Shown one piece after another: positions 1 through 55,161 of a stretch of DNA of 55,161 bases. This stretch comes from Candidatus Woesearchaeota archaeon. GTDB lineage: Archaea > Nanobdellota > Nanobdellia > Woesearchaeales > DSVV01. The notes under the pieces are model-generated. The model was not told the origin of the DNA and made no database searches. It was given only the letters and a program-made list of their open reading frames with translations. The translations under genes were made by a program, and so were the position numbers. The DNA is taken from positions 1-55,161 of the forward strand of contig JACRKF010000014.1 in NCBI GenBank assembly GCA_016219865.1, in the 5' to 3' direction. Numbering within the stretch: the stretch's first letter is position 1; every line of letters begins with the position of its first letter.

Positions 1-28
1 TCTAACTTGCTTATTTTGTATTTTTTTC

Positions 29-625
29 TTACCCAACCAAGAAAGCAATCCCTACTAAAGACATTGCCAATCCTGCATATTTCAAAATATTTGTTGTTAT
101 TGCAGTTCTTCTTGCTAGAAAGCCAATGCCAATTCCTAAGAGATGCAATAGGATTGTAGATGTTATAAACCCTGCAATATATAATATAGGGCTTGCAATT
201 GTTGGCAATTCTGTTCCATGCGCGTGTCCATGAAAGATACCAAACAAACTTATGCAGAAAATTGCTAATGAGGGTGATAATTTAATTGATGCATATATTG
301 CTAATCCAAGTATTATTACTGAAAGCGCTATACCATATTCAATAAATCCAGATTGAACAAATGGCAGCTTAATCCCAGAAATTGCAATAATTCCTCCAAT
401 AATCATTGAACTTACAAATGCAGTAGGAATAACCCATGCTTTTTTTAAACCAATCTGCACTACTATAATGCCTACTGCAATCATAGCAAGCAAATGATCA
501 AATCCTAACAAAGGATGCGTTACACCGCTTGATAATCCATTGCCGCCAATAAGATGCGCGTTTGCAAATACTGGAATTAAAATAAGAGAAAATAAATAAA
601 ACATTAGTTTTTTTTGAGATATCAT
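29..625 (-). CDS. hupE: HupE/UreJ-family (Ni/Co transporter-like) membrane protein
   Basis: 198-aa ORF with signal-like N-terminus, HPLLGFDHLLAM and FHGHAHG motifs typical of HupE/UreJ, and several hydrophobic segments. GGTGA SD-like motif 7 nt upstream of the ATG. Confidence 0.8.
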   Translation of the reverse strand: MISQKKLMFYLFSLILIPVFANAHLIGGNGLSSGVTHPLLGFDHLLAMIAVGIIVVQIGLKKAWVIPTAFVSSMIIGGIIAISGIKLPFVQSGFIEYGIALSVIILGLAIYASIKLSPSLAIFCISLFGIFHGHAHGTELPTIASPILYIAGFITSTILLHLLGIGIGFLARRTAITTNILKYAGLAMSLVGIAFLVG

Positions 626-688
626 TGTTTAATCACCTATTTCTTTGAAGAACTAAGTTATATAAAAAGTTTGTTCTATAGTTTTATA
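534..688. repeat. Direct repeat copy 1 (hupE 5' coding part plus upstream TATA-like region)
   Basis: 534-559 and 660-688 recur exactly and contiguously at 3291-3345. The ~100 nt between them are absent from copy 2. Confidence 0.85.
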
Positions 689-908
689 ATTGAATAATTC
701 GGAAATTAGTTCTCACCTTTCCATTATATAGTTTGTCTGGCTCTGCCGAAACCCTTAGAGAAGCAAATTCTTAAATAGTTAATGCATCTATATTTTCTCG
801 ATAAATCTTGTTATAATCATAATCCCTTAAGCAAGAATTTAATAGAGCTTATAAAGTAATTTTCATTCTCATACAATAAATAGGATTTTGAACATTTATG
901 TCTAAAAC

Positions 909-917
909 TTTATAAAT
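909..917 (+). promoter_or_regulatory. BRE/TATA-like promoter element upstream of pfdA
   Basis: aaaacTTTATAAAT about 35 nt upstream of ATG 951. The same aaa(a/c)tttata(t/a)a pattern recurs before several genes in the window. Confidence 0.4.
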
Positions 918-950
918 CAACAACTAATCTTCTAGTGTAGGTGCAATCAA

Positions 951-1388
951 ATGCCAGAAAACAAAGCAGTAACTAAGCAAAAACAAGAACAGATGCAAAA
1001 GAAATACCAAGAATATCAGATGATAGACCAACAGATGAAGCAGATGCAGCAGCAATTGGAAAAATTTGATCAGCAAGTGCAGGAATTGTCTAGCATCAAT
1101 GATTCACTTGAGGAATTAAAGCAAGTAAAGGAGAATACAGAGATTCTAGTGTCGATGAGCTCAGGAATATTTGTAAAAGCAGCTATCAAAGATACAAAGG
1201 AATTACTTATTAATGTCGGAGCAAATGTCACAGTTGAAAAATCAGTTGATGAAACAAAGCAGTTGATTAGTTCACAGCAGCAGGAGATATTGCAATATCG
1301 CATGCGGTTGATGGAACAGATGCAATTATTGGTAAACCATGCAGCAGGCATTGAAAAAGAACTGACTGATATGGCATCGAATAATTAA
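951..1388 (+). CDS. pfdA: Prefoldin alpha subunit
   Basis: 145 aa with coiled-coil N- and C-termini flanking a central beta-hairpin region (ILVSMSSGIFVKAAIKDTKELLINVGANVTVEKSVDE). AGGTG SD 7 nt upstream. The pfdA-ftsY arrangement is conserved in archaea. Confidence 0.8.
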   Translation: MPENKAVTKQKQEQMQKKYQEYQMIDQQMKQMQQQLEKFDQQVQELSSINDSLEELKQVKENTEILVSMSSGIFVKAAIKDTKELLINVGANVTVEKSVDETKQLISSQQQEILQYRMRLMEQMQLLVNHAAGIEKELTDMASNN

Positions 1389-1422
1389 TTTAAAATACAA
1401 TTCAATAAAAAAGAGGATACTC

Positions 1423-2988
1423 ATGTTTGGTTTTTTAAAAGACAAATTAAAAACAGCACTGCATAAGTTCAGCAAGGATGTAGAGAAAGATGCTGAGACA
1501 ACTGCAGTGAAGAAAGAAAAAGATGCTGAAGAGATTACAGAAGCTGAACAAATCCAAAACGTTAAGCTATCTGAAACAGTTCAACCAGAAGTTGTAGTTA
1601 TAACAAAAGCTCCTGTAGCTTCAATAACAGCTAAAACCGAGAAAGTAGTTGAACAAGAGGCTGGCAATGCAAAATCAATTCAAGAAAAAGTTAAAGATAG
1701 TACAAAAGAGAAACATAGAGAGTTACAGAGTCAAGAAACTAGCAAACGCAAAGAAACTGAGAGCAAGAAAGAAAGTCACATTAAATTTACAAAAGAAGAT
1801 TCTGAAAAGCATACGCAATATATAACTATTGATTCTACTAACAAGCAAAATCAAGATAATGTTAAGATTGAGATTGAAGATGAAGATTTCAAAGAAGAAT
1901 TTGCTGAGAAAAAAGGTTTTTTTTCTAAATTAAAGGAAAAGTTTACAAAGAAGAAAGAGGAAGATAAAAAAACAATAGAAGAGTTAGCACCAAAAGAAGA
2001 AGTTAAAGAAAAACAGATTATACAAGAAGTTAAAGAAGAAATACAAACAGAACAAATAAGAGAAGGAAAAACTGAAACAAAAAAACAAGAAAAAGTTGCA
2101 GAGCCAGAGCAATCAAAAGGTTTTTTCTCAAAATTAACTGATACTATTACAAAAACAAATCTTTCTGATGAAAAGTTTAATGAAATTTTTTGGGAATTAG
2201 AAATTATATTGATGGAAAATAATGTTGCTGTTGAAGTTATTGACAAGATGAGAGATGATCTTAAAAAAGAATTAGTTGATATAAAAGTGAAACGAGGCAC
2301 AGTTGAAGAGATTATCAGCGAGACACTCAAGAAAACAGTCAATGATTTGTTTGATGTTGAGAAAATAGAATTTCTAAGCAAAGTAAAAACAAAGAAACCA
2401 TTTGTCATTGCATTCTTTGGAATCAATGGCTCTGGAAAAACAACAACAATTGCAAAGATTGCTTATTTATTAAAAAAGAATAATCTCAGCTGCGTGATTG
2501 CTGCAGGTGACACATTCAGGGCAGCAGCAATTCAGCAGATGGAAGAGCACACCCAAAAGTTAAACATTCGTTTAATCAAACAAGATTATGGCGCAGATCC
2601 TGCTGCAGTTGCATTTGATGCAATCAAATATGCTGAAGCAAAATCAATTGATGTTGTATTAGTTGACACTGCTGGAAGGATGCATTCAAATACAAACTTA
2701 ATGGATGAAATGAAAAAGATAATCAGAGTGGCAAAACCAGATCTGAAAGTATTCATAGGAGAAGCAATAACAGGCAATGACTGTGTTGAACAAGCAAAAG
2801 AGTTTAACGCAGCAGTTGGCATTGATGCAATCATATTATGCAAAGCAGATGTTGACGACAAAGGAGGAGCTGCATTGTCAATTAGCTACGTCACAAAAAA
2901 GCCAATATTATTTCTAGGCGTTGGGCAGAATTATCAGGATCTGCAAGAATTTGATAAAAAAGTTATTATTGAGAGTTTGAGTGTTTGA
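1423..2988 (+). CDS. ftsY: Signal recognition particle receptor FtsY
   Basis: 521 aa. The C-terminal NG domain carries GINGSGKTTTIAKIA (P-loop), DTAGR and KADVDDKGGAA motifs. Long Lys/Glu-rich N-terminal A domain. GAGGA SD upstream. Confidence 0.95.
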   Translation: MFGFLKDKLKTALHKFSKDVEKDAETTAVKKEKDAEEITEAEQIQNVKLSETVQPEVVVITKAPVASITAKTEKVVEQEAGNAKSIQEKVKDSTKEKHRELQSQETSKRKETESKKESHIKFTKEDSEKHTQYITIDSTNKQNQDNVKIEIEDEDFKEEFAEKKGFFSKLKEKFTKKKEEDKKTIEELAPKEEVKEKQIIQEVKEEIQTEQIREGKTETKKQEKVAEPEQSKGFFSKLTDTITKTNLSDEKFNEIFWELEIILMENNVAVEVIDKMRDDLKKELVDIKVKRGTVEEIISETLKKTVNDLFDVEKIEFLSKVKTKKPFVIAFFGINGSGKTTTIAKIAYLLKKNNLSCVIAAGDTFRAAAIQQMEEHTQKLNIRLIKQDYGADPAAVAFDAIKYAEAKSIDVVLVDTAGRMHSNTNLMDEMKKIIRVAKPDLKVFIGEAITGNDCVEQAKEFNAAVGIDAIILCKADVDDKGGAALSISYVTKKPILFLGVGQNYQDLQEFDKKVIIESLSV

Positions 2989-3290
2989 ACTGCTAGTGAC
3001 TACTACTTAACTATTAGCAACTACTACCTCACTATTAGTAACTAATAGTAAACTTTATGTAGTTGAGACCACTACGAATAATGCATGTACTTTGAAATAA
3101 ACGCAAAAACAGAGAAGAATAATCTTTTTGGTGTAAGTTACAATCTTAGTACACTGCTCATGTCATTAAGTTAAGGAATTTTCTTGCTTAATTTATCTAA
3201 TCTTTCTAAATCTGTCAATAGTTTCTCTGCTGTTCCTAAATATCTATGTTTTTAGTAATATATTTTCCACCTATCTTTACTCCGTTTGGG

Positions 3291-3345
3291 AATCCATTGC
3301 CGCCAATAAGATGCGCATATAAAAAGTTTGTTCTATAGTTTTATA
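3291..3345. repeat. Direct repeat copy 2 (truncated hupE 5' fragment fused to the hupE upstream region)
   Basis: 3291-3316 is identical to 534-559 and 3317-3345 is identical to 660-688. Weaker similarity to hupE continues about 20 nt to the left. Lacks the hupE start codon and signal peptide, so it is a gene remnant. Confidence 0.85.
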
Positions 3346-3372
3346 TACAAGTATTGTGCTAGAAATAATTTA

Positions 3373-4002
3373 ATGAGAAAATATTATGATGCATTAAAAG
3401 AACATCTTAAAAGACATCATGAAACATTGAAGCAGCATAGCAGGCGCTTTATTTATCATGTTGATTTTCATAGAAAAAGAATTTATGAACATGGAAGAAA
3501 AATAGCAAAAAAAACTAGTTTTAAAGAGATTTACAAAGAATGGTATGCTCAAGTTGCAGAAGTCAAGACACAACCACATGAGATAGCTTTTGGTTTAGCA
3601 TTAGGTATATTTCTCGGAATAGTGCCAGCTCTTGGATTGCATATACTCTTTGCATTGTTGATTATTGCAATCTTTCGTGTTAATAAAGTAGCTTTATTTA
3701 TTGGGCTGGCGTTGACAAATCCATTAGTTACACCATTAATTTATTCAGCAAGTTTGAAAATAGGTGGATTGATTCTAAATACACCTCGTATTGAAATTTC
3801 ATTTAATCTAATAACATGGAGTTATATTAAACATTATATCAAACCTTTTTTAATAGGCAATATTATTCTTGCAACAACAGTTAGTTTTCTATCTTATACA
3901 ATTACATATTATCTTGTAAAATATTATAAGAATAAGATACTTATCAAGATAAGGGATGATAAGATAAAGAATGATGAAAGTAATAAGAAAAAAGGCGTAT
4001 GA
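3373..4002 (+). CDS. DUF2062-family membrane protein
   Basis: HEIAFGLALGIFLGIVPALGLHILFALLIIAIFRVNKVALFIGLALTNPLVTPLIY resembles the DUF2062 core. ATG at 3373 lies 25-30 nt after a ttttatata TATA-like box, so the transcript may be leaderless. The ORF-track start at 3328 is a TTG inside the repeat. Confidence 0.65.
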   Translation: MRKYYDALKEHLKRHHETLKQHSRRFIYHVDFHRKRIYEHGRKIAKKTSFKEIYKEWYAQVAEVKTQPHEIAFGLALGIFLGIVPALGLHILFALLIIAIFRVNKVALFIGLALTNPLVTPLIYSASLKIGGLILNTPRIEISFNLITWSYIKHYIKPFLIGNIILATTVSFLSYTITYYLVKYYKNKILIKIRDDKIKNDESNKKKGV

Positions 4003-4064
4003 AATAATAAACTATATATACTATTAAAATTAAGCATAATTATCAAAGAGGGGTATTATATTTA

Positions 4065-5027
4065 ATGGAAAAAGAATATTTAATTCAACATCTTATAATG
4101 TATGTTGAATTTCAAATGGAAAATGGGTATGAGTTAAGTGATATTGCTGATGCATTATTGAACTATGGCTATAAAAAAGAAATAATCTCTAAAATAATTG
4201 GTCATTTTAAAGATGTCAATAAAGATGTCAAGCAAAAAAAATTTATTAAAAGATTACCCAGCAGAGATAAAGATATTATGAAGGAAGATATGGCAATTTA
4301 TATACAAAATATGCTAATTGATTATGTTAAGAAACAGCAAAAACTTGGTTTTTCATTGAAATCGATTGAACATGCATTGATTCAGGTTGGTCATCATAAA
4401 GATATTGCACAAAAAGCAATAAAAACAATAAAAAAAGGAGAATATGTTGATTTTCAGCAATCGTTAGAAGTTAAGAAATATCCATTGTCTCTTTTATTTA
4501 TATTAATCAGCATAATCAGCATAGCAGTTATTTTCATGATTTCTGTTGCAACAAATGAAAATCTGTTGTTAGTATTTATCACATTTGCACCAATGTTTAT
4601 GGGGTTAATTATTTTATATGCGTTTGTTACTTTTGCTAGAACTAAGGCAATCATAACAATAACACCTCCAATTGTTCTCATGGCTGTAATTGGAATTTTC
4701 TTTTATTTTTCAAATACTACAACTATATATCAGAATACAGATATGCAGATACTTCTTGGATTAAATATTGCAATTGCTTTCTTTGCAGCATTGATCATTT
4801 CAATATTTGGAAGAATCAATCTTGGAAATGAAACTAAAGAAATTAAAAATGGAGATTATGCTGTTCATAAAGATAAAAATAATCACAATAATGTTTCTCA
4901 TAGCACACATAATCTAATAAATATATTAGAAGATGAAGAAGTAGAAAATAATGAATTAATTAAAAATAAAAATAGCAAAAAGGATTCAACAAACGAAAAG
5001 ATTAAAATAAAAGAGTTTTTACCGTAA
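4065..5027 (+). CDS. Hypothetical membrane protein (two N-terminal helical repeats, about 5 TM segments, Asn/Lys-rich tail)
   Basis: 320-aa ORF with GAGGGG SD-like motif upstream. Internal repeat: ENGYELSDIADALLNYGYKKEIISKII versus KLGFSLKSIEHALIQVGHHKDIAQKAIKTI. No family recognised. Confidence 0.6.
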   Translation: MEKEYLIQHLIMYVEFQMENGYELSDIADALLNYGYKKEIISKIIGHFKDVNKDVKQKKFIKRLPSRDKDIMKEDMAIYIQNMLIDYVKKQQKLGFSLKSIEHALIQVGHHKDIAQKAIKTIKKGEYVDFQQSLEVKKYPLSLLFILISIISIAVIFMISVATNENLLLVFITFAPMFMGLIILYAFVTFARTKAIITITPPIVLMAVIGIFFYFSNTTTIYQNTDMQILLGLNIAIAFFAALIISIFGRINLGNETKEIKNGDYAVHKDKNNHNNVSHSTHNLINILEDEEVENNELIKNKNSKKDSTNEKIKIKEFLP

Positions 5028-5059
5028 TTTTCTTAAAAACGTTGTTTTTAAGAAAATTA
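5025..5059 (+). terminator. Perfect 16-bp hairpin with T-run at the stop codon of the 4065-5027 gene
   Basis: taattttcttaaaaac-gtt-gtttttaagaaaatta. Begins at the TAA stop. Confidence 0.4.
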
Positions 5060-5122
5060 ATTCGGGTAATTCGGGCAGAAATAAAAGTGTTGAAGAAAAA
5101 AGAGTTAAAAGGGTGCAGCAAA

Positions 5123-6976
5123 TTGTCATGGTTTAGTTCAGTATTACAATATATGGATAATCAAGCGGGGTTATATGCGTTTATTGCTGCAGCTCTTATA
5201 GTTCTGATATATTTAATAAAACCAAAGCCTAGAGATAAAACAATACCTTCTTTAATATTTATCATGAAGCAAAGTGGAAAAGCAAAAAAGCAGTCTTTTT
5301 TCAGAAGATTAGTCAGTGAATTTTTGTTTTTTTTGCATCTTCTAATTATCTTATTACTTGCTGCTTCTGCAACGCAGCCATTTTTCTTCTCGGATTTGCA
5401 GGTTGATGCAGAAAATACTGTATTAATATTAGATATCTCTGCAAGTATGGCAACAAAAGATGGATTAAGCACAAGATTTGAAAGAATGCAAAGTGAAGCA
5501 AAAAGCAATCTTGATGGAAAAATCAGCATTATTCTTGCAGGCAATGAACCATTTGCGGTATTAGATGGTGGAAAAAAAAGTGATGCAATATCTGTTATTG
5601 AAAGTATTACACCAACAGCGTCACTTTCTAATATAGGTAATTCAATCCTTACTGCAAATGATCTGCTTAAAGAGAAAAAAGGGATTATTGTTGTAATTAG
5701 CGATTTTATCACAACAGAAGGTCTTGAGGCAGATGTTGCAAAAAAAACAGTTGAAGCAAAAGGAAGAATAATTAAGTTTGTTAATGTTAAGAAAGATGCA
5801 AAAAACATTGGAATTGTTGACTTGCAATTAGAAGATGATAAAATAACAGCAACAATACATAATTATAATACAGAAGAAAAAATAGTTACAGTTAAATTCA
5901 ATCAAGATTCACAACAGCAAGTAAAGATTTCACAAGATATGTCAACCAAGGTGAGTTTTAGTCCAATACAAGGGATTAATAAATTGTCAATTGATGTTAA
6001 TAATGGCGACGATGATCTATTGGCAGATAATATAGCATATGCAAGTTATCCTCTAATTGAGCAAAAGAAAATATTATTAATTTCAAATAAACAAAAAACT
6101 GCGATTCTTCCAGCATTACAAGCATATAAGGAAAGTTGGAATAATCATGTATCAATTGATGTTGCAGAACCACCTAAGCTGCCAATTATTGATCATGATT
6201 TGATTATAATTGATGGTTTTGATAAAACAAAACTTCCTAATGCTGTTATTGAAAATATTGATAAACTTGTCAGCAAAGGCAAGACTAATCTCATTGTTAC
6301 ACCGCAAGATGATTTTAAAGAAACAAAAATTGCAAAAATATTTCCTTTTGAAATTCTTGGTAAAGGCAATGAAACTGAAGTATTTAATCAATTAGCTATA
6401 TCAGATATTACAAAAGATGTTAGTTTCTCTAAAGTAAATAAATATTTACGTCTTCGTCTTACAGATGCTAAATCTATTTCATTAGCAGCTACTCCAGATA
6501 ATGATACAATTATTCTGATAAGCGAGTATAATGCAGGTCTTATTATGTATTATGGAATCAATGATCAAGAAAGTAATTTTAGATTTCAGATTTCTTATCC
6601 TATATTTTGGCAGCAAACGATAGATTATATGTTAAATAAACAAAGTTTGCAAACATTGAATTATAAAGTTCATGACAAGTTGTTATATGAAGATGCTATT
6701 CAAATACAGACGCCAACTAAAAATATAAAATCAGCTTTAGTTGATTTTGATGAGGCAGGTGTTTATAAAATAAAAGGCAAAGATATTGCTGTAAATCTTT
6801 TGAATAAAAAAGAATCAAATGTAAATGCATTGACTGATGCTGAGAGTAATGAGAAACTTGATCTAGAAAGTTCTCAATCAAAAGAAAAAATGAGACTGCT
6901 TCCTTATATAGTATATGCAATCATTGCATTTTTATTTATAGAATTATTGTATATAAAAGTTCGTGGTGACTTATAA
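5123..6976 (+). CDS. BatA-like membrane protein with von Willebrand factor A domain
   Basis: N-terminal TM followed by LIKPKPRDKTIPSLIFI (BatA_N-like), a second TM, and a VWA domain with DISAS MIDAS motif and VVISDF. Start chosen at TTG 5123 (GGGTG SD 7 nt upstream). ATG 5153 and TTG 5042 are alternatives. Confidence 0.75.
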   Translation: MSWFSSVLQYMDNQAGLYAFIAAALIVLIYLIKPKPRDKTIPSLIFIMKQSGKAKKQSFFRRLVSEFLFFLHLLIILLLAASATQPFFFSDLQVDAENTVLILDISASMATKDGLSTRFERMQSEAKSNLDGKISIILAGNEPFAVLDGGKKSDAISVIESITPTASLSNIGNSILTANDLLKEKKGIIVVISDFITTEGLEADVAKKTVEAKGRIIKFVNVKKDAKNIGIVDLQLEDDKITATIHNYNTEEKIVTVKFNQDSQQQVKISQDMSTKVSFSPIQGINKLSIDVNNGDDDLLADNIAYASYPLIEQKKILLISNKQKTAILPALQAYKESWNNHVSIDVAEPPKLPIIDHDLIIIDGFDKTKLPNAVIENIDKLVSKGKTNLIVTPQDDFKETKIAKIFPFEILGKGNETEVFNQLAISDITKDVSFSKVNKYLRLRLTDAKSISLAATPDNDTIILISEYNAGLIMYYGINDQESNFRFQISYPIFWQQTIDYMLNKQSLQTLNYKVHDKLLYEDAIQIQTPTKNIKSALVDFDEAGVYKIKGKDIAVNLLNKKESNVNALTDAESNEKLDLESSQSKEKMRLLPYIVYAIIAFLFIELLYIKVRGDL

Positions 6977-9369
6977 TGGATATTAGCATGCTTTTATCAT
7001 TAAAATTTGAAAAGATTTATATGATTTTCTTATTCATCCCGCTTTTTGTAGTAATGCTTATCTTGTTAATAATTAATTTTGTTCATTTTGATGAGATTGA
7101 AAAAAGAAAAAAAAGGAAGCAGAGATTCTGGATATTTCTTTCACGTTCAGCAATTATCGTATTGCTTGTTATTGCATTGACATCTCCATTTCTAGAGAAA
7201 AAAGAATCTACTGATGGAAATCCTGAGATTATGCTGCTTTATGATAATTCAAGTTCAATGCAATTGTATAATTTTGATATTGATACTTTTAAAAAACAAT
7301 TAGAAGATAAAGTGCCAACGCAAGTGAAATATATTGGCAATGAAATCTCCTCTCCAATAGGAGATGAAATTTTTAAGCAATTGCATAAAAAAAATCTTTT
7401 GTTGATAAGCGACGGCAATAATCAGAAAGGCAGCATAGCATTGCAAGATGTTGCTGTATTAGCAAATAAATTCAATACAACTATAAATGTGCTTAAATTA
7501 GATGAAAATAAGAAAGACACTTCAATTATTATTGATGGCGCAAAGACAGCAATTATTGATACAGAATATCCATTTAAGTTTGCATTGGATAATCTTAAAG
7601 AAACTGGAAAAGTTCAAGTTGTTGTTGATAACAAAGTGATATTTGAAAAAGATGTTTCTGTTGATAAAACACCATTGTCATATAAATTTACCACATTAGG
7701 AGACCACTTAATTGTTGCAAAATTCATGAGTAAAAATAATGATGGCGCTAAGGATAATACTGCAAGCAAGGATCATTTTGAGATAAATAATATCTATTAT
7801 AAAGTTGTTGAGGTTGTTGAAAAACCAAAAGTGCTTTATATCTCTTCAAAAACATCAATCATAGATGATATCTTACAATTGCGATATAATGTAGTGAAAC
7901 AAACAACATTGCCGCAATCATTAAATGGATTCTTTGCAATTGTTATCAATGATAGAATGAATGCAATCACTGATGAAGAATCAAAGAAAATAGAAAGTTT
8001 TGTTGATGATGGCAATGGTTTAGTTGTAATTGGAGGAGAGAATTCATTCAATGTTCCATCACATATCGATCTTTTGCTTCCTGTGCAAATGGGAACAAAA
8101 GATGAGAAGAATGTTGCATTTAATTTCTTATTATTGCTTGATGCCTCAGGATTCACACCTGAACAGCTTTCTGCTGAAGAGCAAGTTGCTTCACAAATAT
8201 TGCTTCAGTTGAATAAAAGAAAAGAGAAGATTAATGCAGGAATTATGCGATTTGCTCATGATACTAAAATCATTTCTGATTTTGCAGATATTAGTCTAGC
8301 AGATGCAATGGTTAAAAAGATGATTGATTTAGATGATGTTTCTATTATTGAGGGTGTTGTTTGGTATAGGCCAGCAAATCTTGATGTTGGAATTAGAAGA
8401 GCTGGAGAAATGTATAAAAATATTGAAGGAAATAATAACATAATTGTTATTTCAGATGGAGCTGTCAAACAAGATGTATTGCTTGGCGCAATAGAATATA
8501 TTAAAGCATATCGTGATAAAGGCATAAGAATTCATAGTTATCATCATCAGAATTTGTTTCTTGACGATAATGCATTAATACCCAGCAGACAGGCAATTTC
8601 ATCTTATGGGAGAGGGTTGTATATTAAAGAGATTACAGATATTGATAAACTTTTTGAAAAAAATCTTATTATTTCAGATCAAAATCATTGGATTACTTAC
8701 GGCTTGCCTAAACTTGATGCAAGTCTTGTAAAATTTAATAAAGTAATTCCTACTGCTTATGGTCAAACACTTGTTACAACAGGAACAGGAGTGCCAATAA
8801 TCACAACAAATAGTTATAATAGAGTTGCAGTTATTTCAACAGATGATGGCGCAGAATGGGCGCAACAACTTTTTTCAAAGAATAATCTTTATTTGTCTTA
8901 TAGAGTATTTGATTGGGCAGTTGGTGATCCAAATAGAAATAAAGAAACTTATGTGAGGGTTGAAGATGCGATTGTCAACCAAAAAACGCAAGTGCAATAC
9001 AAAGGCAAGTCTGTTCCAATATCTGATAAATGCAATTTTGTTGCAGTTGAAGATTATTCTGAATGTTACATTGTTCCAACGACAATTGGCATTGATCAAA
9101 TATTAAATAAAAAGTTTAATGTTAATTATCCTGAAGAATATATTGACATTGGTTACAATGAAGATGAGCTTAAAGTACTAACTCAAAAAACAGGAGGAAG
9201 CTTTTTTACTAGCGGTGATATTCAAAATATTGTAGAAAAAACAAAAAATAGCGCAAAAGTTGATATTATTAAGAAAATATATATTGATTGGTACTTTGTA
9301 ATTGCAGCAATTGCAATCTTTTTAACTGAAATTGTTATACGAAAAATTGCTGAGAGGATTCGGGAATAG
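6976..9369 (+). CDS. Membrane-anchored multi-domain VWA protein with GATase1-like middle domain
   Basis: 797 aa. The start overlaps the upstream stop (TAATG). N- and C-terminal TM segments, DNSSS MIDAS plus LLISDGNN, a second VWA-like stretch (LLLLDASGF ... VISDGA), and a central KVLYISS...LVVIGGENSF segment resembling class-I amidotransferase-like domains of Bat-type proteins. Confidence 0.7.
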   Translation: MDISMLLSLKFEKIYMIFLFIPLFVVMLILLIINFVHFDEIEKRKKRKQRFWIFLSRSAIIVLLVIALTSPFLEKKESTDGNPEIMLLYDNSSSMQLYNFDIDTFKKQLEDKVPTQVKYIGNEISSPIGDEIFKQLHKKNLLLISDGNNQKGSIALQDVAVLANKFNTTINVLKLDENKKDTSIIIDGAKTAIIDTEYPFKFALDNLKETGKVQVVVDNKVIFEKDVSVDKTPLSYKFTTLGDHLIVAKFMSKNNDGAKDNTASKDHFEINNIYYKVVEVVEKPKVLYISSKTSIIDDILQLRYNVVKQTTLPQSLNGFFAIVINDRMNAITDEESKKIESFVDDGNGLVVIGGENSFNVPSHIDLLLPVQMGTKDEKNVAFNFLLLLDASGFTPEQLSAEEQVASQILLQLNKRKEKINAGIMRFAHDTKIISDFADISLADAMVKKMIDLDDVSIIEGVVWYRPANLDVGIRRAGEMYKNIEGNNNIIVISDGAVKQDVLLGAIEYIKAYRDKGIRIHSYHHQNLFLDDNALIPSRQAISSYGRGLYIKEITDIDKLFEKNLIISDQNHWITYGLPKLDASLVKFNKVIPTAYGQTLVTTGTGVPIITTNSYNRVAVISTDDGAEWAQQLFSKNNLYLSYRVFDWAVGDPNRNKETYVRVEDAIVNQKTQVQYKGKSVPISDKCNFVAVEDYSECYIVPTTIGIDQILNKKFNVNYPEEYIDIGYNEDELKVLTQKTGGSFFTSGDIQNIVEKTKNSAKVDIIKKIYIDWYFVIAAIAIFLTEIVIRKIAERIRE

Positions 9370-9419
9370 ATAAATATAAAAACTAAAAGAATAAAAATTG
9401 TTTAAGATAGGTGTAATTT

Positions 9420-9974
9420 ATGGGTTATATGAAAACAGATGTCAATTTCAAATTGCTTGGATTAGTTATCCTTGTTGCAACAATTATTGTTGTAATTGTC
9501 ATAATCTATCAAGCAAGTTTAGGCAAGATTAATACGTCCTATTCAACAATTGAGGAAGATTTGAAATTAACAAATGATAATCTTACAAAAACTAATAATC
9601 TGTTGATAGAATGCCATAAAAAAGCTGAAAACTTGTCTATGGAAATAAATGAAACACAAGTGTTTTTAGAAAAAGCGCAAACAGAATACAATAAAATCTA
9701 TGAACAAACCGAGGGTGAATTATCACAGACTGAAAAAGAGCTTAAAGCAAATAAAAATAAACTTCAAGACCTGAAAGATCAGTTGTCGAAAATAACAAAT
9801 CAATTTAATAATGCAACATTGCAGTTATCAGTTAAAGAAAGTGAAAATATTAAACTTTTGAAAGAAATAGAGGATTTAGATAAAAAGAAAGAAGAATTAA
9901 AAAAATTAAAAGACAAACTTGAGCATTGTGAGAATGAAGATAATACGCTTGCGTGTTATAATGCAGTGAATTAA
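9420..9974 (+). CDS. Membrane-anchored coiled-coil protein
   Basis: 184 aa with AGGTG SD, one N-terminal TM, then heptad-like Lys/Glu/Leu/Asn-rich sequence. No family recognised. Confidence 0.6.
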   Translation: MGYMKTDVNFKLLGLVILVATIIVVIVIIYQASLGKINTSYSTIEEDLKLTNDNLTKTNNLLIECHKKAENLSMEINETQVFLEKAQTEYNKIYEQTEGELSQTEKELKANKNKLQDLKDQLSKITNQFNNATLQLSVKESENIKLLKEIEDLDKKKEELKKLKDKLEHCENEDNTLACYNAVN

Positions 9975-9982
9975 AATTTGAG

Positions 9983-10450
9983 GTGTTTGCAATCAAAAAA
10001 CTTGGTGAAGATATTTGGAGAATTGTTTTTCTGGTCATAGTAGTACTTCTTATACTTTTTATAGGCTATAGTTTCGATGATGGATTGCAAAAAACAGAAG
10101 ATTTTGCTGGCAAAGCATTTGAATTCTTTGCCAAGCATGAGAAAAAAGAAAATCAACAGCAAAAACAAATAGAATCATTTGAATCATTTTGCAAAGAATC
10201 AGATACAGTAACTACAGCAAATACTGGTTTTAATCCATTTGCAAGAGGAAATATTGAATATTCTGAAAAAAATTCTTTAGATTCAAGTAGCGCAATAAAT
10301 AATGTAATAACTAAAACAGATCATTGTAAAAATAAATTAAAGCTAATTGAATATTCTTGCGATAATTATAAACAAAAAGGTCAAGAGTTATTTTCAATAG
10401 TTGATTGTGAATTTGGTTGTGATGAACAATTTGGGAAATGTAAAAATTAA
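9983..10450 (+). CDS. Small membrane-anchored or secreted Cys-rich protein
   Basis: 155-aa ORF with N-terminal hydrophobic segment and seven cysteines, six in the C-terminal 45 aa (HCKNK..YSCDNY..DCEFGCDEQFGKCKN). The GTG at 9983 lies inside a GAGGTG SD, so initiation at ATC 9992 (6 nt after the SD) is an alternative. Confidence 0.5.
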   Translation: MFAIKKLGEDIWRIVFLVIVVLLILFIGYSFDDGLQKTEDFAGKAFEFFAKHEKKENQQQKQIESFESFCKESDTVTTANTGFNPFARGNIEYSEKNSLDSSSAINNVITKTDHCKNKLKLIEYSCDNYKQKGQELFSIVDCEFGCDEQFGKCKN

Positions 10451-10489
10451 TATTTTCGAATTTACTTCGTTCATTCAGAAAATATTAAT

Positions 10490-10520
10490 AAAAAACGACG
10501 AACGGAGTGAGGAGTTTTTT
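10490..10520 (+). promoter_or_regulatory. Conserved SD-containing leader hairpin motif, copy 1
   Basis: aaaaaacgacgaacggagtgaggagtttttt immediately 5' of ATG 10523. aaaaaac can pair with gtttttt. Related copies lie at 23089-23121, 24556-24580 and, degenerate, at 19905-19928. Confidence 0.45.
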
Positions 10521-10522
10521 AT

Positions 10523-11275
10523 ATGGAAGAAATAAAGAGCGCATTACATGAAGTATATGGAACACAAAACAAAGTAATACTATTAACAACATTTTTAGAA
10601 TCAATTGTTGTGTTTTTGATTAGTTATACTGTCTTGTTACTCATTAATTTCTTCAAAAATATCTCTGTAATTATAGCAATTGGCTATTTTTTATATAAAA
10701 GTTTTAAAAGAATCAATAATAAATCACTGCGAGATGTTGAACAAAGAAATCCGTTTCTTGCAGAAAAATTGAGAACAGCTGCAGATACTTTATTGTTTGA
10801 TAATTTTATGGTTCAGAAATTAAGGGAAAGCGTGCTCAGCGACCTTTCACAAGTAAGAATATCCACTTTTATTGATGTCAGAAAATTGTTTAAGATAACT
10901 GCAATTATGTGTTTATTAGCAATAGTAAACATTTTTTTAGGCGTAGCTCATGCGCAAATCATTGATCTTGAAGCAATTATTGGCGGAATGGATTTTGATT
11001 TCAATCTCAAAGATAAATTATTAAAAGGATATGTGTCACAATCACTATTGGATGTTAATGCTGATCTTAATGATATTAATAAGGATTCACAGATTGGAGA
11101 AATAGATGACTTAATGCAGCTTCGGAATAGCAATCTAATGAAAAAGAATGAAAAACTGCCTGATGATTTATTTAAAGCATCTGATAAAAGCTTTGAAGAA
11201 ACTACTTCAAAAAAGAAAAGAATTTATATCAGGAACTACTTTACAAGTATTAGAAAAGCAGAAGCGGGTAATTAA
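10523..11275 (+). CDS. Hypothetical membrane protein (Bat-like operon member)
   Basis: 250-aa ORF with 2-3 TM segments. No recognisable domain and no DUF58-like features seen. Confidence 0.55.
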   Translation: MEEIKSALHEVYGTQNKVILLTTFLESIVVFLISYTVLLLINFFKNISVIIAIGYFLYKSFKRINNKSLRDVEQRNPFLAEKLRTAADTLLFDNFMVQKLRESVLSDLSQVRISTFIDVRKLFKITAIMCLLAIVNIFLGVAHAQIIDLEAIIGGMDFDFNLKDKLLKGYVSQSLLDVNADLNDINKDSQIGEIDDLMQLRNSNLMKKNEKLPDDLFKASDKSFEETTSKKKRIYIRNYFTSIRKAEAGN

Positions 11276-11333
11276 TAATTAAAATATATTAAACGTATTA
11301 AAACATAATTAAAACTAATAAGAGGTATTTGCA

Positions 11334-13883
11334 ATGATTGAAATCGAAAAATTAAAAAGAACATTTGATGCTGTATTCACAGAAACAGATAAAGTAATTG
11401 TTGGACAACGAGATATTATAGAACAAGTTCTTGTTGCAATGTTAGCTGATAGCAATGCGCTTCTTGAAAGTTATCCAGGTTTGGGTAAAACATTGACGAT
11501 CAAAACTTTATCTCAAGTTATGGATATGAAATTCAGCAGAATCCAATGCACTCCTGATTTAATGCCATCAGATATCACTGGCACTGAAATTATTGAAGAA
11601 TCTGGCGGAAAACGTTTTTTTAAATTTCAAGAAGGTCCTGTATTTTCAAATATTCTGCTAGCAGATGAAATTAACAGAGCAACGCCAAAAACACAATCAG
11701 CATTGTTAGAGGCAATGCAGGAGAAACAAGTAACTGTAGGAAACAAGACTTATCAGCTTGACAGACCTTTTTTTGTATTAGCAACGCAGAATCCTATCGA
11801 GCAAGAGGGAAGTCTAGCTCTAGATCAGTATGTGTTTGTTAATGGGCAGTTAAAAACAGGTCATCAACTGCTTGCATTGGTTGGCGATAATTGTATAGCA
11901 GAAGATGAAAAAGGAATTAAACTGTATAATCTTGATGGTTATACACTTTCTCTAAACACGGCAGCAGTATTAGAAAAACAACATTGTTATCTTTATACAT
12001 TGCCATATACAGATGAAATGATTGCAATAACTACTAAAACAGGTAAGGAAATAAAAGTTACTAAGAATCATCCTTTTCTAGTTAATGACAACGGAACAAT
12101 ATGTTGGAAAAAAGCAGAAGAATTAACGAAATATGATCATTTAGTTAATCCTGCAAGAATAAAAGTTGATTCAAAACAGATTAAAATACCAACACATGAA
12201 GAGACTCTTGCGCAAATGGATCAAAAAGCAATTGTTCAAGAGATTACATTTGATGAAGATTTTGCTTTTTGGATTGCATTCTTATTATCAGATGGTTATA
12301 TCGGAGAAAAAACTGTGCAAGCAGTACAGAAAAATTATCCAGAAGCACTTGATAGGTTTGTTGCAATCTCGCAAAAGTATGGTTTTAATCCAAATGTAAG
12401 TCTAAATAGGGGCTGTAGATATGCAACAATCTATTCAAAGCCACTTGTTGAATATTTAAATATCAGGTTTGGTGTTACTGGCGGAAAGGATAAGGAAATT
12501 CCTTCATGGTTTTTATCATGGTCAGAAGCAATGAATCGAGAATTTGTCAAAACATTTATCTGTTTAGAATCCTCATTGCGAGATAATAGGATTGTATTTA
12601 CACAAAAAAGCAAAAATAATATGAATATCATAAGTTATATGCTTTTGCGGGAAGGAATCATCAGTTTTCCTCGATTTGATGGCAAAATATATCGCTTGAA
12701 AATCCAAGGAGAAGATTGTGTAAAGTTTCTAAATAGAATTGGCTGGATTAATGAAGAAAAGGCTGCAATTGTTGACTGCATGAGAAAAATCAAATCAAGT
12801 TTTAGGGTAGTGCCTGTCCAAAGAAATGCAATTCTTAAGCTTGTAAACCTCTTAGGTATAAATAGTTTTCATACCCTTAAAGAACGAACAAATATTACAG
12901 AAAGAAGCTGGTATGGCAGTTATCAAGGTATAAAACAAGGAGAAACTCTTATGGCTGTAGATTCATTGCGTGAATTTGTTCAAGATATTGAAAATGAACT
13001 CTTTCTACGAAAGCAGCAGTCACATGATGATATTTTAGAAACTGATCCACGACAATTCGCTGCAACAATAGGTACGTCAATGACAGAAGTAGCTGAACTC
13101 TTGCAAATATCACATAATCAAGTATGGGGATATTATACAGGTAAAAATTCTCAATCAATAGTTCAGATTAAAACAGTTTTGCAAGAGAAAAAAGTACTTT
13201 GTTTGGAAGAAGCTCAGAAGTTGTTGAACTATTGCAAAGCTCTTTTAAGTGAAGATGTTTATTATGATGCAATCAAAACAATAGAATATTCACCTTCTCA
13301 AGGAATGGCTTTTGGTTTGACTGTGCCAGAAACACAAAATTATATTGCAGGTTTTGGCGGCTGCGGCATTAATCATAATACTTATCCATTGCCAGAAGCT
13401 CAAACTGATAGATTCTTGTTAAAGATTAAAGTAGATTATCCAACTTTTGATGAAGAAGTTGAGATTGTCAAACGATATACTAAAATCTTAAAAGAAGAGC
13501 CTATCAAAAAAATTTTGGGGAAAAATTCTTTCTTAGCATTGCAAAAATTCACTAGAGAAGTGCCAATTGCAGATGATTTAGCAAAGGATGTTGTTAAAAT
13601 AATAGGGTTAACAAGATCTGAGAAAGAGTTTATTGAATATGGTTCATCGCCAAGAGCATCAATTGGTTTAATATTAGCAGCAAAAGCAACTGCATTAATG
13701 AATGGAAGAAGCCATGTCAGCGCAAAAGATATTGAAAAAATGGCATATCCTATCTTGCGTCATAGAATTATCTTAAATTTTGAAGCAGAAAGAAAAGGTT
13801 TGACTAATGATGATGTTATTCGAAAGATTCTGGAAAAAACAATAGGGACGACTGATAAGGAGAAAACAAAAAAAGATAAATAA
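11334..13883 (+). CDS. moxR: MoxR-type AAA+ ATPase (AAA_3 family) interrupted by an intein
   Basis: Exteins read ...ESYPGLGKT (Walker A) ... LLADEINRA (Walker B) ... [12 protein letters not shown] | intein | [21 protein letters not shown]..., which is the contiguous MoxR consensus when spliced. GAGGT SD upstream. Confidence 0.9.
11811..13379 (+). mobile_element. Intein (523 aa) with LAGLIDADG homing-endonuclease domain inside moxR
   Basis: Starts with Ser right after NPIEQEG and ends in HN followed by Thr+1. Has a block B-like TKNHPF, two LAGLIDADG-like motifs about 100 aa apart ([13 protein letters not shown] and [12 protein letters not shown]), and a terminal [10 protein letters not shown]. 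Confidence 0.85.
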
Positions 13884-13926
13884 TTTTCTTATATTTTTGT
13901 GTTTTTATAATCAATTATTATTTTAC

Positions 13927-13939
13927 AAAGCTTTATATA
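13927..13939 (+). promoter_or_regulatory. BRE/TATA-like promoter element upstream of the first surface-protein cassette
   Basis: aaagcTTTATATAcc in the 157-nt intergenic region after moxR. Confidence 0.4.
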
Positions 13940-14040
13940 CCAGTAAACCTCTAATTTTTAATTAATTAAGTTATGATATATTATCTATATAAAAAAAGGG
14001 GAATGGAACAATCTTAGGCTCAAAAAAAGCGCAAGTTACA

Positions 14041-16227
14041 ATGTTTATTATAATAGGGTTAGCTATAGTAGGAGCTGTGCTGGGAGTTATTTATTTATCT
14101 GGCAAAATTAGTTCTGATGATTTAATAACTTCAAATAAAGATCCTGTTTCCGCATATGTAAAACAATGCATAGCTGAAGCAGCAAAAGAAGGAATAATTC
14201 TGTTAGGGCAGCAAGGCGGATATTTATATTTTGATAATTTTGATACACTTTCTGCTTCTCTTGATCCAGATAATGCAGAAGTTGTGCAATTGTATAATGG
14301 AGCTGTTACTGCGCCTTATTGGCTTTATCAAAAGAAAGGCGATGTTCTTGATAAGTCATATATGCCGCAGTTGGTAAAAACATCATTAGGCGATAATTCT
14401 GCGCAAGATCAATTAGAAAGATATATCACTGAAAAACTTCCTGAATGCACTAATCATTTCAAAGCATTGCAAAAAATAAATGTGATTGTTACTGAAAAAA
14501 AAGCGCCTATTGAAACAACTGTTGTTTTTGGCGACGAAGAAACAACAGTTACTGTAAAATATCAACTTGAAATATTGCAAAAGGAAAAGGTAACAACTTT
14601 AGATAAATTTACAACTGCAATTTCAGCAAGTCCAAAGAGGGCATATAATCTTGCAAAAGATATTACACAATATGAACAAAATAATTATTTTCTTGAAAAA
14701 GATACAATGAATCTTGTGCATCTTTATTCTGGTCTTGATGCAGAGAAACTGCCGCCAACGTATGATTTTAAAGTATCTCAATGCGGCGATTTAATCTATT
14801 GGAATTATCCTTCAGTATATGATAAATTTAAAAACACACTTGTCAATAATTTAGTATTTTTTGGCGTTGAAAATACAGACGATAAAAAAATAAAATTAAG
14901 CGCTGAAGCGCAGCCTGATAAAAAAAACAGGGCAATAGAAAATGGCGTATTTAATGGATTTATTCACAAAATCTCTGAAAATAAATACAAGGGAATGAAT
15001 GTTGATTATATTTATCAAGATGATTATCCACTTAGCCTTGATCTTGGTTCAGATGGCATTCTTGAACCAAAAACAATGGATATAAATCTATTATTTCTGA
15101 GTATTTGCATGGCAGAATTTCATTTTGCATATGATTTCTCATTTCCAGTGATGATTGCTGTTACAGATAAAGAATCAAAAATAGATCAAGTTCCTTATTT
15201 ATTTCAATTTCCTATAAAAGTAATTGTTAAAGATAATTTAGCAAGAGTCAGATTCAGTGATGTGATTGGAGGAGCTGTAAAACAACAGCAGCAAGGAATA
15301 AATGAATGCGGCATAGAACAAAGAACATCAGGTGATATTACAGTAACAGTTAATGACCAATATAATAAACCAGTAAATGATGCATTAGTGTATTTCCAAT
15401 GCGGTCCAACATTTTTGTATGATTATGATGAAAGCAAAACAATTATTGGCGCAACAAAAATAGCTGATAAATGTTTCATCGGAAAAACAACAAATGGAAA
15501 ATTAACTGCAAAATTCCCACCATGCATTGGCGGTTCAATTATTAATATTAGGGCAAAAGGATATAGTGAGATTGCAAAGAATATGGAAGATGTTATTGAA
15601 GGAAAATCATCTTCTCAAGAATATACAGTTGAGAAATTAAAACAAGTTGAATTGAAAATACAAAAGTATTTTGTAGATCCAACACAAGGAATTGCATTGG
15701 GCGATAATGGTGAAGTTTTAAAATGCGCTCCTTCAACAAGTGTTAGCCAACTTGGAAAAAAAGAACAAGTAATGGTGAAGTTTACGAAATTAGATGCAGA
15801 AACTGGAGCAATCAAGCCTCCGCCGTTTGCAATGTATATCCCTGGAAATAAAACAACTGTATATATATTGTCTGGGAAATATGAAGTTGAATTACTTTTA
15901 ACACGATTTGAAGCATATCCTGGGGAGATGACTATCAAGAAGAATTCAGAATCAAAACATATACCTGCTGCAAGTCTGTTTGAAAGCGGGAAAACAATAT
16001 ATTATCCTGAAAAAGATGTATTATTGAAATCAACATTAACTGGAGGAAATAAATTTATAATGGATATTAGCGAAGATGAATTAGCAGATGAAAATCCAAC
16101 ATTATTATTAACTATGTTTGATGAAGGGCAACCAAAAATAGTTGAACAGGTTGGTGTTGCATTGCAGCATAGAGAGGGATGTTATAAATTAAATAAGAAT
16201 ATAGCTAAGCCAAGATTTGTGAAATAA
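14041..16227 (+). CDS. Family A surface protein, copy 1 (pilin-like class-III signal type N-terminus, large extracellular part)
   Basis: 728 aa from ATG 14041. Paralog of 31066-33027, sharing FIIIGL, CI..QGGY, P(Y/M)W(L/Y)Y and LE(R/S)YI motifs plus a Cys-containing beta-rich C-terminal domain. The in-frame upstream codons encode ILGSKKAQVT, matching the paralog leader MKKRGMVT, so the true start may be ATC 14011. Confidence 0.75.
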   Translation: MFIIIGLAIVGAVLGVIYLSGKISSDDLITSNKDPVSAYVKQCIAEAAKEGIILLGQQGGYLYFDNFDTLSASLDPDNAEVVQLYNGAVTAPYWLYQKKGDVLDKSYMPQLVKTSLGDNSAQDQLERYITEKLPECTNHFKALQKINVIVTEKKAPIETTVVFGDEETTVTVKYQLEILQKEKVTTLDKFTTAISASPKRAYNLAKDITQYEQNNYFLEKDTMNLVHLYSGLDAEKLPPTYDFKVSQCGDLIYWNYPSVYDKFKNTLVNNLVFFGVENTDDKKIKLSAEAQPDKKNRAIENGVFNGFIHKISENKYKGMNVDYIYQDDYPLSLDLGSDGILEPKTMDINLLFLSICMAEFHFAYDFSFPVMIAVTDKESKIDQVPYLFQFPIKVIVKDNLARVRFSDVIGGAVKQQQQGINECGIEQRTSGDITVTVNDQYNKPVNDALVYFQCGPTFLYDYDESKTIIGATKIADKCFIGKTTNGKLTAKFPPCIGGSIINIRAKGYSEIAKNMEDVIEGKSSSQEYTVEKLKQVELKIQKYFVDPTQGIALGDNGEVLKCAPSTSVSQLGKKEQVMVKFTKLDAETGAIKPPPFAMYIPGNKTTVYILSGKYEVELLLTRFEAYPGEMTIKKNSESKHIPAASLFESGKTIYYPEKDVLLKSTLTGGNKFIMDISEDELADENPTLLLTMFDEGQPKIVEQVGVALQHREGCYKLNKNIAKPRFVK

Positions 16228-16229
16228 AC

Positions 16230-19200
16230 ATGAAAAAGAGAAACAATTTAATTAAAATAAGCAAGGATGCAAAGAAATTTGTTAATAAATCTTTGGCATT
16301 ATTTATGATTACTTTAGTTTTAACACTTCCTTTTTTCTCTGCAGGCGCTTTAGCTGCAACAGGGCAGATTGAGGAAGTTGCATATTCTGGTGATGCTGGC
16401 ATTGCTGGATATATAAATGGAAAAGATGATGTTTTGCATGTTGCAATTGTTGCAAGCAAAGATGTTGGAGAAACAACAAATAAAGATATTGTAATAGAAT
16501 TTAATAATAAACAAGTAAATGCAGACAAATGCGAGGCTGCAACTGCAACTTCAGCAGTTCTAGATGAGACAGCACTTGTTGGTGTTCCACATAAATATAT
16601 TTGCACTTATACTTCAGAACAGAAAACATATTCAGCTGGAAAGATGGATCTTAAAGTAAAATTAGTCGATAAACCAACAGTATCAATATTGGATACTGTG
16701 TTAAAAGAAGTTTTAGTTGATGGTTATGGTCCTGAGATTAATTTAGATATTCCTTCTGGAACAAAAGATAGTTTTACACTTAAATATGACATTAAAGATA
16801 AAATCTGCAAAGATTGCGCGCAACAATGTGTTGGATTATCTCAAGTGTTTTTGGTTGTCAATGGAAATATTGCAGATCAACAAGAGTTTGCTGATCAAAA
16901 TCTTTGCGATTATTCAGTTAATGAAGAAAAATCTATAGGGGATTTGAATCTAGAATTTGGCAAGAATGAGATTTGTGTTGCTGCTGTCGATAAACTTGGG
17001 AATATTGGCGGCAAGGATAAGAAAAAAGGAGAATGCAAAACTATTAATGTTGATAATACTGCGCCAATTTTTGATGAAAATTCATTTGTTATTCTAGACG
17101 ATAAAACTGGAATGGTTATGAATTTTAGAAAAGACACAGTGACAACAGCAACAATCATGATAAATGTTACTGATGATCAAACTAAGATTAAGCCGCAAAA
17201 TGTAGAAGCTGATTTCTCAGCGTTAAATGCAGCATATAAAAGCGAATATAAATCAATAAAACCAACTCAGTGCAAAGAATATGAACTTGAAATAAGCAGC
17301 GAGCAATCAATCTCTTTGTATGAATGCGCATGGAGTAAAATTAAAATTGCAGGCAATTTGGAAGCTGATAGCATTCCTGTAACAATTAAAGCAAAAGATG
17401 CAAGCGAAAATGCAGCTGTTTTCTCGAAAACTCTTAATTTGCCTATAGATGCAGCTGATCCAAAGGTTGTAAAAATAGTTGCATTGTCTGAAACAGGGCA
17501 ACAGATAAAATATCTTAATGGAGATAATAATACAATTGCTTTGCTAATTGATGAGCAAGGCGCTGGATTATCTAAGGCAAATGTGTATATTAAAATAAAT
17601 GGAAAAGAAAGCAAGGCAACAAGGTGCATTGCTGATAATGGCTGGATATGTTTATTTGAAAATGTTCAATCTTTATCAGGGCAAACTGGAGATTCTAAGT
17701 TAATTTCTGTTGTTACAGAAAAATCAAGCGATGATATTGGAAATTTCTTTGATGATAAAGGAGATAATAAAGAAATCTTCTTGCTTGATGCAGATGCTCC
17801 TGAATTTTCTTCAAAAAGCATTTCAATAAAACCAAGCGGTGTTGAAAGAGATACTCTTGTTAATGGTGATATTGTTGATATAAAAGCGCTTATTAAAGAA
17901 AGAGGCGCAGGGTTATCAGCAGAAAATGCGTATGCTGATATTACTGCATTTGATCCAAGTTTAGAGGGAGATGCAGCAAGATTAAAAGCAGAAGATTGTT
18001 CAGTTAAAACAGAAAATGATGAAAGTGCAGCTGTTGCTCCTACGTCTGCTCCTGCAGATGGTGAAGCAGATGCTGCAGAAGTTGAAGAGGATTTGTTTTC
18101 TAATGATGAACAATTATATGAATGCACTTTCCAATATTCAGGCAGTATTGCAGCGCAAGATATTTCATTAGAAATTGTTGCGCGAGATCTAGCGAACAAT
18201 CAAAAGAGAAGCAGTGATGATGATGAATATGGTAAAATTAAAGCAGTTGAAATTGCGCAGAAAAAAGCAGATTTCTTTGTTGATAGTCTTGAAATAAAAG
18301 CAGATGAAATTAATAGAAATCATCTTTGGATGAGTGATGCAGGCGCAATTGTCAGAGCAGAGGTAACATTGCAAGCGAAAGGAGGAAAAGAGCCTTATGT
18401 GCATGGTTTTAGATTTGGCACTTGCGCAGGAGCAATTGATACAGAAAAATCATTAAATGGCTCAACACCAATTACATTCAATGAATATGGCACTCCTGAA
18501 GTTAAGAGCAAAGGAAGAAGAACAAAATTAATTCTTTTAACACTGCCAACTATGGATAAAAAATTGCTTAAGGATGCAAAAACATTTACAGTTACTTGCG
18601 ATGGAGCAATTACGCAGTCAAGTTCAAAAAACAGCAATATATTCTCTCCTGATGAAGCATTTCAAGCAGTAATTACAATCCCGATAGGTTCATCTGTTTA
18701 TAATCCAGGAGATGCGGCATTGAATAAGATTATTGAAGGAAAAGGATTTGTTGATGCAATGGACGCAATTCTGAGTGTATTAGAGCCAATTGTTGATATT
18801 TTAAGCAAGATTTGCGAGCCAATTAATGATATTAGAACAATTATCAATAATATTTGCGCAGTCATAAATGGTCTTGCAATAGTATTTACAGGCACCCCAT
18901 GGGGTGAAGCTACAGGAGCTGCGTCAACTTTACGTGGAAATGATAATACTTGCACAGACATTGGAAAGTTCATGGATAAATTATGGCAAGGTTCTAGTCC
19001 TGATCCTGAAGCATGGAATGAAAAAAGTTTTGCAAGCATTGGATATTGGTGTGACTTAGTATTATGCACAAGCTGTTCAGAACAATGGGGCAGTAATATT
19101 CTTGGCGGTTGGGGCGGAGATATTCCAGGCAGTCCTGCAAGTGTATTTGGTGATAAAATTAAATCAGATCCTTCTGCAGCAAGAGCTGCTGCTGATCTTA

Positions 19201-19775
19201 CACATCAGCCAGGTGATCCTCCTAACTTAGGTGATTTTACAGTTGGGTTAAATCTTGATCCGCAGCAGAGTTTAATTGTTGCGTTAATTTGTTCACCTCC
19301 TTGTCTGCCAACTATAAAAAATAAATTTACAGCAATGAAACAAATTGCTGTTTCAAATAATGTCTGCAGAAACTTGGCATATAGAACAACTAAGACTGAT
19401 AAATCTCCTGCTGACTTTAGTAAATGCGATGGTCTTAAAGGACAGCAAATATGTCAATTTATTGTTGGAGAAATTTGGTATATTGTGCCGTCTATAATAT
19501 CGCAGTTTGCAACAAAATGGGTTTCATATTTTGTAGAAAAAGGCTTGCGTTATATTGGCGGTTGTCCAGATGGAATACAAAGTCCAGGAACAACTGTTTG
19601 CATTGTTACCAGAATAGAGATTGCAATATCAACTGCTTTCAAAATAACAGAAACAGTTGCTAAATTTGAAAAGTTGGCAAAAGCGTTTGACTTTGACACA
19701 AAAAGCGCAGATGATACAGAAGATGATATTGAAAAAGAGTACGAAGAAGCTTACGGGGAGATTCCTGAAGAATAA
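16230..19775 (+). CDS. Family B giant secreted protein, copy 1 (Ig-like repeats plus Cys-rich core)
   Basis: 1181 aa starting 2 nt after the family A gene. Sec-type signal (..FFSAGALAATGQ), four or more repeat modules bordered by D-x-x-(A/G)-P motifs, a Cys-rich core shared with 33136-39159, an acidic tail, and no TM anchor. Confidence 0.8.
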   Translation: MKKRNNLIKISKDAKKFVNKSLALFMITLVLTLPFFSAGALAATGQIEEVAYSGDAGIAGYINGKDDVLHVAIVASKDVGETTNKDIVIEFNNKQVNADKCEAATATSAVLDETALVGVPHKYICTYTSEQKTYSAGKMDLKVKLVDKPTVSILDTVLKEVLVDGYGPEINLDIPSGTKDSFTLKYDIKDKICKDCAQQCVGLSQVFLVVNGNIADQQEFADQNLCDYSVNEEKSIGDLNLEFGKNEICVAAVDKLGNIGGKDKKKGECKTINVDNTAPIFDENSFVILDDKTGMVMNFRKDTVTTATIMINVTDDQTKIKPQNVEADFSALNAAYKSEYKSIKPTQCKEYELEISSEQSISLYECAWSKIKIAGNLEADSIPVTIKAKDASENAAVFSKTLNLPIDAADPKVVKIVALSETGQQIKYLNGDNNTIALLIDEQGAGLSKANVYIKINGKESKATRCIADNGWICLFENVQSLSGQTGDSKLISVVTEKSSDDIGNFFDDKGDNKEIFLLDADAPEFSSKSISIKPSGVERDTLVNGDIVDIKALIKERGAGLSAENAYADITAFDPSLEGDAARLKAEDCSVKTENDESAAVAPTSAPADGEADAAEVEEDLFSNDEQLYECTFQYSGSIAAQDISLEIVARDLANNQKRSSDDDEYGKIKAVEIAQKKADFFVDSLEIKADEINRNHLWMSDAGAIVRAEVTLQAKGGKEPYVHGFRFGTCAGAIDTEKSLNGSTPITFNEYGTPEVKSKGRRTKLILLTLPTMDKKLLKDAKTFTVTCDGAITQSSSKNSNIFSPDEAFQAVITIPIGSSVYNPGDAALNKIIEGKGFVDAMDAILSVLEPIVDILSKICEPINDIRTIINNICAVINGLAIVFTGTPWGEATGAASTLRGNDNTCTDIGKFMDKLWQGSSPDPEAWNEKSFASIGYWCDLVLCTSCSEQWGSNILGGWGGDIPGSPASVFGDKIKSDPSAARAAADLTHQPGDPPNLGDFTVGLNLDPQQSLIVALICSPPCLPTIKNKFTAMKQIAVSNNVCRNLAYRTTKTDKSPADFSKCDGLKGQQICQFIVGEIWYIVPSIISQFATKWVSYFVEKGLRYIGGCPDGIQSPGTTVCIVTRIEIAISTAFKITETVAKFEKLAKAFDFDTKSADDTEDDIEKEYEEAYGEIPEE

Positions 19776-19779
19776 ACAC

Positions 19780-19815
19780 TTTGCTTTTTTCTGAATGCGT
19801 TCAGAAAAAAGCAAA
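19780..19815 (+). terminator. Perfect 16-bp hairpin with T6 run just after the family B1 stop codon
   Basis: tttgcttttttctgaa-tgcg-ttcagaaaaaagcaaa, 5 nt after TAA 19773-19775. Confidence 0.45.
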
Positions 19816-19928
19816 TAGCAGGGATTATGGTTTTGGAGCGGGTAATTCGAGCAAAAGAGAATCTTGGTAGAAAACTGCAAAAATTGAAGAAAATTTTGCA
19901 AAGTTCTCTGAACGGAGTGAACTTTTTT

Positions 19929-21278
19929 ATGAAATTGAAAGAATCAGAAACAGTTGAATTTAAGAAATCAACGAGTGAGTTAAAAGAAGCTGTTATTTCG
20001 ATAGTTGCAATGCTAAATAAACATAGAAAAGGGGAATTGTATTTTGGCGTCAGAAATGATGGTGTTGTTGTTGGGCAAACAATTGGCGAGAATACAATCA
20101 GAGATATATCTAAAGCTGTTTCTGATAATATTGAACCAAAAATATTCCCTAAGATAAATGAACTATTGCTTGAAAACAAAAAGTGCGTAGTTGTTGATTT
20201 TGTTGGTCGAGATATTCCTTATTATGCATATGGCAGAGCGTATATGCGCGTTGGTGATGAGGATAAAAAGATAAGAGCTAAAGAACTTGAGAATATGATT
20301 ATCTCTAAAAATAAAGATAAATTGCAATGGGATAAAGAAATCTGCAAAAATGCTACATTAGATGATATTGATGATGAAACTGTAAAAATATTTATTGATT
20401 TAGCAAAAGAAAGCAAGAAAATAAAAATTACAAATGAAACAAAAATAATGATATTAAAAAAGTTGGAACTTATGAATAATAGTAATCATTTAACTAATGC
20501 AGCAATACTTCTTTTTGGAAAGCAGCCACAGCATTTCTTTAGTAATATATCAATCAGATGTGGAAGATTTAAAGGAGTTGGACAACAAGAATTTATAGAT
20601 ATGAAAGATTTTGAAGGCAATCTTTTTACTTGTTTGGAGAAATCTGTGTCATTTCTTAAAGATCATTTGCATATAACTGCAAAAATAAAAGGATTACTAA
20701 GAATTGAAAAATGGGAAATTCCTCTTGAAGCATTAAGAGAGGCAATTATTAATGCTTTGATTCATAGGGATTATTATGATACAAGCAATATTTATATAAA
20801 GATCTATGATGATTCAATTGTTATAGCAAATCCTGGCAAACTTCCCGATGTTTTAACAATAAAAGATTTATATAAAACACATGAATCAAAACCAAAAAAT
20901 CAATTGCTTGCAAATGTATTTTATTATGCCGGATTTATTGATAAATGGGGAAATGGGATTCTGAATATAATTGATTTCTTGAAAAAAGAAAATCTAGAAA
21001 AGCCAATATTTGAACAAAGCGGTGGTTCATTTAGAATAATCTTTAAGCGACCAATGTTAGAAAACGACCTAGAAAAGAAAACTGTGGAGAAAACTGTGGA
21101 GAAAATGTTAACAATGATTAAAGAGAATCTAAGTATTACGCAACAAGAGCTTTCAAGAAAGACTGGATTAACAAGAAGAGGAGTAGAATGGAACCTAAAG
21201 CAACTTAAAGAAAGAAATCTTATCGAGAGAGTTGGTCCAGACAAAGGCGGATATTGGAAAGTTATTCAAAAGAAATAG
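19929..21278 (+). CDS. AlbA_2 (Schlafen-like) / HATPase_c_4 / winged-helix putative transcriptional regulator, copy 1
   Basis: Starts MKLKESETVEFKKSTSELKEA (AlbA_2 hallmark). Central EALREAIINALIHRDY and FIDKWGNGI (RecG-C-terminal-like ATPase fold). C-terminal wHTH ending GPDKGGYWKV. ATG 19929 chosen by alignment with the paralog at 23123. The ORF-track extension from 19827 has no support. Confidence 0.8.
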   Translation: MKLKESETVEFKKSTSELKEAVISIVAMLNKHRKGELYFGVRNDGVVVGQTIGENTIRDISKAVSDNIEPKIFPKINELLLENKKCVVVDFVGRDIPYYAYGRAYMRVGDEDKKIRAKELENMIISKNKDKLQWDKEICKNATLDDIDDETVKIFIDLAKESKKIKITNETKIMILKKLELMNNSNHLTNAAILLFGKQPQHFFSNISIRCGRFKGVGQQEFIDMKDFEGNLFTCLEKSVSFLKDHLHITAKIKGLLRIEKWEIPLEALREAIINALIHRDYYDTSNIYIKIYDDSIVIANPGKLPDVLTIKDLYKTHESKPKNQLLANVFYYAGFIDKWGNGILNIIDFLKKENLEKPIFEQSGGSFRIIFKRPMLENDLEKKTVEKTVEKMLTMIKENLSITQQELSRKTGLTRRGVEWNLKQLKERNLIERVGPDKGGYWKVIQKK

Positions 21279-21321
21279 AAGAATCTAAATAGCAGTTAAT
21301 TAAAAAGAAAGGTAAGAAACA

Positions 21322-22980
21322 ATGAAAGATTTCAAACGAATGCTTGTAATGATTATCGTAATAATTCTTTTGATAGCTATAAGCTTATTTGCTGAGAAAA
21401 GTGATTTTAACCAAGAAAAAAAGGATTTGATTGGGAAAGTGATTACTGTTGCTCAAATTGATGCATTTCCAACAAACTCACTTATAAAAGCAGATGATGG
21501 AAGATATTTAAAGGATGGAGCTGTTTTTTATAAAGTAAAAGATGGTAACACACTATCTCCAGGTACGATTACATCAGCTCAATTATTAGGGAAATGCGCT
21601 AAAGAATGTACGATAGTTGGTTATTTGAAATCAGGTCAACAAGTACTGCAAGTTGGTAAAGTGTATCACTTTAATCAAATTTCTGATCAATTATCATCTT
21701 CTTCAGCAACTATAAATTATAATTATAAACTTAATGAAGCTGTAAGTGGTGATGTACTAATAATTGGTTCAGAAACATATATCAAGAGAAAAGGTGGTTG
21801 GGTGAAATCAGATAATGAGAATGATGATGAAAACAAGCCAAGAATAAATGATGCAGAAGTAGATATATTAATCAAATCTAATTGTAAAAATAGAAATCAA
21901 TGTAGTTTAAATTCTAAAGATTTGGTAACAGTGACTACAGTTCCAGCTGAATCACCTAAATTAGTTTCAGTTGATGACGCACAACAATCACCTTCTCACA
22001 TAAACAATGATGGTTCAGTTACATTCAAATCAGCAGATGGCAAACAAATATTCATCGTTCCTGCAGGACAATCAGATGTGTTTATCTGTAATGATGATAA
22101 ATGTGAAAAGCCAACAAAATGTTCTAGATGTAAATTTGAAAAGAAAGATGGCATGCATACATTTCTTAATAATGGCGAGGAAGTTGAAACAGATTTAGAT
22201 GAAGATGAAACTCCTGAAATTATTCGAGAGAAGAATGAAGATTTTTGCACAAAAGAAAATAATATGGATCAAGGACAATGTCAATATGTAAAGCAAAATT
22301 TAATCAGTGCTGTAAATATTGCAACTGCGCCATTTAGAGCAGAAATTGAAAGAATTATTTCTCCATATATTAATTCATTATTGGATGAAATGTGGATAGG
22401 AAGCAATAGAAATTTCATAATGGCTTGGTGCGGAGCAAAGTATTATGAAAAAGAAGGTTCACAGATTCAAGCATTTGGAAGTATATCTGATAGTTGGAAA
22501 GCACCTAATACTTTTGGTGTTCAAGATCCAGTTGATGTTGTTTATAATGGATTATTAAGCGGTGAAAATAATATCATCAAAATGTCAGGCACTAAAGAAG
22601 AAATTACACCAGAAATGTATCGTTATTCTGGAAGAGTACAATTGCTGGGTAATATGCAATATAGAGTTTATTTCTATAACTCTTGCACTAAACAAAGTTC
22701 TTTATTTGAAGGCGGCTTTGTTAAAGAAGGGCAATTATCTGCAACAGGCCAGCCAAATTATGATATTCAACAGTATAATGATTATTTTGCAGGAGCTGCA
22801 ACAACATTTAATTGTAAAACTGGAGCTTGCAGGTTTAATCAACTTTGCGCGCGAACAATTAAAACTATAAATAATGAAGATCAAAAAGAAGAAGAAACTT
22901 GCGTAACGCTTGCAAAAAAGAAATTCTTGACGCCATTTAAAGACGGCAAAGCTAGCAAAGATGGCAGTGTTGATTGTTAA
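21322..22980 (+). CDS. Family C secreted protein, copy 1 (variable repeats plus conserved 9-Cys C-terminal domain)
   Basis: 552 aa with N-terminal signal anchor. The C-terminal ~250 aa are highly similar to the C-terminus of 24584-28681 (NIATAPFRAE, WIGSNRNFIMA.CGAKYYEKEG, IIKMSGTKEEIT). Ends in ...GSVDC. Confidence 0.8.
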   Translation: MKDFKRMLVMIIVIILLIAISLFAEKSDFNQEKKDLIGKVITVAQIDAFPTNSLIKADDGRYLKDGAVFYKVKDGNTLSPGTITSAQLLGKCAKECTIVGYLKSGQQVLQVGKVYHFNQISDQLSSSSATINYNYKLNEAVSGDVLIIGSETYIKRKGGWVKSDNENDDENKPRINDAEVDILIKSNCKNRNQCSLNSKDLVTVTTVPAESPKLVSVDDAQQSPSHINNDGSVTFKSADGKQIFIVPAGQSDVFICNDDKCEKPTKCSRCKFEKKDGMHTFLNNGEEVETDLDEDETPEIIREKNEDFCTKENNMDQGQCQYVKQNLISAVNIATAPFRAEIERIISPYINSLLDEMWIGSNRNFIMAWCGAKYYEKEGSQIQAFGSISDSWKAPNTFGVQDPVDVVYNGLLSGENNIIKMSGTKEEITPEMYRYSGRVQLLGNMQYRVYFYNSCTKQSSLFEGGFVKEGQLSATGQPNYDIQQYNDYFAGAATTFNCKTGACRFNQLCARTIKTINNEDQKEEETCVTLAKKKFLTPFKDGKASKDGSVDC

Positions 22981-23088
22981 AAGTATTTTTCTGAGTCAAA
23001 AATAGAAGAATATAAAAAGAAGTTAATTAATAATATAAAATAGTTAAAAAAGTGCAAGAGTTACGCTATCTTCACTATTACTGAGCTT

Positions 23089-23121
23089 AAAAAAACGACG
23101 ACTAAAAGGAGGAGTTTTTTT
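23089..23121 (+). promoter_or_regulatory. Conserved SD-containing leader hairpin motif, copy 2
   Basis: aaaaaaacgacgactaaaaggaggagttttttt directly 5' of ATG 23123. Shares aaaaaacgacga and ggagtttttt with copy 1. Confidence 0.45.
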
Positions 23122-23122
23122 A

Positions 23123-24481
23123 ATGAAATTCAAAGAATCAGAAACAGTTGAACTTAAAAAATCAACAAGTGAATTAAAGGAAGCTGTTATTTCTATAGTT
23201 GCAATGCTGAATAAACAGCATAAAGGTGAAGTCTATTTTGGAATAAGAAATGATGGTGCTGTAGTTGGGCAAACAATATCAGAGAATACAATTAGGGAGA
23301 TTTCAAGGGTAATATCTGAATCTATTGAACCAAAAATCTATCCAAAAATAGATGAAGTTGTTGTTAATGGTAAAAATTGTGTGTCTGTTGTTTTTCTTGG
23401 AAATGATATTCCTTATTATGCTTATAGCAGAGCATATATGCGTGTTGGTGATGAGGATAGGAAGATTAGTGCTAGAGAACTAGAGAGAATAATTCTTGAA
23501 AAAAATAAGGAAAAATTGCGTTGGGATAATCAGATATGTAAAGGTGCTAAGCTAAGTGATATTGATAATGAAACTTTACAAAAATTCATTGATTTAACAA
23601 AAAAAGAGAAACGAATCATCATAACTGAGAAAAATAATGAACTTATTCTCAAAAAATTAGGTTTGGTCACTAAAGAAGGTATAACAAATGCAGCAATACT
23701 TTTGTTTGGTAAAGAACCTCTTCGTTTTTTTTTCAACAGTACAGTAAAAGCTGGAAGGTTTAAAGATTTCATAAAGAAAGAATTCATTGATATTAAAGAT
23801 TTTAATGGTAATCTTTTTCAAACTCTTGAAAATGTTATGCTTTTTTTTCAGAACCACCTGCATACTCGAGCAAGGATTGAAGGATTGCAAAGAATTGAAA
23901 AATGGGAGATACCTCTTGAAGCATTGAGAGAAGCAGTGATTAATGCTCTTATCCATCGTAATTATTTTAATAATGAATCTACATATATAAAAATCTATGA
24001 TGCAGCAGTTATTATTGCAAATCCTGGTAATTTATTGGCAAATCTTTCTATTTCTGATTTATACAAAGAGCATAATTCTGAATTACGCAATCCGTTATTA
24101 GCATATACTTTTTATTATGCTGGGTTCATCGATAAATGGGGCAGAGGAATTCTTAATATTGTTGATTCTCTCAAACAAAATAAATTGCAAAAACCTCAAT
24201 TTGAACAAAAAGGCAGTTATTTTAGTATTATTCTTAAACGAGAATTAGTTGAAAATGCATCTGAAAAGGTCCCTGAAAAGGTCCCTGAAAATGTTACTCC
24301 AAATCAAGAAAAGATAATTAATTCTATATCAAGAAGTAATTTTATCACAATTCCTGAATTATCAAAAATTATTGGCATTTCAGAGAGAAAGATTAGGGAA
24401 AATATAAGAAAATTAAAACAAAAAAAATTGCTCGAAAGAATCGGTCCAGACAAAGGCGGCTATTGGAAACTGTTGCGATAG
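23123..24481 (+). CDS. AlbA_2 (Schlafen-like) / HATPase_c_4 / winged-helix putative transcriptional regulator, copy 2
   Basis: 452 aa and collinear with 19929-21278. About nine in ten nucleotides of the first ~95 nt are identical by my eye count. Same ESETVE.KKS, EALREA.INALIHR, FIDKWG.GI and GPDKGGYWK motifs. Confidence 0.85.
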   Translation: MKFKESETVELKKSTSELKEAVISIVAMLNKQHKGEVYFGIRNDGAVVGQTISENTIREISRVISESIEPKIYPKIDEVVVNGKNCVSVVFLGNDIPYYAYSRAYMRVGDEDRKISARELERIILEKNKEKLRWDNQICKGAKLSDIDNETLQKFIDLTKKEKRIIITEKNNELILKKLGLVTKEGITNAAILLFGKEPLRFFFNSTVKAGRFKDFIKKEFIDIKDFNGNLFQTLENVMLFFQNHLHTRARIEGLQRIEKWEIPLEALREAVINALIHRNYFNNESTYIKIYDAAVIIANPGNLLANLSISDLYKEHNSELRNPLLAYTFYYAGFIDKWGRGILNIVDSLKQNKLQKPQFEQKGSYFSIILKRELVENASEKVPEKVPENVTPNQEKIINSISRSNFITIPELSKIIGISERKIRENIRKLKQKKLLERIGPDKGGYWKLLR

Positions 24482-24555
24482 ATTTATTAATACAAAATAT
24501 AAAAACAAGTTTATTAATAAGCTAATTAAGTAAAAGGTCCGTAAGTTTAGCTAAT

Positions 24556-24580
24556 AAAAAACGACCTAATGGAGTTTTTT
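24556..24580 (+). promoter_or_regulatory. Conserved SD-containing leader hairpin motif, copy 3
   Basis: aaaaaacgacctaatggagtttttt. By analogy with copies 1 and 2 the gene starts at the ATG 3 nt downstream (24584), not at the ATG embedded in the motif (24569). Confidence 0.4.
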
Positions 24581-24583
24581 ATC

Positions 24584-27500
24584 ATGAAAAAAGAGGATAA
24601 GAAGGCAATAATTGTCTTAGTTTTAATTCTGATAGTGTTAGCTAGTTATTTAATTAGTAATCCTGGAGTTTTGTCGACTGATGAGAAGAAAGAGGATTTT
24701 GTTGGGATGGCAGAATATGAAGCTGGTAAAAGTCAATACAAAGCTACACAAGAGATTAAAAAAGTACCTGTTGGGTCATTAGTTACAATAAAAGCAGGCG
24801 GTGGAGGAATTTATGTTTATAAAAAATTAGATGGGAATCAATTATTATTAGTTTATGTTAATGGTAAATCAATACCAGCTCAGAAACCAAAACATGATTG
24901 GGAAGTAACTGCTGCGAGTTATGCTCAAGGAGGAAAATTAACAGCAATTGAATCATTTCCAGAACAACAAAAGAAAGCTGAACCTGCAGAAGCTAAATTT
25001 GATGAAACATCTGATGAAACAGAGGAAGATGTTGCACCAGATTTATCTCCACCAGAAGATACTGATAAAAAGAAAAAAGATGAAACATCAACACCAATTC
25101 TTTCACCAACACAAAAACTTTCTGCAGCAGAATCAACAGCGAAAGTTGAACAGCTGCAAGCAAAAGTATATGATCCTCAGACAAAATCTCTTACAGTTAC
25201 TCAACCAGATGGTTATACAATTACGTTTACTAAAACAGAAAATGGCTGGAAAGATAATTCTGGAAGTAATTATGAGGATACATCACTCGCAGTTGCAATA
25301 AGTAATAATTTAGCTTCTGGAGATTTCACAGGTGTACAATTAAAAACAAATGATGGACAAACACATACAGTAACTGGAAGTGAATTAACATTTGCTAAAC
25401 AACCAGCAACTGCCCAACAACCAACAACTCAAAAACCAGCTGTTGTTACGACAAATGATGATCAAGGAGAAACTGATGGTTTATTTCCAGCAGGTGGAAT
25501 AGTTCCTCCTGAAATTGCTGGTACAGATAATCCAGAATTAGATAAATCTCTTGAAGATGTAAAGGTTCCAGAATCTAAAGCAGGAGAAGATAAATATAAA
25601 GATGCTTTTAAATCTGCAAAGTCAGAAGATGATAAGCCAGAAATTCCTAAACCTAAACTTTATGCAGCTGAGAGTGAGGATGCTCCAAAAGGAAAGAGTG
25701 GAATAGAAACTGCTGCAACAAAAAGTTCTATTGACCAAGCAATTGATCTATATGAACAAGGGGACTATGAAGGTGTAAAGACAATAATGGAGACTGTTGT
25801 AAAAACAGAGCCTTCAACTAATAATTATTTTAAACTAGCAACTGCATTGCAAGCCTTAGGTGAAAATGAAAAAGCACTTGATGCTTATAACAAAGCAAAA
25901 AAATTAGCAAAAAATGATCAAGCAATAGCTAAAATTGAACAACAAATTGAAAATGTGCAAGAGAGTCTAGCTCAAACGTCTGTAGATGTTGAACAAATAT
26001 CTACAGCAACTAAAGTTGTAGAAGCAGAAAAGGCAGCTGCTGATGCTACAGACAAAAAAACTTCAGATGAAGAAAAAAAGACTTTAAAAGATTTAAAAGA
26101 ATGGTGGCAATCTATTTTTGGCAATGATGAAAAAGCAGATTTAGATAAAACTGGACAAGAAGCAGTTGCAGCAAAAAAAGATAGCAACGGTTTTTTACAA
26201 GGGCTTGTTGATTTCTTTTCCTTTGATAGCGATAAGACAACAACACCTGAAGAAGTCATAATGAAACAAGCTACTCCTGAAGAAGAAGCTGAAGTATTTG
26301 CTGATTGGAATTCTGGCGGAGATGATGCTGAAGATGATGTTGAGTTAATAGATGAAGAATCTGCACCTGAAGTTGAAGAAGAACCTATACCTGAAGCAGA
26401 ACCACTACAGCCAATTCCTCCTCTAGAAGTTGCTCCACTAGAACCTGAAACACCCAAAGTTGAAGGACCTATTTATGGACCTCCCACGGGAACAATAAAC
26501 AAACAAGCAACTTCTGAAATAATAGATACTAAACCGGAAAATACAATTGCTAATAACGATGAACTCAAAGTAACGCCAATAGTAGATAAACCAAAACTTG
26601 AGGATGGGAAGTTGACTGCAGAACCTCCAGCATCGACTCAAGCAACTATTACTTATTCTGCACAAGTACATACAAAAACACTTCCAGATGGAACAAAAAT
26701 GGATTACCAACTCCAAACAGGTTCAGATGGATCTACAAAAATAATTATATGTGTTGGAACAGTATGTACTACTTGCCCTAACTGTAAAGTTGAGCATAAT
26801 CCATCAGGTGGAATTAAAATAACAGAACCAAATACAAAAGGAGGAGATGATGATGTTGTTGTTTTTGGTGCTGAAGTTATACCACCAGCACAAACACCAT
26901 CAAAACCAGGAAACATCGAAGCTAAATCCATCGATAATGCTTTAGAAGATATGAAAGAAAGTAATGCTGGTTCAACAATTGAAGTTGATGGATTAAAATA
27001 CACAAAAGGAGACAATGGAAAGTGGACTGCAAAACCTCCAGAAGGCGGAACACATACATTAGGTGATGATGAAGTTGCACAAAAATGTGAAAAGAATAAA
27101 TGTAATACCAAATTAATGTTTGACGGTCAAACAAGAATTTATACTCATGATCCTGAAGCAGAAGAAAAAGTTGAAGCGCAAACAACGTCAGTTGATAAAC
27201 TTATTTCATTTGAATCTTCAGAGGTAACAGGTTTAAGTGGAATCACAGATATAGATAATGCACCAGAAGGTACAACTATTCATGTTGGTGATCAAATTTT
27301 TAAGAAAAAAGGTGGTAAGTTGGTTTTATTGGATGATTCTCTTGAAGAAACAAGCAATTCTGTAGAATTAACTCAAGAGAATAAAGCTAAGCTTGATGCA
27401 GAATTAAAGCAAAGATGTGCGGTGGGTTCAAATGAAGGTTGTGTTATAATAGTTGAATCAGCAGGCGATAAACCAGTACCAAAACCATCAACTAATTTTG

Positions 27501-28681
27501 ATGATGTTGTTGCTAATCTTGATAAGCAAGCTTCATCTGGTTCAATTGCTGTAGTTAATGGAGTAGAATATATTAAAGATATGGATGGTAATTGGGTTGA
27601 GACAAATGATAATACTCACATACTTACTGACCAGCAAATGAAAGGAAAATGTAATGATAACTCTTGTAAATTAACAATTAATGCGGAACAAGGAGTAGTA
27701 GATGTAAAGAATAATAAACCTGAACTAAAAATGCCAGCAACTGTTGGAGCTGATGGTTCTGTTACTTATTCTGTTGGTGAAGGCGATTCAGCAGTTACAT
27801 ATAAAGTACTTGCAGGTGAAACTGATGTGCAAATTTGCAAAGGAGACAAATGTGAGAAATGCGAAAAGTGCGCAACTAAAGGTGGAAAACTTCTTGATTC
27901 TGATGGGAAACCAATAGGCGATTCTCCAGAAGCAGCTAGAGAAAAAGCAGAGGATTTCTGTGTCAAAAATCTTGATGATAAAAAATGCGCTTATGTTGCA
28001 GAAAATTTAAAGAATGCAGTAAACATTGCAACTGCTCCATTTAGAGCAGAAGTTGAAAGGATAGTTGGCTCTTATGTTAATACATTGCTTGATATGGCAT
28101 GGATAGGGAGCAATAGAAATTTCATAATGGCAATGTGCGGAGCAAAGTATTATGAAAAAGAAGGTGAAGCAGTTGGCGCATTTGGCGGGATATCTGACAG
28201 TTGGAAAACACCATTAGGTTATGGAGCGCAAGATCCAGTTGATGCAATTTACGATGGTTTGTTAACAGGAGGAAGCAGTATTATTAAAATGTCTGGAACT
28301 AAAGAAGAAATTACTTCGGAGATGTACAGATATACAGCACGTGTGTTATTGATAGGCAACTTTGAATATACCATATATTTTCAGAACTCTTGCACAAAAG
28401 AGTCATCAGCATTTGAAGGTGGTTTTGTTAAACAAGGAACAGTGCAAGCGCTAGGAGCTCCAAATTATGATATCCAAGATTATCGAGATTATTACTCAGG
28501 TTCATTGACAACATTTGATTGTGCAAATGGCCCATGCAGGTTTGATCAGATATGTGTAAAACGAGATCCAGCAAATGACGATAAAATAGAGAATCCATTT
28601 TGTGTAACATTAGCAAAAGGCAAGTTCAGAACAAAGTTCAAAGACGGCAAGTCTGATGAAGCTGGAAGTGTTGAATGTTGA
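24584..28681 (+). CDS. Family C secreted protein, copy 2 (signal anchor, repeats, TPR-like and acidic/Pro-rich linkers, conserved 9-Cys C-terminal domain)
   Basis: 1365 aa from ATG 24584. N-terminal TM (AIIVLVLILIVLASYLI), TPR-like DQAIDLYEQGDYEG...ALGENEKALDAYNKAKKL, a PE-rich linker, and several ~55-aa repeats each ending in a CxxxxC pair. C-terminal domain paralogous to 21322-22980. Ends ...GSVEC. Confidence 0.8.
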   Translation: MKKEDKKAIIVLVLILIVLASYLISNPGVLSTDEKKEDFVGMAEYEAGKSQYKATQEIKKVPVGSLVTIKAGGGGIYVYKKLDGNQLLLVYVNGKSIPAQKPKHDWEVTAASYAQGGKLTAIESFPEQQKKAEPAEAKFDETSDETEEDVAPDLSPPEDTDKKKKDETSTPILSPTQKLSAAESTAKVEQLQAKVYDPQTKSLTVTQPDGYTITFTKTENGWKDNSGSNYEDTSLAVAISNNLASGDFTGVQLKTNDGQTHTVTGSELTFAKQPATAQQPTTQKPAVVTTNDDQGETDGLFPAGGIVPPEIAGTDNPELDKSLEDVKVPESKAGEDKYKDAFKSAKSEDDKPEIPKPKLYAAESEDAPKGKSGIETAATKSSIDQAIDLYEQGDYEGVKTIMETVVKTEPSTNNYFKLATALQALGENEKALDAYNKAKKLAKNDQAIAKIEQQIENVQESLAQTSVDVEQISTATKVVEAEKAAADATDKKTSDEEKKTLKDLKEWWQSIFGNDEKADLDKTGQEAVAAKKDSNGFLQGLVDFFSFDSDKTTTPEEVIMKQATPEEEAEVFADWNSGGDDAEDDVELIDEESAPEVEEEPIPEAEPLQPIPPLEVAPLEPETPKVEGPIYGPPTGTINKQATSEIIDTKPENTIANNDELKVTPIVDKPKLEDGKLTAEPPASTQATITYSAQVHTKTLPDGTKMDYQLQTGSDGSTKIIICVGTVCTTCPNCKVEHNPSGGIKITEPNTKGGDDDVVVFGAEVIPPAQTPSKPGNIEAKSIDNALEDMKESNAGSTIEVDGLKYTKGDNGKWTAKPPEGGTHTLGDDEVAQKCEKNKCNTKLMFDGQTRIYTHDPEAEEKVEAQTTSVDKLISFESSEVTGLSGITDIDNAPEGTTIHVGDQIFKKKGGKLVLLDDSLEETSNSVELTQENKAKLDAELKQRCAVGSNEGCVIIVESAGDKPVPKPSTNFDDVVANLDKQASSGSIAVVNGVEYIKDMDGNWVETNDNTHILTDQQMKGKCNDNSCKLTINAEQGVVDVKNNKPELKMPATVGADGSVTYSVGEGDSAVTYKVLAGETDVQICKGDKCEKCEKCATKGGKLLDSDGKPIGDSPEAAREKAEDFCVKNLDDKKCAYVAENLKNAVNIATAPFRAEVERIVGSYVNTLLDMAWIGSNRNFIMAMCGAKYYEKEGEAVGAFGGISDSWKTPLGYGAQDPVDAIYDGLLTGGSSIIKMSGTKEEITSEMYRYTARVLLIGNFEYTIYFQNSCTKESSAFEGGFVKQGTVQALGAPNYDIQDYRDYYSGSLTTFDCANGPCRFDQICVKRDPANDDKIENPFCVTLAKGKFRTKFKDGKSDEAGSVEC

Positions 28682-28746
28682 ACAAAACATTTATATACTT
28701 GTGAGGTATTATACCTATTAAGTATTATACTTGGCAGGTATATAAA

Positions 28747-30138
28747 ATGAAATTTTACAATAGGGACAAGGAAATAGCAATATTTTCTAAAATCAAAAAA
28801 GATTTTCGAATTGCTATTCTTGGCAGGAGAAGAGTTGGAAAAACACGGTTGGTGGAACATTTCTATAAAAGTGATGCTATTGTCTTCTTTATTCCTGCTG
28901 AAAAGATTGAAAAGCAAATTATCGAAACTTGGAGGGAACAATATCCTGAGCTGCATCTGCCAGAAAGCAGCACCTTTGAGAACTTTTTCAGTTTTGTTTT
29001 TTTTCATTACAAAGATAAGATTATATTTCTTGATGAGATACAAAATGTAATAAAAGTAAATAAGTCTTTTCTTTTCGATCTTCAAAGACTTATTGATAAG
29101 TACAAACCAAAGCTTATTGTTACAGGTTCTTTGATCAGTCCGATGAAAGAAATAATCCAAGAATACCAAAGTCCTTTGTACGGAAGATTTGATTATGTTA
29201 TCAAACTTGATGAGCTCTCATTCAAGACAGTTTATATAATGGGTAAAGATTTACAATTGAAATTTGAGGAAATTGTGCTTTTTTATCTCTTTTTTGGCGG
29301 CATCCCTAAATATTATGAACTTGTTGAAAAGATAGAGCCATTTATTTTAGAGGAGTTTGTCGCAGAAATGTTTATTCGTTATCCTCGTCCATTGTATGAA
29401 GAAGTGAAAATGATGCTTAAAGAGGAATTTGGTTCTGAATATAAAATGTTTTTTTCAATACTTTCTGCAATCTCGCAAGGAAAAAATAAACTTTCTGAGA
29501 TTGCAACTTCTTTAGGCTTAGCAGAAACAAAGATAACAAAATACATCGCTTTGCTTAAAGATGATTTTGAAATCATAACTAGAACAACACCAATCATTGA
29601 CGGCAAGAAAAACATCTATCAGATAAAGAATCATATGTTTTCTTTTTGGTTTGATACTTTGTGGAGGTATAATAATCTGCTTGAAATCAATGCAGAAAAA
29701 GAATTTGAAGAGAGTGTGAAACAACGATTTGGAAACTATCTTGGCGTCCAATTTGAGAATCTATTGCTTGAATTGATCAGAGATAATGTGATTCAATTGC
29801 CTTTCAATCCAGAAAAGATAGGAAAGCAATGGGGTAAAGTGAATTCAGAAATGCTTCCAAACAATCAATATGAGATTGATATCGTTGCATTCAATGAGAA
29901 AAACAAGAAAATAGCGTTTTTTGAATGTAAGTTGAAACAAAATGTTAATGCGCAGAAAGTGCTTGCTGATCTGCAAACAAAAGCACAATATGTTCATTGG
30001 AATATAAATAACAGAACGGAGTATTATTTCATAATCGCAAAAAGCTTTACAAAAAAAATAGCAGCTACAAATGGAGCTTTTGTATTTTGCATTGACTTAA
30101 TTGATATTGAAAATTATCTCAAAAAAAGTATTAAATGA
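28747..30138 (+). CDS. Archaeal ATPase (Arch_ATPase-type AAA+) with DUF234-like C-terminal domain
   Basis: 463 aa with Walker A LGRRRVGKT and Walker B IIFLDEIQ. The C-terminal segment FENLLLELIRD...YEIDIVAFNEKNKKIAFFECK is typical of the DUF234 nuclease-like fold. Confidence 0.75.
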   Translation: MKFYNRDKEIAIFSKIKKDFRIAILGRRRVGKTRLVEHFYKSDAIVFFIPAEKIEKQIIETWREQYPELHLPESSTFENFFSFVFFHYKDKIIFLDEIQNVIKVNKSFLFDLQRLIDKYKPKLIVTGSLISPMKEIIQEYQSPLYGRFDYVIKLDELSFKTVYIMGKDLQLKFEEIVLFYLFFGGIPKYYELVEKIEPFILEEFVAEMFIRYPRPLYEEVKMMLKEEFGSEYKMFFSILSAISQGKNKLSEIATSLGLAETKITKYIALLKDDFEIITRTTPIIDGKKNIYQIKNHMFSFWFDTLWRYNNLLEINAEKEFEESVKQRFGNYLGVQFENLLLELIRDNVIQLPFNPEKIGKQWGKVNSEMLPNNQYEIDIVAFNEKNKKIAFFECKLKQNVNAQKVLADLQTKAQYVHWNINNRTEYYFIIAKSFTKKIAATNGAFVFCIDLIDIENYLKKSIK

Positions 30139-30210
30139 ACAATTAATTGCCTGATTTTCAAAGAATTCTTTAACCTCATCAACAGAAGATAGAGGAGTTA
30201 ATACTTAACT

Positions 30211-30218
30211 TTTATATA
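30211..30218 (+). promoter_or_regulatory. TATA-like box for a probably leaderless transcript of 30241-30999
   Basis: aactTTTATATAct lies 23-30 nt upstream of ATG 30241 with no SD motif between. Confidence 0.4.
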
Positions 30219-30240
30219 CTACAACTAACCATGCAATTCA

Positions 30241-30999
30241 ATGCACATAAATGATTCAGCATTCATTCAAAGCTTTAAACAAAGAAAAGATTTTATATTT
30301 TATGTATTTCTTGATATTATCTATTATGTCTTGCTTTTAGGGATAATTGCATTTGTAGGGAGAGTTGTGTATCCTAAACTTGTTTATCTCCGAGGAGTAA
30401 AGGAAATGCTTAATGGAATGCAAAAATCTTCTTTTTATGAACTTCAAGCAACATTTACATATATAAGGGAAACTTATTATGGATTCTTTATTTATGCAGC
30501 AATAGTTATCATTTGTTTATTCTTACTTTATACTTTCTTGAAAAGTTATTTTTGGTATAAAGTAAGAGGTGAAAGCTATACATTAAAAACACTTCTTAAA
30601 TTTTCATTCTTAAATATTGTAATGCTTTGTTTATTTGTTCTTGTTGGGTATATTATCATAAAAGTGATTAATCAGCAGAATCAAGTAACAACATTGCTGC
30701 TAATCTTATATCCAGCAGCATTATATAGCATTAATCTACTGCATCTTTTGTTGGCAATACATAAATCATTGAGAAAGACAGCGAAAGCATTCTTTTCATT
30801 AGGAATTGTGAAATTCTACAAATTTATAATTCCTTATCTATTTATGATTGCAATACTTATCATATTGCTTTATTTTATGATTTTACTTCAATTTTTCTTG
30901 CCAGATTATGTTTATTATATCATTTATCTTATACTTTTTGTAGTCTTCACTACATGGTGTAAACTATATCTTCTTAAAATAATTGAAAGAAATCAATAA
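30241..30999 (+). CDS. Hypothetical polytopic membrane protein
   Basis: 252-aa ORF with about 6 hydrophobic segments. No family recognised. Confidence 0.55.
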   Translation: MHINDSAFIQSFKQRKDFIFYVFLDIIYYVLLLGIIAFVGRVVYPKLVYLRGVKEMLNGMQKSSFYELQATFTYIRETYYGFFIYAAIVIICLFLLYTFLKSYFWYKVRGESYTLKTLLKFSFLNIVMLCLFVLVGYIIIKVINQQNQVTTLLLILYPAALYSINLLHLLLAIHKSLRKTAKAFFSLGIVKFYKFIIPYLFMIAILIILLYFMILLQFFLPDYVYYIIYLILFVVFTTWCKLYLLKIIERNQ

Positions 31000-31032
31000 T
31001 CATAATTATTTATTCTCATTAAAAAAACAAAG

Positions 31033-31041
31033 TTTATAAAT
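31033..31041 (+). promoter_or_regulatory. BRE/TATA-like promoter element upstream of the second surface-protein cassette
   Basis: aaagTTTATAAATaa, followed by AAGGAG SD at 31057-31062 and ATG 31066. Confidence 0.45.
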
Positions 31042-31065
31042 AATAAATCTTCAAAAAGGAGTATA

Positions 31066-33027
31066 ATGAAAAAAAGGGGTATGGTAACATTATTTATTAT
31101 TATAGGTCTAGTTCTTTTGATACTCATAGGTCTTTTTTATTATCTCAAAGAAAGTTTGATTCTGAAAGATATATTTGTGCCTAAAGAGATTATTCCACTG
31201 CAAAAATATGCTGAGAAATGCATCAGAGATTCAGCTTCACAAGCTATATTTTTAGCAAGTATGCAAGGCGGATATATTGAACTTCCTAAAAAGATTGCTA
31301 AAGATCCAGAAGCGTATATTTTAACAGGGTTTAAGGTTCCGATGTGGTATTATAAAGCAGAGGATAGAACACCAAGCTTTCAATCATTTATATTTTATCT
31401 TGAAAGTTATATTAATGAACAATCATTGCAGTGCATTAATAATTTTGAACCATTCAAAGAGCAGTATGAAATAAATGAAATTAAAAAAATAACAACAAAA
31501 GTAAAATTAAATGATCAAGAAATGATTATTGATTCTGCATTAGATACAACAGTAAAAGTAAAAAATAAAAATACTATTCTTAAATTCCCAAAGATTACAA
31601 CTAAACAACCAACAAAGATAAAAAAATTATTTTTGCTGGCAAAAGAGATTATGCTGCGAGAGAATACTGACAATTTTTTAGAAATTCTAACAGATGATAT
31701 GATTGCTAGTTCTGATTATCTGCCATATGCTGGTGTTGAATTAACTTGTGATGATAGGACATGGACTGTAAGCAGCATGATTCCTTATATTAAAAATATG
31801 ATTGTTCATAATTTTAAGTTCTTAACATTTGAAGATACTGCTTATTTGCCAACAGGTTATGATTATTATGAAAAGCAATACAGAATTTCATTGAAAGGAA
31901 ATAATTACAAAGATCTGCAGGTTAATACAATCTATAATCCTAAATGGAATTTTCAGCTTGATGTAACGCCAAGTAAAAATGGCATAGTTGAACCACTGGA
32001 ATTTACAATGTCAAATTTTGTTTTTGCGTGCGTAAAACTATATAATCATAAATATTCTGCGCAATATCCGTTGTTATTTCAAATTATAGATAAGGATAAT
32101 CCTGATAATGTTTTCTATTTTGCCACACCTGTGTTAGTCAAGAGAAATGAGCCAAATAGATATAATGAAGTTCCATTATGGCCAAGCGAAGATGATACTG
32201 AAACAAATACGCAATATTGCAATGATAATGAACCAATCACTCAAATGGTTGTTGGAGAAAATAATCAAATATTTGCAAAAACTGCAACAAAACAAAATAG
32301 GAAAAATGCATTAACGATTTACGCATATGATGCATCGCTAGATATTTTTACTGGATTGCTAAACAATGTTACAATCTCTTACCAATGTGTTAAATTCAGA
32401 TGCGAGATAGGCAAAACTAACTATCCTAAAGATATCAATGATGTTTATACTGGTTCAAATCCTTACTTAAAAGCATTATTCCCTGATTGCGAGAATGGAA
32501 TAATTACTGCAGAAAAACAAGGATATCTTCCTGCGAAATTGCATCAAACAGTAAGCGCAGAAACAAATGAATATGCTGTGAATATTCCAATGACAAAATT
32601 GAAGCAGTTTAAAGTGAGGATGCACGTATTTGAAGATAATACATATGGCGGAAACGAAGATAATGAAAATAAAAATGTTGAAAGAGATATGTTGGCAACA
32701 GAATCTGTATTGATAACATTAAAAAATAAAGGACGGTTGTATGATAAAATGATTTATTATCCTAATGATGAGAACAATCTTGAATTAATGGTAGCAAATG
32801 AACCTTATGAAGTTGAAATTAAACTTATAGAGAATGATGAGATTGTCGGAAAAGCATCTTATACATGGCAGCCAGAGTTGGAACAAATACAATTTAGAAA
32901 TGGCGTGTTATTTTTTGTTGGAAAGATTCCTCAATCATCAAGTAATATGGTAGAACAATATAAACAGTTGCAGAAAACAGAGAATAAAAATAAAGGCAGT
33001 GTTGAACCAAGGTTGACACTTGGTTAG
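31066..33027 (+). CDS. Family A surface protein, copy 2 (class-III/pilin-like signal peptide)
   Basis: 653 aa. MKKRG|MVTLFIIIGLVLLILIGL fits the archaeal prepilin-peptidase type signal (basic leader, Gly, hydrophobic stretch). Paralog of 14041-16227. Confidence 0.8.
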   Translation: MKKRGMVTLFIIIGLVLLILIGLFYYLKESLILKDIFVPKEIIPLQKYAEKCIRDSASQAIFLASMQGGYIELPKKIAKDPEAYILTGFKVPMWYYKAEDRTPSFQSFIFYLESYINEQSLQCINNFEPFKEQYEINEIKKITTKVKLNDQEMIIDSALDTTVKVKNKNTILKFPKITTKQPTKIKKLFLLAKEIMLRENTDNFLEILTDDMIASSDYLPYAGVELTCDDRTWTVSSMIPYIKNMIVHNFKFLTFEDTAYLPTGYDYYEKQYRISLKGNNYKDLQVNTIYNPKWNFQLDVTPSKNGIVEPLEFTMSNFVFACVKLYNHKYSAQYPLLFQIIDKDNPDNVFYFATPVLVKRNEPNRYNEVPLWPSEDDTETNTQYCNDNEPITQMVVGENNQIFAKTATKQNRKNALTIYAYDASLDIFTGLLNNVTISYQCVKFRCEIGKTNYPKDINDVYTGSNPYLKALFPDCENGIITAEKQGYLPAKLHQTVSAETNEYAVNIPMTKLKQFKVRMHVFEDNTYGGNEDNENKNVERDMLATESVLITLKNKGRLYDKMIYYPNDENNLELMVANEPYEVEIKLIENDEIVGKASYTWQPELEQIQFRNGVLFFVGKIPQSSSNMVEQYKQLQKTENKNKGSVEPRLTLG

Positions 33028-33035
33028 TAGTTGGC

Positions 33036-33083
33036 AGTTAGTGGTTTGCAGTATTGCAGTAAATTTGCAGCTTACCACTAACT
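33036..33083 (+). other. Structured intergenic spacer between family A2 and B2 genes
   Basis: 9-bp stem agttagtgg / ccactaact enclosing a 30-nt loop with three ttgcag repeats, followed by a G-poor actaac/ctact-rich tract up to about 33115. Confidence 0.35.
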
Positions 33084-33135
33084 ACTTATTACTAACAACT
33101 AACTTATTACATACTAGAAAAGATGTGAAGCAATT

Positions 33136-36100
33136 ATGAAATACCAAAAATTTATCAGCTGTTGGTTAATCGGTTTAATAATTTTATTCCCAGTAGCTTT
33201 TGCTCTTACAATTAATCCTGAGTCAGTTTTAGTATCACCAACTGATAAAAGCGCTGAGATTAACTGGACAACAGATATATTAGCAGATGGAAAAGCGCAT
33301 TTTGGAGAGAGTGTTGACAAACTTAAAACAATTCCAGATACTGCAGGATTTCAAATTCAGCATAGTGTAAATCTAAACTCTTTAGATCAAGGTACAAAGT
33401 ATTTCTATAAAGTTGAATCTGGCGACGGAGCAGTAATAACTGCTTTAGAAACATTTAAAGAATTTTCCACACTTTTGTCATCGCCGCAAGGATTGACTGC
33501 AAAGAAGATTGGTTTTAATGAAATACAATTAACATGGCAATTGAATCCAAAAGCAACTAAATACAAGATTTATCTTAATACTTCAGAAAATGATAAATCA
33601 AATGGTAAAGCTATTGCTGAACAAGCAACAAATGAATATACTATCAAAGAACTTGCAGCTGATACTGAATATGAAATACAAGTAAACTGCATTGATAATC
33701 AGAATAAAGAGTCTAAACTTTCAGAAGTATTGCTTGTAAAGACAATTAAGAAACCATTGGAAATAAAGTTTGCGCAAGCGCAAGATATTTCAAAAACATC
33801 TGCAGTAATTAATTGGATAACAACAGAAGATGCAAATAGCACAGTTATGTATGGAAAAACTAATTCATTGAACTTAATTCAAGCTGACTCAGAATTAACA
33901 AAGAATCATTCAATTATTCTTATAAATCTTGATGAGAATACAAAATATAATTATAAAGTAAAATCTAATGATATTGAAAGTCAAACACAAAGCTTTGCAA
34001 CACTCAGCAATGAGAGTATTGAGATAACAAATATAAAAGTGTCTTCTACCAGCAAAAGTTCTGCTGTAGTTGAGTGGGATACTAATATTGCTAATGCTGG
34101 AGAGGTTGTGTATAGCATTGATGATGCATTTTCAAATTCAGTCAAAGAAGCACAGCCAACAAAACAACATACAGCAAATCTTCAAAACTTACTTTCAGGA
34201 ACATTGTATTATTTTAAAGTAAAAGCAGCTGAAACAGTTTCTCCTTATTCTGCATTTACAACAAATGAATCACTTGGCTCATTTTTGACATTGATTGATG
34301 CGCCAACTATATCAAATAGTTATAATATTAATGTCTCTGGCAAGTCAAAGCCAGGAGCAAAATTGTATATTTTTGTCAATGAGCAAAAAACAGCTCAAGT
34401 AATCACTACACTTAAAGAATCTGGGGAGTTTAAGAAGGAAATAAAACTAAATCAATATGCTAACTATAATAATATTCAAGGCAATAATCTTGTGCAAGTT
34501 ATGTCCTGGGATAAAGCTGGGAAAAAAGATAAAGCAGAATTTACTGTGCTTTTAGATGTTGTAAAACCAGAATTGCAGGTCAATCCTTTTACAAAATACA
34601 CAAGCAATTCTAATCTTAATATCTCTGGAATGACAGAGTCAAATGCAACAGTTGAATTGTTTATCAATAATGCAAGCAAAGGTTTTGCTTTAGTGAATGA
34701 ATCTGGATTTTTTAGTAAGATTATTGCATTAAGTCAGAACAATCAGACTGTAAAAGCGCAGGCAAAAGATGCAGCTGGAAATATTAACTTTTTTGAACAG
34801 CTTGTAACATTGGATAAAAAAGCGCCAACAATCACTTTTGAAACACAGTTTGCTTCTGAGACTCATTTTAAGTTTTTGACAGTTACAGGACAAACAGAGC
34901 CATTTACTAAATTGTATATTACAAATTATGGAGAATTTACTGGCTGTAATGATATTCAGTTTACTAATAGAGTTGGCAAGTGCACAACATTTGTTTCAAA
35001 TAAATATATGCTGCCATCAACTGTTGTTTCAGCTAATCTTGATCCATTTGGCATTGTATTTGGAACAACTCAAGAAGTTGATACAGGTGAAGATGGAACA
35101 TTTACAGTAAGAGTGCCAATGTTTCAAGGATTGCAAAAAGCAGCAGCGATGAACAAAATTCAGTTTCTTGCAGTTGATGATGCAGGTAATACACACGAAG
35201 TTACTAAGTCTATCAAATATAATCCAGGCTGCAATGATTGGGCAATTAATTTTGGTGAAGTAAAAGCATATCCATTTAATATTTATACAAAAGAATTAAC
35301 TGCTCAAAGTTTACAAGCAAGCGCGTTTATTCCAATTCAATATATTGGAACAGGTTCACCAAAAATAGGAAATATCATAGTTATGGAAGATGATGTAAGT
35401 GTTCGTGAAGGGTTGTTGGGTAAGACTGGAGAAATTATTTCGCAAGAAGATGGCAATAAATATGTTTCAATTCAAAATTATAAAGTAAGTCAATATGATC
35501 CAATAACAGGCAAGGCGTATATTTATGTTCCTTTAACATTTTCAAAATATACAGGAAAAATGGATGATTTGAAAGATCAAATTAATGTTTATCTTAAAGC
35601 AAGCATTAATTATAATGTTAATTCTGTTTCTACTTCTCCTAATTCAGCTGCTAATCCAAGCAATCTTCAACCGCCATTGCAAAGTCAGTTTACACAAGCA
35701 GGCGCTGCAAGCTGTGAAGTATTTCCAATGCTTTCATTTAGCATTCAAAAACCACTTGATTATAGTCTATGGTTAACACCAAGCATGATCAATAAATCAA
35801 TTGAAGTTCTCGATAAGACAATTGATACAACGCAAGATATTGTTGATGTTGCCAAAAAAGCTTCAATGTACACACTTCTTGCATGCGGCGCAGCTGTAGC
35901 ATTTCATTATTTATCAGCTGCATTTGATGGTTCAAGCGATGCAAATATTGCAAGCAGTGGTAATGTAAATAGTCAATGCAGAGAATCTGATCAAGGATTA
36001 GAAACAGTATATTATATCTGTGACAGAGTGCTTTGTCCTGCTGCTCCTCCTGTATGCGATGATTTTCAAGCGCAAGGAAAATGGATGAATAAAGAAAATG

Positions 36101-39100
36101 GGGCAGAGTTAGATGCTGCTGAACAAGCAAGATTAGCTGGGCAGAATAAAGCGTATGAGGATGAATATCAGCGATTGAAAAATAGCAAGCAATTTGCTAA
36201 TCCAAAAGATTATTACATTCCAAGAGAGACATTTATTAAAAATAATCCAACTTTATTTAGTGATCAAAATAAATTTAAGGGATATACACCATTACAACCA
36301 CCAAATTATTTTACAACAACAATTGGCGCAGATGGCACGCAAGGTTATGAAGTAGAATATTATCCTCTGCAAAATGGAAAACTGGCAGATAGAGATTCTA
36401 TCCGTGTTCCTGTTGGTGATAAAGAGGTCACTATTAATCTTGTCAATAATCTTGAACAGCAGGTAAAGAGAAGCTGCAAGCCAGGAGATCAAACATTAAT
36501 TAGATATACTAAATTTGATAAAAACAAACCTTCTTTTATTGCTGGAGGATTAACTACTACTTATGAAGATCAATTTGAATGTTCGTCAAAACCTGTAGAA
36601 GAGTTAGGTATGCCCAAAGCAGGAGAATTTGTTGGCTGTTATAATGCAGAATGTCCGCAGTTTGATGATACAAAATGTTTTGGAAGCTCTGCTGCGCCAA
36701 TCAATCCACCTGAAGGATTGTGGGCATCTGCAAGATGCGGATGTTTGCCGGGTATAAAAGGTCATCTTGAAAATCTATTGCGAATTATGCAAGGCGCTAG
36801 AAAATGTTTACAGCAAGCGCAGATTGGAGAAGTACGCGGCGGATATTGTGAAAGATTGTTAGCGCAGTTTATCTGTGATATTTTTGTAGAGCTTGTATTA
36901 AAATCACTTTTCAAGTCATCATCCAGTGGTGGAGGCTTGCTTGGAGGATTATTTGGCGGATCTGATGTAAAAGATTACAAGTCTAAATCTGCTTCTGTTG
37001 AAGAACGGCTATCTCAAAGATATGGTGGAATTTTGAAGGATAGATTTGGGTTGTCATCAGATCAACTTATCAATAAATTTTGCATCTTTTCAATTACTTT
37101 AGATTGGTCATTGCTTGAAGATGTATTAAATCAAGTTGTTGATTCAATTGAAGTTGCGCCAATTACGCATTTAGAAGGTGAATCAAGAGCATATGGATAT
37201 GATCCATTTACAGGCAAAATGAACATTGGCTATAATGTTTATTTGGGAATTGTTCCAGGCGGTTCAACTGATGTAAATATGTGGCTGGAATGCGACAGAA
37301 ATTATGATGGTGGAGAATTATGCGGCACTGCTGTACCACGATATACGGAAATTCCAGGCTATCGAAGGCATTTTGAAAAACAAGATATATTTGACGAGAA
37401 CTTGCCATTTGTTGTTGCAAATAGTCAATGGTGGTACAATAAAGTTGTGCTTGAAGTTAATTATAGAATAGGCAATAAAATTGAACATAAGATAATTGAA
37501 AGAGCTGTGAATAGAAAGGGTGATTTGGCAACAGGCTGCACATTTTCAATTACAGAAGGCATTAGTTGTCAAGGATTAACATTTTTGCAAGAGCAAGGCG
37601 GCATTATTGAATTGTATAAAGAAAGCGCAGCAAATGGCGGCACAATATTAACGCCAAAAGCTTTAACTTATTATATGGGCAATAATGTAAATGCATTAGT
37701 TAGATTAAGGAATGAATTCAAGAAAGATTTATTTTTTATTCGTGTTGATTATAATGACGGCAGGCAGTCAATTGAATATCCAATTCCAACAAATCAGAAT
37801 ACTTATGGCAGTGAACAAACTTATTTGTTGTGGATTGACACGATTGGCGGAAGTTCACAAGTTGCTGGTTCTCAAGGATTACATTGGCCTTCTTCTCGTC
37901 AAGCTGGACAAGCATTTAATGTTCAGAAATTTGATTCTGGAGATTATAAGGATAATTATTTATTGCTTGAATTAAGCAATGGGGATGCTGCAACTGTAAC
38001 AATTACTGCTGAAGTATTGAATAAAGAGAATAAGATAATTGATGCTGATAATTTTAATTGTCTTGTATTTAATAAAGCAAAATATTCTGACAAAAATGCA
38101 ATCTATAGTAAATATAGCGCATATAAAAAAGGTAAAATGAAAAGTAATTCTATTCAAGAAGATAATGATGGTATTGAAAGAATTGCAGATGATGGGAAAA
38201 CAATCTGCTTGCGTGATGGTGATACTTTAAAGTCAAATGGCGAAGATGTTTCAATAAATAAGATTGTCAGAATTATACAAATGCAAATACAACCATTTAC
38301 GATGCAATCTATTGTTCCATTAAATACTCAAGAAATTCCTCAGTTAAAATTGATTACTAATGCAAATGAATTGCTTGTGCCATTTGAGCTGCAGCAAATA
38401 ACACCTGTGACAACAGCAGGAAAGACAGCAACAATCAATGTGTTCCAAGATACAAATGGCGATGCAAAAGGTGATACGCTAATATTGTATGATAATACAT
38501 TGCAGAATAATCAACAGCAATCTATACAATTGCAATATCTTACAGCAGCTAATCCTGCGCAGAATGCAAAACCAATGATTGAGCTTCTTGAGCCAATAGG
38601 CAAATTCTTTAATCCAGAAGGAAGTATTCCATTAGGTGTTTCAATTATTGATGATAATAATTTAGCAAAAGATGGCGCAACTGCTTCAACACTTGAATTT
38701 ACAATACATGGTTCTGGCACAAGTAAAATGGCTCCATGTAAAGATACATTTGAATTTGATACATCTGCAAAAGAATTCATAAAGAAAAGTGGAAGTGGTG
38801 GTTGTAATATAGAAGTTGATAATGATAGAAAAATAGACCATTCAAAATTAAATTTTTATGCTTTCAAAATTGATGATGCTAACAATCCTATGAAAAGTCA
38901 TAAAGGGCCAGATGATATTTATGATATAACAGCAACAATTACAGATGCTAAAGGACTTTCTGACAGTAAAAGCAAGCAAAGTGTAAGATTCGATCAAAAA
39001 AAAGGAGAATATGAATTAAAAAGAGAACACATAATTATCTGTCTTGGAAGTTATGATTGTTATTCATGGGCTAATGCTGAAGTGGCATCGAATTTAATTC

Positions 39101-39159
39101 CACAGCAGTCAAATGCTAATGAGAATAAAGTTATTGTGAATCCTGGGCAGGTTAATTGA
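33136..39159 (+). CDS. Family B giant secreted protein, copy 2 (FN3 array, Ig-like repeats, Cys-rich core, long C-terminal region)
   Basis: 2007 aa with Sec-type signal (..ILFPVAFALT). Four FN3-like modules (e.g. PQGLTAKKIGFNEIQLTWQLNPKATKYKIYLN), Ig-like modules (NVSGKSKPGAKLYIF, NISGMTESNATVELF, TVTGQTEPFTKLYIT), and a Cys-rich core collinear with copy 1. Confidence 0.85.
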   Translation: MKYQKFISCWLIGLIILFPVAFALTINPESVLVSPTDKSAEINWTTDILADGKAHFGESVDKLKTIPDTAGFQIQHSVNLNSLDQGTKYFYKVESGDGAVITALETFKEFSTLLSSPQGLTAKKIGFNEIQLTWQLNPKATKYKIYLNTSENDKSNGKAIAEQATNEYTIKELAADTEYEIQVNCIDNQNKESKLSEVLLVKTIKKPLEIKFAQAQDISKTSAVINWITTEDANSTVMYGKTNSLNLIQADSELTKNHSIILINLDENTKYNYKVKSNDIESQTQSFATLSNESIEITNIKVSSTSKSSAVVEWDTNIANAGEVVYSIDDAFSNSVKEAQPTKQHTANLQNLLSGTLYYFKVKAAETVSPYSAFTTNESLGSFLTLIDAPTISNSYNINVSGKSKPGAKLYIFVNEQKTAQVITTLKESGEFKKEIKLNQYANYNNIQGNNLVQVMSWDKAGKKDKAEFTVLLDVVKPELQVNPFTKYTSNSNLNISGMTESNATVELFINNASKGFALVNESGFFSKIIALSQNNQTVKAQAKDAAGNINFFEQLVTLDKKAPTITFETQFASETHFKFLTVTGQTEPFTKLYITNYGEFTGCNDIQFTNRVGKCTTFVSNKYMLPSTVVSANLDPFGIVFGTTQEVDTGEDGTFTVRVPMFQGLQKAAAMNKIQFLAVDDAGNTHEVTKSIKYNPGCNDWAINFGEVKAYPFNIYTKELTAQSLQASAFIPIQYIGTGSPKIGNIIVMEDDVSVREGLLGKTGEIISQEDGNKYVSIQNYKVSQYDPITGKAYIYVPLTFSKYTGKMDDLKDQINVYLKASINYNVNSVSTSPNSAANPSNLQPPLQSQFTQAGAASCEVFPMLSFSIQKPLDYSLWLTPSMINKSIEVLDKTIDTTQDIVDVAKKASMYTLLACGAAVAFHYLSAAFDGSSDANIASSGNVNSQCRESDQGLETVYYICDRVLCPAAPPVCDDFQAQGKWMNKENGAELDAAEQARLAGQNKAYEDEYQRLKNSKQFANPKDYYIPRETFIKNNPTLFSDQNKFKGYTPLQPPNYFTTTIGADGTQGYEVEYYPLQNGKLADRDSIRVPVGDKEVTINLVNNLEQQVKRSCKPGDQTLIRYTKFDKNKPSFIAGGLTTTYEDQFECSSKPVEELGMPKAGEFVGCYNAECPQFDDTKCFGSSAAPINPPEGLWASARCGCLPGIKGHLENLLRIMQGARKCLQQAQIGEVRGGYCERLLAQFICDIFVELVLKSLFKSSSSGGGLLGGLFGGSDVKDYKSKSASVEERLSQRYGGILKDRFGLSSDQLINKFCIFSITLDWSLLEDVLNQVVDSIEVAPITHLEGESRAYGYDPFTGKMNIGYNVYLGIVPGGSTDVNMWLECDRNYDGGELCGTAVPRYTEIPGYRRHFEKQDIFDENLPFVVANSQWWYNKVVLEVNYRIGNKIEHKIIERAVNRKGDLATGCTFSITEGISCQGLTFLQEQGGIIELYKESAANGGTILTPKALTYYMGNNVNALVRLRNEFKKDLFFIRVDYNDGRQSIEYPIPTNQNTYGSEQTYLLWIDTIGGSSQVAGSQGLHWPSSRQAGQAFNVQKFDSGDYKDNYLLLELSNGDAATVTITAEVLNKENKIIDADNFNCLVFNKAKYSDKNAIYSKYSAYKKGKMKSNSIQEDNDGIERIADDGKTICLRDGDTLKSNGEDVSINKIVRIIQMQIQPFTMQSIVPLNTQEIPQLKLITNANELLVPFELQQITPVTTAGKTATINVFQDTNGDAKGDTLILYDNTLQNNQQQSIQLQYLTAANPAQNAKPMIELLEPIGKFFNPEGSIPLGVSIIDDNNLAKDGATASTLEFTIHGSGTSKMAPCKDTFEFDTSAKEFIKKSGSGGCNIEVDNDRKIDHSKLNFYAFKIDDANNPMKSHKGPDDIYDITATITDAKGLSDSKSKQSVRFDQKKGEYELKREHIIICLGSYDCYSWANAEVASNLIPQQSNANENKVIVNPGQVN

Positions 39160-39176
39160 GGATGAATCTTAGATGG

Positions 39177-41102
39177 CTATTTTATATTAACAAACATTCT
39201 TTTCTGAGGATTGTATTCGAATAAACCATTTGATTGGTTAAAGATAATCTTTTGAGAATCAGACTTGAATTCATTATAACGGAAGAAAACTGTTATTTGA
39301 TTATTATGTAAAAAACTAATATTAAATGATTTTTCTATATAGCTTCTTCCATGTCTAGATAATGGATTAGGTAATTGTAAAGGAGATAATAAATAATTAT
39401 AGATTAGTTTAATATCTGTTCCAAAACATTTGTAAATATTGATAACAGGGAGTTTTGTTCCATTAACTAATTGTTCATTACCTTTACTATATAAGAATAT
39501 TTCGTATTGTGGATCACTATTGACAATATTTGCAAGAGAATAAATATTATAGTTTATTATGTCATCTTTCTTATTAAATATTAGTTTTCCATGGCTATCG
39601 TGTATTTGTAAATACTCGGCGTTGTTAATTCTTCCCATTTTCTGTTCAATCATTTCATTTCCAGGATTGTCACAAATATCTGCTATAATTGGGCCTTTTG
39701 AGAGAGCAATATTAGTTGTTTCTACAATTAATCTTCTTTCTTTTCCATTAATAAACGAAGAAACAATTATTCCTTCTGAATTATTGGTGATATTTATTAT
39801 TTCTGCACCAATATCTTCCCGTTTTGTTTTGTTAGTTTCTTTATGTACTTGCTGCCAATACCAAATAATCGATCCTGCAGTATCTTCAATTGCCAATGGA
39901 ATTAATTCATCTGCTAACAATGCTGCTAATGATTTTCTTTCTGGGAACTTTGGTGTTTTTGTATAATGAGATTCATTATCTTTGTTTATTACCATCCTAA
40001 ATAATTGTTGAACTTCATTTATTGAATCTAATTGTGTAAATCTTTCTACCCAGCCAATCTTAAATATTTCTGGAAATGCCTGCATTGATGCTTCAATATA
40101 GAACCAATCTTCTTTCTCTTTTTCATTAGCTGGTTTGGGGAAATCTTTTGTTTGCCACCAATCATCTAATATTGCATAACTGCCTCGCCACATACCCTCA
40201 AAATAAGGATTTAAGTCATGCTTCCAATGATTGCCATCAATTCTCCAGCCAGTATTAGCTAAGTCAACCCATTGATCTTGGTAATGCAATGAAGGAAACA
40301 TCTTTCCAAGTATTCCTAACTCTGCTCCTTTTTTTTCTCTTTCTGTATCTTTAAGATTTGCAGAAAAGCGATTTATGGTATATCCAACAAATGAACCTAA
40401 TCTGAAATAATCTTCAATTGAACGTATTCTTAGTGGATTATTCTTATCTAGTAATGGCAATGTTTTTTTGTTTTGTAATGTAATATCACAGTAATGTTCA
40501 AAACCAAATTGGTTGGTAATGACAAATCCAGCCGGAGCTATAAACGCATGAGCTTCTAAGTTTGTGTGTTCAGGTAATGTAACATCTTGAACTAAATGGA
40601 GAACATGGGCTAATGCAAAATAAGCTCGTTTTTTATTTTGTTGGTATAATCTGATAGAATCTTCAAGATCGCAAAGATTATATTTATCATTCAATCCCCA
40701 GTCCATTGCATTCTTAAATTGGTGTGAAGCAATTGGTGATGAATTAAGATAACCTTTGTTATCAATTGGACGAAAAAAATGATTAAAAAATCTTGTTCTT
40801 GTGTCTCCTGCAATATTACACATTGCATTATAATCTACAGATTTATTCATTGCAGGAAATATTGAATCTTCATCAGCAACACCTTCTTTTAAAATTGCAA
40901 GCATTGGCTTTATTTCATCACATATTTTTTTGTGTTCTTGTTTTTGACAAATATATTCAACAGCTTGCTCAGTAATCCATTGATGCACATTAATCTCATG
41001 GGCTTTTGCTGGTTTTGCAGTTTGCATTACAAGAGTTGCTGTTAAAGCAATTGCACTGTATTTTATTGTTCTCCAACAGTTGTTGATGATAGTTGTAAGC
41101 AT
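39177..41102 (-). CDS. Secreted zinc-dependent phospholipase C-like (PLC / S1-P1 nuclease fold) protein with ~400-aa unknown C-terminal region
   Basis: Signal peptide ...LVMQTAKPAKA followed by HEINVHQWITEQA, then FNHFFRP, LAHVLHLVQDVTLPEHT and FGFEHY, matching the ordered Zn-ligand motifs of the Zn_dep_PLPC family. Start at ATG 41102; TTG 41126 is an alternative. Confidence 0.7.
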   Translation of the reverse strand: MLTTIINNCWRTIKYSAIALTATLVMQTAKPAKAHEINVHQWITEQAVEYICQKQEHKKICDEIKPMLAILKEGVADEDSIFPAMNKSVDYNAMCNIAGDTRTRFFNHFFRPIDNKGYLNSSPIASHQFKNAMDWGLNDKYNLCDLEDSIRLYQQNKKRAYFALAHVLHLVQDVTLPEHTNLEAHAFIAPAGFVITNQFGFEHYCDITLQNKKTLPLLDKNNPLRIRSIEDYFRLGSFVGYTINRFSANLKDTEREKKGAELGILGKMFPSLHYQDQWVDLANTGWRIDGNHWKHDLNPYFEGMWRGSYAILDDWWQTKDFPKPANEKEKEDWFYIEASMQAFPEIFKIGWVERFTQLDSINEVQQLFRMVINKDNESHYTKTPKFPERKSLAALLADELIPLAIEDTAGSIIWYWQQVHKETNKTKREDIGAEIINITNNSEGIIVSSFINGKERRLIVETTNIALSKGPIIADICDNPGNEMIEQKMGRINNAEYLQIHDSHGKLIFNKKDDIINYNIYSLANIVNSDPQYEIFLYSKGNEQLVNGTKLPVINIYKCFGTDIKLIYNYLLSPLQLPNPLSRHGRSYIEKSFNISFLHNNQITVFFRYNEFKSDSQKIIFNQSNGLFEYNPQKRMFVNIK

Positions 41103-41197
41103 AAGATAAGGAGAATGTGGTGGCAATATTTAACTTTTGTTATTTGGTAGTTGTTATATCACTAAATTTATATACAAGCTATTGTTTATATAGTTAT

Positions 41198-41401
41198 ATG
41201 CCTACAACAATTCAAGTAAATAAGCATACGTTGCTTTTATTAAAAAAAATAAAGGAAGAAACAGCATCTGTATCTTATGATGAAACTATACGTAAGATTG
41301 CTAATGAGAGAATAAATTCCTCTTCAATGGCTGGTATATTAGGTAAAAGAACACATAAATGGATCATGAATGATCTGAGGGATAAAAGTGATAGGTTCTA
41401 A
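41198..41401 (+). CDS. vapB: VapB-type antitoxin
   Basis: 67 aa. MPTTIQVNKHTLLLLKKIKEE...SYDETIRKI is paralogous to 51952-52149. Overlaps the downstream PIN gene by 14 nt. TATA-like aaatttatatac upstream. Confidence 0.7.
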   Translation: MPTTIQVNKHTLLLLKKIKEETASVSYDETIRKIANERINSSSMAGILGKRTHKWIMNDLRDKSDRF

Positions 41402-41768
41402 ATTAATAGATTCTTCAATTTGGCTAGAATTTCTAGCAAATAGTAGTTATCAAGATCTGATAGAATCTAACGAAGTTTTGTTTGTTTCTTCTGTTTCAAT
41501 ATTTGAGATTAGAAAGAAATTGCTAAAAGAAAAGATAGACAAAGAAATTATCTTGAAAAGTATTAATTTCATAAAAGCAAGAAGCCATTTTGTAATACCT
41601 ATATCAACACAAATAGCAGAGAAAGCAGCAGAAATATCAATGGAGTTTAAACTTCATACAGCAGATGCTTTTATTTATACAACTGCCTTGCTTAATGATT
41701 GCTTGTTGATTACTGCTGATAATGATTTTAGAGGATTAAATAGTGTTCAAGTGCTAGAAAAACCTTAA
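41388..41768 (+). CDS. vapC: PIN-domain toxin VapC
   Basis: 126 aa starting at a GTG inside the vapB end. Carries the four conserved acidic positions (LIDSS, SIFEI, ADAFIY, ADNDF). Confidence 0.8.
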   Translation: MIGSKLIDSSIWLEFLANSSYQDLIESNEVLFVSSVSIFEIRKKLLKEKIDKEIILKSINFIKARSHFVIPISTQIAEKAAEISMEFKLHTADAFIYTTALLNDCLLITADNDFRGLNSVQVLEKP

Positions 41769-41912
41769 GAGAAACTTTACAATTCTGCAAAATTTTCTCA
41801 ATATAAATTATTTTCGTTTAGAACTATATTGCTGAGTTGTTATATATAGATAATTGTGTAGGAATGTATAGAAATGGGATAGAAATATCATAGTAATCTG
41901 AAAACTGCACAA

Positions 41913-42006
41913 CTATGACATTACGATGTCATTAAATGTGCGAAGTTATGACATCATGGTGTAACTAAATGTGCGATATAGTGACATCACGATGTCATTA
42001 AATTTA
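41913..42006 (+). repeat. Three tandem ~31-nt repeats each containing a 7-bp inverted repeat
   Basis: ctATGACATtacgATGTCATtaaatgtgcga / agttATGACATcatggtgtaactaaatgtgcga / tataGTGACATcacgATGTCATtaaattta, ending 28 nt before ATG 42035. Confidence 0.8.
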
Positions 42007-42034
42007 AATAGTAGTTGTTCTATTATTATAAACT

Positions 42035-43300
42035 ATGGAAATAAAGCAATTAGAACAGTTTAATCCTTGGTGGAAAACAAGAGAAATGAATAGAGAATGG
42101 ACTAAATCTTACAAGAGGGTACTGTATTCTGCTTTAGAAAAATATCTCATACAGAGACAGATAATTTTGATACAAGGATTAAGAAGAATGGGTAAAACAA
42201 CGCTTCTTTTTCAATTAATAGAGGATTTACTGCAGAAAGTAGAACCAAAAAGAATATTATACTTCTCTTTTGACGAACAGATAGTTGATATACGAGAAGT
42301 GCTTGAAACATACCAGAAATTAGTTTTAGCAGCAACTTTTGATACACTCAAAGAAGATAAAGTATATGTTTTTCTTGATGAAATACAAAAAGTTGAAAAC
42401 TGGGAAAATAAATTGAAAACATATTATGATCTCTATCCTCAAATTAAATTATTTATTTCAGGTTCTGCCTCAGTGCGATTGCTCAGAAGATCAAAAGAAT
42501 CTCTTGCAGGAAGAATCTATGATTTTATTTTAGAACCATTGTCATTTAAGGAGTTTCTTGAGATAAATGGTAAAGATTTACAAAAAATAAAAGAAAATCC
42601 TGAACTCTGGAAAAGAGAATTACTTCCATTATTCTATAAATATCTTAAGTTTGGCACATTTCCTGAATTAGCAGCAGAGGAAAATGAAGAGATTGCCAGA
42701 AAATATATCATGAACACTGTAGTAGATAGGATTATCTACAAAGATATCATCGAGGAATTTAAGGTAAAAGATATAGAACTCATGAAGAGCATATTCGCAA
42801 TTCTCTGTAAAAATCCAGGTATGCTTGTAAACTTCAAAGAGATTGCTAATAACCTCGGAAGAGATCAACGAACAATTGCGAATTACTTCGAATATTTAGA
42901 GATAAGTTTATTGACTCAATCAGTCTATAATTACAGAGGTTCGCCATTAGCAAGCTTGAGAAAATTAAAGAAAGTATATTTTACAACACCAAATATTATC
43001 TTTGCATATAACACAGAAATTCAGGATTTGTTAGGTTATATGCTTGAGAATCTTGTTCTTATGCATACAAAAGCAACGTTTTTCTATAAAGAACGATATG
43101 AAGTTGATTTTATTCTTGTCGAGGATGATTCTATTATTGGAATAGAAGTAAAAAGCAATGCAATACGATATAATCAACTCTTGCAGTTTCAGAAGAAATT
43201 CGGAGAGAAAGTGAAGAAGATGATGATTATTGACCTAGAAAATGAAGGCAAGGAAAAAGAGATTGAGATTATTTCAGCTTGGAAGATGTTATTAGAGTAA
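42035..43300 (+). CDS. AAA+ ATPase of the AAA_14 / DUF4143 type
   Basis: 421 aa with Walker A GLRRMGKTT and Walker B VFLDEIQKVENWE. The C-terminal part has the architecture typical of DUF4143-containing ATPases. Confidence 0.75.
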   Translation: MEIKQLEQFNPWWKTREMNREWTKSYKRVLYSALEKYLIQRQIILIQGLRRMGKTTLLFQLIEDLLQKVEPKRILYFSFDEQIVDIREVLETYQKLVLAATFDTLKEDKVYVFLDEIQKVENWENKLKTYYDLYPQIKLFISGSASVRLLRRSKESLAGRIYDFILEPLSFKEFLEINGKDLQKIKENPELWKRELLPLFYKYLKFGTFPELAAEENEEIARKYIMNTVVDRIIYKDIIEEFKVKDIELMKSIFAILCKNPGMLVNFKEIANNLGRDQRTIANYFEYLEISLLTQSVYNYRGSPLASLRKLKKVYFTTPNIIFAYNTEIQDLLGYMLENLVLMHTKATFFYKERYEVDFILVEDDSIIGIEVKSNAIRYNQLLQFQKKFGEKVKKMMIIDLENEGKEKEIEIISAWKMLLE

Positions 43301-43325
43301 GGAGAATTCTAAACTATTTTTTTGA

Positions 43326-44168
43326 TTATAATCCTTTGATTCTTTCATACACATTTCCATCAAGCAATGGATTAAGCACTTTTACATCAACGCGCTTGTT
43401 TCCAGCTGTATTGTATCTTGCCAAATATTTGTTTAATTCATCTGTTCCATATTTGCTTCCGATGAATGAAAATACTCCGCCAAAAAAACTTGTAGAAGGA
43501 TCTTGCTCTGTTGTTAATAATAACTCAACTAACTTGTCAGGCGTTGCTTCAACAGCAATCAATTTGCTGCTCATTTGATCATTTGCTGTCATTAATCGCA
43601 TCAATTGTTCTTTTGTTCCATCAAGTGAAATATGATACACGCCATCACTCCCTCGTGGAGCAACGTAGGGCATAAAATTTAATCCAATATTCTGCTTTTC
43701 ACCTAAAGCTTTGCTAATCTCTCCCATCTCTTGTTGTATCATTCGCGTTAAATAAGAATCCACATTAATTTCTCTGCTGCCATCAGCATTTTGCTGCACA
43801 TCTTTATTGCTTGTAAATCCACCAAATCCACCTATTACATTAGCTCCAAAATCAATTTTGTTTCCGAATAATGCATATCTTCCATTTTCACAGGTGGCAA
43901 TGATCCATGATGCTAATGGATTAAATCCAAGGTTTGCAGATGCTGTATCTCTCATATAATAATCATCACGATTAAAATATTGATTGTATCTATATCCCGC
44001 TAAATGCACTCTTGCTTCAATTCCTTGCGGTAATCTGTTATATTCTAGCAAAAAAGAAACAGGATTATCAGCAGCTTTTGGCTTTTCAGCAACAAAACTT
44101 TTCCAATAATCAGCTACTCTTTGTTCAACTTCAAAAGGAAGATCAATCTGTGTTTCCGCAATTGGCAC
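43326..44168 (-). CDS. Hypothetical protein (possible degenerate Nudix-like box)
   Basis: 280 aa from GTG 44168, which has no SD. The frame stays open and protein-like upstream to 44270, where ATT 44267-44265 follows a GAGAGG SD by 7 nt, so the protein may be 313 aa. LTRMIQQEMGEI loosely resembles the Nudix REUxEExGU box. No confident family. Confidence 0.55.
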   Translation of the reverse strand: MPIAETQIDLPFEVEQRVADYWKSFVAEKPKAADNPVSFLLEYNRLPQGIEARVHLAGYRYNQYFNRDDYYMRDTASANLGFNPLASWIIATCENGRYALFGNKIDFGANVIGGFGGFTSNKDVQQNADGSREINVDSYLTRMIQQEMGEISKALGEKQNIGLNFMPYVAPRGSDGVYHISLDGTKEQLMRLMTANDQMSSKLIAVEATPDKLVELLLTTEQDPSTSFFGGVFSFIGSKYGTDELNKYLARYNTAGNKRVDVKVLNPLLDGNVYERIKGL

Positions 44169-44317
44169 TCTAAAATCTGAAGCTTCTGAAGTAATAGAAA
44201 TTGGCGCATGATAATCGAATAAATAAATTGTTCGTTGCGCTGGATGTTTGATTGTGTGTTTTGGAATTTTTTATCCTCTCTTTATAGAATTATAATTAAA
44301 AGAAAAACAATAAAAAA

Positions 44318-45052
44318 TTAATGACTACGTCCTTGAGAACGCTGTGATGGTCTTGCTCCTCTACTTACTGCTGCAATTTCTTCTGCGTTAGGAAGATGTA
44401 TTCTTCCACCAGATTGTTGATGAGTACCACCAACTATTGGCGTTCCATGTTCATCATGGTTTGTAGTTGATGCGCCATACTGATCAACAATATGTTGGAC
44501 AATCTGCATGTATTGTTGAACTATTTCATCATATTTCTCAGCAAAGTAAACTGGATCTTTGAATGTTGTATTTTCACCAACCATTGCTTTATATCGCTCA
44601 AAGACTTCTTTAATTATTTCTGTTTTAGTTTCATTATCTGTAGGATCAACAGAATACATAACACCAGATACATAATTGTTTCTTGCTTCTGATTCTATCT
44701 GAGAACTTAATGCATCAATAACTTTATCCATTTCACCTTTTGTTGTTGCTAAACTGCTTGCTCCTTTGAAACCGCCATGTTTTTGAAATGCGCTTTCAAG
44801 ATAACGAATTGCATGTCCTCTTGCATCTGATTCATTAAGGGTTGCATTATTAGTTGCTCTCCAATGATGCTGCATATATTTTGTAATCTCATCTAAGAAT
44901 TCATTATAATTAGGTTTTGCATGTTGGATATGGTACTCAACTTTTGCTTGTCTATGTTTCTTAGTAACTGTTTCAATAATATGTTCTGGATTTAAAGCTG
45001 TAACTATTTGTTCTAATAAACTACCACTTCTCGTACTATGATTTTCGCTCAT
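44318..45052 (-). CDS. Hypothetical protein, paralog of 45191-45922 (no TM, Gly/Gln/Arg/Ser-rich tail)
   Basis: 244 aa from ATG 45052 (GGGGTG SD 9 nt upstream). Shares YMQHHW, FQKHGGF, VFERYK and FKDPVYFA motifs with the upstream gene. Confidence 0.65.
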   Translation of the reverse strand: MSENHSTRSGSLLEQIVTALNPEHIIETVTKKHRQAKVEYHIQHAKPNYNEFLDEITKYMQHHWRATNNATLNESDARGHAIRYLESAFQKHGGFKGASSLATTKGEMDKVIDALSSQIESEARNNYVSGVMYSVDPTDNETKTEIIKEVFERYKAMVGENTTFKDPVYFAEKYDEIVQQYMQIVQHIVDQYGASTTNHDEHGTPIVGGTHQQSGGRIHLPNAEEIAAVSRGARPSQRSQGRSH

Positions 45053-45190
45053 TAAAATACACCCCAACTAAATTAATTATTATGTAATTACTTGTTAGTA
45101 ATACTAATTTCTCTGTTTCATATATAAATATTTATATGTTGTAGAATATAGATTAATTAGTTAGAAAAAGAGTAAATTAAAATAATAAAA

Positions 45191-45922
45191 TTAATGATGG
45201 CCCCCGCCATGAGCATCATGCCCATCTCCATGACCTTGTTCTTTTTTTTCAGCATATTGATTTAAAAACTGATCCATCAAACCTCTATATGCTTGAATCA
45301 TTTTTCCATGATTTCTTGCATAATATTCTGGTTTCTTAAATTTAGTTCCTTCTGGTGTTAGATGTTTATATTTTTCAAATACTTTTTTTACCAAATCTGT
45401 TTGCGCATCTAAATCATCAGGTGGAACTATACTTAATTGATGTGCAATGTAACTATTATGCGACTGTGCTTCAAATTGATTAGATATAGCAGAAATTACA
45501 TCATCTAGTTTTCCTTCTTTTGCTAGTTTGTATGCATGTTGAAATCCACCTTCTTTTTCGAAAACTGCATCTAATACTTGTCGAGCATGACCAAATGCTT
45601 CTTCTTCTCCTATTTGTCCTTTATACCAATTTTTCCAATGGTGTTGCACATAACCACTTATATGTTTTCTAAACTTGTCATAATCTTTAATCTGCGGATC
45701 TTCAATTTTCCAACTATTTCTTATTTTTCTATGCGGTACAATTACTTTTTCAGTTACTTTTTCAGGATCAAGACCATTTAATATTGTTTCTAGTGGATCA
45801 TGCTGTTCATGTCCATGAGTTCCATGTCCTCCTCCGTGACCATGCGCATCCAAATTTAATATTAAAATAACTATCCCTATCAATAATGCTATTCCTAAAG
45901 AACCTATTATTAACATTTCCAT
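45191..45922 (-). CDS. Hypothetical membrane-anchored protein with His/Gly-rich tracts at both ends
   Basis: 244 aa from ATG 45922 (GAGGT SD upstream). One TM, then HGHGGGHGTHGHEQHD, and a C-terminal GHGDGHDAHGGGHH. The ORF-track extension to 46066 overlaps the divergent gene and has no support. Confidence 0.65.
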   Translation of the reverse strand: MEMLIIGSLGIALLIGIVILILNLDAHGHGGGHGTHGHEQHDPLETILNGLDPEKVTEKVIVPHRKIRNSWKIEDPQIKDYDKFRKHISGYVQHHWKNWYKGQIGEEEAFGHARQVLDAVFEKEGGFQHAYKLAKEGKLDDVISAISNQFEAQSHNSYIAHQLSIVPPDDLDAQTDLVKKVFEKYKHLTPEGTKFKKPEYYARNHGKMIQAYRGLMDQFLNQYAEKKEQGHGDGHDAHGGGHH

Positions 45923-46026
45923 ATTATCAACCTCATTATTTATTTTTATATGATGTAAGATATATGGTAAATATAAATCTATTCTTTTAGATAACTTTAT
46001 ATATTGCAAATGTATACATATGTAAT

Positions 46027-46515
46027 ATGCTGATATCAAATACTTCAACATTAATACTTTTGGCAAAAGTTAATAATCTTAAATTATTTTTAGAAAAATA
46101 TGGCAAGGTTGAGATACCAAATGAAGTGCATATTGAATTAATGGTTAAAAGTTCCCAATATGATACGATGATGATTAGGAAAGAAATTGAATGTAAGAAT
46201 ATTCTAATCATAAAAAATAACGTGAAAAATGTTCAAGAAATATTAGGTGAGTTTAACCTTGATTTAGGAGAAGCTGCAGCTTATATGCTTTATGAAAAGA
46301 ACAAACATAAAGCAATATTAACTGATGATTATGAATTAATTAAGTTATGCAGATTGCAGGAGATTCCATTTTTGTGCGCAATGGCAATAATAGTTAAAAT
46401 GTATGAAGACAAATATCTTTCAAAAGAAGAAGCTGAAACCAAAATAAAACGATTGTATGAGGTAGGAAGATACTCTAAAATGATCAAAGAATATTATCTA
46501 GAAAAGGTGAAGTAA
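46027..46515 (+). CDS. PIN-like (DUF3368-type) putative toxin
   Basis: 162 aa. SNTSTLILLAKV...LGEAAAYMLYEK...AILTDDYELIKLCR matches the DUF3368 pattern. Followed 1 nt later by a UPF0175 gene. Confidence 0.65.
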   Translation: MLISNTSTLILLAKVNNLKLFLEKYGKVEIPNEVHIELMVKSSQYDTMMIRKEIECKNILIIKNNVKNVQEILGEFNLDLGEAAAYMLYEKNKHKAILTDDYELIKLCRLQEIPFLCAMAIIVKMYEDKYLSKEEAETKIKRLYEVGRYSKMIKEYYLEKVK

Positions 46516-46516
46516 T

Positions 46517-46804
46517 ATGGAAATAATATCAGTTAGAATTGATAAGATTCCTCAAATTGATGAGTTCACGAAAGTATTAAATGAAAATAGATCCAGCACT
46601 ATACGAGAGTTATTAGAACATGGAAGAAGAATGAAAGCTTTAGAACTATATAAACAAAAGAAAGTAAGTCTTGGAAAAGCTGCAAAACTTGCTGGGTTAA
46701 CCCTCAGTGAATTCATAGAGCTATTAAAGGAATTTAGCCTTACACTAAATATTGAATTAGATGATGTAAAACAATCATTAGAATACGCTAGAAAATTACT
46801 CTAA
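46517..46804 (+). CDS. UPF0175-family putative antitoxin
   Basis: 95 aa. ALELYKQKKVSLGKAAKLAGLTLSEFIELLKEF is the typical UPF0175 HTH core. AAGGTGAAG SD upstream. Confidence 0.7.
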   Translation: MEIISVRIDKIPQIDEFTKVLNENRSSTIRELLEHGRRMKALELYKQKKVSLGKAAKLAGLTLSEFIELLKEFSLTLNIELDDVKQSLEYARKLL

Positions 46805-46859
46805 ACTATTAACAAATAAAAGATATATTTAAATAATAGTTTGCTTTATACCTACTAAA

Positions 46860-47408
46860 ATGAAAAGCAAAGAAGAAGCAGTACTTGTATTGTTCTTTAA
46901 TGAACCCAGCAAACATTGGCATTTTGAAGAATTATTGAAAGAAGCAAAGATCAGCAGAAAACAATTAGTGCGATGGCTGAAGATATTCAATAAAGATGAT
47001 CTGATTATAAGAGTAAAAGAAAAAGGAAAAATGCCTTATTATAGGGGAAACTATGATAACCCGGAATATCAAAATAAAAAGAAAGTTTATGCTTATGATA
47101 CGCTCTACAAAACAGGTTTTCTTAATCATCTTATTAATTTGCCAAAAGCAAAAACAATTATTATCTTTGGAAGCTTTTGCAGATGGGATTGGCATAAAGA
47201 AAGTGATATTGACTTATTTGTTTTTGGTGATCCAGATGATCTTGAACTCTATAAATATGAATCATTGTTAGGAAGAGAGATACAATTATTTTCATGTAAA
47301 GATACTGCTGATTTAAAGAAATATTCAGAAGCTTTAATTAGAAATATCATCAAAGGCAATTTTATTAAGGGAAATCTCAATTTTTTAAGGGTGAACATAA
47401 ATTATTGA
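46860..47408 (+). CDS. Nucleotidyltransferase-domain (MNT-type) protein with N-terminal wHTH
   Basis: 182 aa. IIIFGSFCRWDWHKESDIDLFVFGD fits the minimal NTase motif GSx(n)DxD. Confidence 0.7.
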   Translation: MKSKEEAVLVLFFNEPSKHWHFEELLKEAKISRKQLVRWLKIFNKDDLIIRVKEKGKMPYYRGNYDNPEYQNKKKVYAYDTLYKTGFLNHLINLPKAKTIIIFGSFCRWDWHKESDIDLFVFGDPDDLELYKYESLLGREIQLFSCKDTADLKKYSEALIRNIIKGNFIKGNLNFLRVNINY

Positions 47409-47499
47409 ACAAAGATCAACAAAAGAAGTTTTAGAAAAATGTAATATTAATGGTCAGATATTACCTCTTGCTGAAACAGATATTGGGCTGGTAAAAACA

Positions 47500-47877
47500 A
47501 TGATTGAACTTTCAACTGGCGACCAAGAAGTTGCTGCTAAAATAAAGAAAGATCTTCATAAAGAGAGTATAATCTGGAATAATGTCTATTGCTGTTATTA
47601 TGATGCTTTGCATAAACTAGTTGAAGCATATTTGATGTTTGATAAAATAACTTCTTTAAATCATCTTTGTTTATTTGCATATCTTTGTGAGAAACATAAA
47701 GAACTTGAATTGGATTGGAACTTCTTTGAAAGAATAAGAACAAAAAGAAACGGAATTAACTATTATGGTCAAAAGGTAACCTATGATAATCTAAAATCAA
47801 TAGAAATACAAGTCAAGTTATACATCTCTCTTCTAGAAAAAGAAATAACTAAGAAAATTAATCAATTTAATGACTAA
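47500..47877 (+). CDS. HEPN-domain protein (partner of the MNT gene)
   Basis: 125 aa from ATG 47500. All-helical, with RTKRNGINYYG at the position of the HEPN Rx4-6H motif (Tyr at the His position). The frame is open back to 47401, where ATT follows a GGTGA SD by 6 nt and overlaps the upstream stop (ATTATTGA). Confidence 0.6.
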   Translation: MIELSTGDQEVAAKIKKDLHKESIIWNNVYCCYYDALHKLVEAYLMFDKITSLNHLCLFAYLCEKHKELELDWNFFERIRTKRNGINYYGQKVTYDNLKSIEIQVKLYISLLEKEITKKINQFND

Positions 47878-47901
47878 GCTTTTTTCTCTATTCACAAAAT
47901 T

Positions 47902-48624
47902 TTATCCATATACTTCCTTCTTAATCTTCTCTTTATCAATCCCTAATTCTATCAGCAAAGTTTCCATTGCATTTACAAATTCCGGAGGACCGCAGAGAAA
48001 GTAATATGGTTTTTTTATATCTGCAATGCATTCTTGTAAAAACGTTGCATCTATCCTGCCTGTATGTCCTGTCCATTGCCTGAATTTTTCCATCTCTTCA
48101 GGTCGTGTGATTGTTAATTGCAGTGAAAAGTTTTGCATCTCATCATTCATCTCAAGCAGTTCTTTCTTGAAAATAATGTCATCAGGTGTTTTGTTTGAAT
48201 AGATGAGTGTTGCTTTTGTCTCTAGTTCTTTGTCTTGAATATATTGCACAATGCAGCGCAATGGTGATATTCCTGAGCCAGCGCCAATCAATACTATTTC
48301 TTGCATCTCTTTTTCATTGAATGTAAAGTGACCAAATGGGCCTGTAATATCAAATTCTTGTCCAACTTCTGTGTCTTGCAGTTGTTTTGAGATAAATCCA
48401 TTAGGCATAGCTTTGACTGTTAAATCTAAGTAATCTTTTGCGGGAGAAGAAGCTACTGAATAAGAACGTTTGACAACTGTTTGCTTTCCATTTTTCTCAG
48501 TTGGCACAGCTATCATTACAAATTGTCCAGGGATAAAAGAGATACTTTTATCTTTAGAAAATCCAAAACGCAATGTTTTTGTGTCGTGTGTTTCTGTGAT
48601 TACTTCTGTTATTGGCAAAATCAT
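47902..48624 (-). CDS. FNR-like FAD/NAD(P)-binding oxidoreductase (PyrK / ferredoxin-reductase type)
   Basis: 240 aa from ATG 48624 with RSYSVAS (RxYS FAD motif) and GAGSGISP (NAD(P) motif). The ORF-track extension to 48699 crosses the TATA box. Confidence 0.75.
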   Translation of the reverse strand: MILPITEVITETHDTKTLRFGFSKDKSISFIPGQFVMIAVPTEKNGKQTVVKRSYSVASSPAKDYLDLTVKAMPNGFISKQLQDTEVGQEFDITGPFGHFTFNEKEMQEIVLIGAGSGISPLRCIVQYIQDKELETKATLIYSNKTPDDIIFKKELLEMNDEMQNFSLQLTITRPEEMEKFRQWTGHTGRIDATFLQECIADIKKPYYFLCGPPEFVNAMETLLIELGIDKEKIKKEVYG

Positions 48625-48644
48625 TAAGTATGAGGTAATTATGT

Positions 48645-48653
48645 TATATAAAA
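48645..48653 (-). promoter_or_regulatory. TATA-like box for a leaderless FNR-like gene transcript
   Basis: The minus strand reads ttttatata, centred about 25 nt upstream of ATG 48624, with no SD. Confidence 0.4.
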
Positions 48654-48666
48654 AAGTTACTAAATA

Positions 48667-48704
48667 AAAAAGTGATTTTTTCTTTTTGAAAAAAATCACT
48701 TTTT
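48667..48704. promoter_or_regulatory. Perfect 15-bp A/T-rich inverted repeat in the divergent FNR-like/gyrB promoter region
   Basis: aaaaagtgatttttt - ctttttga - aaaaaatcacttttt. Confidence 0.6.
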
Positions 48705-48776
48705 ATAAACGAAAACTATATAAACAATCGCTTCTTTTTGAAACTGGAGAAAGAGGTACATTCTCTCTATTTTTAA

Positions 48777-51491
<2,715 letters not shown>

Positions 51492-51593
51492 GAACTTCTA
51501 TACCATAGTTCCATAAGTGATTTATATGCAGTTCTGATTACTATTCTTAGTTTAGGCTATATCCATCGTCAAAAGAGAGGTGATTTTTTTTAA

Positions 51594-51968
51594 CTAATCT
51601 TCGATAAAGATAACTTTTTCTAATTTCTTAAAATCATTATCACCTGTAATTATCTTTGCATTATGATATTGCGCTGTTGATAATACTATTGCATCTGCCA
51701 TTCCTAGTTTTTTTTCAAATTTGTTTTTTGCAGCATTACACGCAATTTCTGTTGTTAGTTGCACAGTAAAAGCTGTGCTGGTCATGAATTCGATATGGGC
51801 TGTTATTTGTTTTATATTGTTCTTTAATAGAAAATGATACACTTCTGCAATATTTATTGAACTGATAATAATCTCTTCTTCAGAGTCTAAATAAGGAATT
51901 ATTTTTCTCCCATATTGTGTTCCTTTAAAATATTCAATCCATGCCCAGCTATCAATCAAAACGGTCAC
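51594..51968 (-). CDS. vapC: PIN-domain toxin VapC
   Basis: Conserved acidic positions LIDSW, NIAEV, ADAIVL and GDNDF. GTG 51968 chosen by analogy with the other vapBC pair, where the GTG also lies inside the ...SDRF end of vapB. TTG 51983 is an alternative. Confidence 0.8.
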   Translation of the reverse strand: MTVLIDSWAWIEYFKGTQYGRKIIPYLDSEEEIIISSINIAEVYHFLLKNNIKQITAHIEFMTSTAFTVQLTTEIACNAAKNKFEKKLGMADAIVLSTAQYHNAKIITGDNDFKKLEKVIFIED

Positions 51969-52149
51969 TCTTCTCCCTCTCAAATTCTGATCTTATTTCC
52001 TTCAGTGAACCGAAAAGAGATTGCTTTGGTTTTTTCATATGAAGAACAAGTTTCTTTATTACTTCATCATACGTAGTTACCGCTATCTCATCTTTCATAT
52101 GTTTCAATAAGTCTAATGTTTCAGATTTTACAGCAATTGTGGTATTCAT
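51952..52149 (-). CDS. vapB: VapB-type antitoxin
   Basis: 65 aa. MNTTIAVKSETLDLLKHMKDE...TYDEVIKKL...KSDRFD is paralogous to 41198-41401. Confidence 0.7.
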   Translation of the reverse strand: MNTTIAVKSETLDLLKHMKDEIAVTTYDEVIKKLVLHMKKPKQSLFGSLKEIRSEFEREKSDRFD

Positions 52150-52201
52150 TATATCAATATAAGTTATAAGTTATATTTATATTTTGTTGTTTAGTCGGCT
52201 A

Positions 52202-52226
52202 ATGAATGGTTTTTCAAACCATTCAT
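52202..52226. promoter_or_regulatory. Perfect 11-bp inverted repeat in the vapBC/endonuclease-IV-like divergent region
   Basis: atgaatggttt-ttc-aaaccattcat, about 55-75 nt upstream of the vapB start. Candidate VapBC operator. Confidence 0.45.
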
Positions 52227-52277
52227 CTACTGTTTCAATAACAACCTTAATAAATAAAAACGATTCTATCCATTTCT

Positions 52278-53108
52278 ATGCATAAACTCCTCTTTGGAAC
52301 ATCAGGCATCCCTTTGACAACCAATCCAAGAAATACTCTTGAAGGTATCAAACAAGTAAAAAAGCTTGGTTTGGATAATATGGAGATTGAATTTGTCAGA
52401 AATATAAATATCTCAAAAGAAAAAGCTCCAGAAGTTAAGAAAGTAAAAACTGAACATGGTGTAAACTTAACTTGTCATGGACAATATTGGGTTAATCTTA
52501 ATTCTCAAGATAAAGCAACTGTTGAAGCAAGCAAAGAAAGAATAATTGATGCTTGCGCAATTGCAGATGCAGCAGGTGTATGGAGCATTTGTTATCACAT
52601 GGCTTATTATATGAAACTTGAGAAAGAAGCTGTTTTTTTGAATGTTAAAACAGCATTAAAAGATGTATTCAAAGAATTGCAGGATAAAGGTATAAATAAA
52701 TTATGGCTGCGTCCTGAAACAGGCGGCAAAATAAATCAGTTTGGTGATGTTGATGAACTTGTTAAATTAAGTCAAGAATTTGAGCAAGTTCAGCCATGCA
52801 TTGATTTTGCTCATCATTTTGCGAGAACACAGGGGAAGTGTAACACTTATCAAGATTGGAGCAAGATTCTAGAAACTATTGAGAAAGGTTTAGGCAGAGA
52901 AGGTTTAGATAACATGCATTGTCATATGGAAGGGATTGTTTATGGCGCTTCTGGGGAAAAGAATCATGTCAATCTAAAAGAATGCGCAATTAATTATCAA
53001 GCTTTGGTTAAAGCTTGGAAAGATTTTAAGATTAAAGGTGTGATTACTTGTGAAAGTCCTAATATTGAAAAAGATGCGTTGTTGCTGAAGAATGTTTATT
53101 GGAAATAA
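52278..53108 (+). CDS. Endonuclease IV-like TIM-barrel protein (AP endonuclease family 2)
   Basis: 276 aa. Ordered motifs CHGQYWVNL, CYHMAYY, RPETGGKINQFG, IDFAHHFA, MHCHMEG, EKNHVNL and ITCES parallel the metal-ligand blocks of endonuclease IV. Confidence 0.65.
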   Translation: MHKLLFGTSGIPLTTNPRNTLEGIKQVKKLGLDNMEIEFVRNINISKEKAPEVKKVKTEHGVNLTCHGQYWVNLNSQDKATVEASKERIIDACAIADAAGVWSICYHMAYYMKLEKEAVFLNVKTALKDVFKELQDKGINKLWLRPETGGKINQFGDVDELVKLSQEFEQVQPCIDFAHHFARTQGKCNTYQDWSKILETIEKGLGREGLDNMHCHMEGIVYGASGEKNHVNLKECAINYQALVKAWKDFKIKGVITCESPNIEKDALLLKNVYWK

Positions 53109-53110
53109 TA

Positions 53111-53142
53111 ATAAATTTGCGAACTGCGTTCAGCAAATTTAT
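53111..53142. terminator. 14-bp hairpin (one bulge) between convergent genes
   Basis: ataaatttgcgaac-tgc-gttc(a)gcaaatttat between stop 53108 and the minus-strand stop at 53142-53144. Confidence 0.4.
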
Positions 53143-54950
53143 CAAAACACTTTTCTAACAGCCATATTATGCGCTTCAATATAATAATCAATAAATCTGT
53201 TCCAGTCTGCTAAGTTAGATAATTCTTTTGCTATTATCTTCTGGGTTACACGTCCTTTTTCGTCAAGTGAACAGTAACTCTCTAATATATTTGTGAATTC
53301 TTTTATTATCTCTTCTTCTGTTTTCTGCATCCGCTGTAAAACAAATATCCCTCCTTCTGTTTTTCTTGTCTTATTAATAAATCTGCCAAAGCCGCCTAAA
53401 TCTGTTGTTAATGAAGGAACACCTAATGCAGCAGATTCTAATGGCGTGTAACCCCATGGTTCATAATAAGAAGGAAATAAACCAAGATGACACCCAGTAA
53501 TTGCTTCATAATATGGGAGATCTATTAATCCATCAACTCCTGAAAGATAAACTGGATAAAAAATAACTTTTACTTTGTCATCTTTTTTGTTATCTAATCC
53601 ATATTCAGAAAAACTTTTGAGAATTATGTCTTGTTGTTCTCCTGCTAAATTATGCGTTGTCAATAATGGAGTTCCTTTTTGCATGAAATGCAATCGCATT
53701 CTTTTCGCTTCAACAAGAAATTCTTCATTAAATATATTCTCTGTCTTGAATGATTCAGATTCATAACACTTGATGTCGCATGACAAAAGATGATGCAGCA
53801 TATTCTTTTGGATAATATGATCATTTTTATGCACAAAGTTTTTCAGACGCAAGTAATTCATCTTGTTCTCAGATAATTCTTGTTTTGCGCTTAATACATC
53901 TCGTGGAATCCAAAAAAAAGTGATGACTGTCTTCTTTGAATTCTGTTTTTTTAGTTGTTCATTGAGTTTAGAGAGTGATTGTATCAGAAGATCAATGCCT
54001 TTATTCTTGAATTCATATCTGCCTACAATGAAAAAAAGCAATGTCTGGTCCAGATCAAAATAATAATGAGAAAAGAAATAATATGCAATGAATTCTCTTA
54101 TCTTTTCTCTGTTTATACGATGCTGCACAGATGTTTCTTCAAATGATGGAAATTTTTCAGCATCTAAACCATTTAGTACAAGCATTTCTGGTTTTCTTCC
54201 ATAAAACTTTTCTGCCTCAAGCGCAGTAATCTCTGAAACTGTTGTAAATACATCGCATGCAGTTGCAGCAGCAACTTCTGTGAGATGTTTATCTTGGATG
54301 CCATAGTTGTATGCTTCTTTTATTGGATCAATTTTTGGAAGTATATCATATAATGGCTTGTTTGCAGCGCTTATCATTCTGCCAAGCATTGTTGCATGAG
54401 TTGTGAAGATAGTTGCTACTTTGCATTTTGCAGACTTAATTAATAAAATGCTAAATGCAGAAAGCCATTCATGCGCATGAAGAATAATCTTTTGTTGAGC
54501 ATTATTATCTTGATTTTTTTGATATAACTCCACAAATTTTCCAGCAGCTGTTGAAAATAATAATGGCTCATCAAATTCATTGTTGCTTGCTAGAGAATCT
54601 ATCTTGTATTCTTCCCAATACTTTTTTTTAAGGTCATTTTTTGCATAATTAAAATTGCAATAATCAATCAAGATAACATTTGGCAATCCTTTAATTTGCC
54701 ACTTGCCAAAATGGCATTGAATTCCTTCTTTTTTCAGCTGATCAAATATCTTTAAAAATTCAGCAGGTGTTTCTTCTTCAGTAAATTCGTCCTCTGAGTT
54801 CTTAGTATTGTATGGCCCAATTAGAAAATAGTTCTTGTACTTCTGTTTCATAAGATCTGCTTTTGAAGAAACAACTGTGTATATTCCTCCGACTTTATTG
54901 CACACTTCCCAGGAGACTTCAAAGAGAGTATCAGCATTTGCAGCAAGCAT
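53142..54950 (-). CDS. Eukaryote-type (GT3 family) glycogen synthase-like glycosyltransferase
   Basis: 602 aa. FEVSWEVCNKVGGIYTVV, HAHEWLSAF...IFTTHATMLGR, DVFTTVSEITALEAE, FFIVGRYEFKNKGIDL and GCHLGLFPSYYEPWGYTPLESAALGVPS closely track the fungal and animal glycogen synthase blocks. Confidence 0.85.
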   Translation of the reverse strand: MLAANADTLFEVSWEVCNKVGGIYTVVSSKADLMKQKYKNYFLIGPYNTKNSEDEFTEEETPAEFLKIFDQLKKEGIQCHFGKWQIKGLPNVILIDYCNFNYAKNDLKKKYWEEYKIDSLASNNEFDEPLLFSTAAGKFVELYQKNQDNNAQQKIILHAHEWLSAFSILLIKSAKCKVATIFTTHATMLGRMISAANKPLYDILPKIDPIKEAYNYGIQDKHLTEVAAATACDVFTTVSEITALEAEKFYGRKPEMLVLNGLDAEKFPSFEETSVQHRINREKIREFIAYYFFSHYYFDLDQTLLFFIVGRYEFKNKGIDLLIQSLSKLNEQLKKQNSKKTVITFFWIPRDVLSAKQELSENKMNYLRLKNFVHKNDHIIQKNMLHHLLSCDIKCYESESFKTENIFNEEFLVEAKRMRLHFMQKGTPLLTTHNLAGEQQDIILKSFSEYGLDNKKDDKVKVIFYPVYLSGVDGLIDLPYYEAITGCHLGLFPSYYEPWGYTPLESAALGVPSLTTDLGGFGRFINKTRKTEGGIFVLQRMQKTEEEIIKEFTNILESYCSLDEKGRVTQKIIAKELSNLADWNRFIDYYIEAHNMAVRKVF

Positions 54951-55092
54951 AAGGAAATTATTGTTTTGGTTTATTTAATAGTTTGTGAGTACTTTTAAAT
55001 AGTCATTATAGTTGGGTGAGTGGGGTGCGACTAGTTCTTTTAGGTAACTTCTAGTAATTCTGCTAGTTATTTAACGATAGAAAAGCGAAAAC

Positions 55093-55126
55093 TTTATATA
55101 TTAGTATCTAGTTATATAACTAGATA
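55093..55126 (+). promoter_or_regulatory. TATA-like box followed by a 22-bp perfect palindrome
   Basis: aaaacTTTATATAtt, then tatctagttat|ataactagata (55105-55126), then GAGGTGA SD at 55132-55138. The downstream gene is cut by the window end. Confidence 0.45.
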
Positions 55127-55161
55127 TTAGTGAGGTGATATCTATCGGATTTAAAACAAGA

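Follow-up and report, generated by a model that had tools for sequence, protein, structure and literature searches.

The gene pair A-B of this Candidatus Woesearchaeota archaeon is not a local oddity: it is kept across the tiny archaea of the Woesearchaeota and Pacearchaeota, and it is a promising candidate for the structure that coats these cells or contacts the host. Tentatively, we assign A and B to a constitutive complex of the cell envelope in archaea of the Woesearchaeota and Pacearchaeota type, each protein making up one half of it. This complex would be a fixed coat, which to judge from the genes is more likely than an accessory adhesin. In the window (the whole stretch of 55,161 nucleotides analysed here) all genes and protein features discussed lie on the + strand: A1, a long 'A1-type' member of family A (14011/14041-16227; 738 aa from ATC 14011, 728 aa from ATG 14041), its B1-type partner B1 (16230..19775; 1181 aa), the short 'A2-type' paralogue A2 (31066..33027; 653 aa) and B2 (33136..39159; 2007 aa).

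A profile search with family A recovered 8,877 representatives at E<=1e-3, 6,169 at 1e-10 and 1,709 at 1e-30, and a single 9-residue pattern found 72 species-level MAGs. In 56 of the 63 testable loci, i.e. those from Woesearchaeota, Pacearchaeota and Nanoarchaeota MAGs with enough sequence downstream of A, a B gene comes directly after the A gene. The adjacency first noticed in the window is therefore strongly conserved, often as a 4-nt overlap (the gaps of 40 A1-B1 pairs range from -50 to +158 nt, with many such overlaps). In a neighbour-joining tree one split cleanly parts the 29 A proteins that have a B1 partner from the 15 that have a B2 partner, so that long A proteins go with B1-type and short A proteins with B2-type partners in 44 of 44 cases (median A length 796 aa vs 630 aa), a fidelity that fits co-evolving physical partners. 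Judged by their sequences, A1-B1 and A2-B2 are paralogous pairs of ancient origin and not a recent duplication within this genome: across whole orders, each A clade keeps to its own type of B.

In the ancestral locus the order is A1-B1-(large secreted protein)-(~6-TM protein)-A2-B2, and all six genes encode membrane or exported proteins. The third position is taken in the window by C1 (21322..22980), which is secreted or anchored and has a Cys-rich domain at its C-terminus. Its family is clade-specific: the genes that follow B1 in L001, L007 and L008 are homologues of C1, and the position-3 family of most other loci is not. The paralogue C2 (24569..28681), with a TPR segment and acidic low-complexity regions, is 49% identical to C1 over the C-terminal 417 aa. 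Immediately upstream of A2 lies TM (30241..30999), a polytopic membrane protein with ~6 TM helices and no Pfam family, which has homologues in the equivalent position in L001, L002, L005, L020, L033, L044, L054, L058 and L063. MetRS is found upstream in 18 loci, and S3Ae and TFIIB adjoin A2-B2. A family that is so large and has such housekeeping neighbours is more in keeping with a core component of the envelope than with a special accessory adhesin.

A1 and B1 are real coding genes under purifying selection, given dN/dS values of 0.08 and 0.15, respectively, against the closest relative L007 (86% and 84% amino acid identity), which resemble those of neighbouring housekeeping-type genes. The ORFs (14041-16227 and 16230-19775) are indeed only 2 nt apart, with just 'AC' between the TAA stop of A1 and the ATG of B1.

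Conservation in A is highest at the N-terminus, and the class III-type (prepilin-like) character ascribed to it in the initial annotation is borne out as a conserved motif. In A1 (..SKKAQVTMFIIIGL) the motif KKA/QVTMFIIIGL and the hydrophobic helix span 14023..14121, with a helix predicted by AF2 at residues 5-37; A2 starts with MKKRG/MVTLFIIIGL (MKKRGMVTLFIIIGL). The consensus [KR][GA]Q[VI]T.FIIIG, preceded by a basic leader of variable length, is present in every family A homologue with an intact N-terminus, and no other 15-aa window of the family carries more information (3.4 bits, the mean being 1.78; G at -1 ~3.5 bits, Q at +1 ~4.2 bits). It is followed in A1 by an alpha/beta domain (residues ~45-410; 14143..15240; AF2 pLDDT mostly 70-90) with an invariant QQGGY motif, invariant polar residues (Q68, G69, G70, K209, E222, E229, D386, N409) and conserved Cys pairs, for which no attributable PDB or BFVD match and no known fold was found. 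The C-terminal run of beta-sandwich domains (residues ~440-705; 15328..16125; AF2 secondary structure) gave domain-level Foldseek matches to the TIE protein, Gram-positive pilins, SlaB (8qox_B, E 8.5e-7) and carboxypeptidase regulatory domains, with TM scores for A1 of at most 0.15 normalised to the query and at most 0.42 normalised to the short targets. The likeness of A to SlaB is that of a generic beta-sandwich.

B had been described as a Sec-exported protein lacking a membrane anchor, and this is corroborated by hydropathy and by a conserved signal. The Sec-type signal peptide of B1 (16230..16358; ..LPFFSAGALA/ATGQ, with a predicted cleavage site) follows the family consensus LFM..LVL..PFYSA.ALA with its conserved A-x-A site. 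It is the only strongly hydrophobic segment, and hydropathy indicates no convincing TM segment or anchor besides the N-terminal signal in B1 or B2. Each B core has one borderline helix (B1 residues 868-888; B2 residues 1241-1259, inside the motif common with B1 and carrying charged residues), the hydropathy of which is under the usual TM thresholds. Next in B1 comes a chain of ~6 Ig-like domains (16359..18689) with paired cysteines and invariant D...P boundaries (D164/P168, D275/P279, D407/P411, D520/P524). The Ig/FN3-type repeats that had been proposed are recognised directly in B2 (fn3, Big_6), but the B1 of the window has no Pfam match itself, and its Ig assignment comes via family members (Big_3_3 in 13 of 36, Big_13 in 8 of 36), beside weak profile matches to Ig regions in PDB. 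The C-terminal core of B1 (18717..19679), predicted to be all-alpha and without a Pfam or PDB match, has the invariant cysteines C946, C1025, C1046, C1066, C1075 and C1124; secondary structure alone was taken from its AF2 model (pLDDT 37.5). 'Cys-rich' applies to B in a moderate sense (2.5% Cys in B1, 1.6% in B2), with 14 cysteines that never vary among 36 B1 homologues. Size and cysteine pattern of B1 are kept despite ~18% identity, which suggests a structural role rather than shuffled adhesin modules. N-glycosylation sequons are depleted in these proteins (20 observed vs 53 expected).

An A-then-B pair does recur at 31066-39159. A2 is clearly a paralogue of A1, as judged by BLASTP (E=1e-18, 25% identity over 569 aa). 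B2, whose homologues come after A2-type genes in 16 loci, comprises a signal peptide, an fn3/Ig region (~residues 24-700), a conserved Cys-rich core (~885-1590) and more C-terminal domains, with Pfam matches to fn3, Pur_ac_phosph_N, Big_6 and Glucodextran_B. BLASTP detects no similarity between B1 and B2 (best E 2.1), and the Cys-rich core supposedly shared by them reduces to one Cys motif of ~80-120 columns in a profile-profile comparison with hhalign (probability 88.6%, E 2.7e-6; 78.6% and 1.7e-5 with larger alignments). This motif is C..CLP.I....L......I.....C...C...C in B1 (19251..19538) and lies at residues 1188-1267 in B2 (36697-36936), so that 'family B' is a distant relationship at best. 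Likewise, the operon coupling proposed for both pairs applies to A1-B1 but not directly to A2-B2, which are separated by a 108-nt spacer with a long, strong hairpin (33023..33096, + strand; -36.4 kcal/mol, z -3.6). In L001 the matching spacer, which differs in sequence, is likewise highly structured (-51.7 kcal/mol, z -7.5).

Neither A nor the conserved B core belongs to a characterised family according to Pfam, NCBIfam, PHROGs, PADLOC, PDB sequences and Foldseek, and the recognised parts are Ig-like and beta-sandwich domains only; sensitive profile and structure searches thus agree with what the initial annotation had stated. PHROG yielded no matches to the cores, and IMG/VR no relatives, in line with a core locus that is inherited vertically.

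In the envelope complex that we tentatively propose, B would be exported via Sec, lose its signal peptide and have no anchor of its own. A would be inserted through its highly conserved prepilin-like N-terminal helix, probably be trimmed after [KR][GA] by the class III signal peptidase of the cell, and remain in the membrane as a monotopic stalk of the novel alpha/beta domain and the beta-sandwich domains, which would hold the cognate B at the surface. The exposed layer would then be the chain of B Ig-like domains together with the disulfide-stabilised helical core. A1-B1, A2-B2, the third large secreted protein and the ~6-TM protein are co-inherited and probably form one composite surface structure, a fixed coat whose function would resemble that of the two-component SlaA/SlaB S-layer. 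Since the cells are thought to be episymbionts, the coat would also be the face that meets the host. Prepilin-type cleavage of A, physical contact of A with B, and the coat function are what we infer from the genes.

The SlaA/SlaB S-layer of Sulfolobales (PMC10903991) likewise combines adjacent genes for a smaller membrane-anchored beta-sandwich stalk and a much larger anchorless exported protein, and is constitutive and core to its lineage, as A-B seems to be from its genes. The complementary topology (one N-terminal hydrophobic helix in A, a Sec-type signal in B) and the domain-level match of the A stalk to SlaB speak for a coat, as do two precedents: the class III signals on large non-pilin proteins of the Sulfolobus envelope (bindosome; PMC3047682), and FlaF, a monotopic, pilin-like beta-sandwich protein to which the S-layer protein binds (PMC4425475). 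On the other hand, A and B have no sequence homology with SlaA/SlaB, and SlaB is anchored by a C-terminal TM segment and has a coiled coil, whereas A has an N-terminal prepilin-like helix. Two paralogous pairs and two further conserved genes make the locus more complex than known S-layers, and many cysteines with few sequons are unlike typical archaeal S-layer glycoproteins. Moreover, 'S-layer protein genes' have been annotated in Woesearchaeota in a metatranscriptome study (PMC11606122), so that a different family may form the lattice.

Less probable, and in our opinion rather unlikely, is a host-attachment apparatus on a type IV filament, with A as a 'modular pilin' that presents B. A would be cleaved by a prepilin peptidase, its helix extracted by an ATPase and a platform encoded elsewhere, and A would sit at the tip or base of the pilus, where the Ig repeats and the Cys-rich domain of B bind the host. 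The N-terminus of A is conserved beyond the need of a plain anchor, which suggests that A may be handled by type IV filament machinery. Its most conserved part, [KR][GA]-Q-[VI]-T-x-F-I-I-I-G, and the basic leader of variable length are features that prepilin processing sites typically have, for instance the KGQ site in EppA substrates of Methanococcus.

Other prepilin-type N-termini on large non-pilin bodies at the envelope are known from 'modular' type IV pilins, in which the C-terminal module is bulky (e.g. PilB/PilC of Streptococcus sanguinis). Class III signals are also known from large non-pilin envelope proteins of Sulfolobus, the sugar-binding proteins of the bindosome (PMC3047682), and the motif of A fits the [KR][GA]/hydrophobic rule. 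In contrast to these, the body of A is a new family (650-870 aa), A is strictly partnered with a Sec-exported protein, its cleavage is predicted, and neither Bas-like nor type IV filament assembly genes occur in linkage with A-B. FlaF and FlaG of the archaellum (PMC4425475) resemble A as monotopic proteins with a pilin-like N-terminal helix and an extracellular beta-sandwich that, in FlaF, binds the S-layer protein. However, FlaF is small (~160 aa) and a member of the archaellum operon, whereas A is 4-5 times larger, has the novel alpha/beta domain and lacks linkage to archaellum genes.

Two further observations favour a filament: B2 bears adhesin-type domains (fn3, Glucodextran_B), and some archaeal filament loci contain large adhesin-like, Ig-rich proteins. 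In Thermoproteales (PMC4858521; bioRxiv 10.64898/2026.04.22.720090) such big exported Ig-fold proteins with conserved Cys lie beside pilin-like proteins and have been proposed as adhesins or S-layer-like components. But those loci contain an ATPase, a platform and several small pilins, and no homology was detected. Among 142 neighbouring ORFs of 47 A-B loci there is no secretion ATPase, TadC/FlaJ platform or small pilin gene, and no pilus-assembly genes were found in the window either. As for a prepilin peptidase, a Peptidase_A24 gene (E 9.4e-15) does lie inside the cluster of L044, between B1 and TM, but it is linked in only one of ~70 loci. A has no match to a pilin family HMM and no pilin alpha-beta roll by Foldseek, and the constant size, purifying selection and housekeeping neighbours suit a constitutive structure better than a variable adhesin.

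It is improbable that A is instead a maturation or assembly factor for B, i.e. a membrane-bound extracytoplasmic enzyme or chaperone and not a tether. Its alpha/beta domain with QQGGY, E222 and E229 would fold, cross-link or modify the Cys-rich core of B as it emerges from Sec, and B would then be released or attached otherwise, e.g. via the TM protein or the third secreted protein. A dedicated chaperone-substrate pair would also be expected to show strict translational coupling and partner fidelity, and the alpha/beta domain of A, with its invariant polar residues and Cys pairs, adjoins the membrane where Sec substrates emerge. However, no catalytic motif or enzyme fold was found in A (Pfam, NCBIfam, PDB, Foldseek), its family alignment has no invariant His, Ser or CxxC, and a chaperone does not obviously need three extra beta-sandwich domains. 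More improbable still is an invasive or pore-forming contact device, in which the B core would insert in the host membrane as a conduit for nutrient uptake, with A and the TM protein as the base in the symbiont membrane: the amphipathic or hydrophobic helix in each B core, a six-gene locus of membrane and exported proteins only and a lineage thought to be host-dependent (PMC8204110) accord with it, but it is purely speculative, the helices are below TM thresholds (that of B2 being charged), the B cores have no similarity to known pore formers or fusogens, and the B1 core model is unusable.

Module 98 of Castelle et al. 2021 (PMC8204110) very likely includes families A and B: its 51 protein families, specific to Woesearchaeota and Pacearchaeota, mostly unannotated and often membrane or extracellular, have the same taxonomic range and the same 'hypothetical, extracellular' character. 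That study treated families by presence/absence only, and the A-B pairing, the prepilin-like N-terminus and the six-gene locus are not described in it.

The A1 start at 14011 is plausible, as an SD-like GGGG (13999-14002) lies 8 nt ahead of the candidate ATC (together 13999..14013, + strand), but the codon is non-canonical. Neither here nor in L007 is there an ATG, GTG or TTG upstream of KKAQVT, and the sole canonical start is at 14041 (ATG here, GTG in L007). The 48 nt preceding 14041 differ from L007 at just two positions, both synonymous in frame; an out-of-frame mini-ORF of 4 codons with stop runs from ATG 14003 to TAG 14017 (+ strand). A1-B1 is flanked by an archaeal BRE/TATA-like element, ACAAAGCTTTATATA (13915..13929, + strand), a putative promoter by its consensus, and by a perfect 16-bp palindrome. 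In L007, the 86%-identical relative, the 34-nt block around the former is unchanged amid flanking intergenic DNA that has diverged, and a comparable element, CAAAGTTTATAAATA, is found upstream of A2. The palindrome, directly 3' of the B1 stop (19780..19815; -18.6 kcal/mol, z -4.75), is likely the end of the A1-B1 transcription unit.

A B gene lies directly 3' of the A gene in 56 of the 63 loci in which at least 1.5 kb of sequence follows A, 40 times of the B1 type and 16 times a B2-type giant, as found by calling ORFs in all loci and scanning them with the family HMMs. The intergenic gaps centre on a 4-nt overlap, and several of the seven unpaired exceptions are frameshifted or truncated genes. 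The A proteins differ in length with their partner (721-867 aa when followed by B1, 614-665 aa when followed by B2), and in an NJ tree one split places all 29 A proteins with a B1 partner on one side and all 15 with a B2 partner on the other. This single split, together with the partners kept on either side of it, identifies the two pairs of the window as ancient paralogues. The initial annotation was correct in its A-B adjacency, and the duplicated pair that it describes is not a local duplication.

Within the window, a low-GC archaeal contig (GC ~31%), the first pair consists of two real, adjacent ORFs, A1 at 14041-16227 and B1 at 16230-19775, with 2 nt between the A1 stop and the B1 ATG. 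Both are under purifying selection: compared with the closest relative, the Candidatus Woesearchaeota MAG RIFCSPHIGHO2_02_FULL_32_12 (A1 86%, B1 ~84% identical), dN/dS is 0.08 for A1 and 0.15 for B1, and neighbouring genes give 0.04-0.20. A BRE/TATA-like block, ACAAAGCTTTATATA (13915-13929), precedes A1 and is perfectly kept in this relative amid diverged intergenic DNA, and a perfect 16-bp palindrome (19780-19815) directly follows the B1 stop. With these elements at its 5' and 3' ends, A1-B1 looks like a self-contained two-gene unit in the window.

The A1 start, first placed at 14011 or 14041, holds in part. The codons for the conserved N-terminal peptide ..SKKAQVT are in frame and 5' of ATG 14041, the first canonical start, and the peptide has no canonical start codon of its own, as no ATG, GTG or TTG occurs in the A1 frame from the preceding stop (13990) to 14041. 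The same is true of the closest relative, in which the codon equivalent to 14041 is GTG. An SD-like GGGG (13999-14002) is followed after 8 nt by ATC 14011, and the 48 nt preceding 14041 show just two differences from the relative, both synonymous in the A1 frame. On this reading of the sequence, translation likely begins at AUC 14011 and would yield (M/I)LGSKKA followed by QVTMFIIIGL. A mini-ORF of four codons plus stop (MEQS; ATG 14003 to TAG 14017) overlaps ATC 14011 out of frame, and the whole arrangement of putative non-canonical start and mini-ORF (13990-14043), which the 86%-identical relative also keeps, may serve as a weak start or in translational control. A programmed frameshift from the mini-ORF into A1 was rejected upon reading the sequence, since the stop precedes the A-run and the required shift would proceed without slippery re-pairing.

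The second pair, A2 at 31066-33027 and B2 at 33136-39159, recurs as described with regard to its A proteins, A1 and A2 being clear paralogues (E 1e-18), but not with regard to its spacing: 108 nt lie between A2 and B2, in contrast to most other A2-B2 pairs, which overlap by 4 nt. This spacer folds into a long hairpin (33023-33096; -36.4 kcal/mol, z -3.6) without a match in Rfam, which could act in processing or attenuation within the operon or could represent a small inserted repeat. The A2-B2 spacer of another locus, L001 (21845-21975), is more structured still (-51.7 kcal/mol, z -7.5), and its sequence is unrelated to that of the window. Likewise, the Cys-rich core attributed to both B proteins is narrower than proposed: BLASTP detects no similarity between B1 and B2, and the only segment that aligns between their profiles is a Cys motif of ~80-120 columns, C..CLP.I....L......I.....C...C...C (probability 89%, E 2.7e-6; 79%, E 1.7e-5 with 36- and 12-sequence alignments).

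Both pairs are part of a larger arrangement. Three loci (L001, L002 and L020) show the contiguous order A1, B1, a large secreted protein, TM, A2, B2, in which TM is a polytopic membrane protein of 255-290 aa; we take this order to be the ancestral one. The window has the same gene order, with accessory genes inserted among the conserved ones (two AlbA_2/HATPase_c_4 regulators and a DUF234 ATPase) and with the position-3 gene duplicated as C1 (21322-22980) and C2 (24569-28681). This position is occupied by at least two families without detectable mutual similarity. Homology of the window C proteins to the common position-3 family, typified by locus L033, was rejected (hhalign probability 0.6%), and a profile comparison of C with B was negative as well. 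The two AlbA_2/HATPase_c_4/wHTH proteins between the pairs (19827-30138) are paralogues, 60% identical, which match PADLOC pAgo-associated and CARF-like models, and the DUF234 ATPase of the same stretch is the PADLOC candidate PDC-S27. Other loci carry NTP_transf_2/HEPN pairs or, in L009, an AlbA_2 gene at the same spot downstream of B1, which suggests a hot spot at which accessory or defence genes insert.

Family A is very large. An exhaustive search with a profile built on a 10-sequence A alignment returned 8,877 representatives (50% clusters) at E<=1e-3, 6,169 at 1e-10 and 1,709 at 1e-30, nearly all of them 650-850 aa long and, where named, recorded as 'hypothetical protein, Candidatus Woesearchaeota'. 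Word-indexed searches gave just nine matches for A and one for B1, to which a search with the B1-family alignment added none; in view of the profile search and the loci, these low numbers reflect poor search sensitivity and not rarity. A scan of one genome per species for the pattern [LA]GQQGGY[IL][YED] provided 72 loci, whose titles name Woesearchaeota, Pacearchaeota or Nanoarchaeota/Nanoarchaeia MAGs, except for a few that say just 'archaeon'. Certain third-party assemblies among them carry the label Methanosarcinales, which we read as an error.

The N-terminus of A follows the consensus [KR][KR][GA]-Q-[VI]-T-[IVL]-F-I-I-I-G-I behind a basic leader of variable length (KKA followed by QVTMFIIIGLAIVGAVLGVIYL in A1, KRG followed by MVTLFIIIGLVLLILIGLF in A2), and every homologue with an intact N-terminus carries this motif. 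It is also the best-conserved 15-residue stretch of the protein, at 3.4 bits per position compared with a mean of 1.78 and slightly above the invariant QQGGY; the sequences behind this figure were chosen by a permissive motif filter, and the unfiltered alignment gives the same pattern. The basic leader ending in [KR][GA] and the hydrophobic stretch of ~20 aa behind it have the form described by a FlaFind-type rule, in agreement with the class III-like N-terminus initially recognised. The strong conservation of G(-1) and Q(+1) is what would be expected of a processing site and agrees with the class III (prepilin) rule. No pilin or Class_IIIsignal model of Pfam or NCBIfam matches A at E<=0.1.

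An AlphaFold2 model of A (10-sequence alignment; pLDDT 70, pTM 0.48) predicts a long N-terminal helix (residues 5-37), an alpha/beta domain (~45-410) and a run of beta-sandwiches (~440-705). Only the tandem beta-sandwich part was matched by Foldseek in PDB and BFVD (TM <=0.15 normalised to the query), by a TIE protein, Gram-positive pilins, SlaB, carboxypeptidase regulatory domains and phage tail proteins; the alpha/beta domain had no match in either database, and the comparison with PDB revealed no pilin fold. A1 (16120-16227) and its homologues end in a conserved x-P-x-aromatic/hydrophobic motif (KPRFV, EPRWG, KPTFE and similar) with an invariant P734, which might be a docking strand.

B1 begins with a Sec-type signal with the conserved site ..PF(F/Y)SA.ALA, followed by about six Ig-like domains, bounded by an invariant D...P and containing paired cysteines. 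Pfam matches are found in part of the B1 family (Big_3_3 in 13 of 36 members, Big_13 in 8 of 36), with B1 of the window itself below threshold. The C-terminal ~350 residues contain invariant cysteines and are predicted to be all-alpha; the AF2 model of this core (2-sequence alignment, pLDDT 37.5) was discarded and its secondary structure alone noted. B2 has a signal peptide and Pfam matches to fn3 (4.4e-20), Pur_ac_phosph_N (8.4e-25), Big_6 (2.8e-9) and Glucodextran_B, and a long, conserved, Cys-containing core that matches nothing in Pfam or PDB. In both proteins the Ig-like and fn3 matches are limited to the N-terminal parts, outside the conserved cores, and hydropathy indicates no convincing transmembrane segment beyond the signal. 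The Sec signals, Ig/FN3-type repeats and missing anchor first ascribed to B are accordingly recovered, except that the repeats of the window's B1 escape an above-threshold Ig match. A murein-transglycosylase (SLT) domain, for which fam00969 (PMC8204110) offered a precedent, was sought in 12 B2-type giants and not found. About six hydrophobic helices are present in TM (30241-30999 in the window), which could be assigned to no family. The six exported proteins A1, B1, C1, C2, A2 and B2 contain fewer N-x-S/T sequons than their composition predicts (20 observed, ~53 expected), with none in C1 and C2; a set of four cytoplasmic proteins plus one VWA protein has 14 where 22 are expected. Avoidance of N-glycosylation may be the reason.

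That the conserved parts of A and B belong to no characterised family was rightly suspected at the outset. A has no match in Pfam, NCBIfam, PHROG, PADLOC or PDB sequences, profile searches with A, B1 and B2 against PDB sequences gave nothing significant, and the conserved parts of A, B and TM are absent from every library searched. Three lines of evidence suggest that A and B form a physical complex: their complementary topology (A anchored, B exported without an anchor), their translational coupling, and the fidelity of A clade to B type over order-level divergence. The function that we infer for this complex is structural, and a constitutive envelope structure seems to us more likely than an accessory adhesin because the family is very large, is inherited vertically beside housekeeping genes, keeps constant sizes and cysteine patterns and is under purifying selection. 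The first observation is confirmed, once the A1 start, the closeness of B1 to B2 and the A2-B2 spacer are corrected, and its interpretation is partly supported.

The main rival explanation is that A may be a modular type IV pilin on a pilus whose machinery is encoded elsewhere, with B as adhesive cargo. The extraordinary conservation of the A N-terminus would suit such a role, as would a Peptidase_A24 gene (E 9.4e-15) within the cluster at a single locus (L044), which is also the one hint that a prepilin peptidase (PibD/FlaK/EppA) might cleave A. Against it stands the lack of linked assembly genes and small pilins in the window and among the flanking families listed. The window contains no Peptidase_A24, secretion ATPase or TadC/FlaJ platform gene, and neither of the latter two is among the 25 most frequent of 64 flanking Pfam families (142 ORFs, 47 loci). 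The genes that do flank the pairs are housekeeping genes: MetRS precedes A1 in 18 loci, and A2-B2 has S3Ae, TFIIB and ndk for neighbours; the commonest families are MetRS, NTP_transf_2/HEPN, S3Ae and TFIIB. The coat and the pilus are not mutually exclusive, as the coat of an episymbiont is also its face for host contact. Several features speak against a classical S-layer: A is anchored N-terminally, there are two pairs and extra genes, cysteines are many and sequons depleted, and different Woesearchaeota genes carry the S-layer annotation (PMC11606122). A viral, mobile-element or defence-system origin was rejected, given that A has no relatives in IMG/VR, chromosomal synteny with housekeeping genes is kept, and A, B1 and the B2 core lack PADLOC and PHROG matches, the PHROG matches being solely to the fn3 region of B2.

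By analogy, the two-component SlaA/SlaB S-layer (PMC10903991) is the closest functional counterpart of the favoured anchored coat, with which it shares, judging from hydropathy, signals and gene adjacency, an anchored component and a large, exported, anchorless one. However, A and B match no PDB chain in sequence, the Foldseek match of A to SlaB is a generic beta-sandwich (TM 0.11/0.17), and SlaB has a C-terminal TM segment and a coiled coil, in contrast to the N-terminal anchor of A. Precedents for how A may be built and processed exist in the S-layer-binding protein FlaF, a pilin-like monotopic beta-sandwich protein (PMC4425475), and in the Sulfolobus bindosome with its class III-signal proteins (PMC3047682). 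In Castelle et al. 2021 (PMC8204110), Module 98 comprises 51 families confined to Woesearchaeota plus Pacearchaeota, many of them extracellular and most lacking annotation. A and B are probably among these families; that study describes neither their pairing nor the prepilin-like N-terminus nor the six-gene locus. A literature search found no paper describing families A, B or TM. We classify the module as an archaeal anchor-plus-passenger surface complex that uses a class III-type N-terminus and is built from new protein families.

Few uncultivated archaea are as widespread as Woesearchaeota and Pacearchaeota, and to our knowledge nothing is known of their envelope composition or host contact. 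The locus supplies concrete, order-wide candidates: a family of thousands, missing from Pfam and NCBIfam, whose prepilin-type N-terminus is conserved to a striking degree; two A clades, each with an exported partner to which it has stayed faithful; and a defined six-gene context. The A-B module offers a solid and testable way into the envelope biology of these two major DPANN orders, and a test would, whatever its result, widen what is known of the uses of class III signal peptides among archaea. A further reading, in our judgement improbable and with a modest chance only, is that the six co-inherited genes encode a hitherto unrecognised envelope machine specific to Woesearchaeota and Pacearchaeota, in which anchored A would hold disulfide-locked B and the helical cores would engage or penetrate the host envelope. 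Such a machine, if real, would physically underlie episymbiosis in the largest uncultivated DPANN orders, without homologue among known pili, S-layers and secretion systems.

Several further features of the window deserve mention. Upstream of A1 lies a MoxR-VWA operon (3328-13883) encoding DUF2062, an unannotated 320-aa protein, BatA-VWA-DUF7407-DUF7408, a second VWA protein, two small membrane/coiled-coil proteins, DUF7502 and MoxR. It is syntenic in the closest relative (L007) and unlinked to A-B in other lineages, where MetRS lies upstream instead. Inteins (Intein_splicing) interrupt the MoxR (AAA_3) ATPase (11334-13883), there with a LAGLIDADG domain, and GyrB (48786-51491); intein-free orthologues are MoxR of L007 (326 aa) and GyrB of L001 (641 aa). 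Convergent with B2 is a 649-aa ORF with a signal-like N-terminus (39177-41126, reverse strand), for which Pfam, NCBIfam, PHROGs and PADLOC gave no match and the retrieved loci no homologue. On the reverse strand, 43326-46066 holds three ORFs without family assignment: two adjacent paralogues (249 and 291 aa, 35% identity) and, beside them, one of 280 aa. Nucleotidyltransferase-type genes are found close to these ORFs, and PIN-domain genes at 41388 and 51594.

Follow-up and report, generated by a model that had tools for sequence, protein, structure and literature searches.

Within the window, the whole stretch of 55,161 nucleotides that was analysed, four open reading frames follow one another in the direct order R1-C1-R2-C2, at the positions given by the earlier note on this DNA (Table 1). 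They lie inside a series of six genes, A1 (14041), B1 (16230-19775), C, X30241, A2 (31066) and B2 (33136), whose order is kept in nearly all genomes of the family, according to a tblastn comparison of synteny at 24 loci. These six genes form a family-wide Woesearchaeota surface-protein operon, found in 21 of 24 family genomes, in which C is third; in the present genus the operon contains two C copies, and cargo genes lie between the operon genes.

Table 1. Features of the R1-C1-R2-C2 region; positions are those of the window.
Feature	Position	Strand	Description
Hairpin after B1	19780..19815	+	perfect 16-bp hairpin and T-run directly 3' of the B1 stop; -18.6 kcal/mol, z=-4.6
R1 upstream region	19869..19925	+	degenerate 9-10-nt repeat (AGAAAAYTG x2.8), then GGAG-enclosing hairpin
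R1	19929..21278	+	Schlafen HisKinase-HTH/Schlatpase by sequence, 449 aa; SLFN_AlbA_2, GHKL ATPase PF13749, winged HTH
R1 hinge repeat	21076..21105	+	perfect 12-nt x2.5, AGAAAACTGTGG, peptide KTVE-KTVE; between ATPase and HTH
C1 promoter-like motif	21273..21312	+	AAGAATCTAAATAGCAGTTAATTAAAAAG; overlaps the R1 stop, ends ~10 nt before the C1 ATG
C1	21322..22980	+	552 aa; N-terminal hydrophobic anchor/signal, Cys-rich C-terminal domain of ~250 aa; paralogue of the third operon gene
Motif copy A	23001..23035	+	90 nt upstream of R2; 27/30 identical to the C2 motif of the sister species
Hairpin before R2	23087..23123	+	A-run/U-run hairpin enclosing GGAGG, just before the R2 start; -9.7 kcal/mol, z=-4.1
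R2	23123..24481	+	second Schlafen HisKinase-HTH protein by sequence, 452 aa; same domains, catalytic motif kept
R2 hinge repeat	24261..24291	+	perfect 12-nt x2.6, CTGAAAAGGTCC, peptide EKVP-EKVP; position of the R1 repeat, other unit
Motif copy B	24489..24520	+	directly 3' of the R2 stop; 29/33 identical to copy A
R2 hinge 9-mer in C2 leader	24532..24540	+	AAAAGGTCC; 51 nt past the R2 stop, ~44 nt before the C2 ATG
Hairpin before C2	24554..24582	+	encloses the RBS; homologous to the R2/R1 leaders; absent at C2 of the sister species
C2	24584..28681	+	1365 aa; long acidic Pro-rich variable middle, weak TPR match, C-terminal domain of C1 type
DUF234/ATPase_2 gene	28747..30138	+	archaeal ATPase, PADLOC candidate PDC-S27; C2-X30241 slot

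The C domain has a narrow distribution: it was found in 21 of the 24 family genomes and in none of the 16 other families of the order, and it gave only 30 matches among 1.8 billion representative proteins. C1 has no match in Pfam, NCBIfam or PADLOC, and the AlphaFold2 prediction of the region common to the C proteins (five sequences) had a pLDDT of 54.8. The 1.34-Mb genome contains exactly two C-domain genes and two full-length R genes, together with two extra R fragments located on other contigs, each with an in-frame stop. An Rfam scan of 13.5-33.5 kb returned nothing above threshold, and the window has no tRNA genes.

The resemblances reported between the two gene pairs are genuine. At the DNA level, R1 and R2 agree at 91% of positions over their first 30 codons; C1 and C2 have in common an exact 23-mer (at 22402 and 28109) and an exact 30-mer (at 22429 and 28136), while their N-terminal parts resemble each other neither in length nor in content; and a shared leader does exist, consisting of a promoter-like motif, AAGAATATAAAAAGRAGTTAAT, located 5' of C1, R2 and C2 and of a hairpin enclosing the SD sequence 5' of R1, R2 and C2. 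Over longer distances, R1 and R2 are 60% identical as proteins (453 aa, E=0) and 68% identical as DNA, and the C-terminal parts of C1 and C2 are 49% identical over 417 aa (E=2e-126), rising to 65% in the last ~250 aa. The start of R1 was set at 19929, where homology to R2 and to all relatives begins (M35 of a longer open reading frame); a start at 19827 was rejected because the extra N-terminal stretch is not homologous to R2 or the relatives.

Both R proteins begin with an SLFN_AlbA_2 domain (PF04326; 66.0 bits in R1 and 57.9 in R2, Pfam cut-off 25.3), followed by a GHKL ATPase domain (PF13749, HATPase_c_4; 79.5 and 69.9 bits, cut-off 26) and by HTH_24 at residues ~390-440 (29.3 and 22.5 bits, cut-off 21.9). 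The Ex4ExK motif (E5-x4-E10-x-K12), conserved to at least 95% among 58 homologues, is present in both, as are the ATPase invariants E271/N275, PG 302-303 and WGxG 340-343; of the 64 near-invariant positions of the family, R1 keeps all and R2 keeps 62. R1 is also recognised by a PADLOC pAgo model, in the SLFN-GHKL part of that model, and the sole match of a PDB sequence search was 3LMM, an uncharacterised protein. R2 stands on a long branch, and the differences between R1 and R2 are concentrated in the hinge and the HTH (30-37% identity). In seven R-family genes, the hinge that precedes the HTH contains a perfect tandem repeat with a 12-nt unit.

Prokaryotic Schlafens form a very large and patchy family, recently linked to phage defence (PMC13056530, Nat Microbiol 2026), whose catalytic motif is Ex4(E/D)xK and of which the HisKinase-HTH class represents 19.2% (PMC13056530). 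A separate study describes the 'Schlatpase' supradomain, which in most cases is accompanied by an HTH at the C-terminal end (bioRxiv 10.64898/2026.05.29.728809). The domain order of R1 and R2 and their Ex4ExK motif are those of the HisKinase-HTH pSlfn and of the Schlatpase, formerly labelled COG2865. On these sequence grounds, R1 and R2 belong to the HisKinase-HTH ("Schlatpase") class of prokaryotic Schlafens as standalone proteins, lying outside the operon proper, whereas the bioRxiv study dealt with the pAgo fusion. The R family has over 2000 homologues at E<1e-30, and R2 is no closer to R1 than some 14 foreign proteins are. The nearest homologues have integrase, PemK and PIN genes for neighbours, or lie among housekeeping genes or where an integrated element ends, and decaying R copies occur in the present genome and in three others (G001, G002 and G010). 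This patchy, horizontally mixed distribution, with toxin-antitoxin, integrase and defence-candidate neighbours, is like that of the HisKinase-HTH class in the published account (PMC13056530); unlike the cases described there, R1 and R2 are archaeal (DPANN) and sit inside a surface-protein operon.

R1 and R2 are probably antiviral, although the architectures that PMC13056530 presents as assayed for defence did not include the HisKinase-HTH class. By analogy with the family, each R would be an autonomous sensor-effector in which ATP-driven oligomerisation is followed, upon infection, by the cleavage of RNA, probably tRNA. Its HTH would bind the promoter region of the R gene itself, and any influence of R on C expression would be a by-product of position. 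The AlbA_2/HATPase_c_4 genes do not constitute a new regulator class devoted to surface proteins, a tempting but false lead that can be removed; they belong to a recently characterised prokaryotic Schlafen defence family and have lodged in a permissive spot.

The earlier note had proposed a fixed coupling of R to C, and had named beforehand the absence of the pairing from related genomes as one of the observations that would tell against it. The pairing is indeed absent. In the sister species (whose genome is annotated Candidatus Woesearchaeota), the order is B1, a 70-aa remnant of R1, C1, an AAA_14/DUF4143 gene, C2, a toxin-antitoxin pair and X30241: C1 and C2 are intact and conserved, R1 is cut down to these 70 aa and R2 is missing. 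The remnant shows that the common ancestor of the two species already carried R1. Among the 21 of 24 family genomes that carry C, only the present one has an intact R adjoining it. R homologues occur in 10 of the 24 genomes, for the most part at a distance of 45 kb from the operon or on another contig, and where B1, C and X30241 are tightly spaced an R gene would not fit between them. Apart from that intact R, the genes beside C comprise an R remnant in G001 and, in the B1|C slot of G010, a fragment of a different R lineage. The R-C arrangement is not a conserved regulator-target module.

Could each R nevertheless be a DNA-binding sensor or regulator dedicated to the C gene that follows it, with the shared leader and promoter elements as its targets? 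The winged HTH of both proteins, the promoter-like motif common to C1, R2 and C2 and the RBS hairpin common to R1, R2 and C2 would fit such a role, and the hinge and HTH are the most divergent part of the two proteins, as expected if their DNA specificities differ. The 9-mer AAAAGGTCC of the R2 hinge recurs in the C2 leader, its sole copy outside the hinge in the 55-kb window (3 matches against 0.21 expected; placement p ~0.01-0.035), and R-family genes reached the B1|C slot in two genera, which would be compatible with a local regulatory link. However, neither exact nor near matches to the hinge unit were found in the flanks of five R homologues, and a plain repressor needs neither an intact Schlafen nuclease motif nor a GHKL ATPase. 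With the pairing absent from more than 20 related operons, both C genes intact in the sister species without a functional R, the slots filled elsewhere by unrelated cargo and the closest R homologues set among unrelated neighbours, we consider this dedicated role improbable.

The age of the duplication was deduced from synonymous sites and from orthology. Identity at synonymous codons amounts to 0.61 between R1 and R2 and to 0.57 between C1 and C2, compared with 0.53 at saturation and 0.62-0.75 for orthologues of the sister species. C1 and C2 each cluster with their own orthologue in that species (SH-aLRT 98 and 95), and the DNA identity of C1 to C2 (0.63) equals that of the cross-species paralogues (0.63 and 0.62), whereas the orthologous pairs reach 0.78 (C1) and 0.76 (C2). 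The orthology of the two copies, combined with synonymous saturation, places the C1/C2 duplication before the species split, and the pairing of each copy with its orthologue means that C1 and C2 have not evolved in concert since speciation. The recent duplication or ongoing gene conversion advanced in the earlier note is contradicted by these near-saturated synonymous sites and by a paralogue identity lower than that of the orthologues. The block that contains the 23-nt and 30-nt runs reaches 87-93% identity whichever of the six pairs is compared, so these runs reflect constraint and not conversion. Only the 5' third of R1/R2 is less diverged: synonymous identity is 0.73 over the first 480 nt and 0.52 over the remainder (permutation p=0.014), a point which, like the R2 hinge 9-mer in the C2 leader, partly favours the earlier note.

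These observations bear on another suggestion, a system of phase or antigenic variation in which recombination or conversion between C1 and C2 (or R1 and R2) would generate surface variants. Two surface paralogues with a conserved C-terminal domain and variable N-terminal parts are what such a system would use, the synonymous divergence of R1/R2 is mosaic, and in the sister species C1 and C2 have short tracts of up to 93% identity and a synonymous identity of 0.70, vs 0.57 here, which indicates that occasional conversion happens. Against this stand the lack of concerted C1/C2 evolution in the present lineage since speciation, a C1/C2 DNA identity of only 63% and a longest run of identical codons that is not significant (p=0.08). 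The inverted repeats of the window are short and at chance level, with no sizeable one among them, and no invertase or recombinase domain was found among its larger open reading frames. We regard a variation system as highly improbable.

The reading we propose, with a probability of about 0.7, is that R1-C1-R2-C2 represents the old duplication of one surface-operon gene, to which Schlafen-type genes were added 5' of each copy. C would have been duplicated together with its promoter motif in the ancestor of the genus, giving rise to C1 and C2, which would have evolved independently since then. The locus would thereby offer a dated example of a conserved Woesearchaeota surface operon that tolerates duplication and cargo insertion around one of its genes.

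The flanks of R2 bear on the manner of its arrival. On either side of R2 lies a copy of the C2 promoter/leader, and these copies, A and B, form a 33-nt direct repeat (29/33 identical, z=5.8); copy A has best preserved the sequence of the sister species' C2 promoter motif, to which the C1 motif is also related (27/34 identical positions). Among the R-family members tested, R2 alone has a significant flanking repeat. This bracketing leads us to prefer, by a modest degree, an entry of R2 by recombination at the C2 promoter element over an en-bloc R-C duplication. In the latter history, which we judge rather unlikely, an ancestral R-promoter-C unit would have been duplicated once in the genus ancestor, and the sister species would then have lost most of R1 and all of R2. 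It would account for the direct order R-C-R-C, for the comparable divergence of R1/R2 and C1/C2, and for the homology both of the ~30 nt immediately 5' of R1 and R2 and of the motifs downstream of each; the R1 remnant of the sister shows, moreover, that R genes decay there. The sisterhood of R1 and R2 is not rejected either: a quick ML tree split them, but trees constrained to R1+R2 had a higher likelihood than this free search (p-AU 0.68 and 0.83), and the phylogeny was not retained as proof of independent acquisitions. On the other hand, in the sister the C2 promoter motif leads directly to the C2 ATG without any R-gene scar, the location of R2 between two C2-promoter copies, the upstream one being closer to the sister motif, would not be predicted by the duplication of a unit, and in G019 a C-C tandem whose two copies are sisters (95 SH-aLRT) arose without R. 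Under an en-bloc duplication the R genes would still be accessory, the history alone being different.

Insertion of R genes around the duplicated C agrees with what the neighbouring slots contain. The flanks of C in relatives carry AAA_14/DUF4143, DUF234, nucleotidyltransferase toxin-antitoxin, Fic, Bro-N and PIN-like genes; the DUF234 gene found here between C2 and X30241 is absent from the sister species, where a nucleotidyltransferase toxin-antitoxin pair occupies that slot. Two toxin-antitoxin cassettes lie between direct repeats, of 67 nt (88%) and 120 nt (87%), that correspond to the 3' end of C. The variety of the cargo and these two bracketed cassettes give the C flanks the appearance of an insertion hot spot, and R1 and R2 occupy intergenic slots that hold other accessory cargo in relatives. 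As in the defence islands and hot spots for which PMC13056530 cites Makarova et al. 2011, the content varies between lineages, single-gene defence candidates (PDC-S01 AAA_14/DUF4143 and PDC-S27) accompany toxin-antitoxin genes, and copies decay fast; unlike those islands as presented there, the C hot spot is made of three very small slots in a conserved operon, devoid of integrase and tRNA genes, and around two of its cassettes the repeats reproduce the 3' end of the adjoining gene itself. The latter feature recalls the Campbell-type integration of tRNA-targeting elements, in which the insert is flanked by a repeat of the target 3' end, and C likewise stays complete; yet the cassettes have no integrase, their repeats are 87-88% identical and not perfect, and such a mechanism would be putative. 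A bolder and improbable extension is that the C flanks are a dedicated, integrase-free cassette hot spot within a DPANN surface operon, where small defence and toxin-antitoxin cassettes, Schlafen-HTH genes among them, would come and go by a single crossover at short stretches of C-promoter or C 3'-end homology and so produce the direct repeats seen. Each Schlafen-HTH protein would read a private DNA word, also present as the perfect 12-nt repeat of its own hinge, and since the word of R2 lies in the C2 leader, R2 may couple the sensing of infection to surface-protein expression. If so, the surface protein controlled by R2 would be one contacted by viruses or hosts.

Two elements upstream of R1 complete the description of the locus. 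The sequence AGAAAACTG at 19869 is also the unit of the R1 hinge repeat, a match which taken alone is not significant (p=0.06-0.13). The hairpin that follows B1 has a counterpart of other sequence at the equivalent place in the sister species (z=-2.5), and it is probably a terminator or attenuator separating B1 from the downstream genes.

The alternation of two Schlafen-type genes (R1 and R2) with two paralogous genes for putative surface proteins (C1 and C2) is real and ordinary in kind: a gene of an operon was duplicated long ago, at the level of the genus, and accessory genes of the Schlafen type occupy a hot spot of insertion. The window is a single contig of a 1.34-Mb, 55-contig genome of about 31% G+C, and the four open reading frames recognised in the earlier note lie where it had placed them, in the direct order R1-C1-R2-C2. 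The R1 and R2 proteins are 60% identical over their full length, and the near-identity described for their 5' ends corresponds to 91% DNA identity in the first 30 codons. The C-terminal domains of C1 and C2 are 49% identical (65% in the last 250 aa) and contain both of the reported exact runs, of 23 and 30 nt; outside this domain and the signal-anchor-like N-terminus the two proteins have no resemblance, in agreement with the dissimilarity noted earlier.

Features of the R-C region and of the loci compared with it (positions refer to the window unless a locus or contig is named)
Feature	Position	Description
R1	19929-21278	SLFN_AlbA_2, HATPase_c_4 (PF13749) and winged HTH, each exceeding Pfam cut-offs
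C1	21322-22980	signal-anchor-like N-terminus; C-terminal ~415 aa in common with C2
R2	23123-24481	SLFN_AlbA_2, HATPase_c_4 (PF13749) and winged HTH, each exceeding Pfam cut-offs
C2	24584-28681	signal-anchor-like N-terminus; C-terminal ~415 aa in common with C1
R1 hinge repeat	21076-21105	12-nt unit, 2.5 copies, perfect, before the HTH
R2 hinge repeat	24261-24291	12-nt unit, 2.5 copies, perfect, before the HTH
Hairpin	19780-19815	perfect, 16 bp, with T-run, directly 3' of the B1 stop (z=-4.6)
Triple repeat	28694-28741	16 nt x3 (TATACTTGTCAGGTAT), occupying the 65-nt spacer 5' of the DUF234 ATPase gene
MoxR gene	11334-13883	contains a 523-aa intein
MoxR, sister species	L017 4822-5799	326 aa, no intein interruption
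R1 remnant, sister species	L042 9776-9988	70-aa ORF
C 3'-end repeat, sister species	L042 16010-16076 and 17071-17137	67 nt, 88%
C 3'-end repeat, groundwater contig	L041 8755-8875 and 10144-10264	120 nt, 87%
Tandem C-C, G019	L034 2651-11675	2132 aa and 775 aa
R-family fragments, same genome	C17:11403-12050; C28:19257-19505	each with an in-frame stop

The age of the duplicates was estimated from synonymous-codon identity at identical amino acids. This identity is 0.61 for R1/R2 and 0.57 for C1/C2, against 0.53 expected at saturation from codon usage alone and 0.62-0.75 for seven orthologue pairs between the window and the sister species (locus L042), which places both duplications before the separation of the two species and does not bear out the recent duplication previously proposed. 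For C1/C2 the greater age is shown directly by tree and alignment: C1 groups with the C1 of the sister species and C2 with its C2 (SH-aLRT 98 and 95), and the four genes form one clade (99) whose neighbour is the single-copy C of a groundwater contig. At the DNA level C1/C2 are 0.63 identical, the cross-species paralogue pairs 0.63 and 0.62, and the orthologues 0.76-0.78. In each of the six comparisons the block that carries the 23-nt and 30-nt runs is 87-93% identical, and this reflects constraint and not recent conversion; the longest run of identical codons between C1 and C2 is not significant (p=0.08). The R1/R2 profile is uneven, with a synonymous identity of 0.73 up to aa 160 versus 0.52 thereafter (max-chi-square permutation p=0.014); this mosaic fits a conversion long ago that was confined to the 5' third, and not an ongoing homogenisation. 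With C1 and C2 pairing by orthology, ongoing gene conversion between them is not supported in the window. The variation system once envisaged is not supported either. In the sister species itself, C1 and C2 have a synonymous identity of 0.70, higher than the 0.57 of the window, and over two short tracts (C1 aa 330-349 and 410-439) their DNA is 93% identical, which points to local conversion between the two genes in the sister lineage.

Of the 24 genomes of the family, 21 contain the C domain; it is absent from 16 other families of the order and has only 30 matches among 1.8 billion representative proteins. Mapping of the window proteins onto 24 loci reveals a conserved order A1 (14041), B1 (16230), C, X30241, A2 (31066), B2 (33136), in which B1, C and X30241 abut in most genomes and leave no space for a further gene. 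Only 10 of the 24 genomes have R homologues, mostly on other contigs or distant from the operon, and G019, of a different genus, has a tandem C-C with nothing between the copies and no R; these two copies are each other's sisters and result from an independent duplication. Five genomes (G017, G019, G010, G002, G012) also possess a second, shorter locus of C, optional cargo, A2 and B2, devoid of A1, B1 and X30241 (L022, L023, L025, L029, L036), and since the C domains of these loci form a separate clade, the operon is in part represented by two ancient versions. The fixed coupling of R to C proposed earlier is not supported by this comparison, the operon being mostly without R and the sister species keeping its C genes without a functional R.

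The sister locus, which is complete, reads B1, a 70-aa ORF, C1 (396 aa), an AAA_14/DUF4143 ATPase, C2 (1163 aa), an oppositely oriented nucleotidyltransferase/DUF6932 pair, X30241, A2 and B2. What is left of R1 is the 70-aa ORF, which preserves in frame the start of the gene (KESETVEFKKSTS), a short segment from the end of the ATPase and the final residues; among 120 homologues, R1 is the nearest to this ORF. R1 is thus older than the species split and decayed in the sister. R2 and the DUF234 gene are lacking there. Both C genes remain intact and conserved, so that the supposed regulators have in effect been lost naturally and their supposed targets kept. The C1 promoter-like motif was deleted along with most of R1, so that C1 may now be driven from the former promoter and leader of R1.

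A 33-nt direct repeat (29/33 identical, z=5.8), which is the promoter-like motif of the C genes, lies on both sides of R2. In the sister species this motif lies directly 5' of the C2 ATG and matches the window copies upstream of R2, downstream of R2 and at C1 in 27/30, 18/22 and 27/34 positions, respectively. We favour a history in which R2 was inserted at the C2 promoter element, because copies of that motif flank R2 and the upstream one is so close to that of the sister. A single en-bloc duplication of an R-C unit would be compatible with the trees, which allow R1 and R2 to be sisters, but the bracketing of R2 and the place of the motif in the sister species both speak against it and make it the less likely history. 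In the sequence of events we propose, C was duplicated in the ancestor of the genus, inside the conserved operon, and the Schlafen-type genes would have been added as cargo beside its copies.

The slots flanking C are an insertion hot spot. According to PADLOC labels, they hold AAA_14/DUF4143 (PDC-S01) in G001, G010 and G017 and DUF234 (PDC-S27) in the window; nucleotidyltransferase toxin-antitoxin pairs are present in G002, G010, G017 and the groundwater contig, and Fic, Bro-N, an AsnC-type regulator and a PIN-like protein in relatives. The toxin-antitoxin cassettes 3' of C in the sister species and the groundwater contig lie between directly repeated copies of the 3' end of C, the probable footprint of a single-crossover insertion that leaves C complete. 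The B1/C slot, where R1 lies in the window, is occupied in G010 by a gene fragment from another R lineage, among whose matches R1 ranks 55th; this slot has consequently been used on two or more occasions.

Homologues of R1 number more than 2000 at E<1e-30, and some 14 proteins of other Woesearchaeota, of Nanoarchaeota and even of a Patescibacteria bin match it as closely as R2 does. Of the three closest that have long contigs, one is surrounded by housekeeping genes, one is next to an integrase fragment, PemK and PIN, and one borders an integrated element that carries integrase, primase-polymerase and ERF; none of the three adjoins a C-type gene. As judged from its domains, R has the architecture of the HisKinase-HTH class, alias the 'Schlatpase' supradomain. 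This class is reported to represent 19.2% of 5,930 prokaryotic Schlafens, with the catalytic motif Ex4(E/D)xK (PMC13056530); most 'Schlatpase' members are described as having a short C-terminal HTH alone, and in a pAgo fusion ATP-driven tetramerisation precedes tRNA cleavage by the SLFN domain (bioRxiv 10.64898/2026.05.29.728809). Schlafen-ATPase-DNA-binding proteins adjoining defence systems are also reported (PMC13462974). E5-x4-E10-x-K12 is kept in R1 and R2, which retain 64 and 62, respectively, of the family's 64 near-invariant positions; both look functional. The two further R-family fragments of the genome show an ongoing decay of family members.

Some features may link R and C locally. 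An RBS-enclosing hairpin is common to R1, R2 and C2 and absent from C1 and the sister's C2. A tandem hinge repeat, between ATPase and HTH, is present in all seven genes examined (R1, R2 and, at the equivalent place, L047, L048, L049, L014 and L016 from other genomes), with a period of 11-12 nt and 2.5 to 4.3 copies, perfect in five of the seven; it encodes (x-x-E-K)n with gene-specific units (EKTV, EKVP, EKTR, EKWS, EKGV), those of R1 and R2 being different. The R2 unit word AAAAGGTCC has a single further copy in the 55 kb, within the C2 leader (p about 0.01-0.035). The R1 word recurs 60 nt upstream of R1, not significantly, and no hinge-word match was found in the flanks of the five homologues. 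Together, the shared hairpin, the hinge repeats and the copy of AAAAGGTCC are no more than suggestive of such a link.

The triple repeat 5' of the DUF234 gene looks like an operator array. The hairpin that follows B1 has a counterpart of different sequence at the matching position of the sister species, and the MoxR intein is a further difference between the two species.

Follow-up and report, generated by a model that had tools for sequence, protein, structure and literature searches.

A conserved six-gene operon of Woesearchaeota-type archaea encoding putative prepilin-type membrane proteins and giant cysteine-rich secreted proteins

The closest described systems are the bindosome of the Sulfolobales, modular type IV pilins with their neighboring adhesins, and S-layers of the SlaA/SlaB type. 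The bindosome proteins GlcS, AraS and TreS are large extracellular class III proteins that do not form filaments; they have an N-terminus on the prepilin blueprint, in which a short basic leader with a small residue at position -1 precedes a hydrophobic helix, and are encoded apart from their assembly machinery. Large modular pilins are also known, as are type IV filament (TFF) loci that encode adhesin-like, Ig-rich proteins (PMC8179133; bioRxiv 10.64898/2026.04.22.720090). Examples are PilB of S. sanguinis and the archaeal TFF system 2/4G, where a prepilin-type N-terminus carries a bulky module and a giant Ig/FN3-rich protein is encoded next door (PMC8179133). In SlaA/SlaB S-layers, adjoining genes encode two acidic proteins rich in beta-sandwiches, one secreted and very large, the other smaller and anchored in the membrane. 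Ig-like and FN3 arrays are frequent in archaeal S-layer proteins.

The locus described here is on a 55,161-nt contig of a Candidatus Woesearchaeota archaeon (JACRKF010000014.1, assembly GCA_016219865.1), the whole of which was analyzed and is termed the window. It encodes two pairs of proteins, A1-B1 and A2-B2. The A family resembles GlcS, AraS and TreS in being large and extracellular, in its prepilin-blueprint N-terminus and in being encoded away from any assembly machinery; unlike them, it lacks a substrate-binding-protein domain and has no ABC transporter gene nearby, it is paired with giant secreted partners, and cleavage of its leader is predicted only. Like the modular pilins, A proteins display a prepilin-type N-terminus on a bulky module, and B2 corresponds to the giant Ig/FN3-rich neighbor. 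However, the locus has no gene for a TFF ATPase, platform or peptidase, and the A head and B core have no detectable relatives. The arrangement also recalls SlaA/SlaB in the size, acidity, beta-sandwich content and adjoining genes of the two proteins, but neither sequence nor fold matches, the prepilin-like anchor is at the N-terminus, there are six genes with two pairs, and glycosylation sequons are not enriched. Literature searches turned up no account of the operon.

The initial annotation took the two pairs for independent cassettes. Judged by gene order across genomes, A2-B2 is instead the distal pair of a six-gene operon, A1-B1-C-D-A2-B2, and the two "cassettes" are its ends. The genes in the window are:

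14011–19775, + strand: A1-B1, the proximal pair (A1 open reading frame 14041–16227, B1 16230–19775)
21322–28681, + strand: C-family genes Ca and Cb (21322–22980 and 24569–28681)
30241–30999, + strand: D, a membrane protein of 252 aa with about six hydrophobic segments by hydropathy
31066–33027, + strand: A2, 653 aa
33136–39159, + strand: B2, 2007 aa, a giant protein with predicted Sec export and no membrane anchor

The A2 and B2 open reading frames are real and were correctly placed in the initial annotation. An A1 leader sequence, ILGSKKAQVT, is in frame at 14011–14040 with no start codon in the window, and the same A1 5′ sequence is present in an independent contig. In the window the operon is interrupted by insertions, namely AlbA_2 and ATPase genes; the AlbA_2 gene (23123–24481) separates the two C genes, and other genomes have a single C gene between B1 and D. 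Together A1, B1, Ca, Cb, D, A2 and B2 comprise 6,743 codons in 25,119 nt, close to the earlier estimate of about 6,500 codons in 25 kb. The products are membrane or exported proteins only, and are rich in cysteine with invariant Cys residues.

At least 12 distinct genomes of the Woesearchaeota type keep the operon order, with identity as low as about 23%. The order is found in loci L004, L005, L006/8, L010, L013, L014, L016, L017, L021, L024 and L029, and in L020 save for the place of D. D orthologs are directly upstream of A2 in most loci, and A2 and B2 are neighbors everywhere except in one locus. Since L012, L026 and L027 show only A2-B2 within 10 kb and L028 a lone B, the full set of six genes is not a requirement. 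In L027, which represents a remote lineage, the A-B pair is retained without the rest of the operon, and a gene for a T2SSE-family ATPase is situated two genes upstream. There is apparently one operon copy per genome, and by present evidence the operon appears restricted to Woesearchaeota-type Nanoarchaeia (DPANN). The most likely reading, with a probability of roughly 0.55, is that this is an ancient, vertically inherited operon confined to Woesearchaeota-type archaea, whose products form one multi-subunit cell-surface structure. Its function would be that of a multi-subunit envelope or contact structure.

Database searches with Pfam, NCBIfam and PHROGs gave nothing useful for A1, A2, B1, C, D or the B2 tail, and a Pfam search of 12 D orthologs yielded no match. 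The possibility that D is a prepilin peptidase belonging to the operon was rejected, as it has no GxGD motif, a single conserved Asp and no A24 match. A MoxR/VWA/BatA cluster upstream of A1 was likewise rejected as part of the system; it is not beside A1 in other genomes. No RNA runs containing the locus sequence were found.

The regions of B2 are as follows (all + strand):

33205–34275: four FN3-type modules (residues 24–113, 114–204, 205–292 and 293–380)
34276–35235: three Ig-like modules (residues 381–475, 476–562 and 563–700)
35653–37815: conserved core (residues 840–1560), with long helices, beta-sandwiches and 14 invariant Cys
36556–37575: signature domain (residues 1141–1480), containing RCGCLPGIKGHL, CLQQAQIGEVRGGYCERLLAQFICD and RYGG in that order
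36697–36894: 66-aa Cys-rich module in common with B1 (B2 residues 1188–1253, B1 residues 1008–1081; the latter at 19251–19472)
37816–39156: variable C-terminal region (residues 1561–2007), with the lowest column conservation (0.23–0.40) and no Pfam match

The B2 N-terminus, MKYQKFISCWLIGLIILFPVAFA followed by LT, reads as a Sec signal; all B proteins have a Sec-type signal and no membrane anchor. Beyond the signal, B2 has no clearly transmembrane-like segment, one borderline hydrophobic helix (residues 1241–1259) and 32 Cys in total. Anchoring by PGF-CTERM and an archaeosortase, which calls for a PGF motif and a transmembrane helix at the C-terminus, does not fit B2, which ends in KVIVNPGQVN and has no hydrophobic segment there. 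Full-length orthologs of 1850–2260 aa are found in Woesearchaeota.

The four FN3 modules and at least three Ig-like modules previously read in B2 are borne out. Each FN3 module matches Pur_ac_phosph_N/fn3 in Pfam (E-values 1.7e-6, 3.5e-10, 4.7e-9 and 2.8e-9 in order), with 72.1 bits for fn3 (cut-off 25) and 87.6 bits for Pur_ac_phosph_N (cut-off 30). The middle Ig-like module (residues 476–562) matches Big_6 (E = 2.7e-7; 37.5 bits, cut-off 27.6), and the two flanking modules match Glucodextran_B at E-values of 1.8e-3 and 3.5e-4, both under the Pfam cut-off. No Pfam family matches B2 from end to end; the domains above curated cut-offs (residues 24–380 and 476–562) make up under a third of the protein, and residues ~700–2007 match nothing in Pfam.

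The core is the best-conserved part of the B2 family. With its AF2 model (pLDDT 74.4, pTM 0.68), Foldseek searches of PDB and BFVD found nothing at E ≤ 1e-3, which leaves a viral fusogen or phage-tail origin with no support, and sequence/profile searches of PDB gave no match for the core or for the B2 tail. Within the core, the signature domain of about 340 aa is marked by the family motifs RCxC[LI]P...C..Q/TA..G.....G.C......CD...RY and at least 8 invariant Cys. A phmmer search of 1.84 billion representatives with this domain showed 358 clusters at E ≤ 1e-3, including 176 at E ≤ 1e-10, all consisting of proteins of about 1000–2800 aa or fragments thereof; a word-indexed homolog search with the core alignment returned two fragments only. 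Named members are hypothetical proteins of Woesearchaeota, Nanoarchaeota or Nanoarchaeia only. Thus, by sequence comparison, the B2 core (residues ~1140–1480) defines a large uncharacterized family for which Pfam, PDB and BFVD contain no relative.

That the core is so well conserved would fit an enzyme or a lattice component just as well as an adhesin. On one rival reading the operon encodes an S-layer or outer canopy, with B as the lattice and A as membrane stalks comparable to SlaA/SlaB of the Sulfolobales. The large, acidic secreted B proteins (pI 5.2 for B2 and 4.7 for B1) adjoin smaller anchored A proteins, Ig-like and FN3 modules are present, the core is better conserved than the outer modules, and the operon is deeply conserved in apparently one copy. 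S-layer family models in Pfam and NCBIfam, however, do not match A1, A2, B1, B2 or C, and two different A-B pairs together with C and D exceed the parts that known S-layers require. N-glycosylation sequons are depleted, not enriched, in the B2 and C families; this is limited to the two families, and depletion as a general trait was rejected. The N-terminal anchor of A with its prepilin-like leader also differs from SlaB. An S-layer is therefore judged unlikely, and one multi-subunit surface structure is preferred.

Two features upstream of A2 are present as first read from the sequence:

31033–31041, + strand: TATA-like box TTTATAAAT upstream of A2
31056–31061, + strand: AAGGAG, a hexamer resembling a Shine-Dalgarno sequence, 4 nt upstream of the ATG of A2

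The TTTATAAAT 9-mer has 2 matches against 5.2 expected and is no rarer than chance. The extended TTTATAAATAATAAATCT at this site is identical in the closest relative; further upstream the sequence has diverged, with a 41-nt indel. The center of the box is ~29 nt 5′ of the ATG, and a transcript starting from it would be leaderless or have a very short leader. The AAGGAG, which reads AAGTAG in the closest relative, could act only on read-through mRNA from D, since it would be outside any transcript started by the TATA-like box.

The A2 protein begins with MKKRGMVTLFIIIGLVLL. Residues 1–5 (MKKRG) form a class III-like leader, and the hydrophobic helix at residues 6–29 starts with MVTLFIIIGL; the Kyte-Doolittle mean (19-residue window) peaks at 3.14 within residues 1–34. 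The A-family consensus is [KR][GAS] before the predicted cleavage point and Q[IV][ST] after it, followed by about 20 hydrophobic residues, with cleavage predicted mostly after residue 5. In the window, A2 has Met at +1 where Gln is usual. Among 73 non-redundant members, 66 have the [KR][GAS] pair ahead of their hydrophobic stretch, so that the pilin-like signal proposed for A2 is a family trait, and this conservation makes an archaeal class III signal plausible. Cleavage of the putative leader would fall to an aspartic peptidase of the PibD/FlaK/EppA type; there is no Peptidase_A24 gene in the window, and no gene for a prepilin peptidase, TFF ATPase or platform in the window or most flanks examined.

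A proteins are 620–770 aa long. All 47 A2 homologs are from Woesearchaeota or records labeled "archaeon", A2 and its homologs display no Pfam domain, and a PDB sequence search with the A profile gave no match. The A2 sequence consists, after the helix, of a Cys-stabilized alpha/beta domain (residues 40–370) and beta-sandwich domains (388–650). The AF2 model (pLDDT 86.3) shows a helix at residues 3–29, a break after residue 29, an alpha/beta domain of ~330 aa and then the beta-sandwiches. Foldseek against PDB gave weak matches in the beta-sandwich part only, to a transthyretin-like domain and to pilins/adhesins of Gram-positive bacteria. The alpha/beta domain has no known relative, and no pilin with an alpha-1 helix is among the matches.

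These data also bear on another rival reading, in which A1 and A2 would be genuine type IV pilins of a modular kind, either minor or at the tip, polymerized by a TFF machine encoded elsewhere, with B1 and B2 as pilus-associated adhesins. The conserved leader, the precedents of large modular pilins and Ig-rich TFF loci, and the T2SSE-family ATPase of L027 are consistent with this. In a pilin fold, however, one long, unbroken alpha-1 helix packs on a small globular domain, which the A2 model does not display; its length, helix break and alpha/beta head are unlike pilins. A TFF ATPase and platform do not accompany the A family, the T2SSE gene being nearby in L027 only, and TFF ATPase, platform and peptidase genes are absent from the window and from the flanks of L004–L006, L028 and L029. 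Moreover, as Sulfolobus sugar-binding proteins show, a protein with a class III signal need not be a filament subunit. True pilins thus appear decidedly improbable, compared with A proteins as membrane anchors of one surface structure.

The spacer between A2 and B2 is 108 nt, and that between A1 and B1 is 2 nt. The longer spacer was described as structured; its length and hairpin are confirmed, but it is not a conserved element. A hairpin at 33023–33096 has a dG of -36.4 kcal/mol (z = -3.6, a value equaled by 1 shuffled sequence in 200), and the inserted element is:

33027–33116, no strand assigned: palindromic dispersed repeat of ~90 nt between A2 and B2

The repeat is single-copy within the window. 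In the source run it is found in at least 8 other contigs, on both strands and with unlike flanks, and its summed depth is 60–100 versus 7–8 in the adjoining sequence. The closest relative does not have it, and in L001, L002, L003 and L007 it is lacking and the spacer is 30 nt. A 20-nt degenerate pattern of the repeat had no match in metagenomes, and scanning the window for Rfam families and tRNAs gave no hits. Most loci show A2-B2 spacing of -4 to +5 nt (overlapping or near-abutting). The structured spacer is thus a lineage-specific insertion of a dispersed repeat and not a conserved regulator.

A1 and A2 are, by sequence, clear paralogs (BLASTP E = 4e-21, 26% identity; hhalign profile-profile probability 100%, E = 1.6e-76, full length). 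The ancient paralogy claimed for both proteins holds more weakly for B1 and B2, for which BLASTP gives no match. Profiles alone show Ig-like modules in common (three B1 stretches, probability 82–97%) as well as the 66-aa Cys-rich module (hhalign probability 82–91%, E = 1.1e-5 to 1.1e-6), and the B2 core HMM matches 13 B1 orthologs (E = 3e-10 to 3e-4) and no other open reading frame of the loci. The ~1000-aa region said to be absent from B1 is roughly matched: B2 extends about 750 aa past the common module and its core is much larger as well. Domain accretion is real, given an FN3 count of 0 to 4 across the wider B family, with none in B1; the four-FN3 array was not a recent addition, as 14 of 17 B2 orthologs keep all four. 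Genomes with no more than ~23% identity to the window still contain both pairs as reciprocal best hits, which indicates that the duplication is ancient.

That the pairs are two independent paralogous anchor-plus-adhesin cassettes, diverged toward different targets, has very little likelihood: the A1/A2 paralogy, the common B modules, the differing FN3 number and the variable B2 C-terminal region would suit it, but lineages only ~23% identical retain both pairs side by side in one invariable order, flanking C and D, ortholog architecture is stable, no extra copies or swaps typical of adhesin arsenals are seen, and this co-inheritance in one operon disfavors distinct binding specificities of alternative cassettes.

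If the products form a single multi-subunit surface structure, its assembly may be pictured as follows. A2 would be inserted by its class III (prepilin-like) N-terminus and clipped after Gly5 by a prepilin peptidase encoded elsewhere; its hydrophobic helix would hold it in the membrane, with the disulfide-stabilized head shown on a beta-sandwich stalk. B2 would be exported by Sec, fold around its disulfide-rich helical core and be kept at the surface by binding A2. The overlapping or near-abutting A2 and B2 genes of most genomes suggest translational coupling and matched amounts. The Ig-like and FN3 modules and the variable C-terminal region of B2 would point outward, and may touch particles or the cells of a partner or host. 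A1-B1 would add to this structure another layer or arm that is not redundant with A2-B2, and C and the polytopic D may be accessory or platform components.

Nanoarchaea of this kind are ultrasmall and presumably host-dependent, and we know of no Woesearchaeota-type DPANN archaeon in culture. A further and more tentative proposal is that the operon is an unrecognized, lineage-defining surface machine of the Nanoarchaeia, in which A1 and A2 as prepilin-type anchors hold giant disulfide-rich B1 and B2 proteins of novel fold, used for physical contact with partner cells. The operon is a candidate for how Woesearchaeota-type archaea fasten themselves to other cells or trade material with them, and a ready comparative-genomics marker of the clade. 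The B2 signature domain is present in hundreds of protein clusters, yet has no name, Pfam model or structural relative. The A leader, B core and D membrane protein are targets for metaproteomics, cryo-ET labeling and structure determination in enrichments. As judged from the leader motif, large proteins that do not form filaments may join the list of likely substrates of the archaeal class III signal.

The A2-B2 pair makes up the distal end of an uncharacterised envelope operon that is deeply conserved among Woesearchaeota-type DPANN archaea. In the window (31% GC; no matches in tRNA and Rfam scans) both open reading frames can be read as the initial annotation gave them:

31066–33027, + strand: A2, open reading frame of 653 aa
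33136–39159, + strand: B2, open reading frame of 2007 aa

A groundwater metagenome run contains a sequence near-identical to the window. From 14041 to 39159 there are seven envelope genes with 6,743 codons in total, which bears out the earlier estimate of about 6,500 codons for secreted proteins within 25 kb. The difference in spacing also holds, with 2 nt between A1 and B1 and a hairpin-forming 108-nt spacer between A2 and B2.

Neighbourhoods of A2 homologs, a species-representative genome scan and a classification of every locus open reading frame by BLAST and family HMMs show the order A1-B1-C-D-A2-B2 (C, family C envelope gene; D, polytopic membrane protein gene) in the genome loci L004, L005 (=L011), L006 (=L008), L010, L013, L014, L016, L017, L021, L024 and L029. 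The sole departure from this order in L020 is an upstream position of D; L018 and L019 are cut short, yet compatible with it. Shorter or rearranged variants are:

L023: B1-A1-D-A2-B2
L025: A1-D-A2-B2
L009 and L015: C-A2-B2
L012 and L026: A2-B2 only within 10 kb

L029 has 50% GC and proteins about 23%–24% identical to those of the window, each being the reciprocal best hit of the corresponding window family. One lineage (L028) has a lone B. L027, from a remote lineage, has an A-B pair only; its A (708 aa, leader KKKRGQITIFF) matches the A HMM with E = 1e-119 and its B has 2,340 aa. Two genes upstream of this pair, on the opposite strand, is a T2SSE-family ATPase gene (L027 positions 5918–7027), the only hint tying A-B pairs to type IV filament machinery. 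The two "cassettes" of the initial annotation are thus one operon.

In the window the operon is drawn out to 25 kb. C is duplicated, and three genes are inserted into the ancestral arrangement:

19827–21278, 23123–24481 and 28747–30138: two paralogous AlbA_2/Schlafen + HATPase_c_4 + wHTH genes and one ATPase_2/DUF234 gene

Genes of these types were found at this place in no other genome; a disruption similar to that of the window is present in the closest relative (A2 88% identical). The C copies (21322–22980, 552 aa; 24569–28681, 1370 aa) have their C-terminal ~330 aa in common, and the longer bears a TPR-like stretch. N-x-S/T sequons are strongly depleted in the C family (17 seen and 88 expected in 17 proteins). 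A BatA/VWA/DUF7408/DUF7502 cluster (3328–13883) was considered as part of the operon and rejected, as it is unlinked to the operon in other genomes. It is closed by a MoxR-type AAA_3 ATPase gene (11334–13883) split by an intein that includes a LAGLIDADG endonuclease domain.

On the other side, convergent to B2, is a 649-aa protein without a family match (39177–41126, − strand). Among the loci compared, it adjoins B2 elsewhere only in the closest relative and near-identical contigs (876 aa, 62% identity). Small PIN-domain or PIN-like genes (41388–41768, 46027–46515 and 51594–51983, PIN being confirmed for the first only) and AAA_14/DUF4143 ATPases are scattered further downstream. The region thus seems to be rich in genes of the toxin-antitoxin or defence type.

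A1 and A2 are paralogs, as proposed earlier. They match by BLASTP (E = 4e-21, 26% identity), and profiles of 14 A1 and 23 A2 orthologs align over the full length (probability 100%, E = 1.6e-76). Pfam shows no domain in A1, A2 or B1, nor in any of the 47 A homologs (620–770 aa), whose names are only Woesearchaeota or "archaeon" hypotheticals. The N-terminus is the most recognisable stretch of the family (consensus MKKRGQ[VI][TS]xFIIIGL; MKKRGMVTLFIIIGLVLL in A2). A leader motif, [KR][GAS]|[QMFVI][IVLT][STA], is present in 66 of 73 non-redundant A sequences, with the predicted cut mostly after residue 5 and Gln at +1 in 53 of those with the motif. The archaeal class III (prepilin-type) signal has a known blueprint, and at the sequence level the A leader matches it, the cleavage site being predicted.

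The conserved leader of A1 (…ILGSKKAQVT-MFIIIGL) is found in frame 5′ of the called ATG (13990–14045) and has no ATG, GTG or TTG; the ATG at 14003 is in another frame, which runs into a stop after 4 codons. The same 5′ sequence is present in an independent contig at ~7x depth. Possible explanations are a 1-nt indel, use of a non-canonical start and decay of the leader.

The AF2 model of A2 (pLDDT 86.3) displays the following regions:

A2 residues 3–29: helix, followed by a break
A2 residues 40–370: alpha/beta domain holding the invariant QGGY motif and Cys residues
A2 residues 388–650: beta-sandwich domains

Foldseek searches of the PDB gave weak matches to the beta-sandwich part only, led by the SpaA pilin 5hbb (E = 1.7e-4, query TM 0.12) and including a transthyretin-like domain. 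The A profile has no match among PDB sequences.

B2 carries 32 Cys and a Sec-type signal (…PVAFA|LT) and is without a clear transmembrane anchor; B1 (29 Cys) resembles it in signal and anchor make-up. The modules proposed for B2 were parsed with Pfam:

B2 residues 24–380: four FN3-type modules (Pur_ac_phosph_N/fn3 per piece, E = 1.7e-6 to 3.5e-10)
B2 residues 381–700: three Ig-like modules (one Big_6, 2.7e-7; two Glucodextran_B, below Pfam's cut-off)

Beyond residue ~700 there is no Pfam domain match. Full-length orthologs have 1,850–2,260 aa, the best annotation among them being "fibronectin type III domain-containing protein". Column identity is highest (0.6–0.8) at residues 1150–1400 and lowest past residue 1550. 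A phmmer search with residues 860–1560 against 1.84 billion representatives yielded 358 clusters at E ≤ 1e-3, of which 176 reach ≤ 1e-10; virtually all lie in proteins of 1,000–2,800 aa or in fragments of such proteins. Every named member belongs to Woesearchaeota, Nanoarchaeota or Nanoarchaeia; some records in the species-representative scan bear the submitters' label "uncultured Methanosarcinales archaeon". The AF2 model of the core (residues 840–1560; pLDDT 74.4, pTM 0.68) consists of long helices, one of 49 residues, and beta-sandwiches. It has no match at E ≤ 1e-3 in the PDB or BFVD, and B2 sequence profiles have none among solved structures.

In the core family the number of FN3 modules before the core is zero in 50 proteins, one in 29, two in 21, three in 3 and four in 36; one further protein has two after the core. 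B1 proteins have none, and four is the number in 14 of the 17 closer B2 orthologs. The initially proposed accretion of domains thus holds, though the array of four modules is old and not a recent addition.

The proposed kinship of B1 and B2 stands in part. There is no BLASTP match, and thin profiles gave a marginal one (probability 23%). With 13 B1 and 17 B2 orthologs, hhalign matches three B1 stretches to the Ig-like modules of B2 (probability 82%–97%, E = 1e-5 to 4e-10) and B1 1008–1081 to B2 1188–1253 (82%–91%, E between about 1e-5 and 1e-6); the latter is a Cys-rich module whose pattern reads C..CLPxI...C...A...C....IC. An HMM of the core, from 156 diverse representatives, matches 13 B1 orthologs always at the same place (E = 3e-10 to 3e-4) and no other locus open reading frame. 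Thus the two have a common body plan (Sec signal, Ig-like array, Cys-rich module), without being alignable end to end.

The strong hairpin in the A2-B2 spacer (33023–33096; ΔG −36.4 kcal/mol, z −3.6) does not represent a conserved regulatory feature. In the closest relative the spacer is 30 nt, the window having about 78 added bases between GGTTAGTAGTTGG and AGAAAAGATGTG; in most genomes A2 and B2 overlap or nearly abut (−4 to +5 nt), and in a few they are 30–145 nt apart. Summed depth in the source run is 60–100 at 33027–33116 and 7–8 on both sides. This ~90-nt element occurs once in the window and in at least 8 other contigs of the run, on both strands, with 85%–95% likeness and unlike flanks, and an independent assembly is broken there. 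It looks like a dispersed palindromic MITE-like repeat that landed by chance between the genes.

Upstream of A2 are a TATA-like string, TTTATAAAT (31033–31041), and the SD, AAGGAG (31056–31061); the closest relative keeps the former but not the latter (AAGTAG). The centre of the TATA-like box is about 29 nt before the A2 ATG. By the usual archaeal spacing, a transcript initiated there would have no leader or hardly any, and the SD would lie outside it. D overlaps A2 in several genomes, and thus read-through from D into A2 is the ancestral state.

Each of the six genes encodes a membrane or exported protein. Anchors are lacking in the B proteins and conserved at the N-terminus of the A proteins; D is polytopic, and A genes are coupled to their B partner genes. 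The reading with the most support (confidence about 0.55) is that the operon encodes one hetero-oligomeric surface structure, in which a prepilin peptidase encoded elsewhere would clip A2, the clipped A2 would hold B2, and B2 would point its Ig-like modules, FN3 modules and variable tail outwards, A1-B1 forming a second, non-redundant part. This structure could be a device for attachment; that it is instead an S-layer-like canopy is unlikely. That it belongs to a true type IV filament is rather improbable: the A leader appears signal-like in the same way as those of class III non-filament substrates (the Sulfolobus bindosome proteins), and A fails as a member of the pilin family proper, having no linked TFF genes and, in the model, a fold unlike that of pilins. 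Two independent adhesin cassettes, as first proposed, are very doubtful, as they fit poorly with the strict co-inheritance of both pairs.

B2 belongs to the FN3 and Big_6 domain families over less than one third of its length; the remainder, including the signature core, is outside every described family. Among the papers searched, none describes the six-gene operon. The A2-B2 feature is real and was correctly observed, but the operon context alters its meaning. Surface proteins of this general type, with prepilin-type and Sec signals and with FN3/Ig arrays, are already known from archaea; what is new is this variant of them, with a central domain that has no known relative.

Follow-up and report, generated by a model that had tools for sequence, protein, structure and literature searches.

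Tandem paralogues of a large unannotated helical family beside an unrelated NUDT22-like protein in a Woesearchaeota archaeon

Three neighbouring genes of a Candidatus Woesearchaeota archaeon, here called P1, P2 and P3, are two unrelated things (P1/P2 on the one hand and P3 on the other) that lie adjacent in this genome only. Our comparisons establish that P1 and P2 belong to one family, that the slot which such genes occupy turns over, and that the pair is not linked to P3. We call the family fam0, after its defining all-helical domain of ~190 aa, which forms the core of both proteins. The reading that we favour, by a modest degree, is that P1 and P2 are tandem fam0 paralogues in a variable slot with an adaptor or sensor role, and that P3 is a NUDT22-like protein and not their conserved partner.

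Results

The three open reading frames are all present in the window (the whole stretch analysed, 55,161 nt of contig JACRKF010000014.1), and the host genome is of Woesearchaeota type and 1.34 Mb in size. As the initial annotation had described, the genes are co-directional, all on the minus strand, and flanked by toxin–antitoxin (TA)-type genes, for which Pfam gives a PIN gene (41388-41768), a UPF0175 gene (46517-46804) and a minimal nucleotidyltransferase of MNT type (46860-47408). Convergent with the trio and outside it is an AAA_14/DUF4143 ATPase (42035..43300, plus strand; Pfam), which matches the PADLOC candidate defence family PDC-S01 at E 1.4e-68, so that the island around the trio holds PDC-S01, PIN, UPF0175 and MNT-type genes. 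The same window also encodes a giant surface-protein operon and a GT3 glycogen synthase.

P1 (45191..45922, minus strand; 243 aa) has GAGGT 8 nt ahead of its ATG and matches the fam0 profile at E 1.5e-103. Its translation bears out the hydrophobic segment and the His/Gly tracts at both ends that had been described for it. The hydrophobic helix at residues 4-24 (45851..45913; helix 5-24 in the AF2 model, at low pLDDT) is, to judge from its sequence, a probable membrane anchor, and it is followed on the same strand by an N-proximal His/Gly tract (residues 26-41; 45800..45847), the all-helical core (residues ~43-228; 45239..45796) and a C-terminal His/Gly tract (residues 230-243; 45194..45235). 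The AF2 model of the core, which had an input alignment of 6 sequences only, has nine helices, with a pLDDT of 94-98 at residues 60-150. P2 (44318..45052, minus strand; 244 aa, core at residues 1-212) is its soluble paralogue, and the kinship proposed earlier holds at 35% identity over 205 aa (BLASTP, E 1e-43). The gap between the two genes is 138 nt and not the 125 nt first given. The tail of P2 (residues 213-244; 44321-44416, minus strand), earlier described as Gly/Gln/Arg/Ser-rich, is more than low complexity: P0017, 43% identical to P2, keeps a matching motif, R-[IL]-[HY]-L-P..EIA..RG.

Neither P1 nor P2 has a significant match in Pfam, NCBIfam, PHROGs or PADLOC. The claim that their core belongs to no described family thus stands for the libraries searched, but the core does belong to a large unannotated family: an exhaustive profile search returned 969 clusters (at 50% identity) at E<=1e-3, of which 468 pass E<=1e-10. 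The family is widespread but patchy across bacteria and DPANN archaea. A search of PDB sequences with the fam0 profile A2 gave noise only; the P1 model found no convincing fold match in the PDB by Foldseek (best E 0.28), stayed under the helical noise level in a wide VIA search (best Z 6.0) and reached a best E of 0.23 against BFVD; and P2 had no usable match in the ESM Atlas. For HEPN domains, there was no Pfam or NCBIfam match for P1 or P2, and the sole fold resemblances, with a Z of 4.4-4.9 and within noise, were to the helical domains of nucleotidyltransferases of the ANT(9) type. No PADLOC model was matched at E<=0.01 by P1, P2 and six other fam0 members, nor at E<=0.001 by the three fam0 genes of one further locus (L059), and three pattern scans of viral contigs (with P0078, P0037 and A2, and of limited sensitivity) confirmed no relatives. 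Within the family, His64 and His95 co-vary, both being present in 91 of 153 sequences, neither in 42 and only 20 being mixed; 22 of 25 long fam0 fusions are without both. Tandem copies recur, and archaeal fam0 genes are mostly single-copy, without an ATPase, kinase or protease partner.

The site itself turns over within the genus. In a second genome (G001), the syntenic site, with flanks of 74-81% DNA identity, encodes a protein with a P1-type leader and His tracts at both ends (P1') together with a soluble paralogue of it (P2'; E 5e-36 between the two). The leaders of P1 and P1' share 15 of 25 residues, and the leader DNA (window 45837-45944) is 77% identical. The core of P1'/P2' shows no similarity to fam0, BLAST matching the leader only and hhalign giving a probability of 0.7%. 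The site in G001 contains neither fam0 nor P3, and an HExxH protein occupies the place of P3. Because the His tracts also flank this unrelated core, they go with the leader and the tail, not with the core domain. At most other archaeal fam0 loci, fam0 stands head-to-head with fam3, a ~620-aa Pol-beta-type nucleotidyltransferase found in 61/61 relatives and matched in the ESM Atlas only as a hypothetical Woesearchaeota nucleotidyltransferase; across 20 genomes, the genes upstream of this universal fam3 are mostly BLAST singletons. We conclude that fam0-type genes in this archaeal order occupy a fast-turnover slot, in which pairs with unrelated cores swap behind a conserved leader.

Five bacterial loci, four of which are 88-100% identical to one another, carry fam0 in an operon of one gene order; counted as independent, the bacterial contexts come in effect to no more than two or three. 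The operon order is WD40 protein, Ser/Thr kinase, Lon-domain::fam0 fusion (562 aa), two stand-alone fam0 proteins (192 and 195 aa), TrwB/HerA-like ATPase and PrimPol. The Lon domain is recognized in the PDB (E 1.6e-5) and by NCBIfam LonB (E 3.5e-9). By PADLOC, the kinase is mad6-like (E 9e-49) and two ATPases are mad8-like (E 1e-15 and 9e-11). An independent locus from a metagenome-assembled genome (L064) carries Replic_Relax, a TrwB-like ATPase and fam0. We considered whether the bacterial Lon fusions are phage capsid or scaffold proteins and rejected this reading, there being no PHROG or BFVD matches.

P3 (43326..44267, minus strand) is a two-domain Nudix-fold protein. Of the two starts first offered for it, 44267 and 44168, the former is retained: the table-11 ORF from the ATT at 44267 encodes 313 aa, and seven homologues (222-318 aa) align their Met/N-terminus with the stretch upstream of the GTG at 44168, the canonical-start ORF being too short. 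A putative Shine-Dalgarno-like GAGAGGA (44274..44280, minus strand) lies 6 nt ahead of the ATT, and the gap to P2, counted from this start, is 50 nt. The suggestion of a Nudix relationship, which had rested on a weak motif, is upheld by the fold. The AF2 model (pLDDT 82.7, pTM 0.85) matches the human UDP-glucose/UDP-galactose hydrolase NUDT22 (PDB 5lor, 5lf9, 5lou) across its whole two-domain fold, with a VIA Z of 22.5 over 249 aligned residues (rmsd 2.8) and a Foldseek E of 4.7e-11 (TM 0.62-0.70). The next-best VIA match is at Z 12.8, with dozens of Nudix enzymes at Z 9-12.8, so that NUDT22 exceeds the single-domain Nudix matches by about 10 units; of the 35 Foldseek matches at E<=1e-3, all among the matches listed are Nudix-fold chains. 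The extra N-terminal beta-rich domain of the NUDT22 type is present, residues 13-274 of the model aligning with residues 3-287 of the NUDT22 chain. Sequence identity to NUDT22 is just 13-14%. With no bridge between the two at sequence level, their catalytic residues could not be paired one by one. No Pfam or NCBIfam family matches P3 at E<=1, profiles A3 and A6 find no NUDT22 sequence at E<=10, and 0/41 relatives have a precomputed Pfam domain.

The canonical Nudix box reads GX5EX7REUXEEXGU. P3 departs from it, having in its degenerate box region (43716..43820, minus strand) G-x5-D-x18-R-M-I-Q-Q-E-M-G, that is, G150, D156, R175, E180 and G182 when numbered from the ATT. All members of a 15-sequence alignment (A6) have E180, and G182 is conserved in at least 90%; R175-E180 fall within model helix 170-188 (A3 numbering). 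Of the three glutamates in the canonical box P3 keeps only one, and it carries an 11-residue insertion, so it may bind its ligand without hydrolysing it. NUDT22 likewise is stated to lack "a conventional NUDIX box" (PMC5688067). UDP-sugar or glycan genes lie beside P3 relatives in 5/8 other loci, in three of these immediately upstream and co-directional; P3 in this window is outside any sugar cluster. From the fold and the genes around its relatives, a UDP-sugar is the most probable ligand or substrate of P3.

Discussion

The initial annotation had treated the three genes as one operon and had named a lack of conserved co-occurrence, beforehand, as grounds against that view. Such co-occurrence is absent. 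Among 401 genomes of the phylum, fam0 occurs in 13 and the P3 family in 11, and only two genomes (G000 and G110) have both, in G110 on separate contigs. In 0/20 other loci fetched do the two families lie together within ~8 kb, and the syntenic site of G001 has a different third gene as well as a different core. The operon label is further weakened by oligo-T runs that follow the stop codon of P1 and that of P2; a promoter and terminator scan found bacterial-type sites at or below the shuffle expectation, which is uninformative for an archaeon. A three-gene operon specific to this lineage, whose P1/P2 products would tether the NUDT22-like enzyme to the membrane or regulate it there, for instance to control UDP-sugar supply for surface glycans, would accord with the shared direction of the genes, with a P2–P3 gap so short as to be compatible with co-transcription in this genome, and with the surface-protein operon and glycogen synthase of the same window. 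However, the unconserved co-occurrence, the HExxH protein in place of P3 and the oligo-T runs make it highly improbable. We give about as little credence to fam0 being an accessory subunit of the nucleotidyltransferase fam3. The two genes adjoin in 8/12 non-window archaeal fam0 loci from 6 genera, and the within-noise resemblance to ANT(9)-type domains would point the same way, but fam3 is universal where fam0 is rare (61/61 relatives versus 13/401 genomes), the two are on different contigs in G000, the proteins encoded in the slot beside fam3 are, for the majority of the 20 genomes, unrelated, and the bacterial fam0 loci are without fam3.

A metal-handling module, with P1 as a membrane-tethered Ni/Zn/Co binder and P2 as its soluble partner, buffering or chaperoning metal via the His tracts and His64/His95, is a somewhat less remote prospect, though still an unlikely one. 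It draws on the His/Gly tracts that P1, like P0004, P0005 and P1', has at either end, and on the co-varying His pair in stand-alone fam0 forms. HypB, UreE and Hpn are His-rich metal-binding proteins, and P1 resembles their type in its terminal His/Gly-rich tracts; however, no sequence or fold relation to P1 was found, and there are no Ni-enzyme genes nearby. Moreover, most fam0 members are without His tracts, the tracts also surround the unrelated core in G001, no metal transporter, hydrogenase or urease gene was detected by Pfam among the 15 window neighbours scanned or the archaeal neighbours, and the bacterial contexts are conflict- or mobile-element-like.

These bacterial contexts inform the adaptor or sensor reading of P1/P2 that we favour. 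In it, P1 would anchor its helical domain on the cytoplasmic side of the membrane and would form with P2 a hetero-oligomer that acts as an adaptor or sensor; the pair may serve a conflict- or defence-type function, and the His tracts of P1 could recruit a divalent metal. As archaeal fam0 genes are mostly single-copy and lack an ATPase, kinase or protease partner, the conflict-type reading is carried over from bacteria. Among the closest known systems for comparison is MADS, the methylation-associated defence system, which its source describes as an anti-phage system (PMC13662399). A mad6-like kinase and mad8-like ATPases are likewise found in the bacterial fam0-containing operons. In contrast to MADS, the bacterial operon showed no methyltransferase; PADLOC has no model that fits fam0, and the present window has no such kinase or ATPase. 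A bolder proposal, which we regard as speculative although a little less doubtful than the metal module, is that of a hypervariable cassette locus in Woesearchaeota-type archaea, ancestrally head-to-head with the universal nucleotidyltransferase, in which two-gene sets of an anchored and a soluble paralogue, their helical cores unrelated from set to set, take each other's place behind a conserved leader of transmembrane segment and His tract. Here, fam0 would be a new prokaryotic conflict-system domain, in bacteria fused to a Lon-type protease and acting alongside a kinase and HerA/TrwB-like ATPases.

The GDP-mannose mannosyl hydrolase NudD/WcaH of E. coli is a Nudix hydrolase encoded inside a polysaccharide gene cluster. 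P3 relatives at three loci (L047, L048 and L050) are similarly Nudix-fold proteins among nucleotide-sugar enzymes. However, the NudD/WcaH type is single-domain with a near-canonical box, and P3 has the extra N-terminal domain of NUDT22 and a degenerate box. P3 is a further member of an unmodelled NUDT22-like branch of the Nudix proteins, with representatives in ultra-small archaea and bacteria. The branch escapes sequence profiles, and annotation pipelines could therefore gain a model for it.

With 969 clusters, fam0 is a sizeable family that has neither a Pfam model nor a fold match, and both tandem paralogues and Lon-protease fusions of it are found repeatedly in conflict-system-like operons. 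If the cassette proposal is true, the locus would be a diversifying module of immunity or of symbiont–host interaction, of a kind not yet described. The replacement of the core in both paralogues behind a conserved leader, within one genus, is cassette turnover of an uncommon sort for a reduced genome; should this turnover be functional, it would indicate that DPANN archaea have a variable module as yet undescribed.

Gene organization and linkage of P1, P2, and P3

Translation confirmed the three minus-strand genes under study in a genome of 1.34 Mb (91% complete; GC ~31%), of which the window forms contig C52. The archaeon is of Woesearchaeota type, the relatives that carry a name being proteins from Woesearchaeota MAGs. 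In P1 (45922..45191, 243 aa), residues 4-24 form a hydrophobic helix and His/Gly tracts span 26-41 and 230-243; P2 (45052..44318, 244 aa) is its paralogue, as had been proposed, with 35% identity over 205 aa (BLASTP, E 1e-43). For P3 (43326..44267, 313 aa with table-11 start codons), two starts had been offered. The ORF from GTG 44168 is too short, and the upstream ATT at 44267, with a TAA two codons before it and GAGAGGA 6 nt upstream, is favoured by seven homologues (222-318 aa), whose N-termini match the stretch upstream of the GTG and place their Met on the ATT. The P1-P2 gap is 138 nt, not 125 nt, and that between P2 and P3 is 50 nt; oligo-T runs follow the stop codons of P1 and of P2, so any co-transcription is putative.

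The initial annotation had grouped these genes into one operon of unknown function and named absence of conserved co-occurrence as evidence against it, and that absence is what we find. The ~190-aa all-helical core family of P1 and P2 (fam0) is present in 13 of the 401 genomes of the phylum, every one in the same order, and the P3 family in 11, a count that includes the unpublished genome G283, which enters the analysis here only. Both families occur together only in the genome with the window (G000) and in G110, on separate contigs in the latter (C2 and C17), and none of the 20 fetched loci outside the window has them within ~8 kb of each other. Across these genomes and loci, P1/P2 and P3 are thus not a conserved three-gene unit.

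The trio's neighbours are island-like, with a candidate defence ATPase, PIN, UPF0175, and MNT-type genes. The ATPase (AAA_14/DUF4143; 42035-43300, plus strand) matches the PADLOC candidate defence family PDC-S01 (E 1.4e-68). Two plus-strand ORFs without a Pfam match, at 46027-46515 and 47500-47877, lie beside UPF0175 and an MNT-type nucleotidyltransferase and probably encode the toxins (PIN-like and HEPN-like) of two TA pairs. Further out are a 649-aa ORF (39177-41126, minus strand) that matches nothing in Pfam, NCBIfam, or PADLOC and is kept in the same-genus genome G001 at 81% DNA identity, and a 901-aa GyrB-like ORF (48786-51491, plus strand) with an apparent intein, an insert ending in VHNS (its first 10 residues not shown here). 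A glycogen synthase of the eukaryotic GT3 type (PF05693, E 1e-150) at 53142-54950 (minus strand) shares synteny with the fam0 region in both G057 and G420.

The P1/P2 core family and its genomic contexts

The suggestion that the P1/P2 core has no described family holds for the libraries searched, with nothing significant in Pfam, NCBIfam, PHROGs, or PADLOC, and needs amending in that the core belongs to a large unannotated family. A word-indexed search returned just four relatives; a HMMER profile search run exhaustively against 1.84 billion representatives gave 969 clusters at E<=1e-3, of which 468 reach E<=1e-10. The 150 clusters listed are mostly stand-alone proteins of 185-220 aa, and they include ~25 long forms (527-572 aa) in which the domain makes up the extreme C-terminus and the N-terminus is a Lon-protease proteolytic domain (PDB LonB-type, E 1.6e-5; NCBIfam LonB, E 3.5e-9; Pfam Lon_C, E 8e-6). 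DUF2201_N occurs in one form and a coiled coil in another. His64 and His95 (P1 numbering) co-vary, with both present in 91 of 153 members, neither in 42, and mixed states in 20, and both are missing from 22 of the 25 long fusions. Among the matches listed, only P1 and the homologue P0004 combine a TM leader with His tracts; another, P0005, has the tracts without the TM segment, and a third, P0017, shares the C-terminal tail motif of P2.

An AF2 model of P1 from a 6-sequence alignment predicts nine core helices (mean pLDDT 76.9; 94-98 across residues 60-150). Searched with this model, the core found no convincing Foldseek match in the PDB (best E 0.28) or BFVD (best E 0.23), and its best VIA score against 48,161 chains (Z 6.0) falls short of the noise level that the tool states for helical models. 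fam0 is a family without a described relative.

In archaea, fam0 adjoins fam3, a ~620-aa Pol-beta/MNT-type nucleotidyltransferase-domain protein, in 8 of the 12 fam0 loci analysed outside the window (six genera), mostly head-to-head. We read this neighbour position as a variable slot rather than a functional pairing with fam0, because fam3 is universal in relatives (61/61 genomes, 37-71% identity) and, in 20 further genomes, its upstream genes (170-360 aa) are for the most part BLAST singletons. What is encoded divergently upstream of fam3 varies by genome; G008 has a homologue of the PDC-S01 ATPase between a fam0-like gene and fam3, and in the genome studied here fam3 lies on a different contig from the window (G000:C25:29538-31367; L065:8491-10377).

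The most unusual feature is a cassette exchange behind a conserved leader. Contig C38 of G001 is syntenic with the window, its flanks sharing 74-81% DNA identity, and inside the interval little matches beyond 108 nt over the 5' end of P1 (77%). The G001 trio at this site (C38; L074:2484-4959) comprises a 250-aa P1' with 15 of 25 leader residues identical to P1 and His tracts at both ends, a soluble 249-aa paralogue P2' (33% identity, E 5e-36), and, at the position of P3, a 242-aa HExxH protein (HELMH motif). The core of P1' and P2' shows no resemblance to fam0; BLAST aligns the leader only, and hhalign against a 102-sequence fam0 profile gives a probability of 0.7%. This second core also adjoins fam3 in G045 (two copies) and G022.

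The independent bacterial contexts of fam0 are few. Five metagenome loci (L055-L059, four of them 88-100% identical to one another; in L059 at ~100-15400) encode, in one direction, a 922-aa mad8/HerA-like ATPase, two small proteins, a WD40 protein, a mad6-like Ser/Thr kinase, a Lon::fam0 fusion, two stand-alone fam0 genes, and a TrwB/HerA-like ATPase, with an AEP-TOTE/PrimPol primase past a gap. Excerpts of published work describe MADS as an anti-phage system (PMC13662399) and name TOTE as a conflict-system family (bioRxiv 10.1101/2025.09.15.676423), and this operon is a candidate undescribed conflict system. Two more distant bacterial loci keep Lon::fam0, one adding a stand-alone fam0. L064, an unrelated locus from a bacterial MAG, combines fam0 with Replic_Relax and a TrwB-like ATPase, and GmrSD and patatin genes lie close by.

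P3 as a NUDT22-like Nudix protein

P3 had been likened weakly to Nudix proteins, a guess that its predicted structure supports. The AF2 model (8-sequence alignment; pLDDT 82.7, pTM 0.85) matches human NUDT22 across both domains (Foldseek E 4.7e-11 to 7.7e-10, TM 0.62-0.70; VIA Z 22.5, 249 residues aligned, rmsd 2.8), the next VIA match reaching Z 12.8 and ordinary Nudix enzymes following. No sequence profile searched recognises P3, and none of 41 relatives has a precomputed Pfam domain. In its box region, G150-x5-D156-x18-R175-M-I-Q-Q-E180-M-G182, E180 does not vary across 15 sequences; P3 shares the absence of a conventional box with NUDT22, which, in an excerpt of PMC5688067, "lacks a conventional NUDIX box". 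NUDT22 converts UDP-glucose to glucose-1-phosphate and UMP, according to an excerpt of PMC10101856. Within a known superfamily, P3 adds one more protein to a branch that has no model.

Its relatives lie among UDP-sugar/glycan genes in five of eight other loci; the remaining three and the window have no such neighbours. Directly upstream of homologues are GFO/IDH/MocA oxidoreductases (twice) and a UDP-glucose dehydrogenase, with PMT_2, GT2, DegT, and EamA genes also near. In G323, the end of a 927-aa ArnA-like fusion of GFO/IDH/MocA, formyltransferase, and epimerase (L047:5362-8145) overlaps the homologue's start amid PMT_2, DegT, GT2, and small EamA genes, a DPANN gene set that resembles an Arn-type aminoarabinose-like pathway. 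GT3 enzymes, the type of the glycogen synthase in the window, use UDP-glucose in eukaryotes, also the substrate of NUDT22-type enzymes.

Possible roles of P1 and P2

We place high confidence in the descriptive core of this analysis, namely the P1/P2 paralogy, family size, lack of a known fold, fusions, bacterial operon context, slot variability, same-genus replacement, NUDT22-like P3 fold, sugar context, and absence of linkage. A functional reading of P1 and P2 is tentative, and we consider it rather doubtful. P1 would tether a fam0 domain to the cytoplasmic membrane face, since no other fam0 member has a signal sequence and in some the domain is joined to a protease domain of cytoplasmic type; the His tracts of P1 may bind metal, and P1 and P2 may associate, given that tandem fam0 paralogues recur. 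Because of the island context, fast turnover, and bacterial operons, the role of fam0 may be of a conflict, defence, or interaction type.
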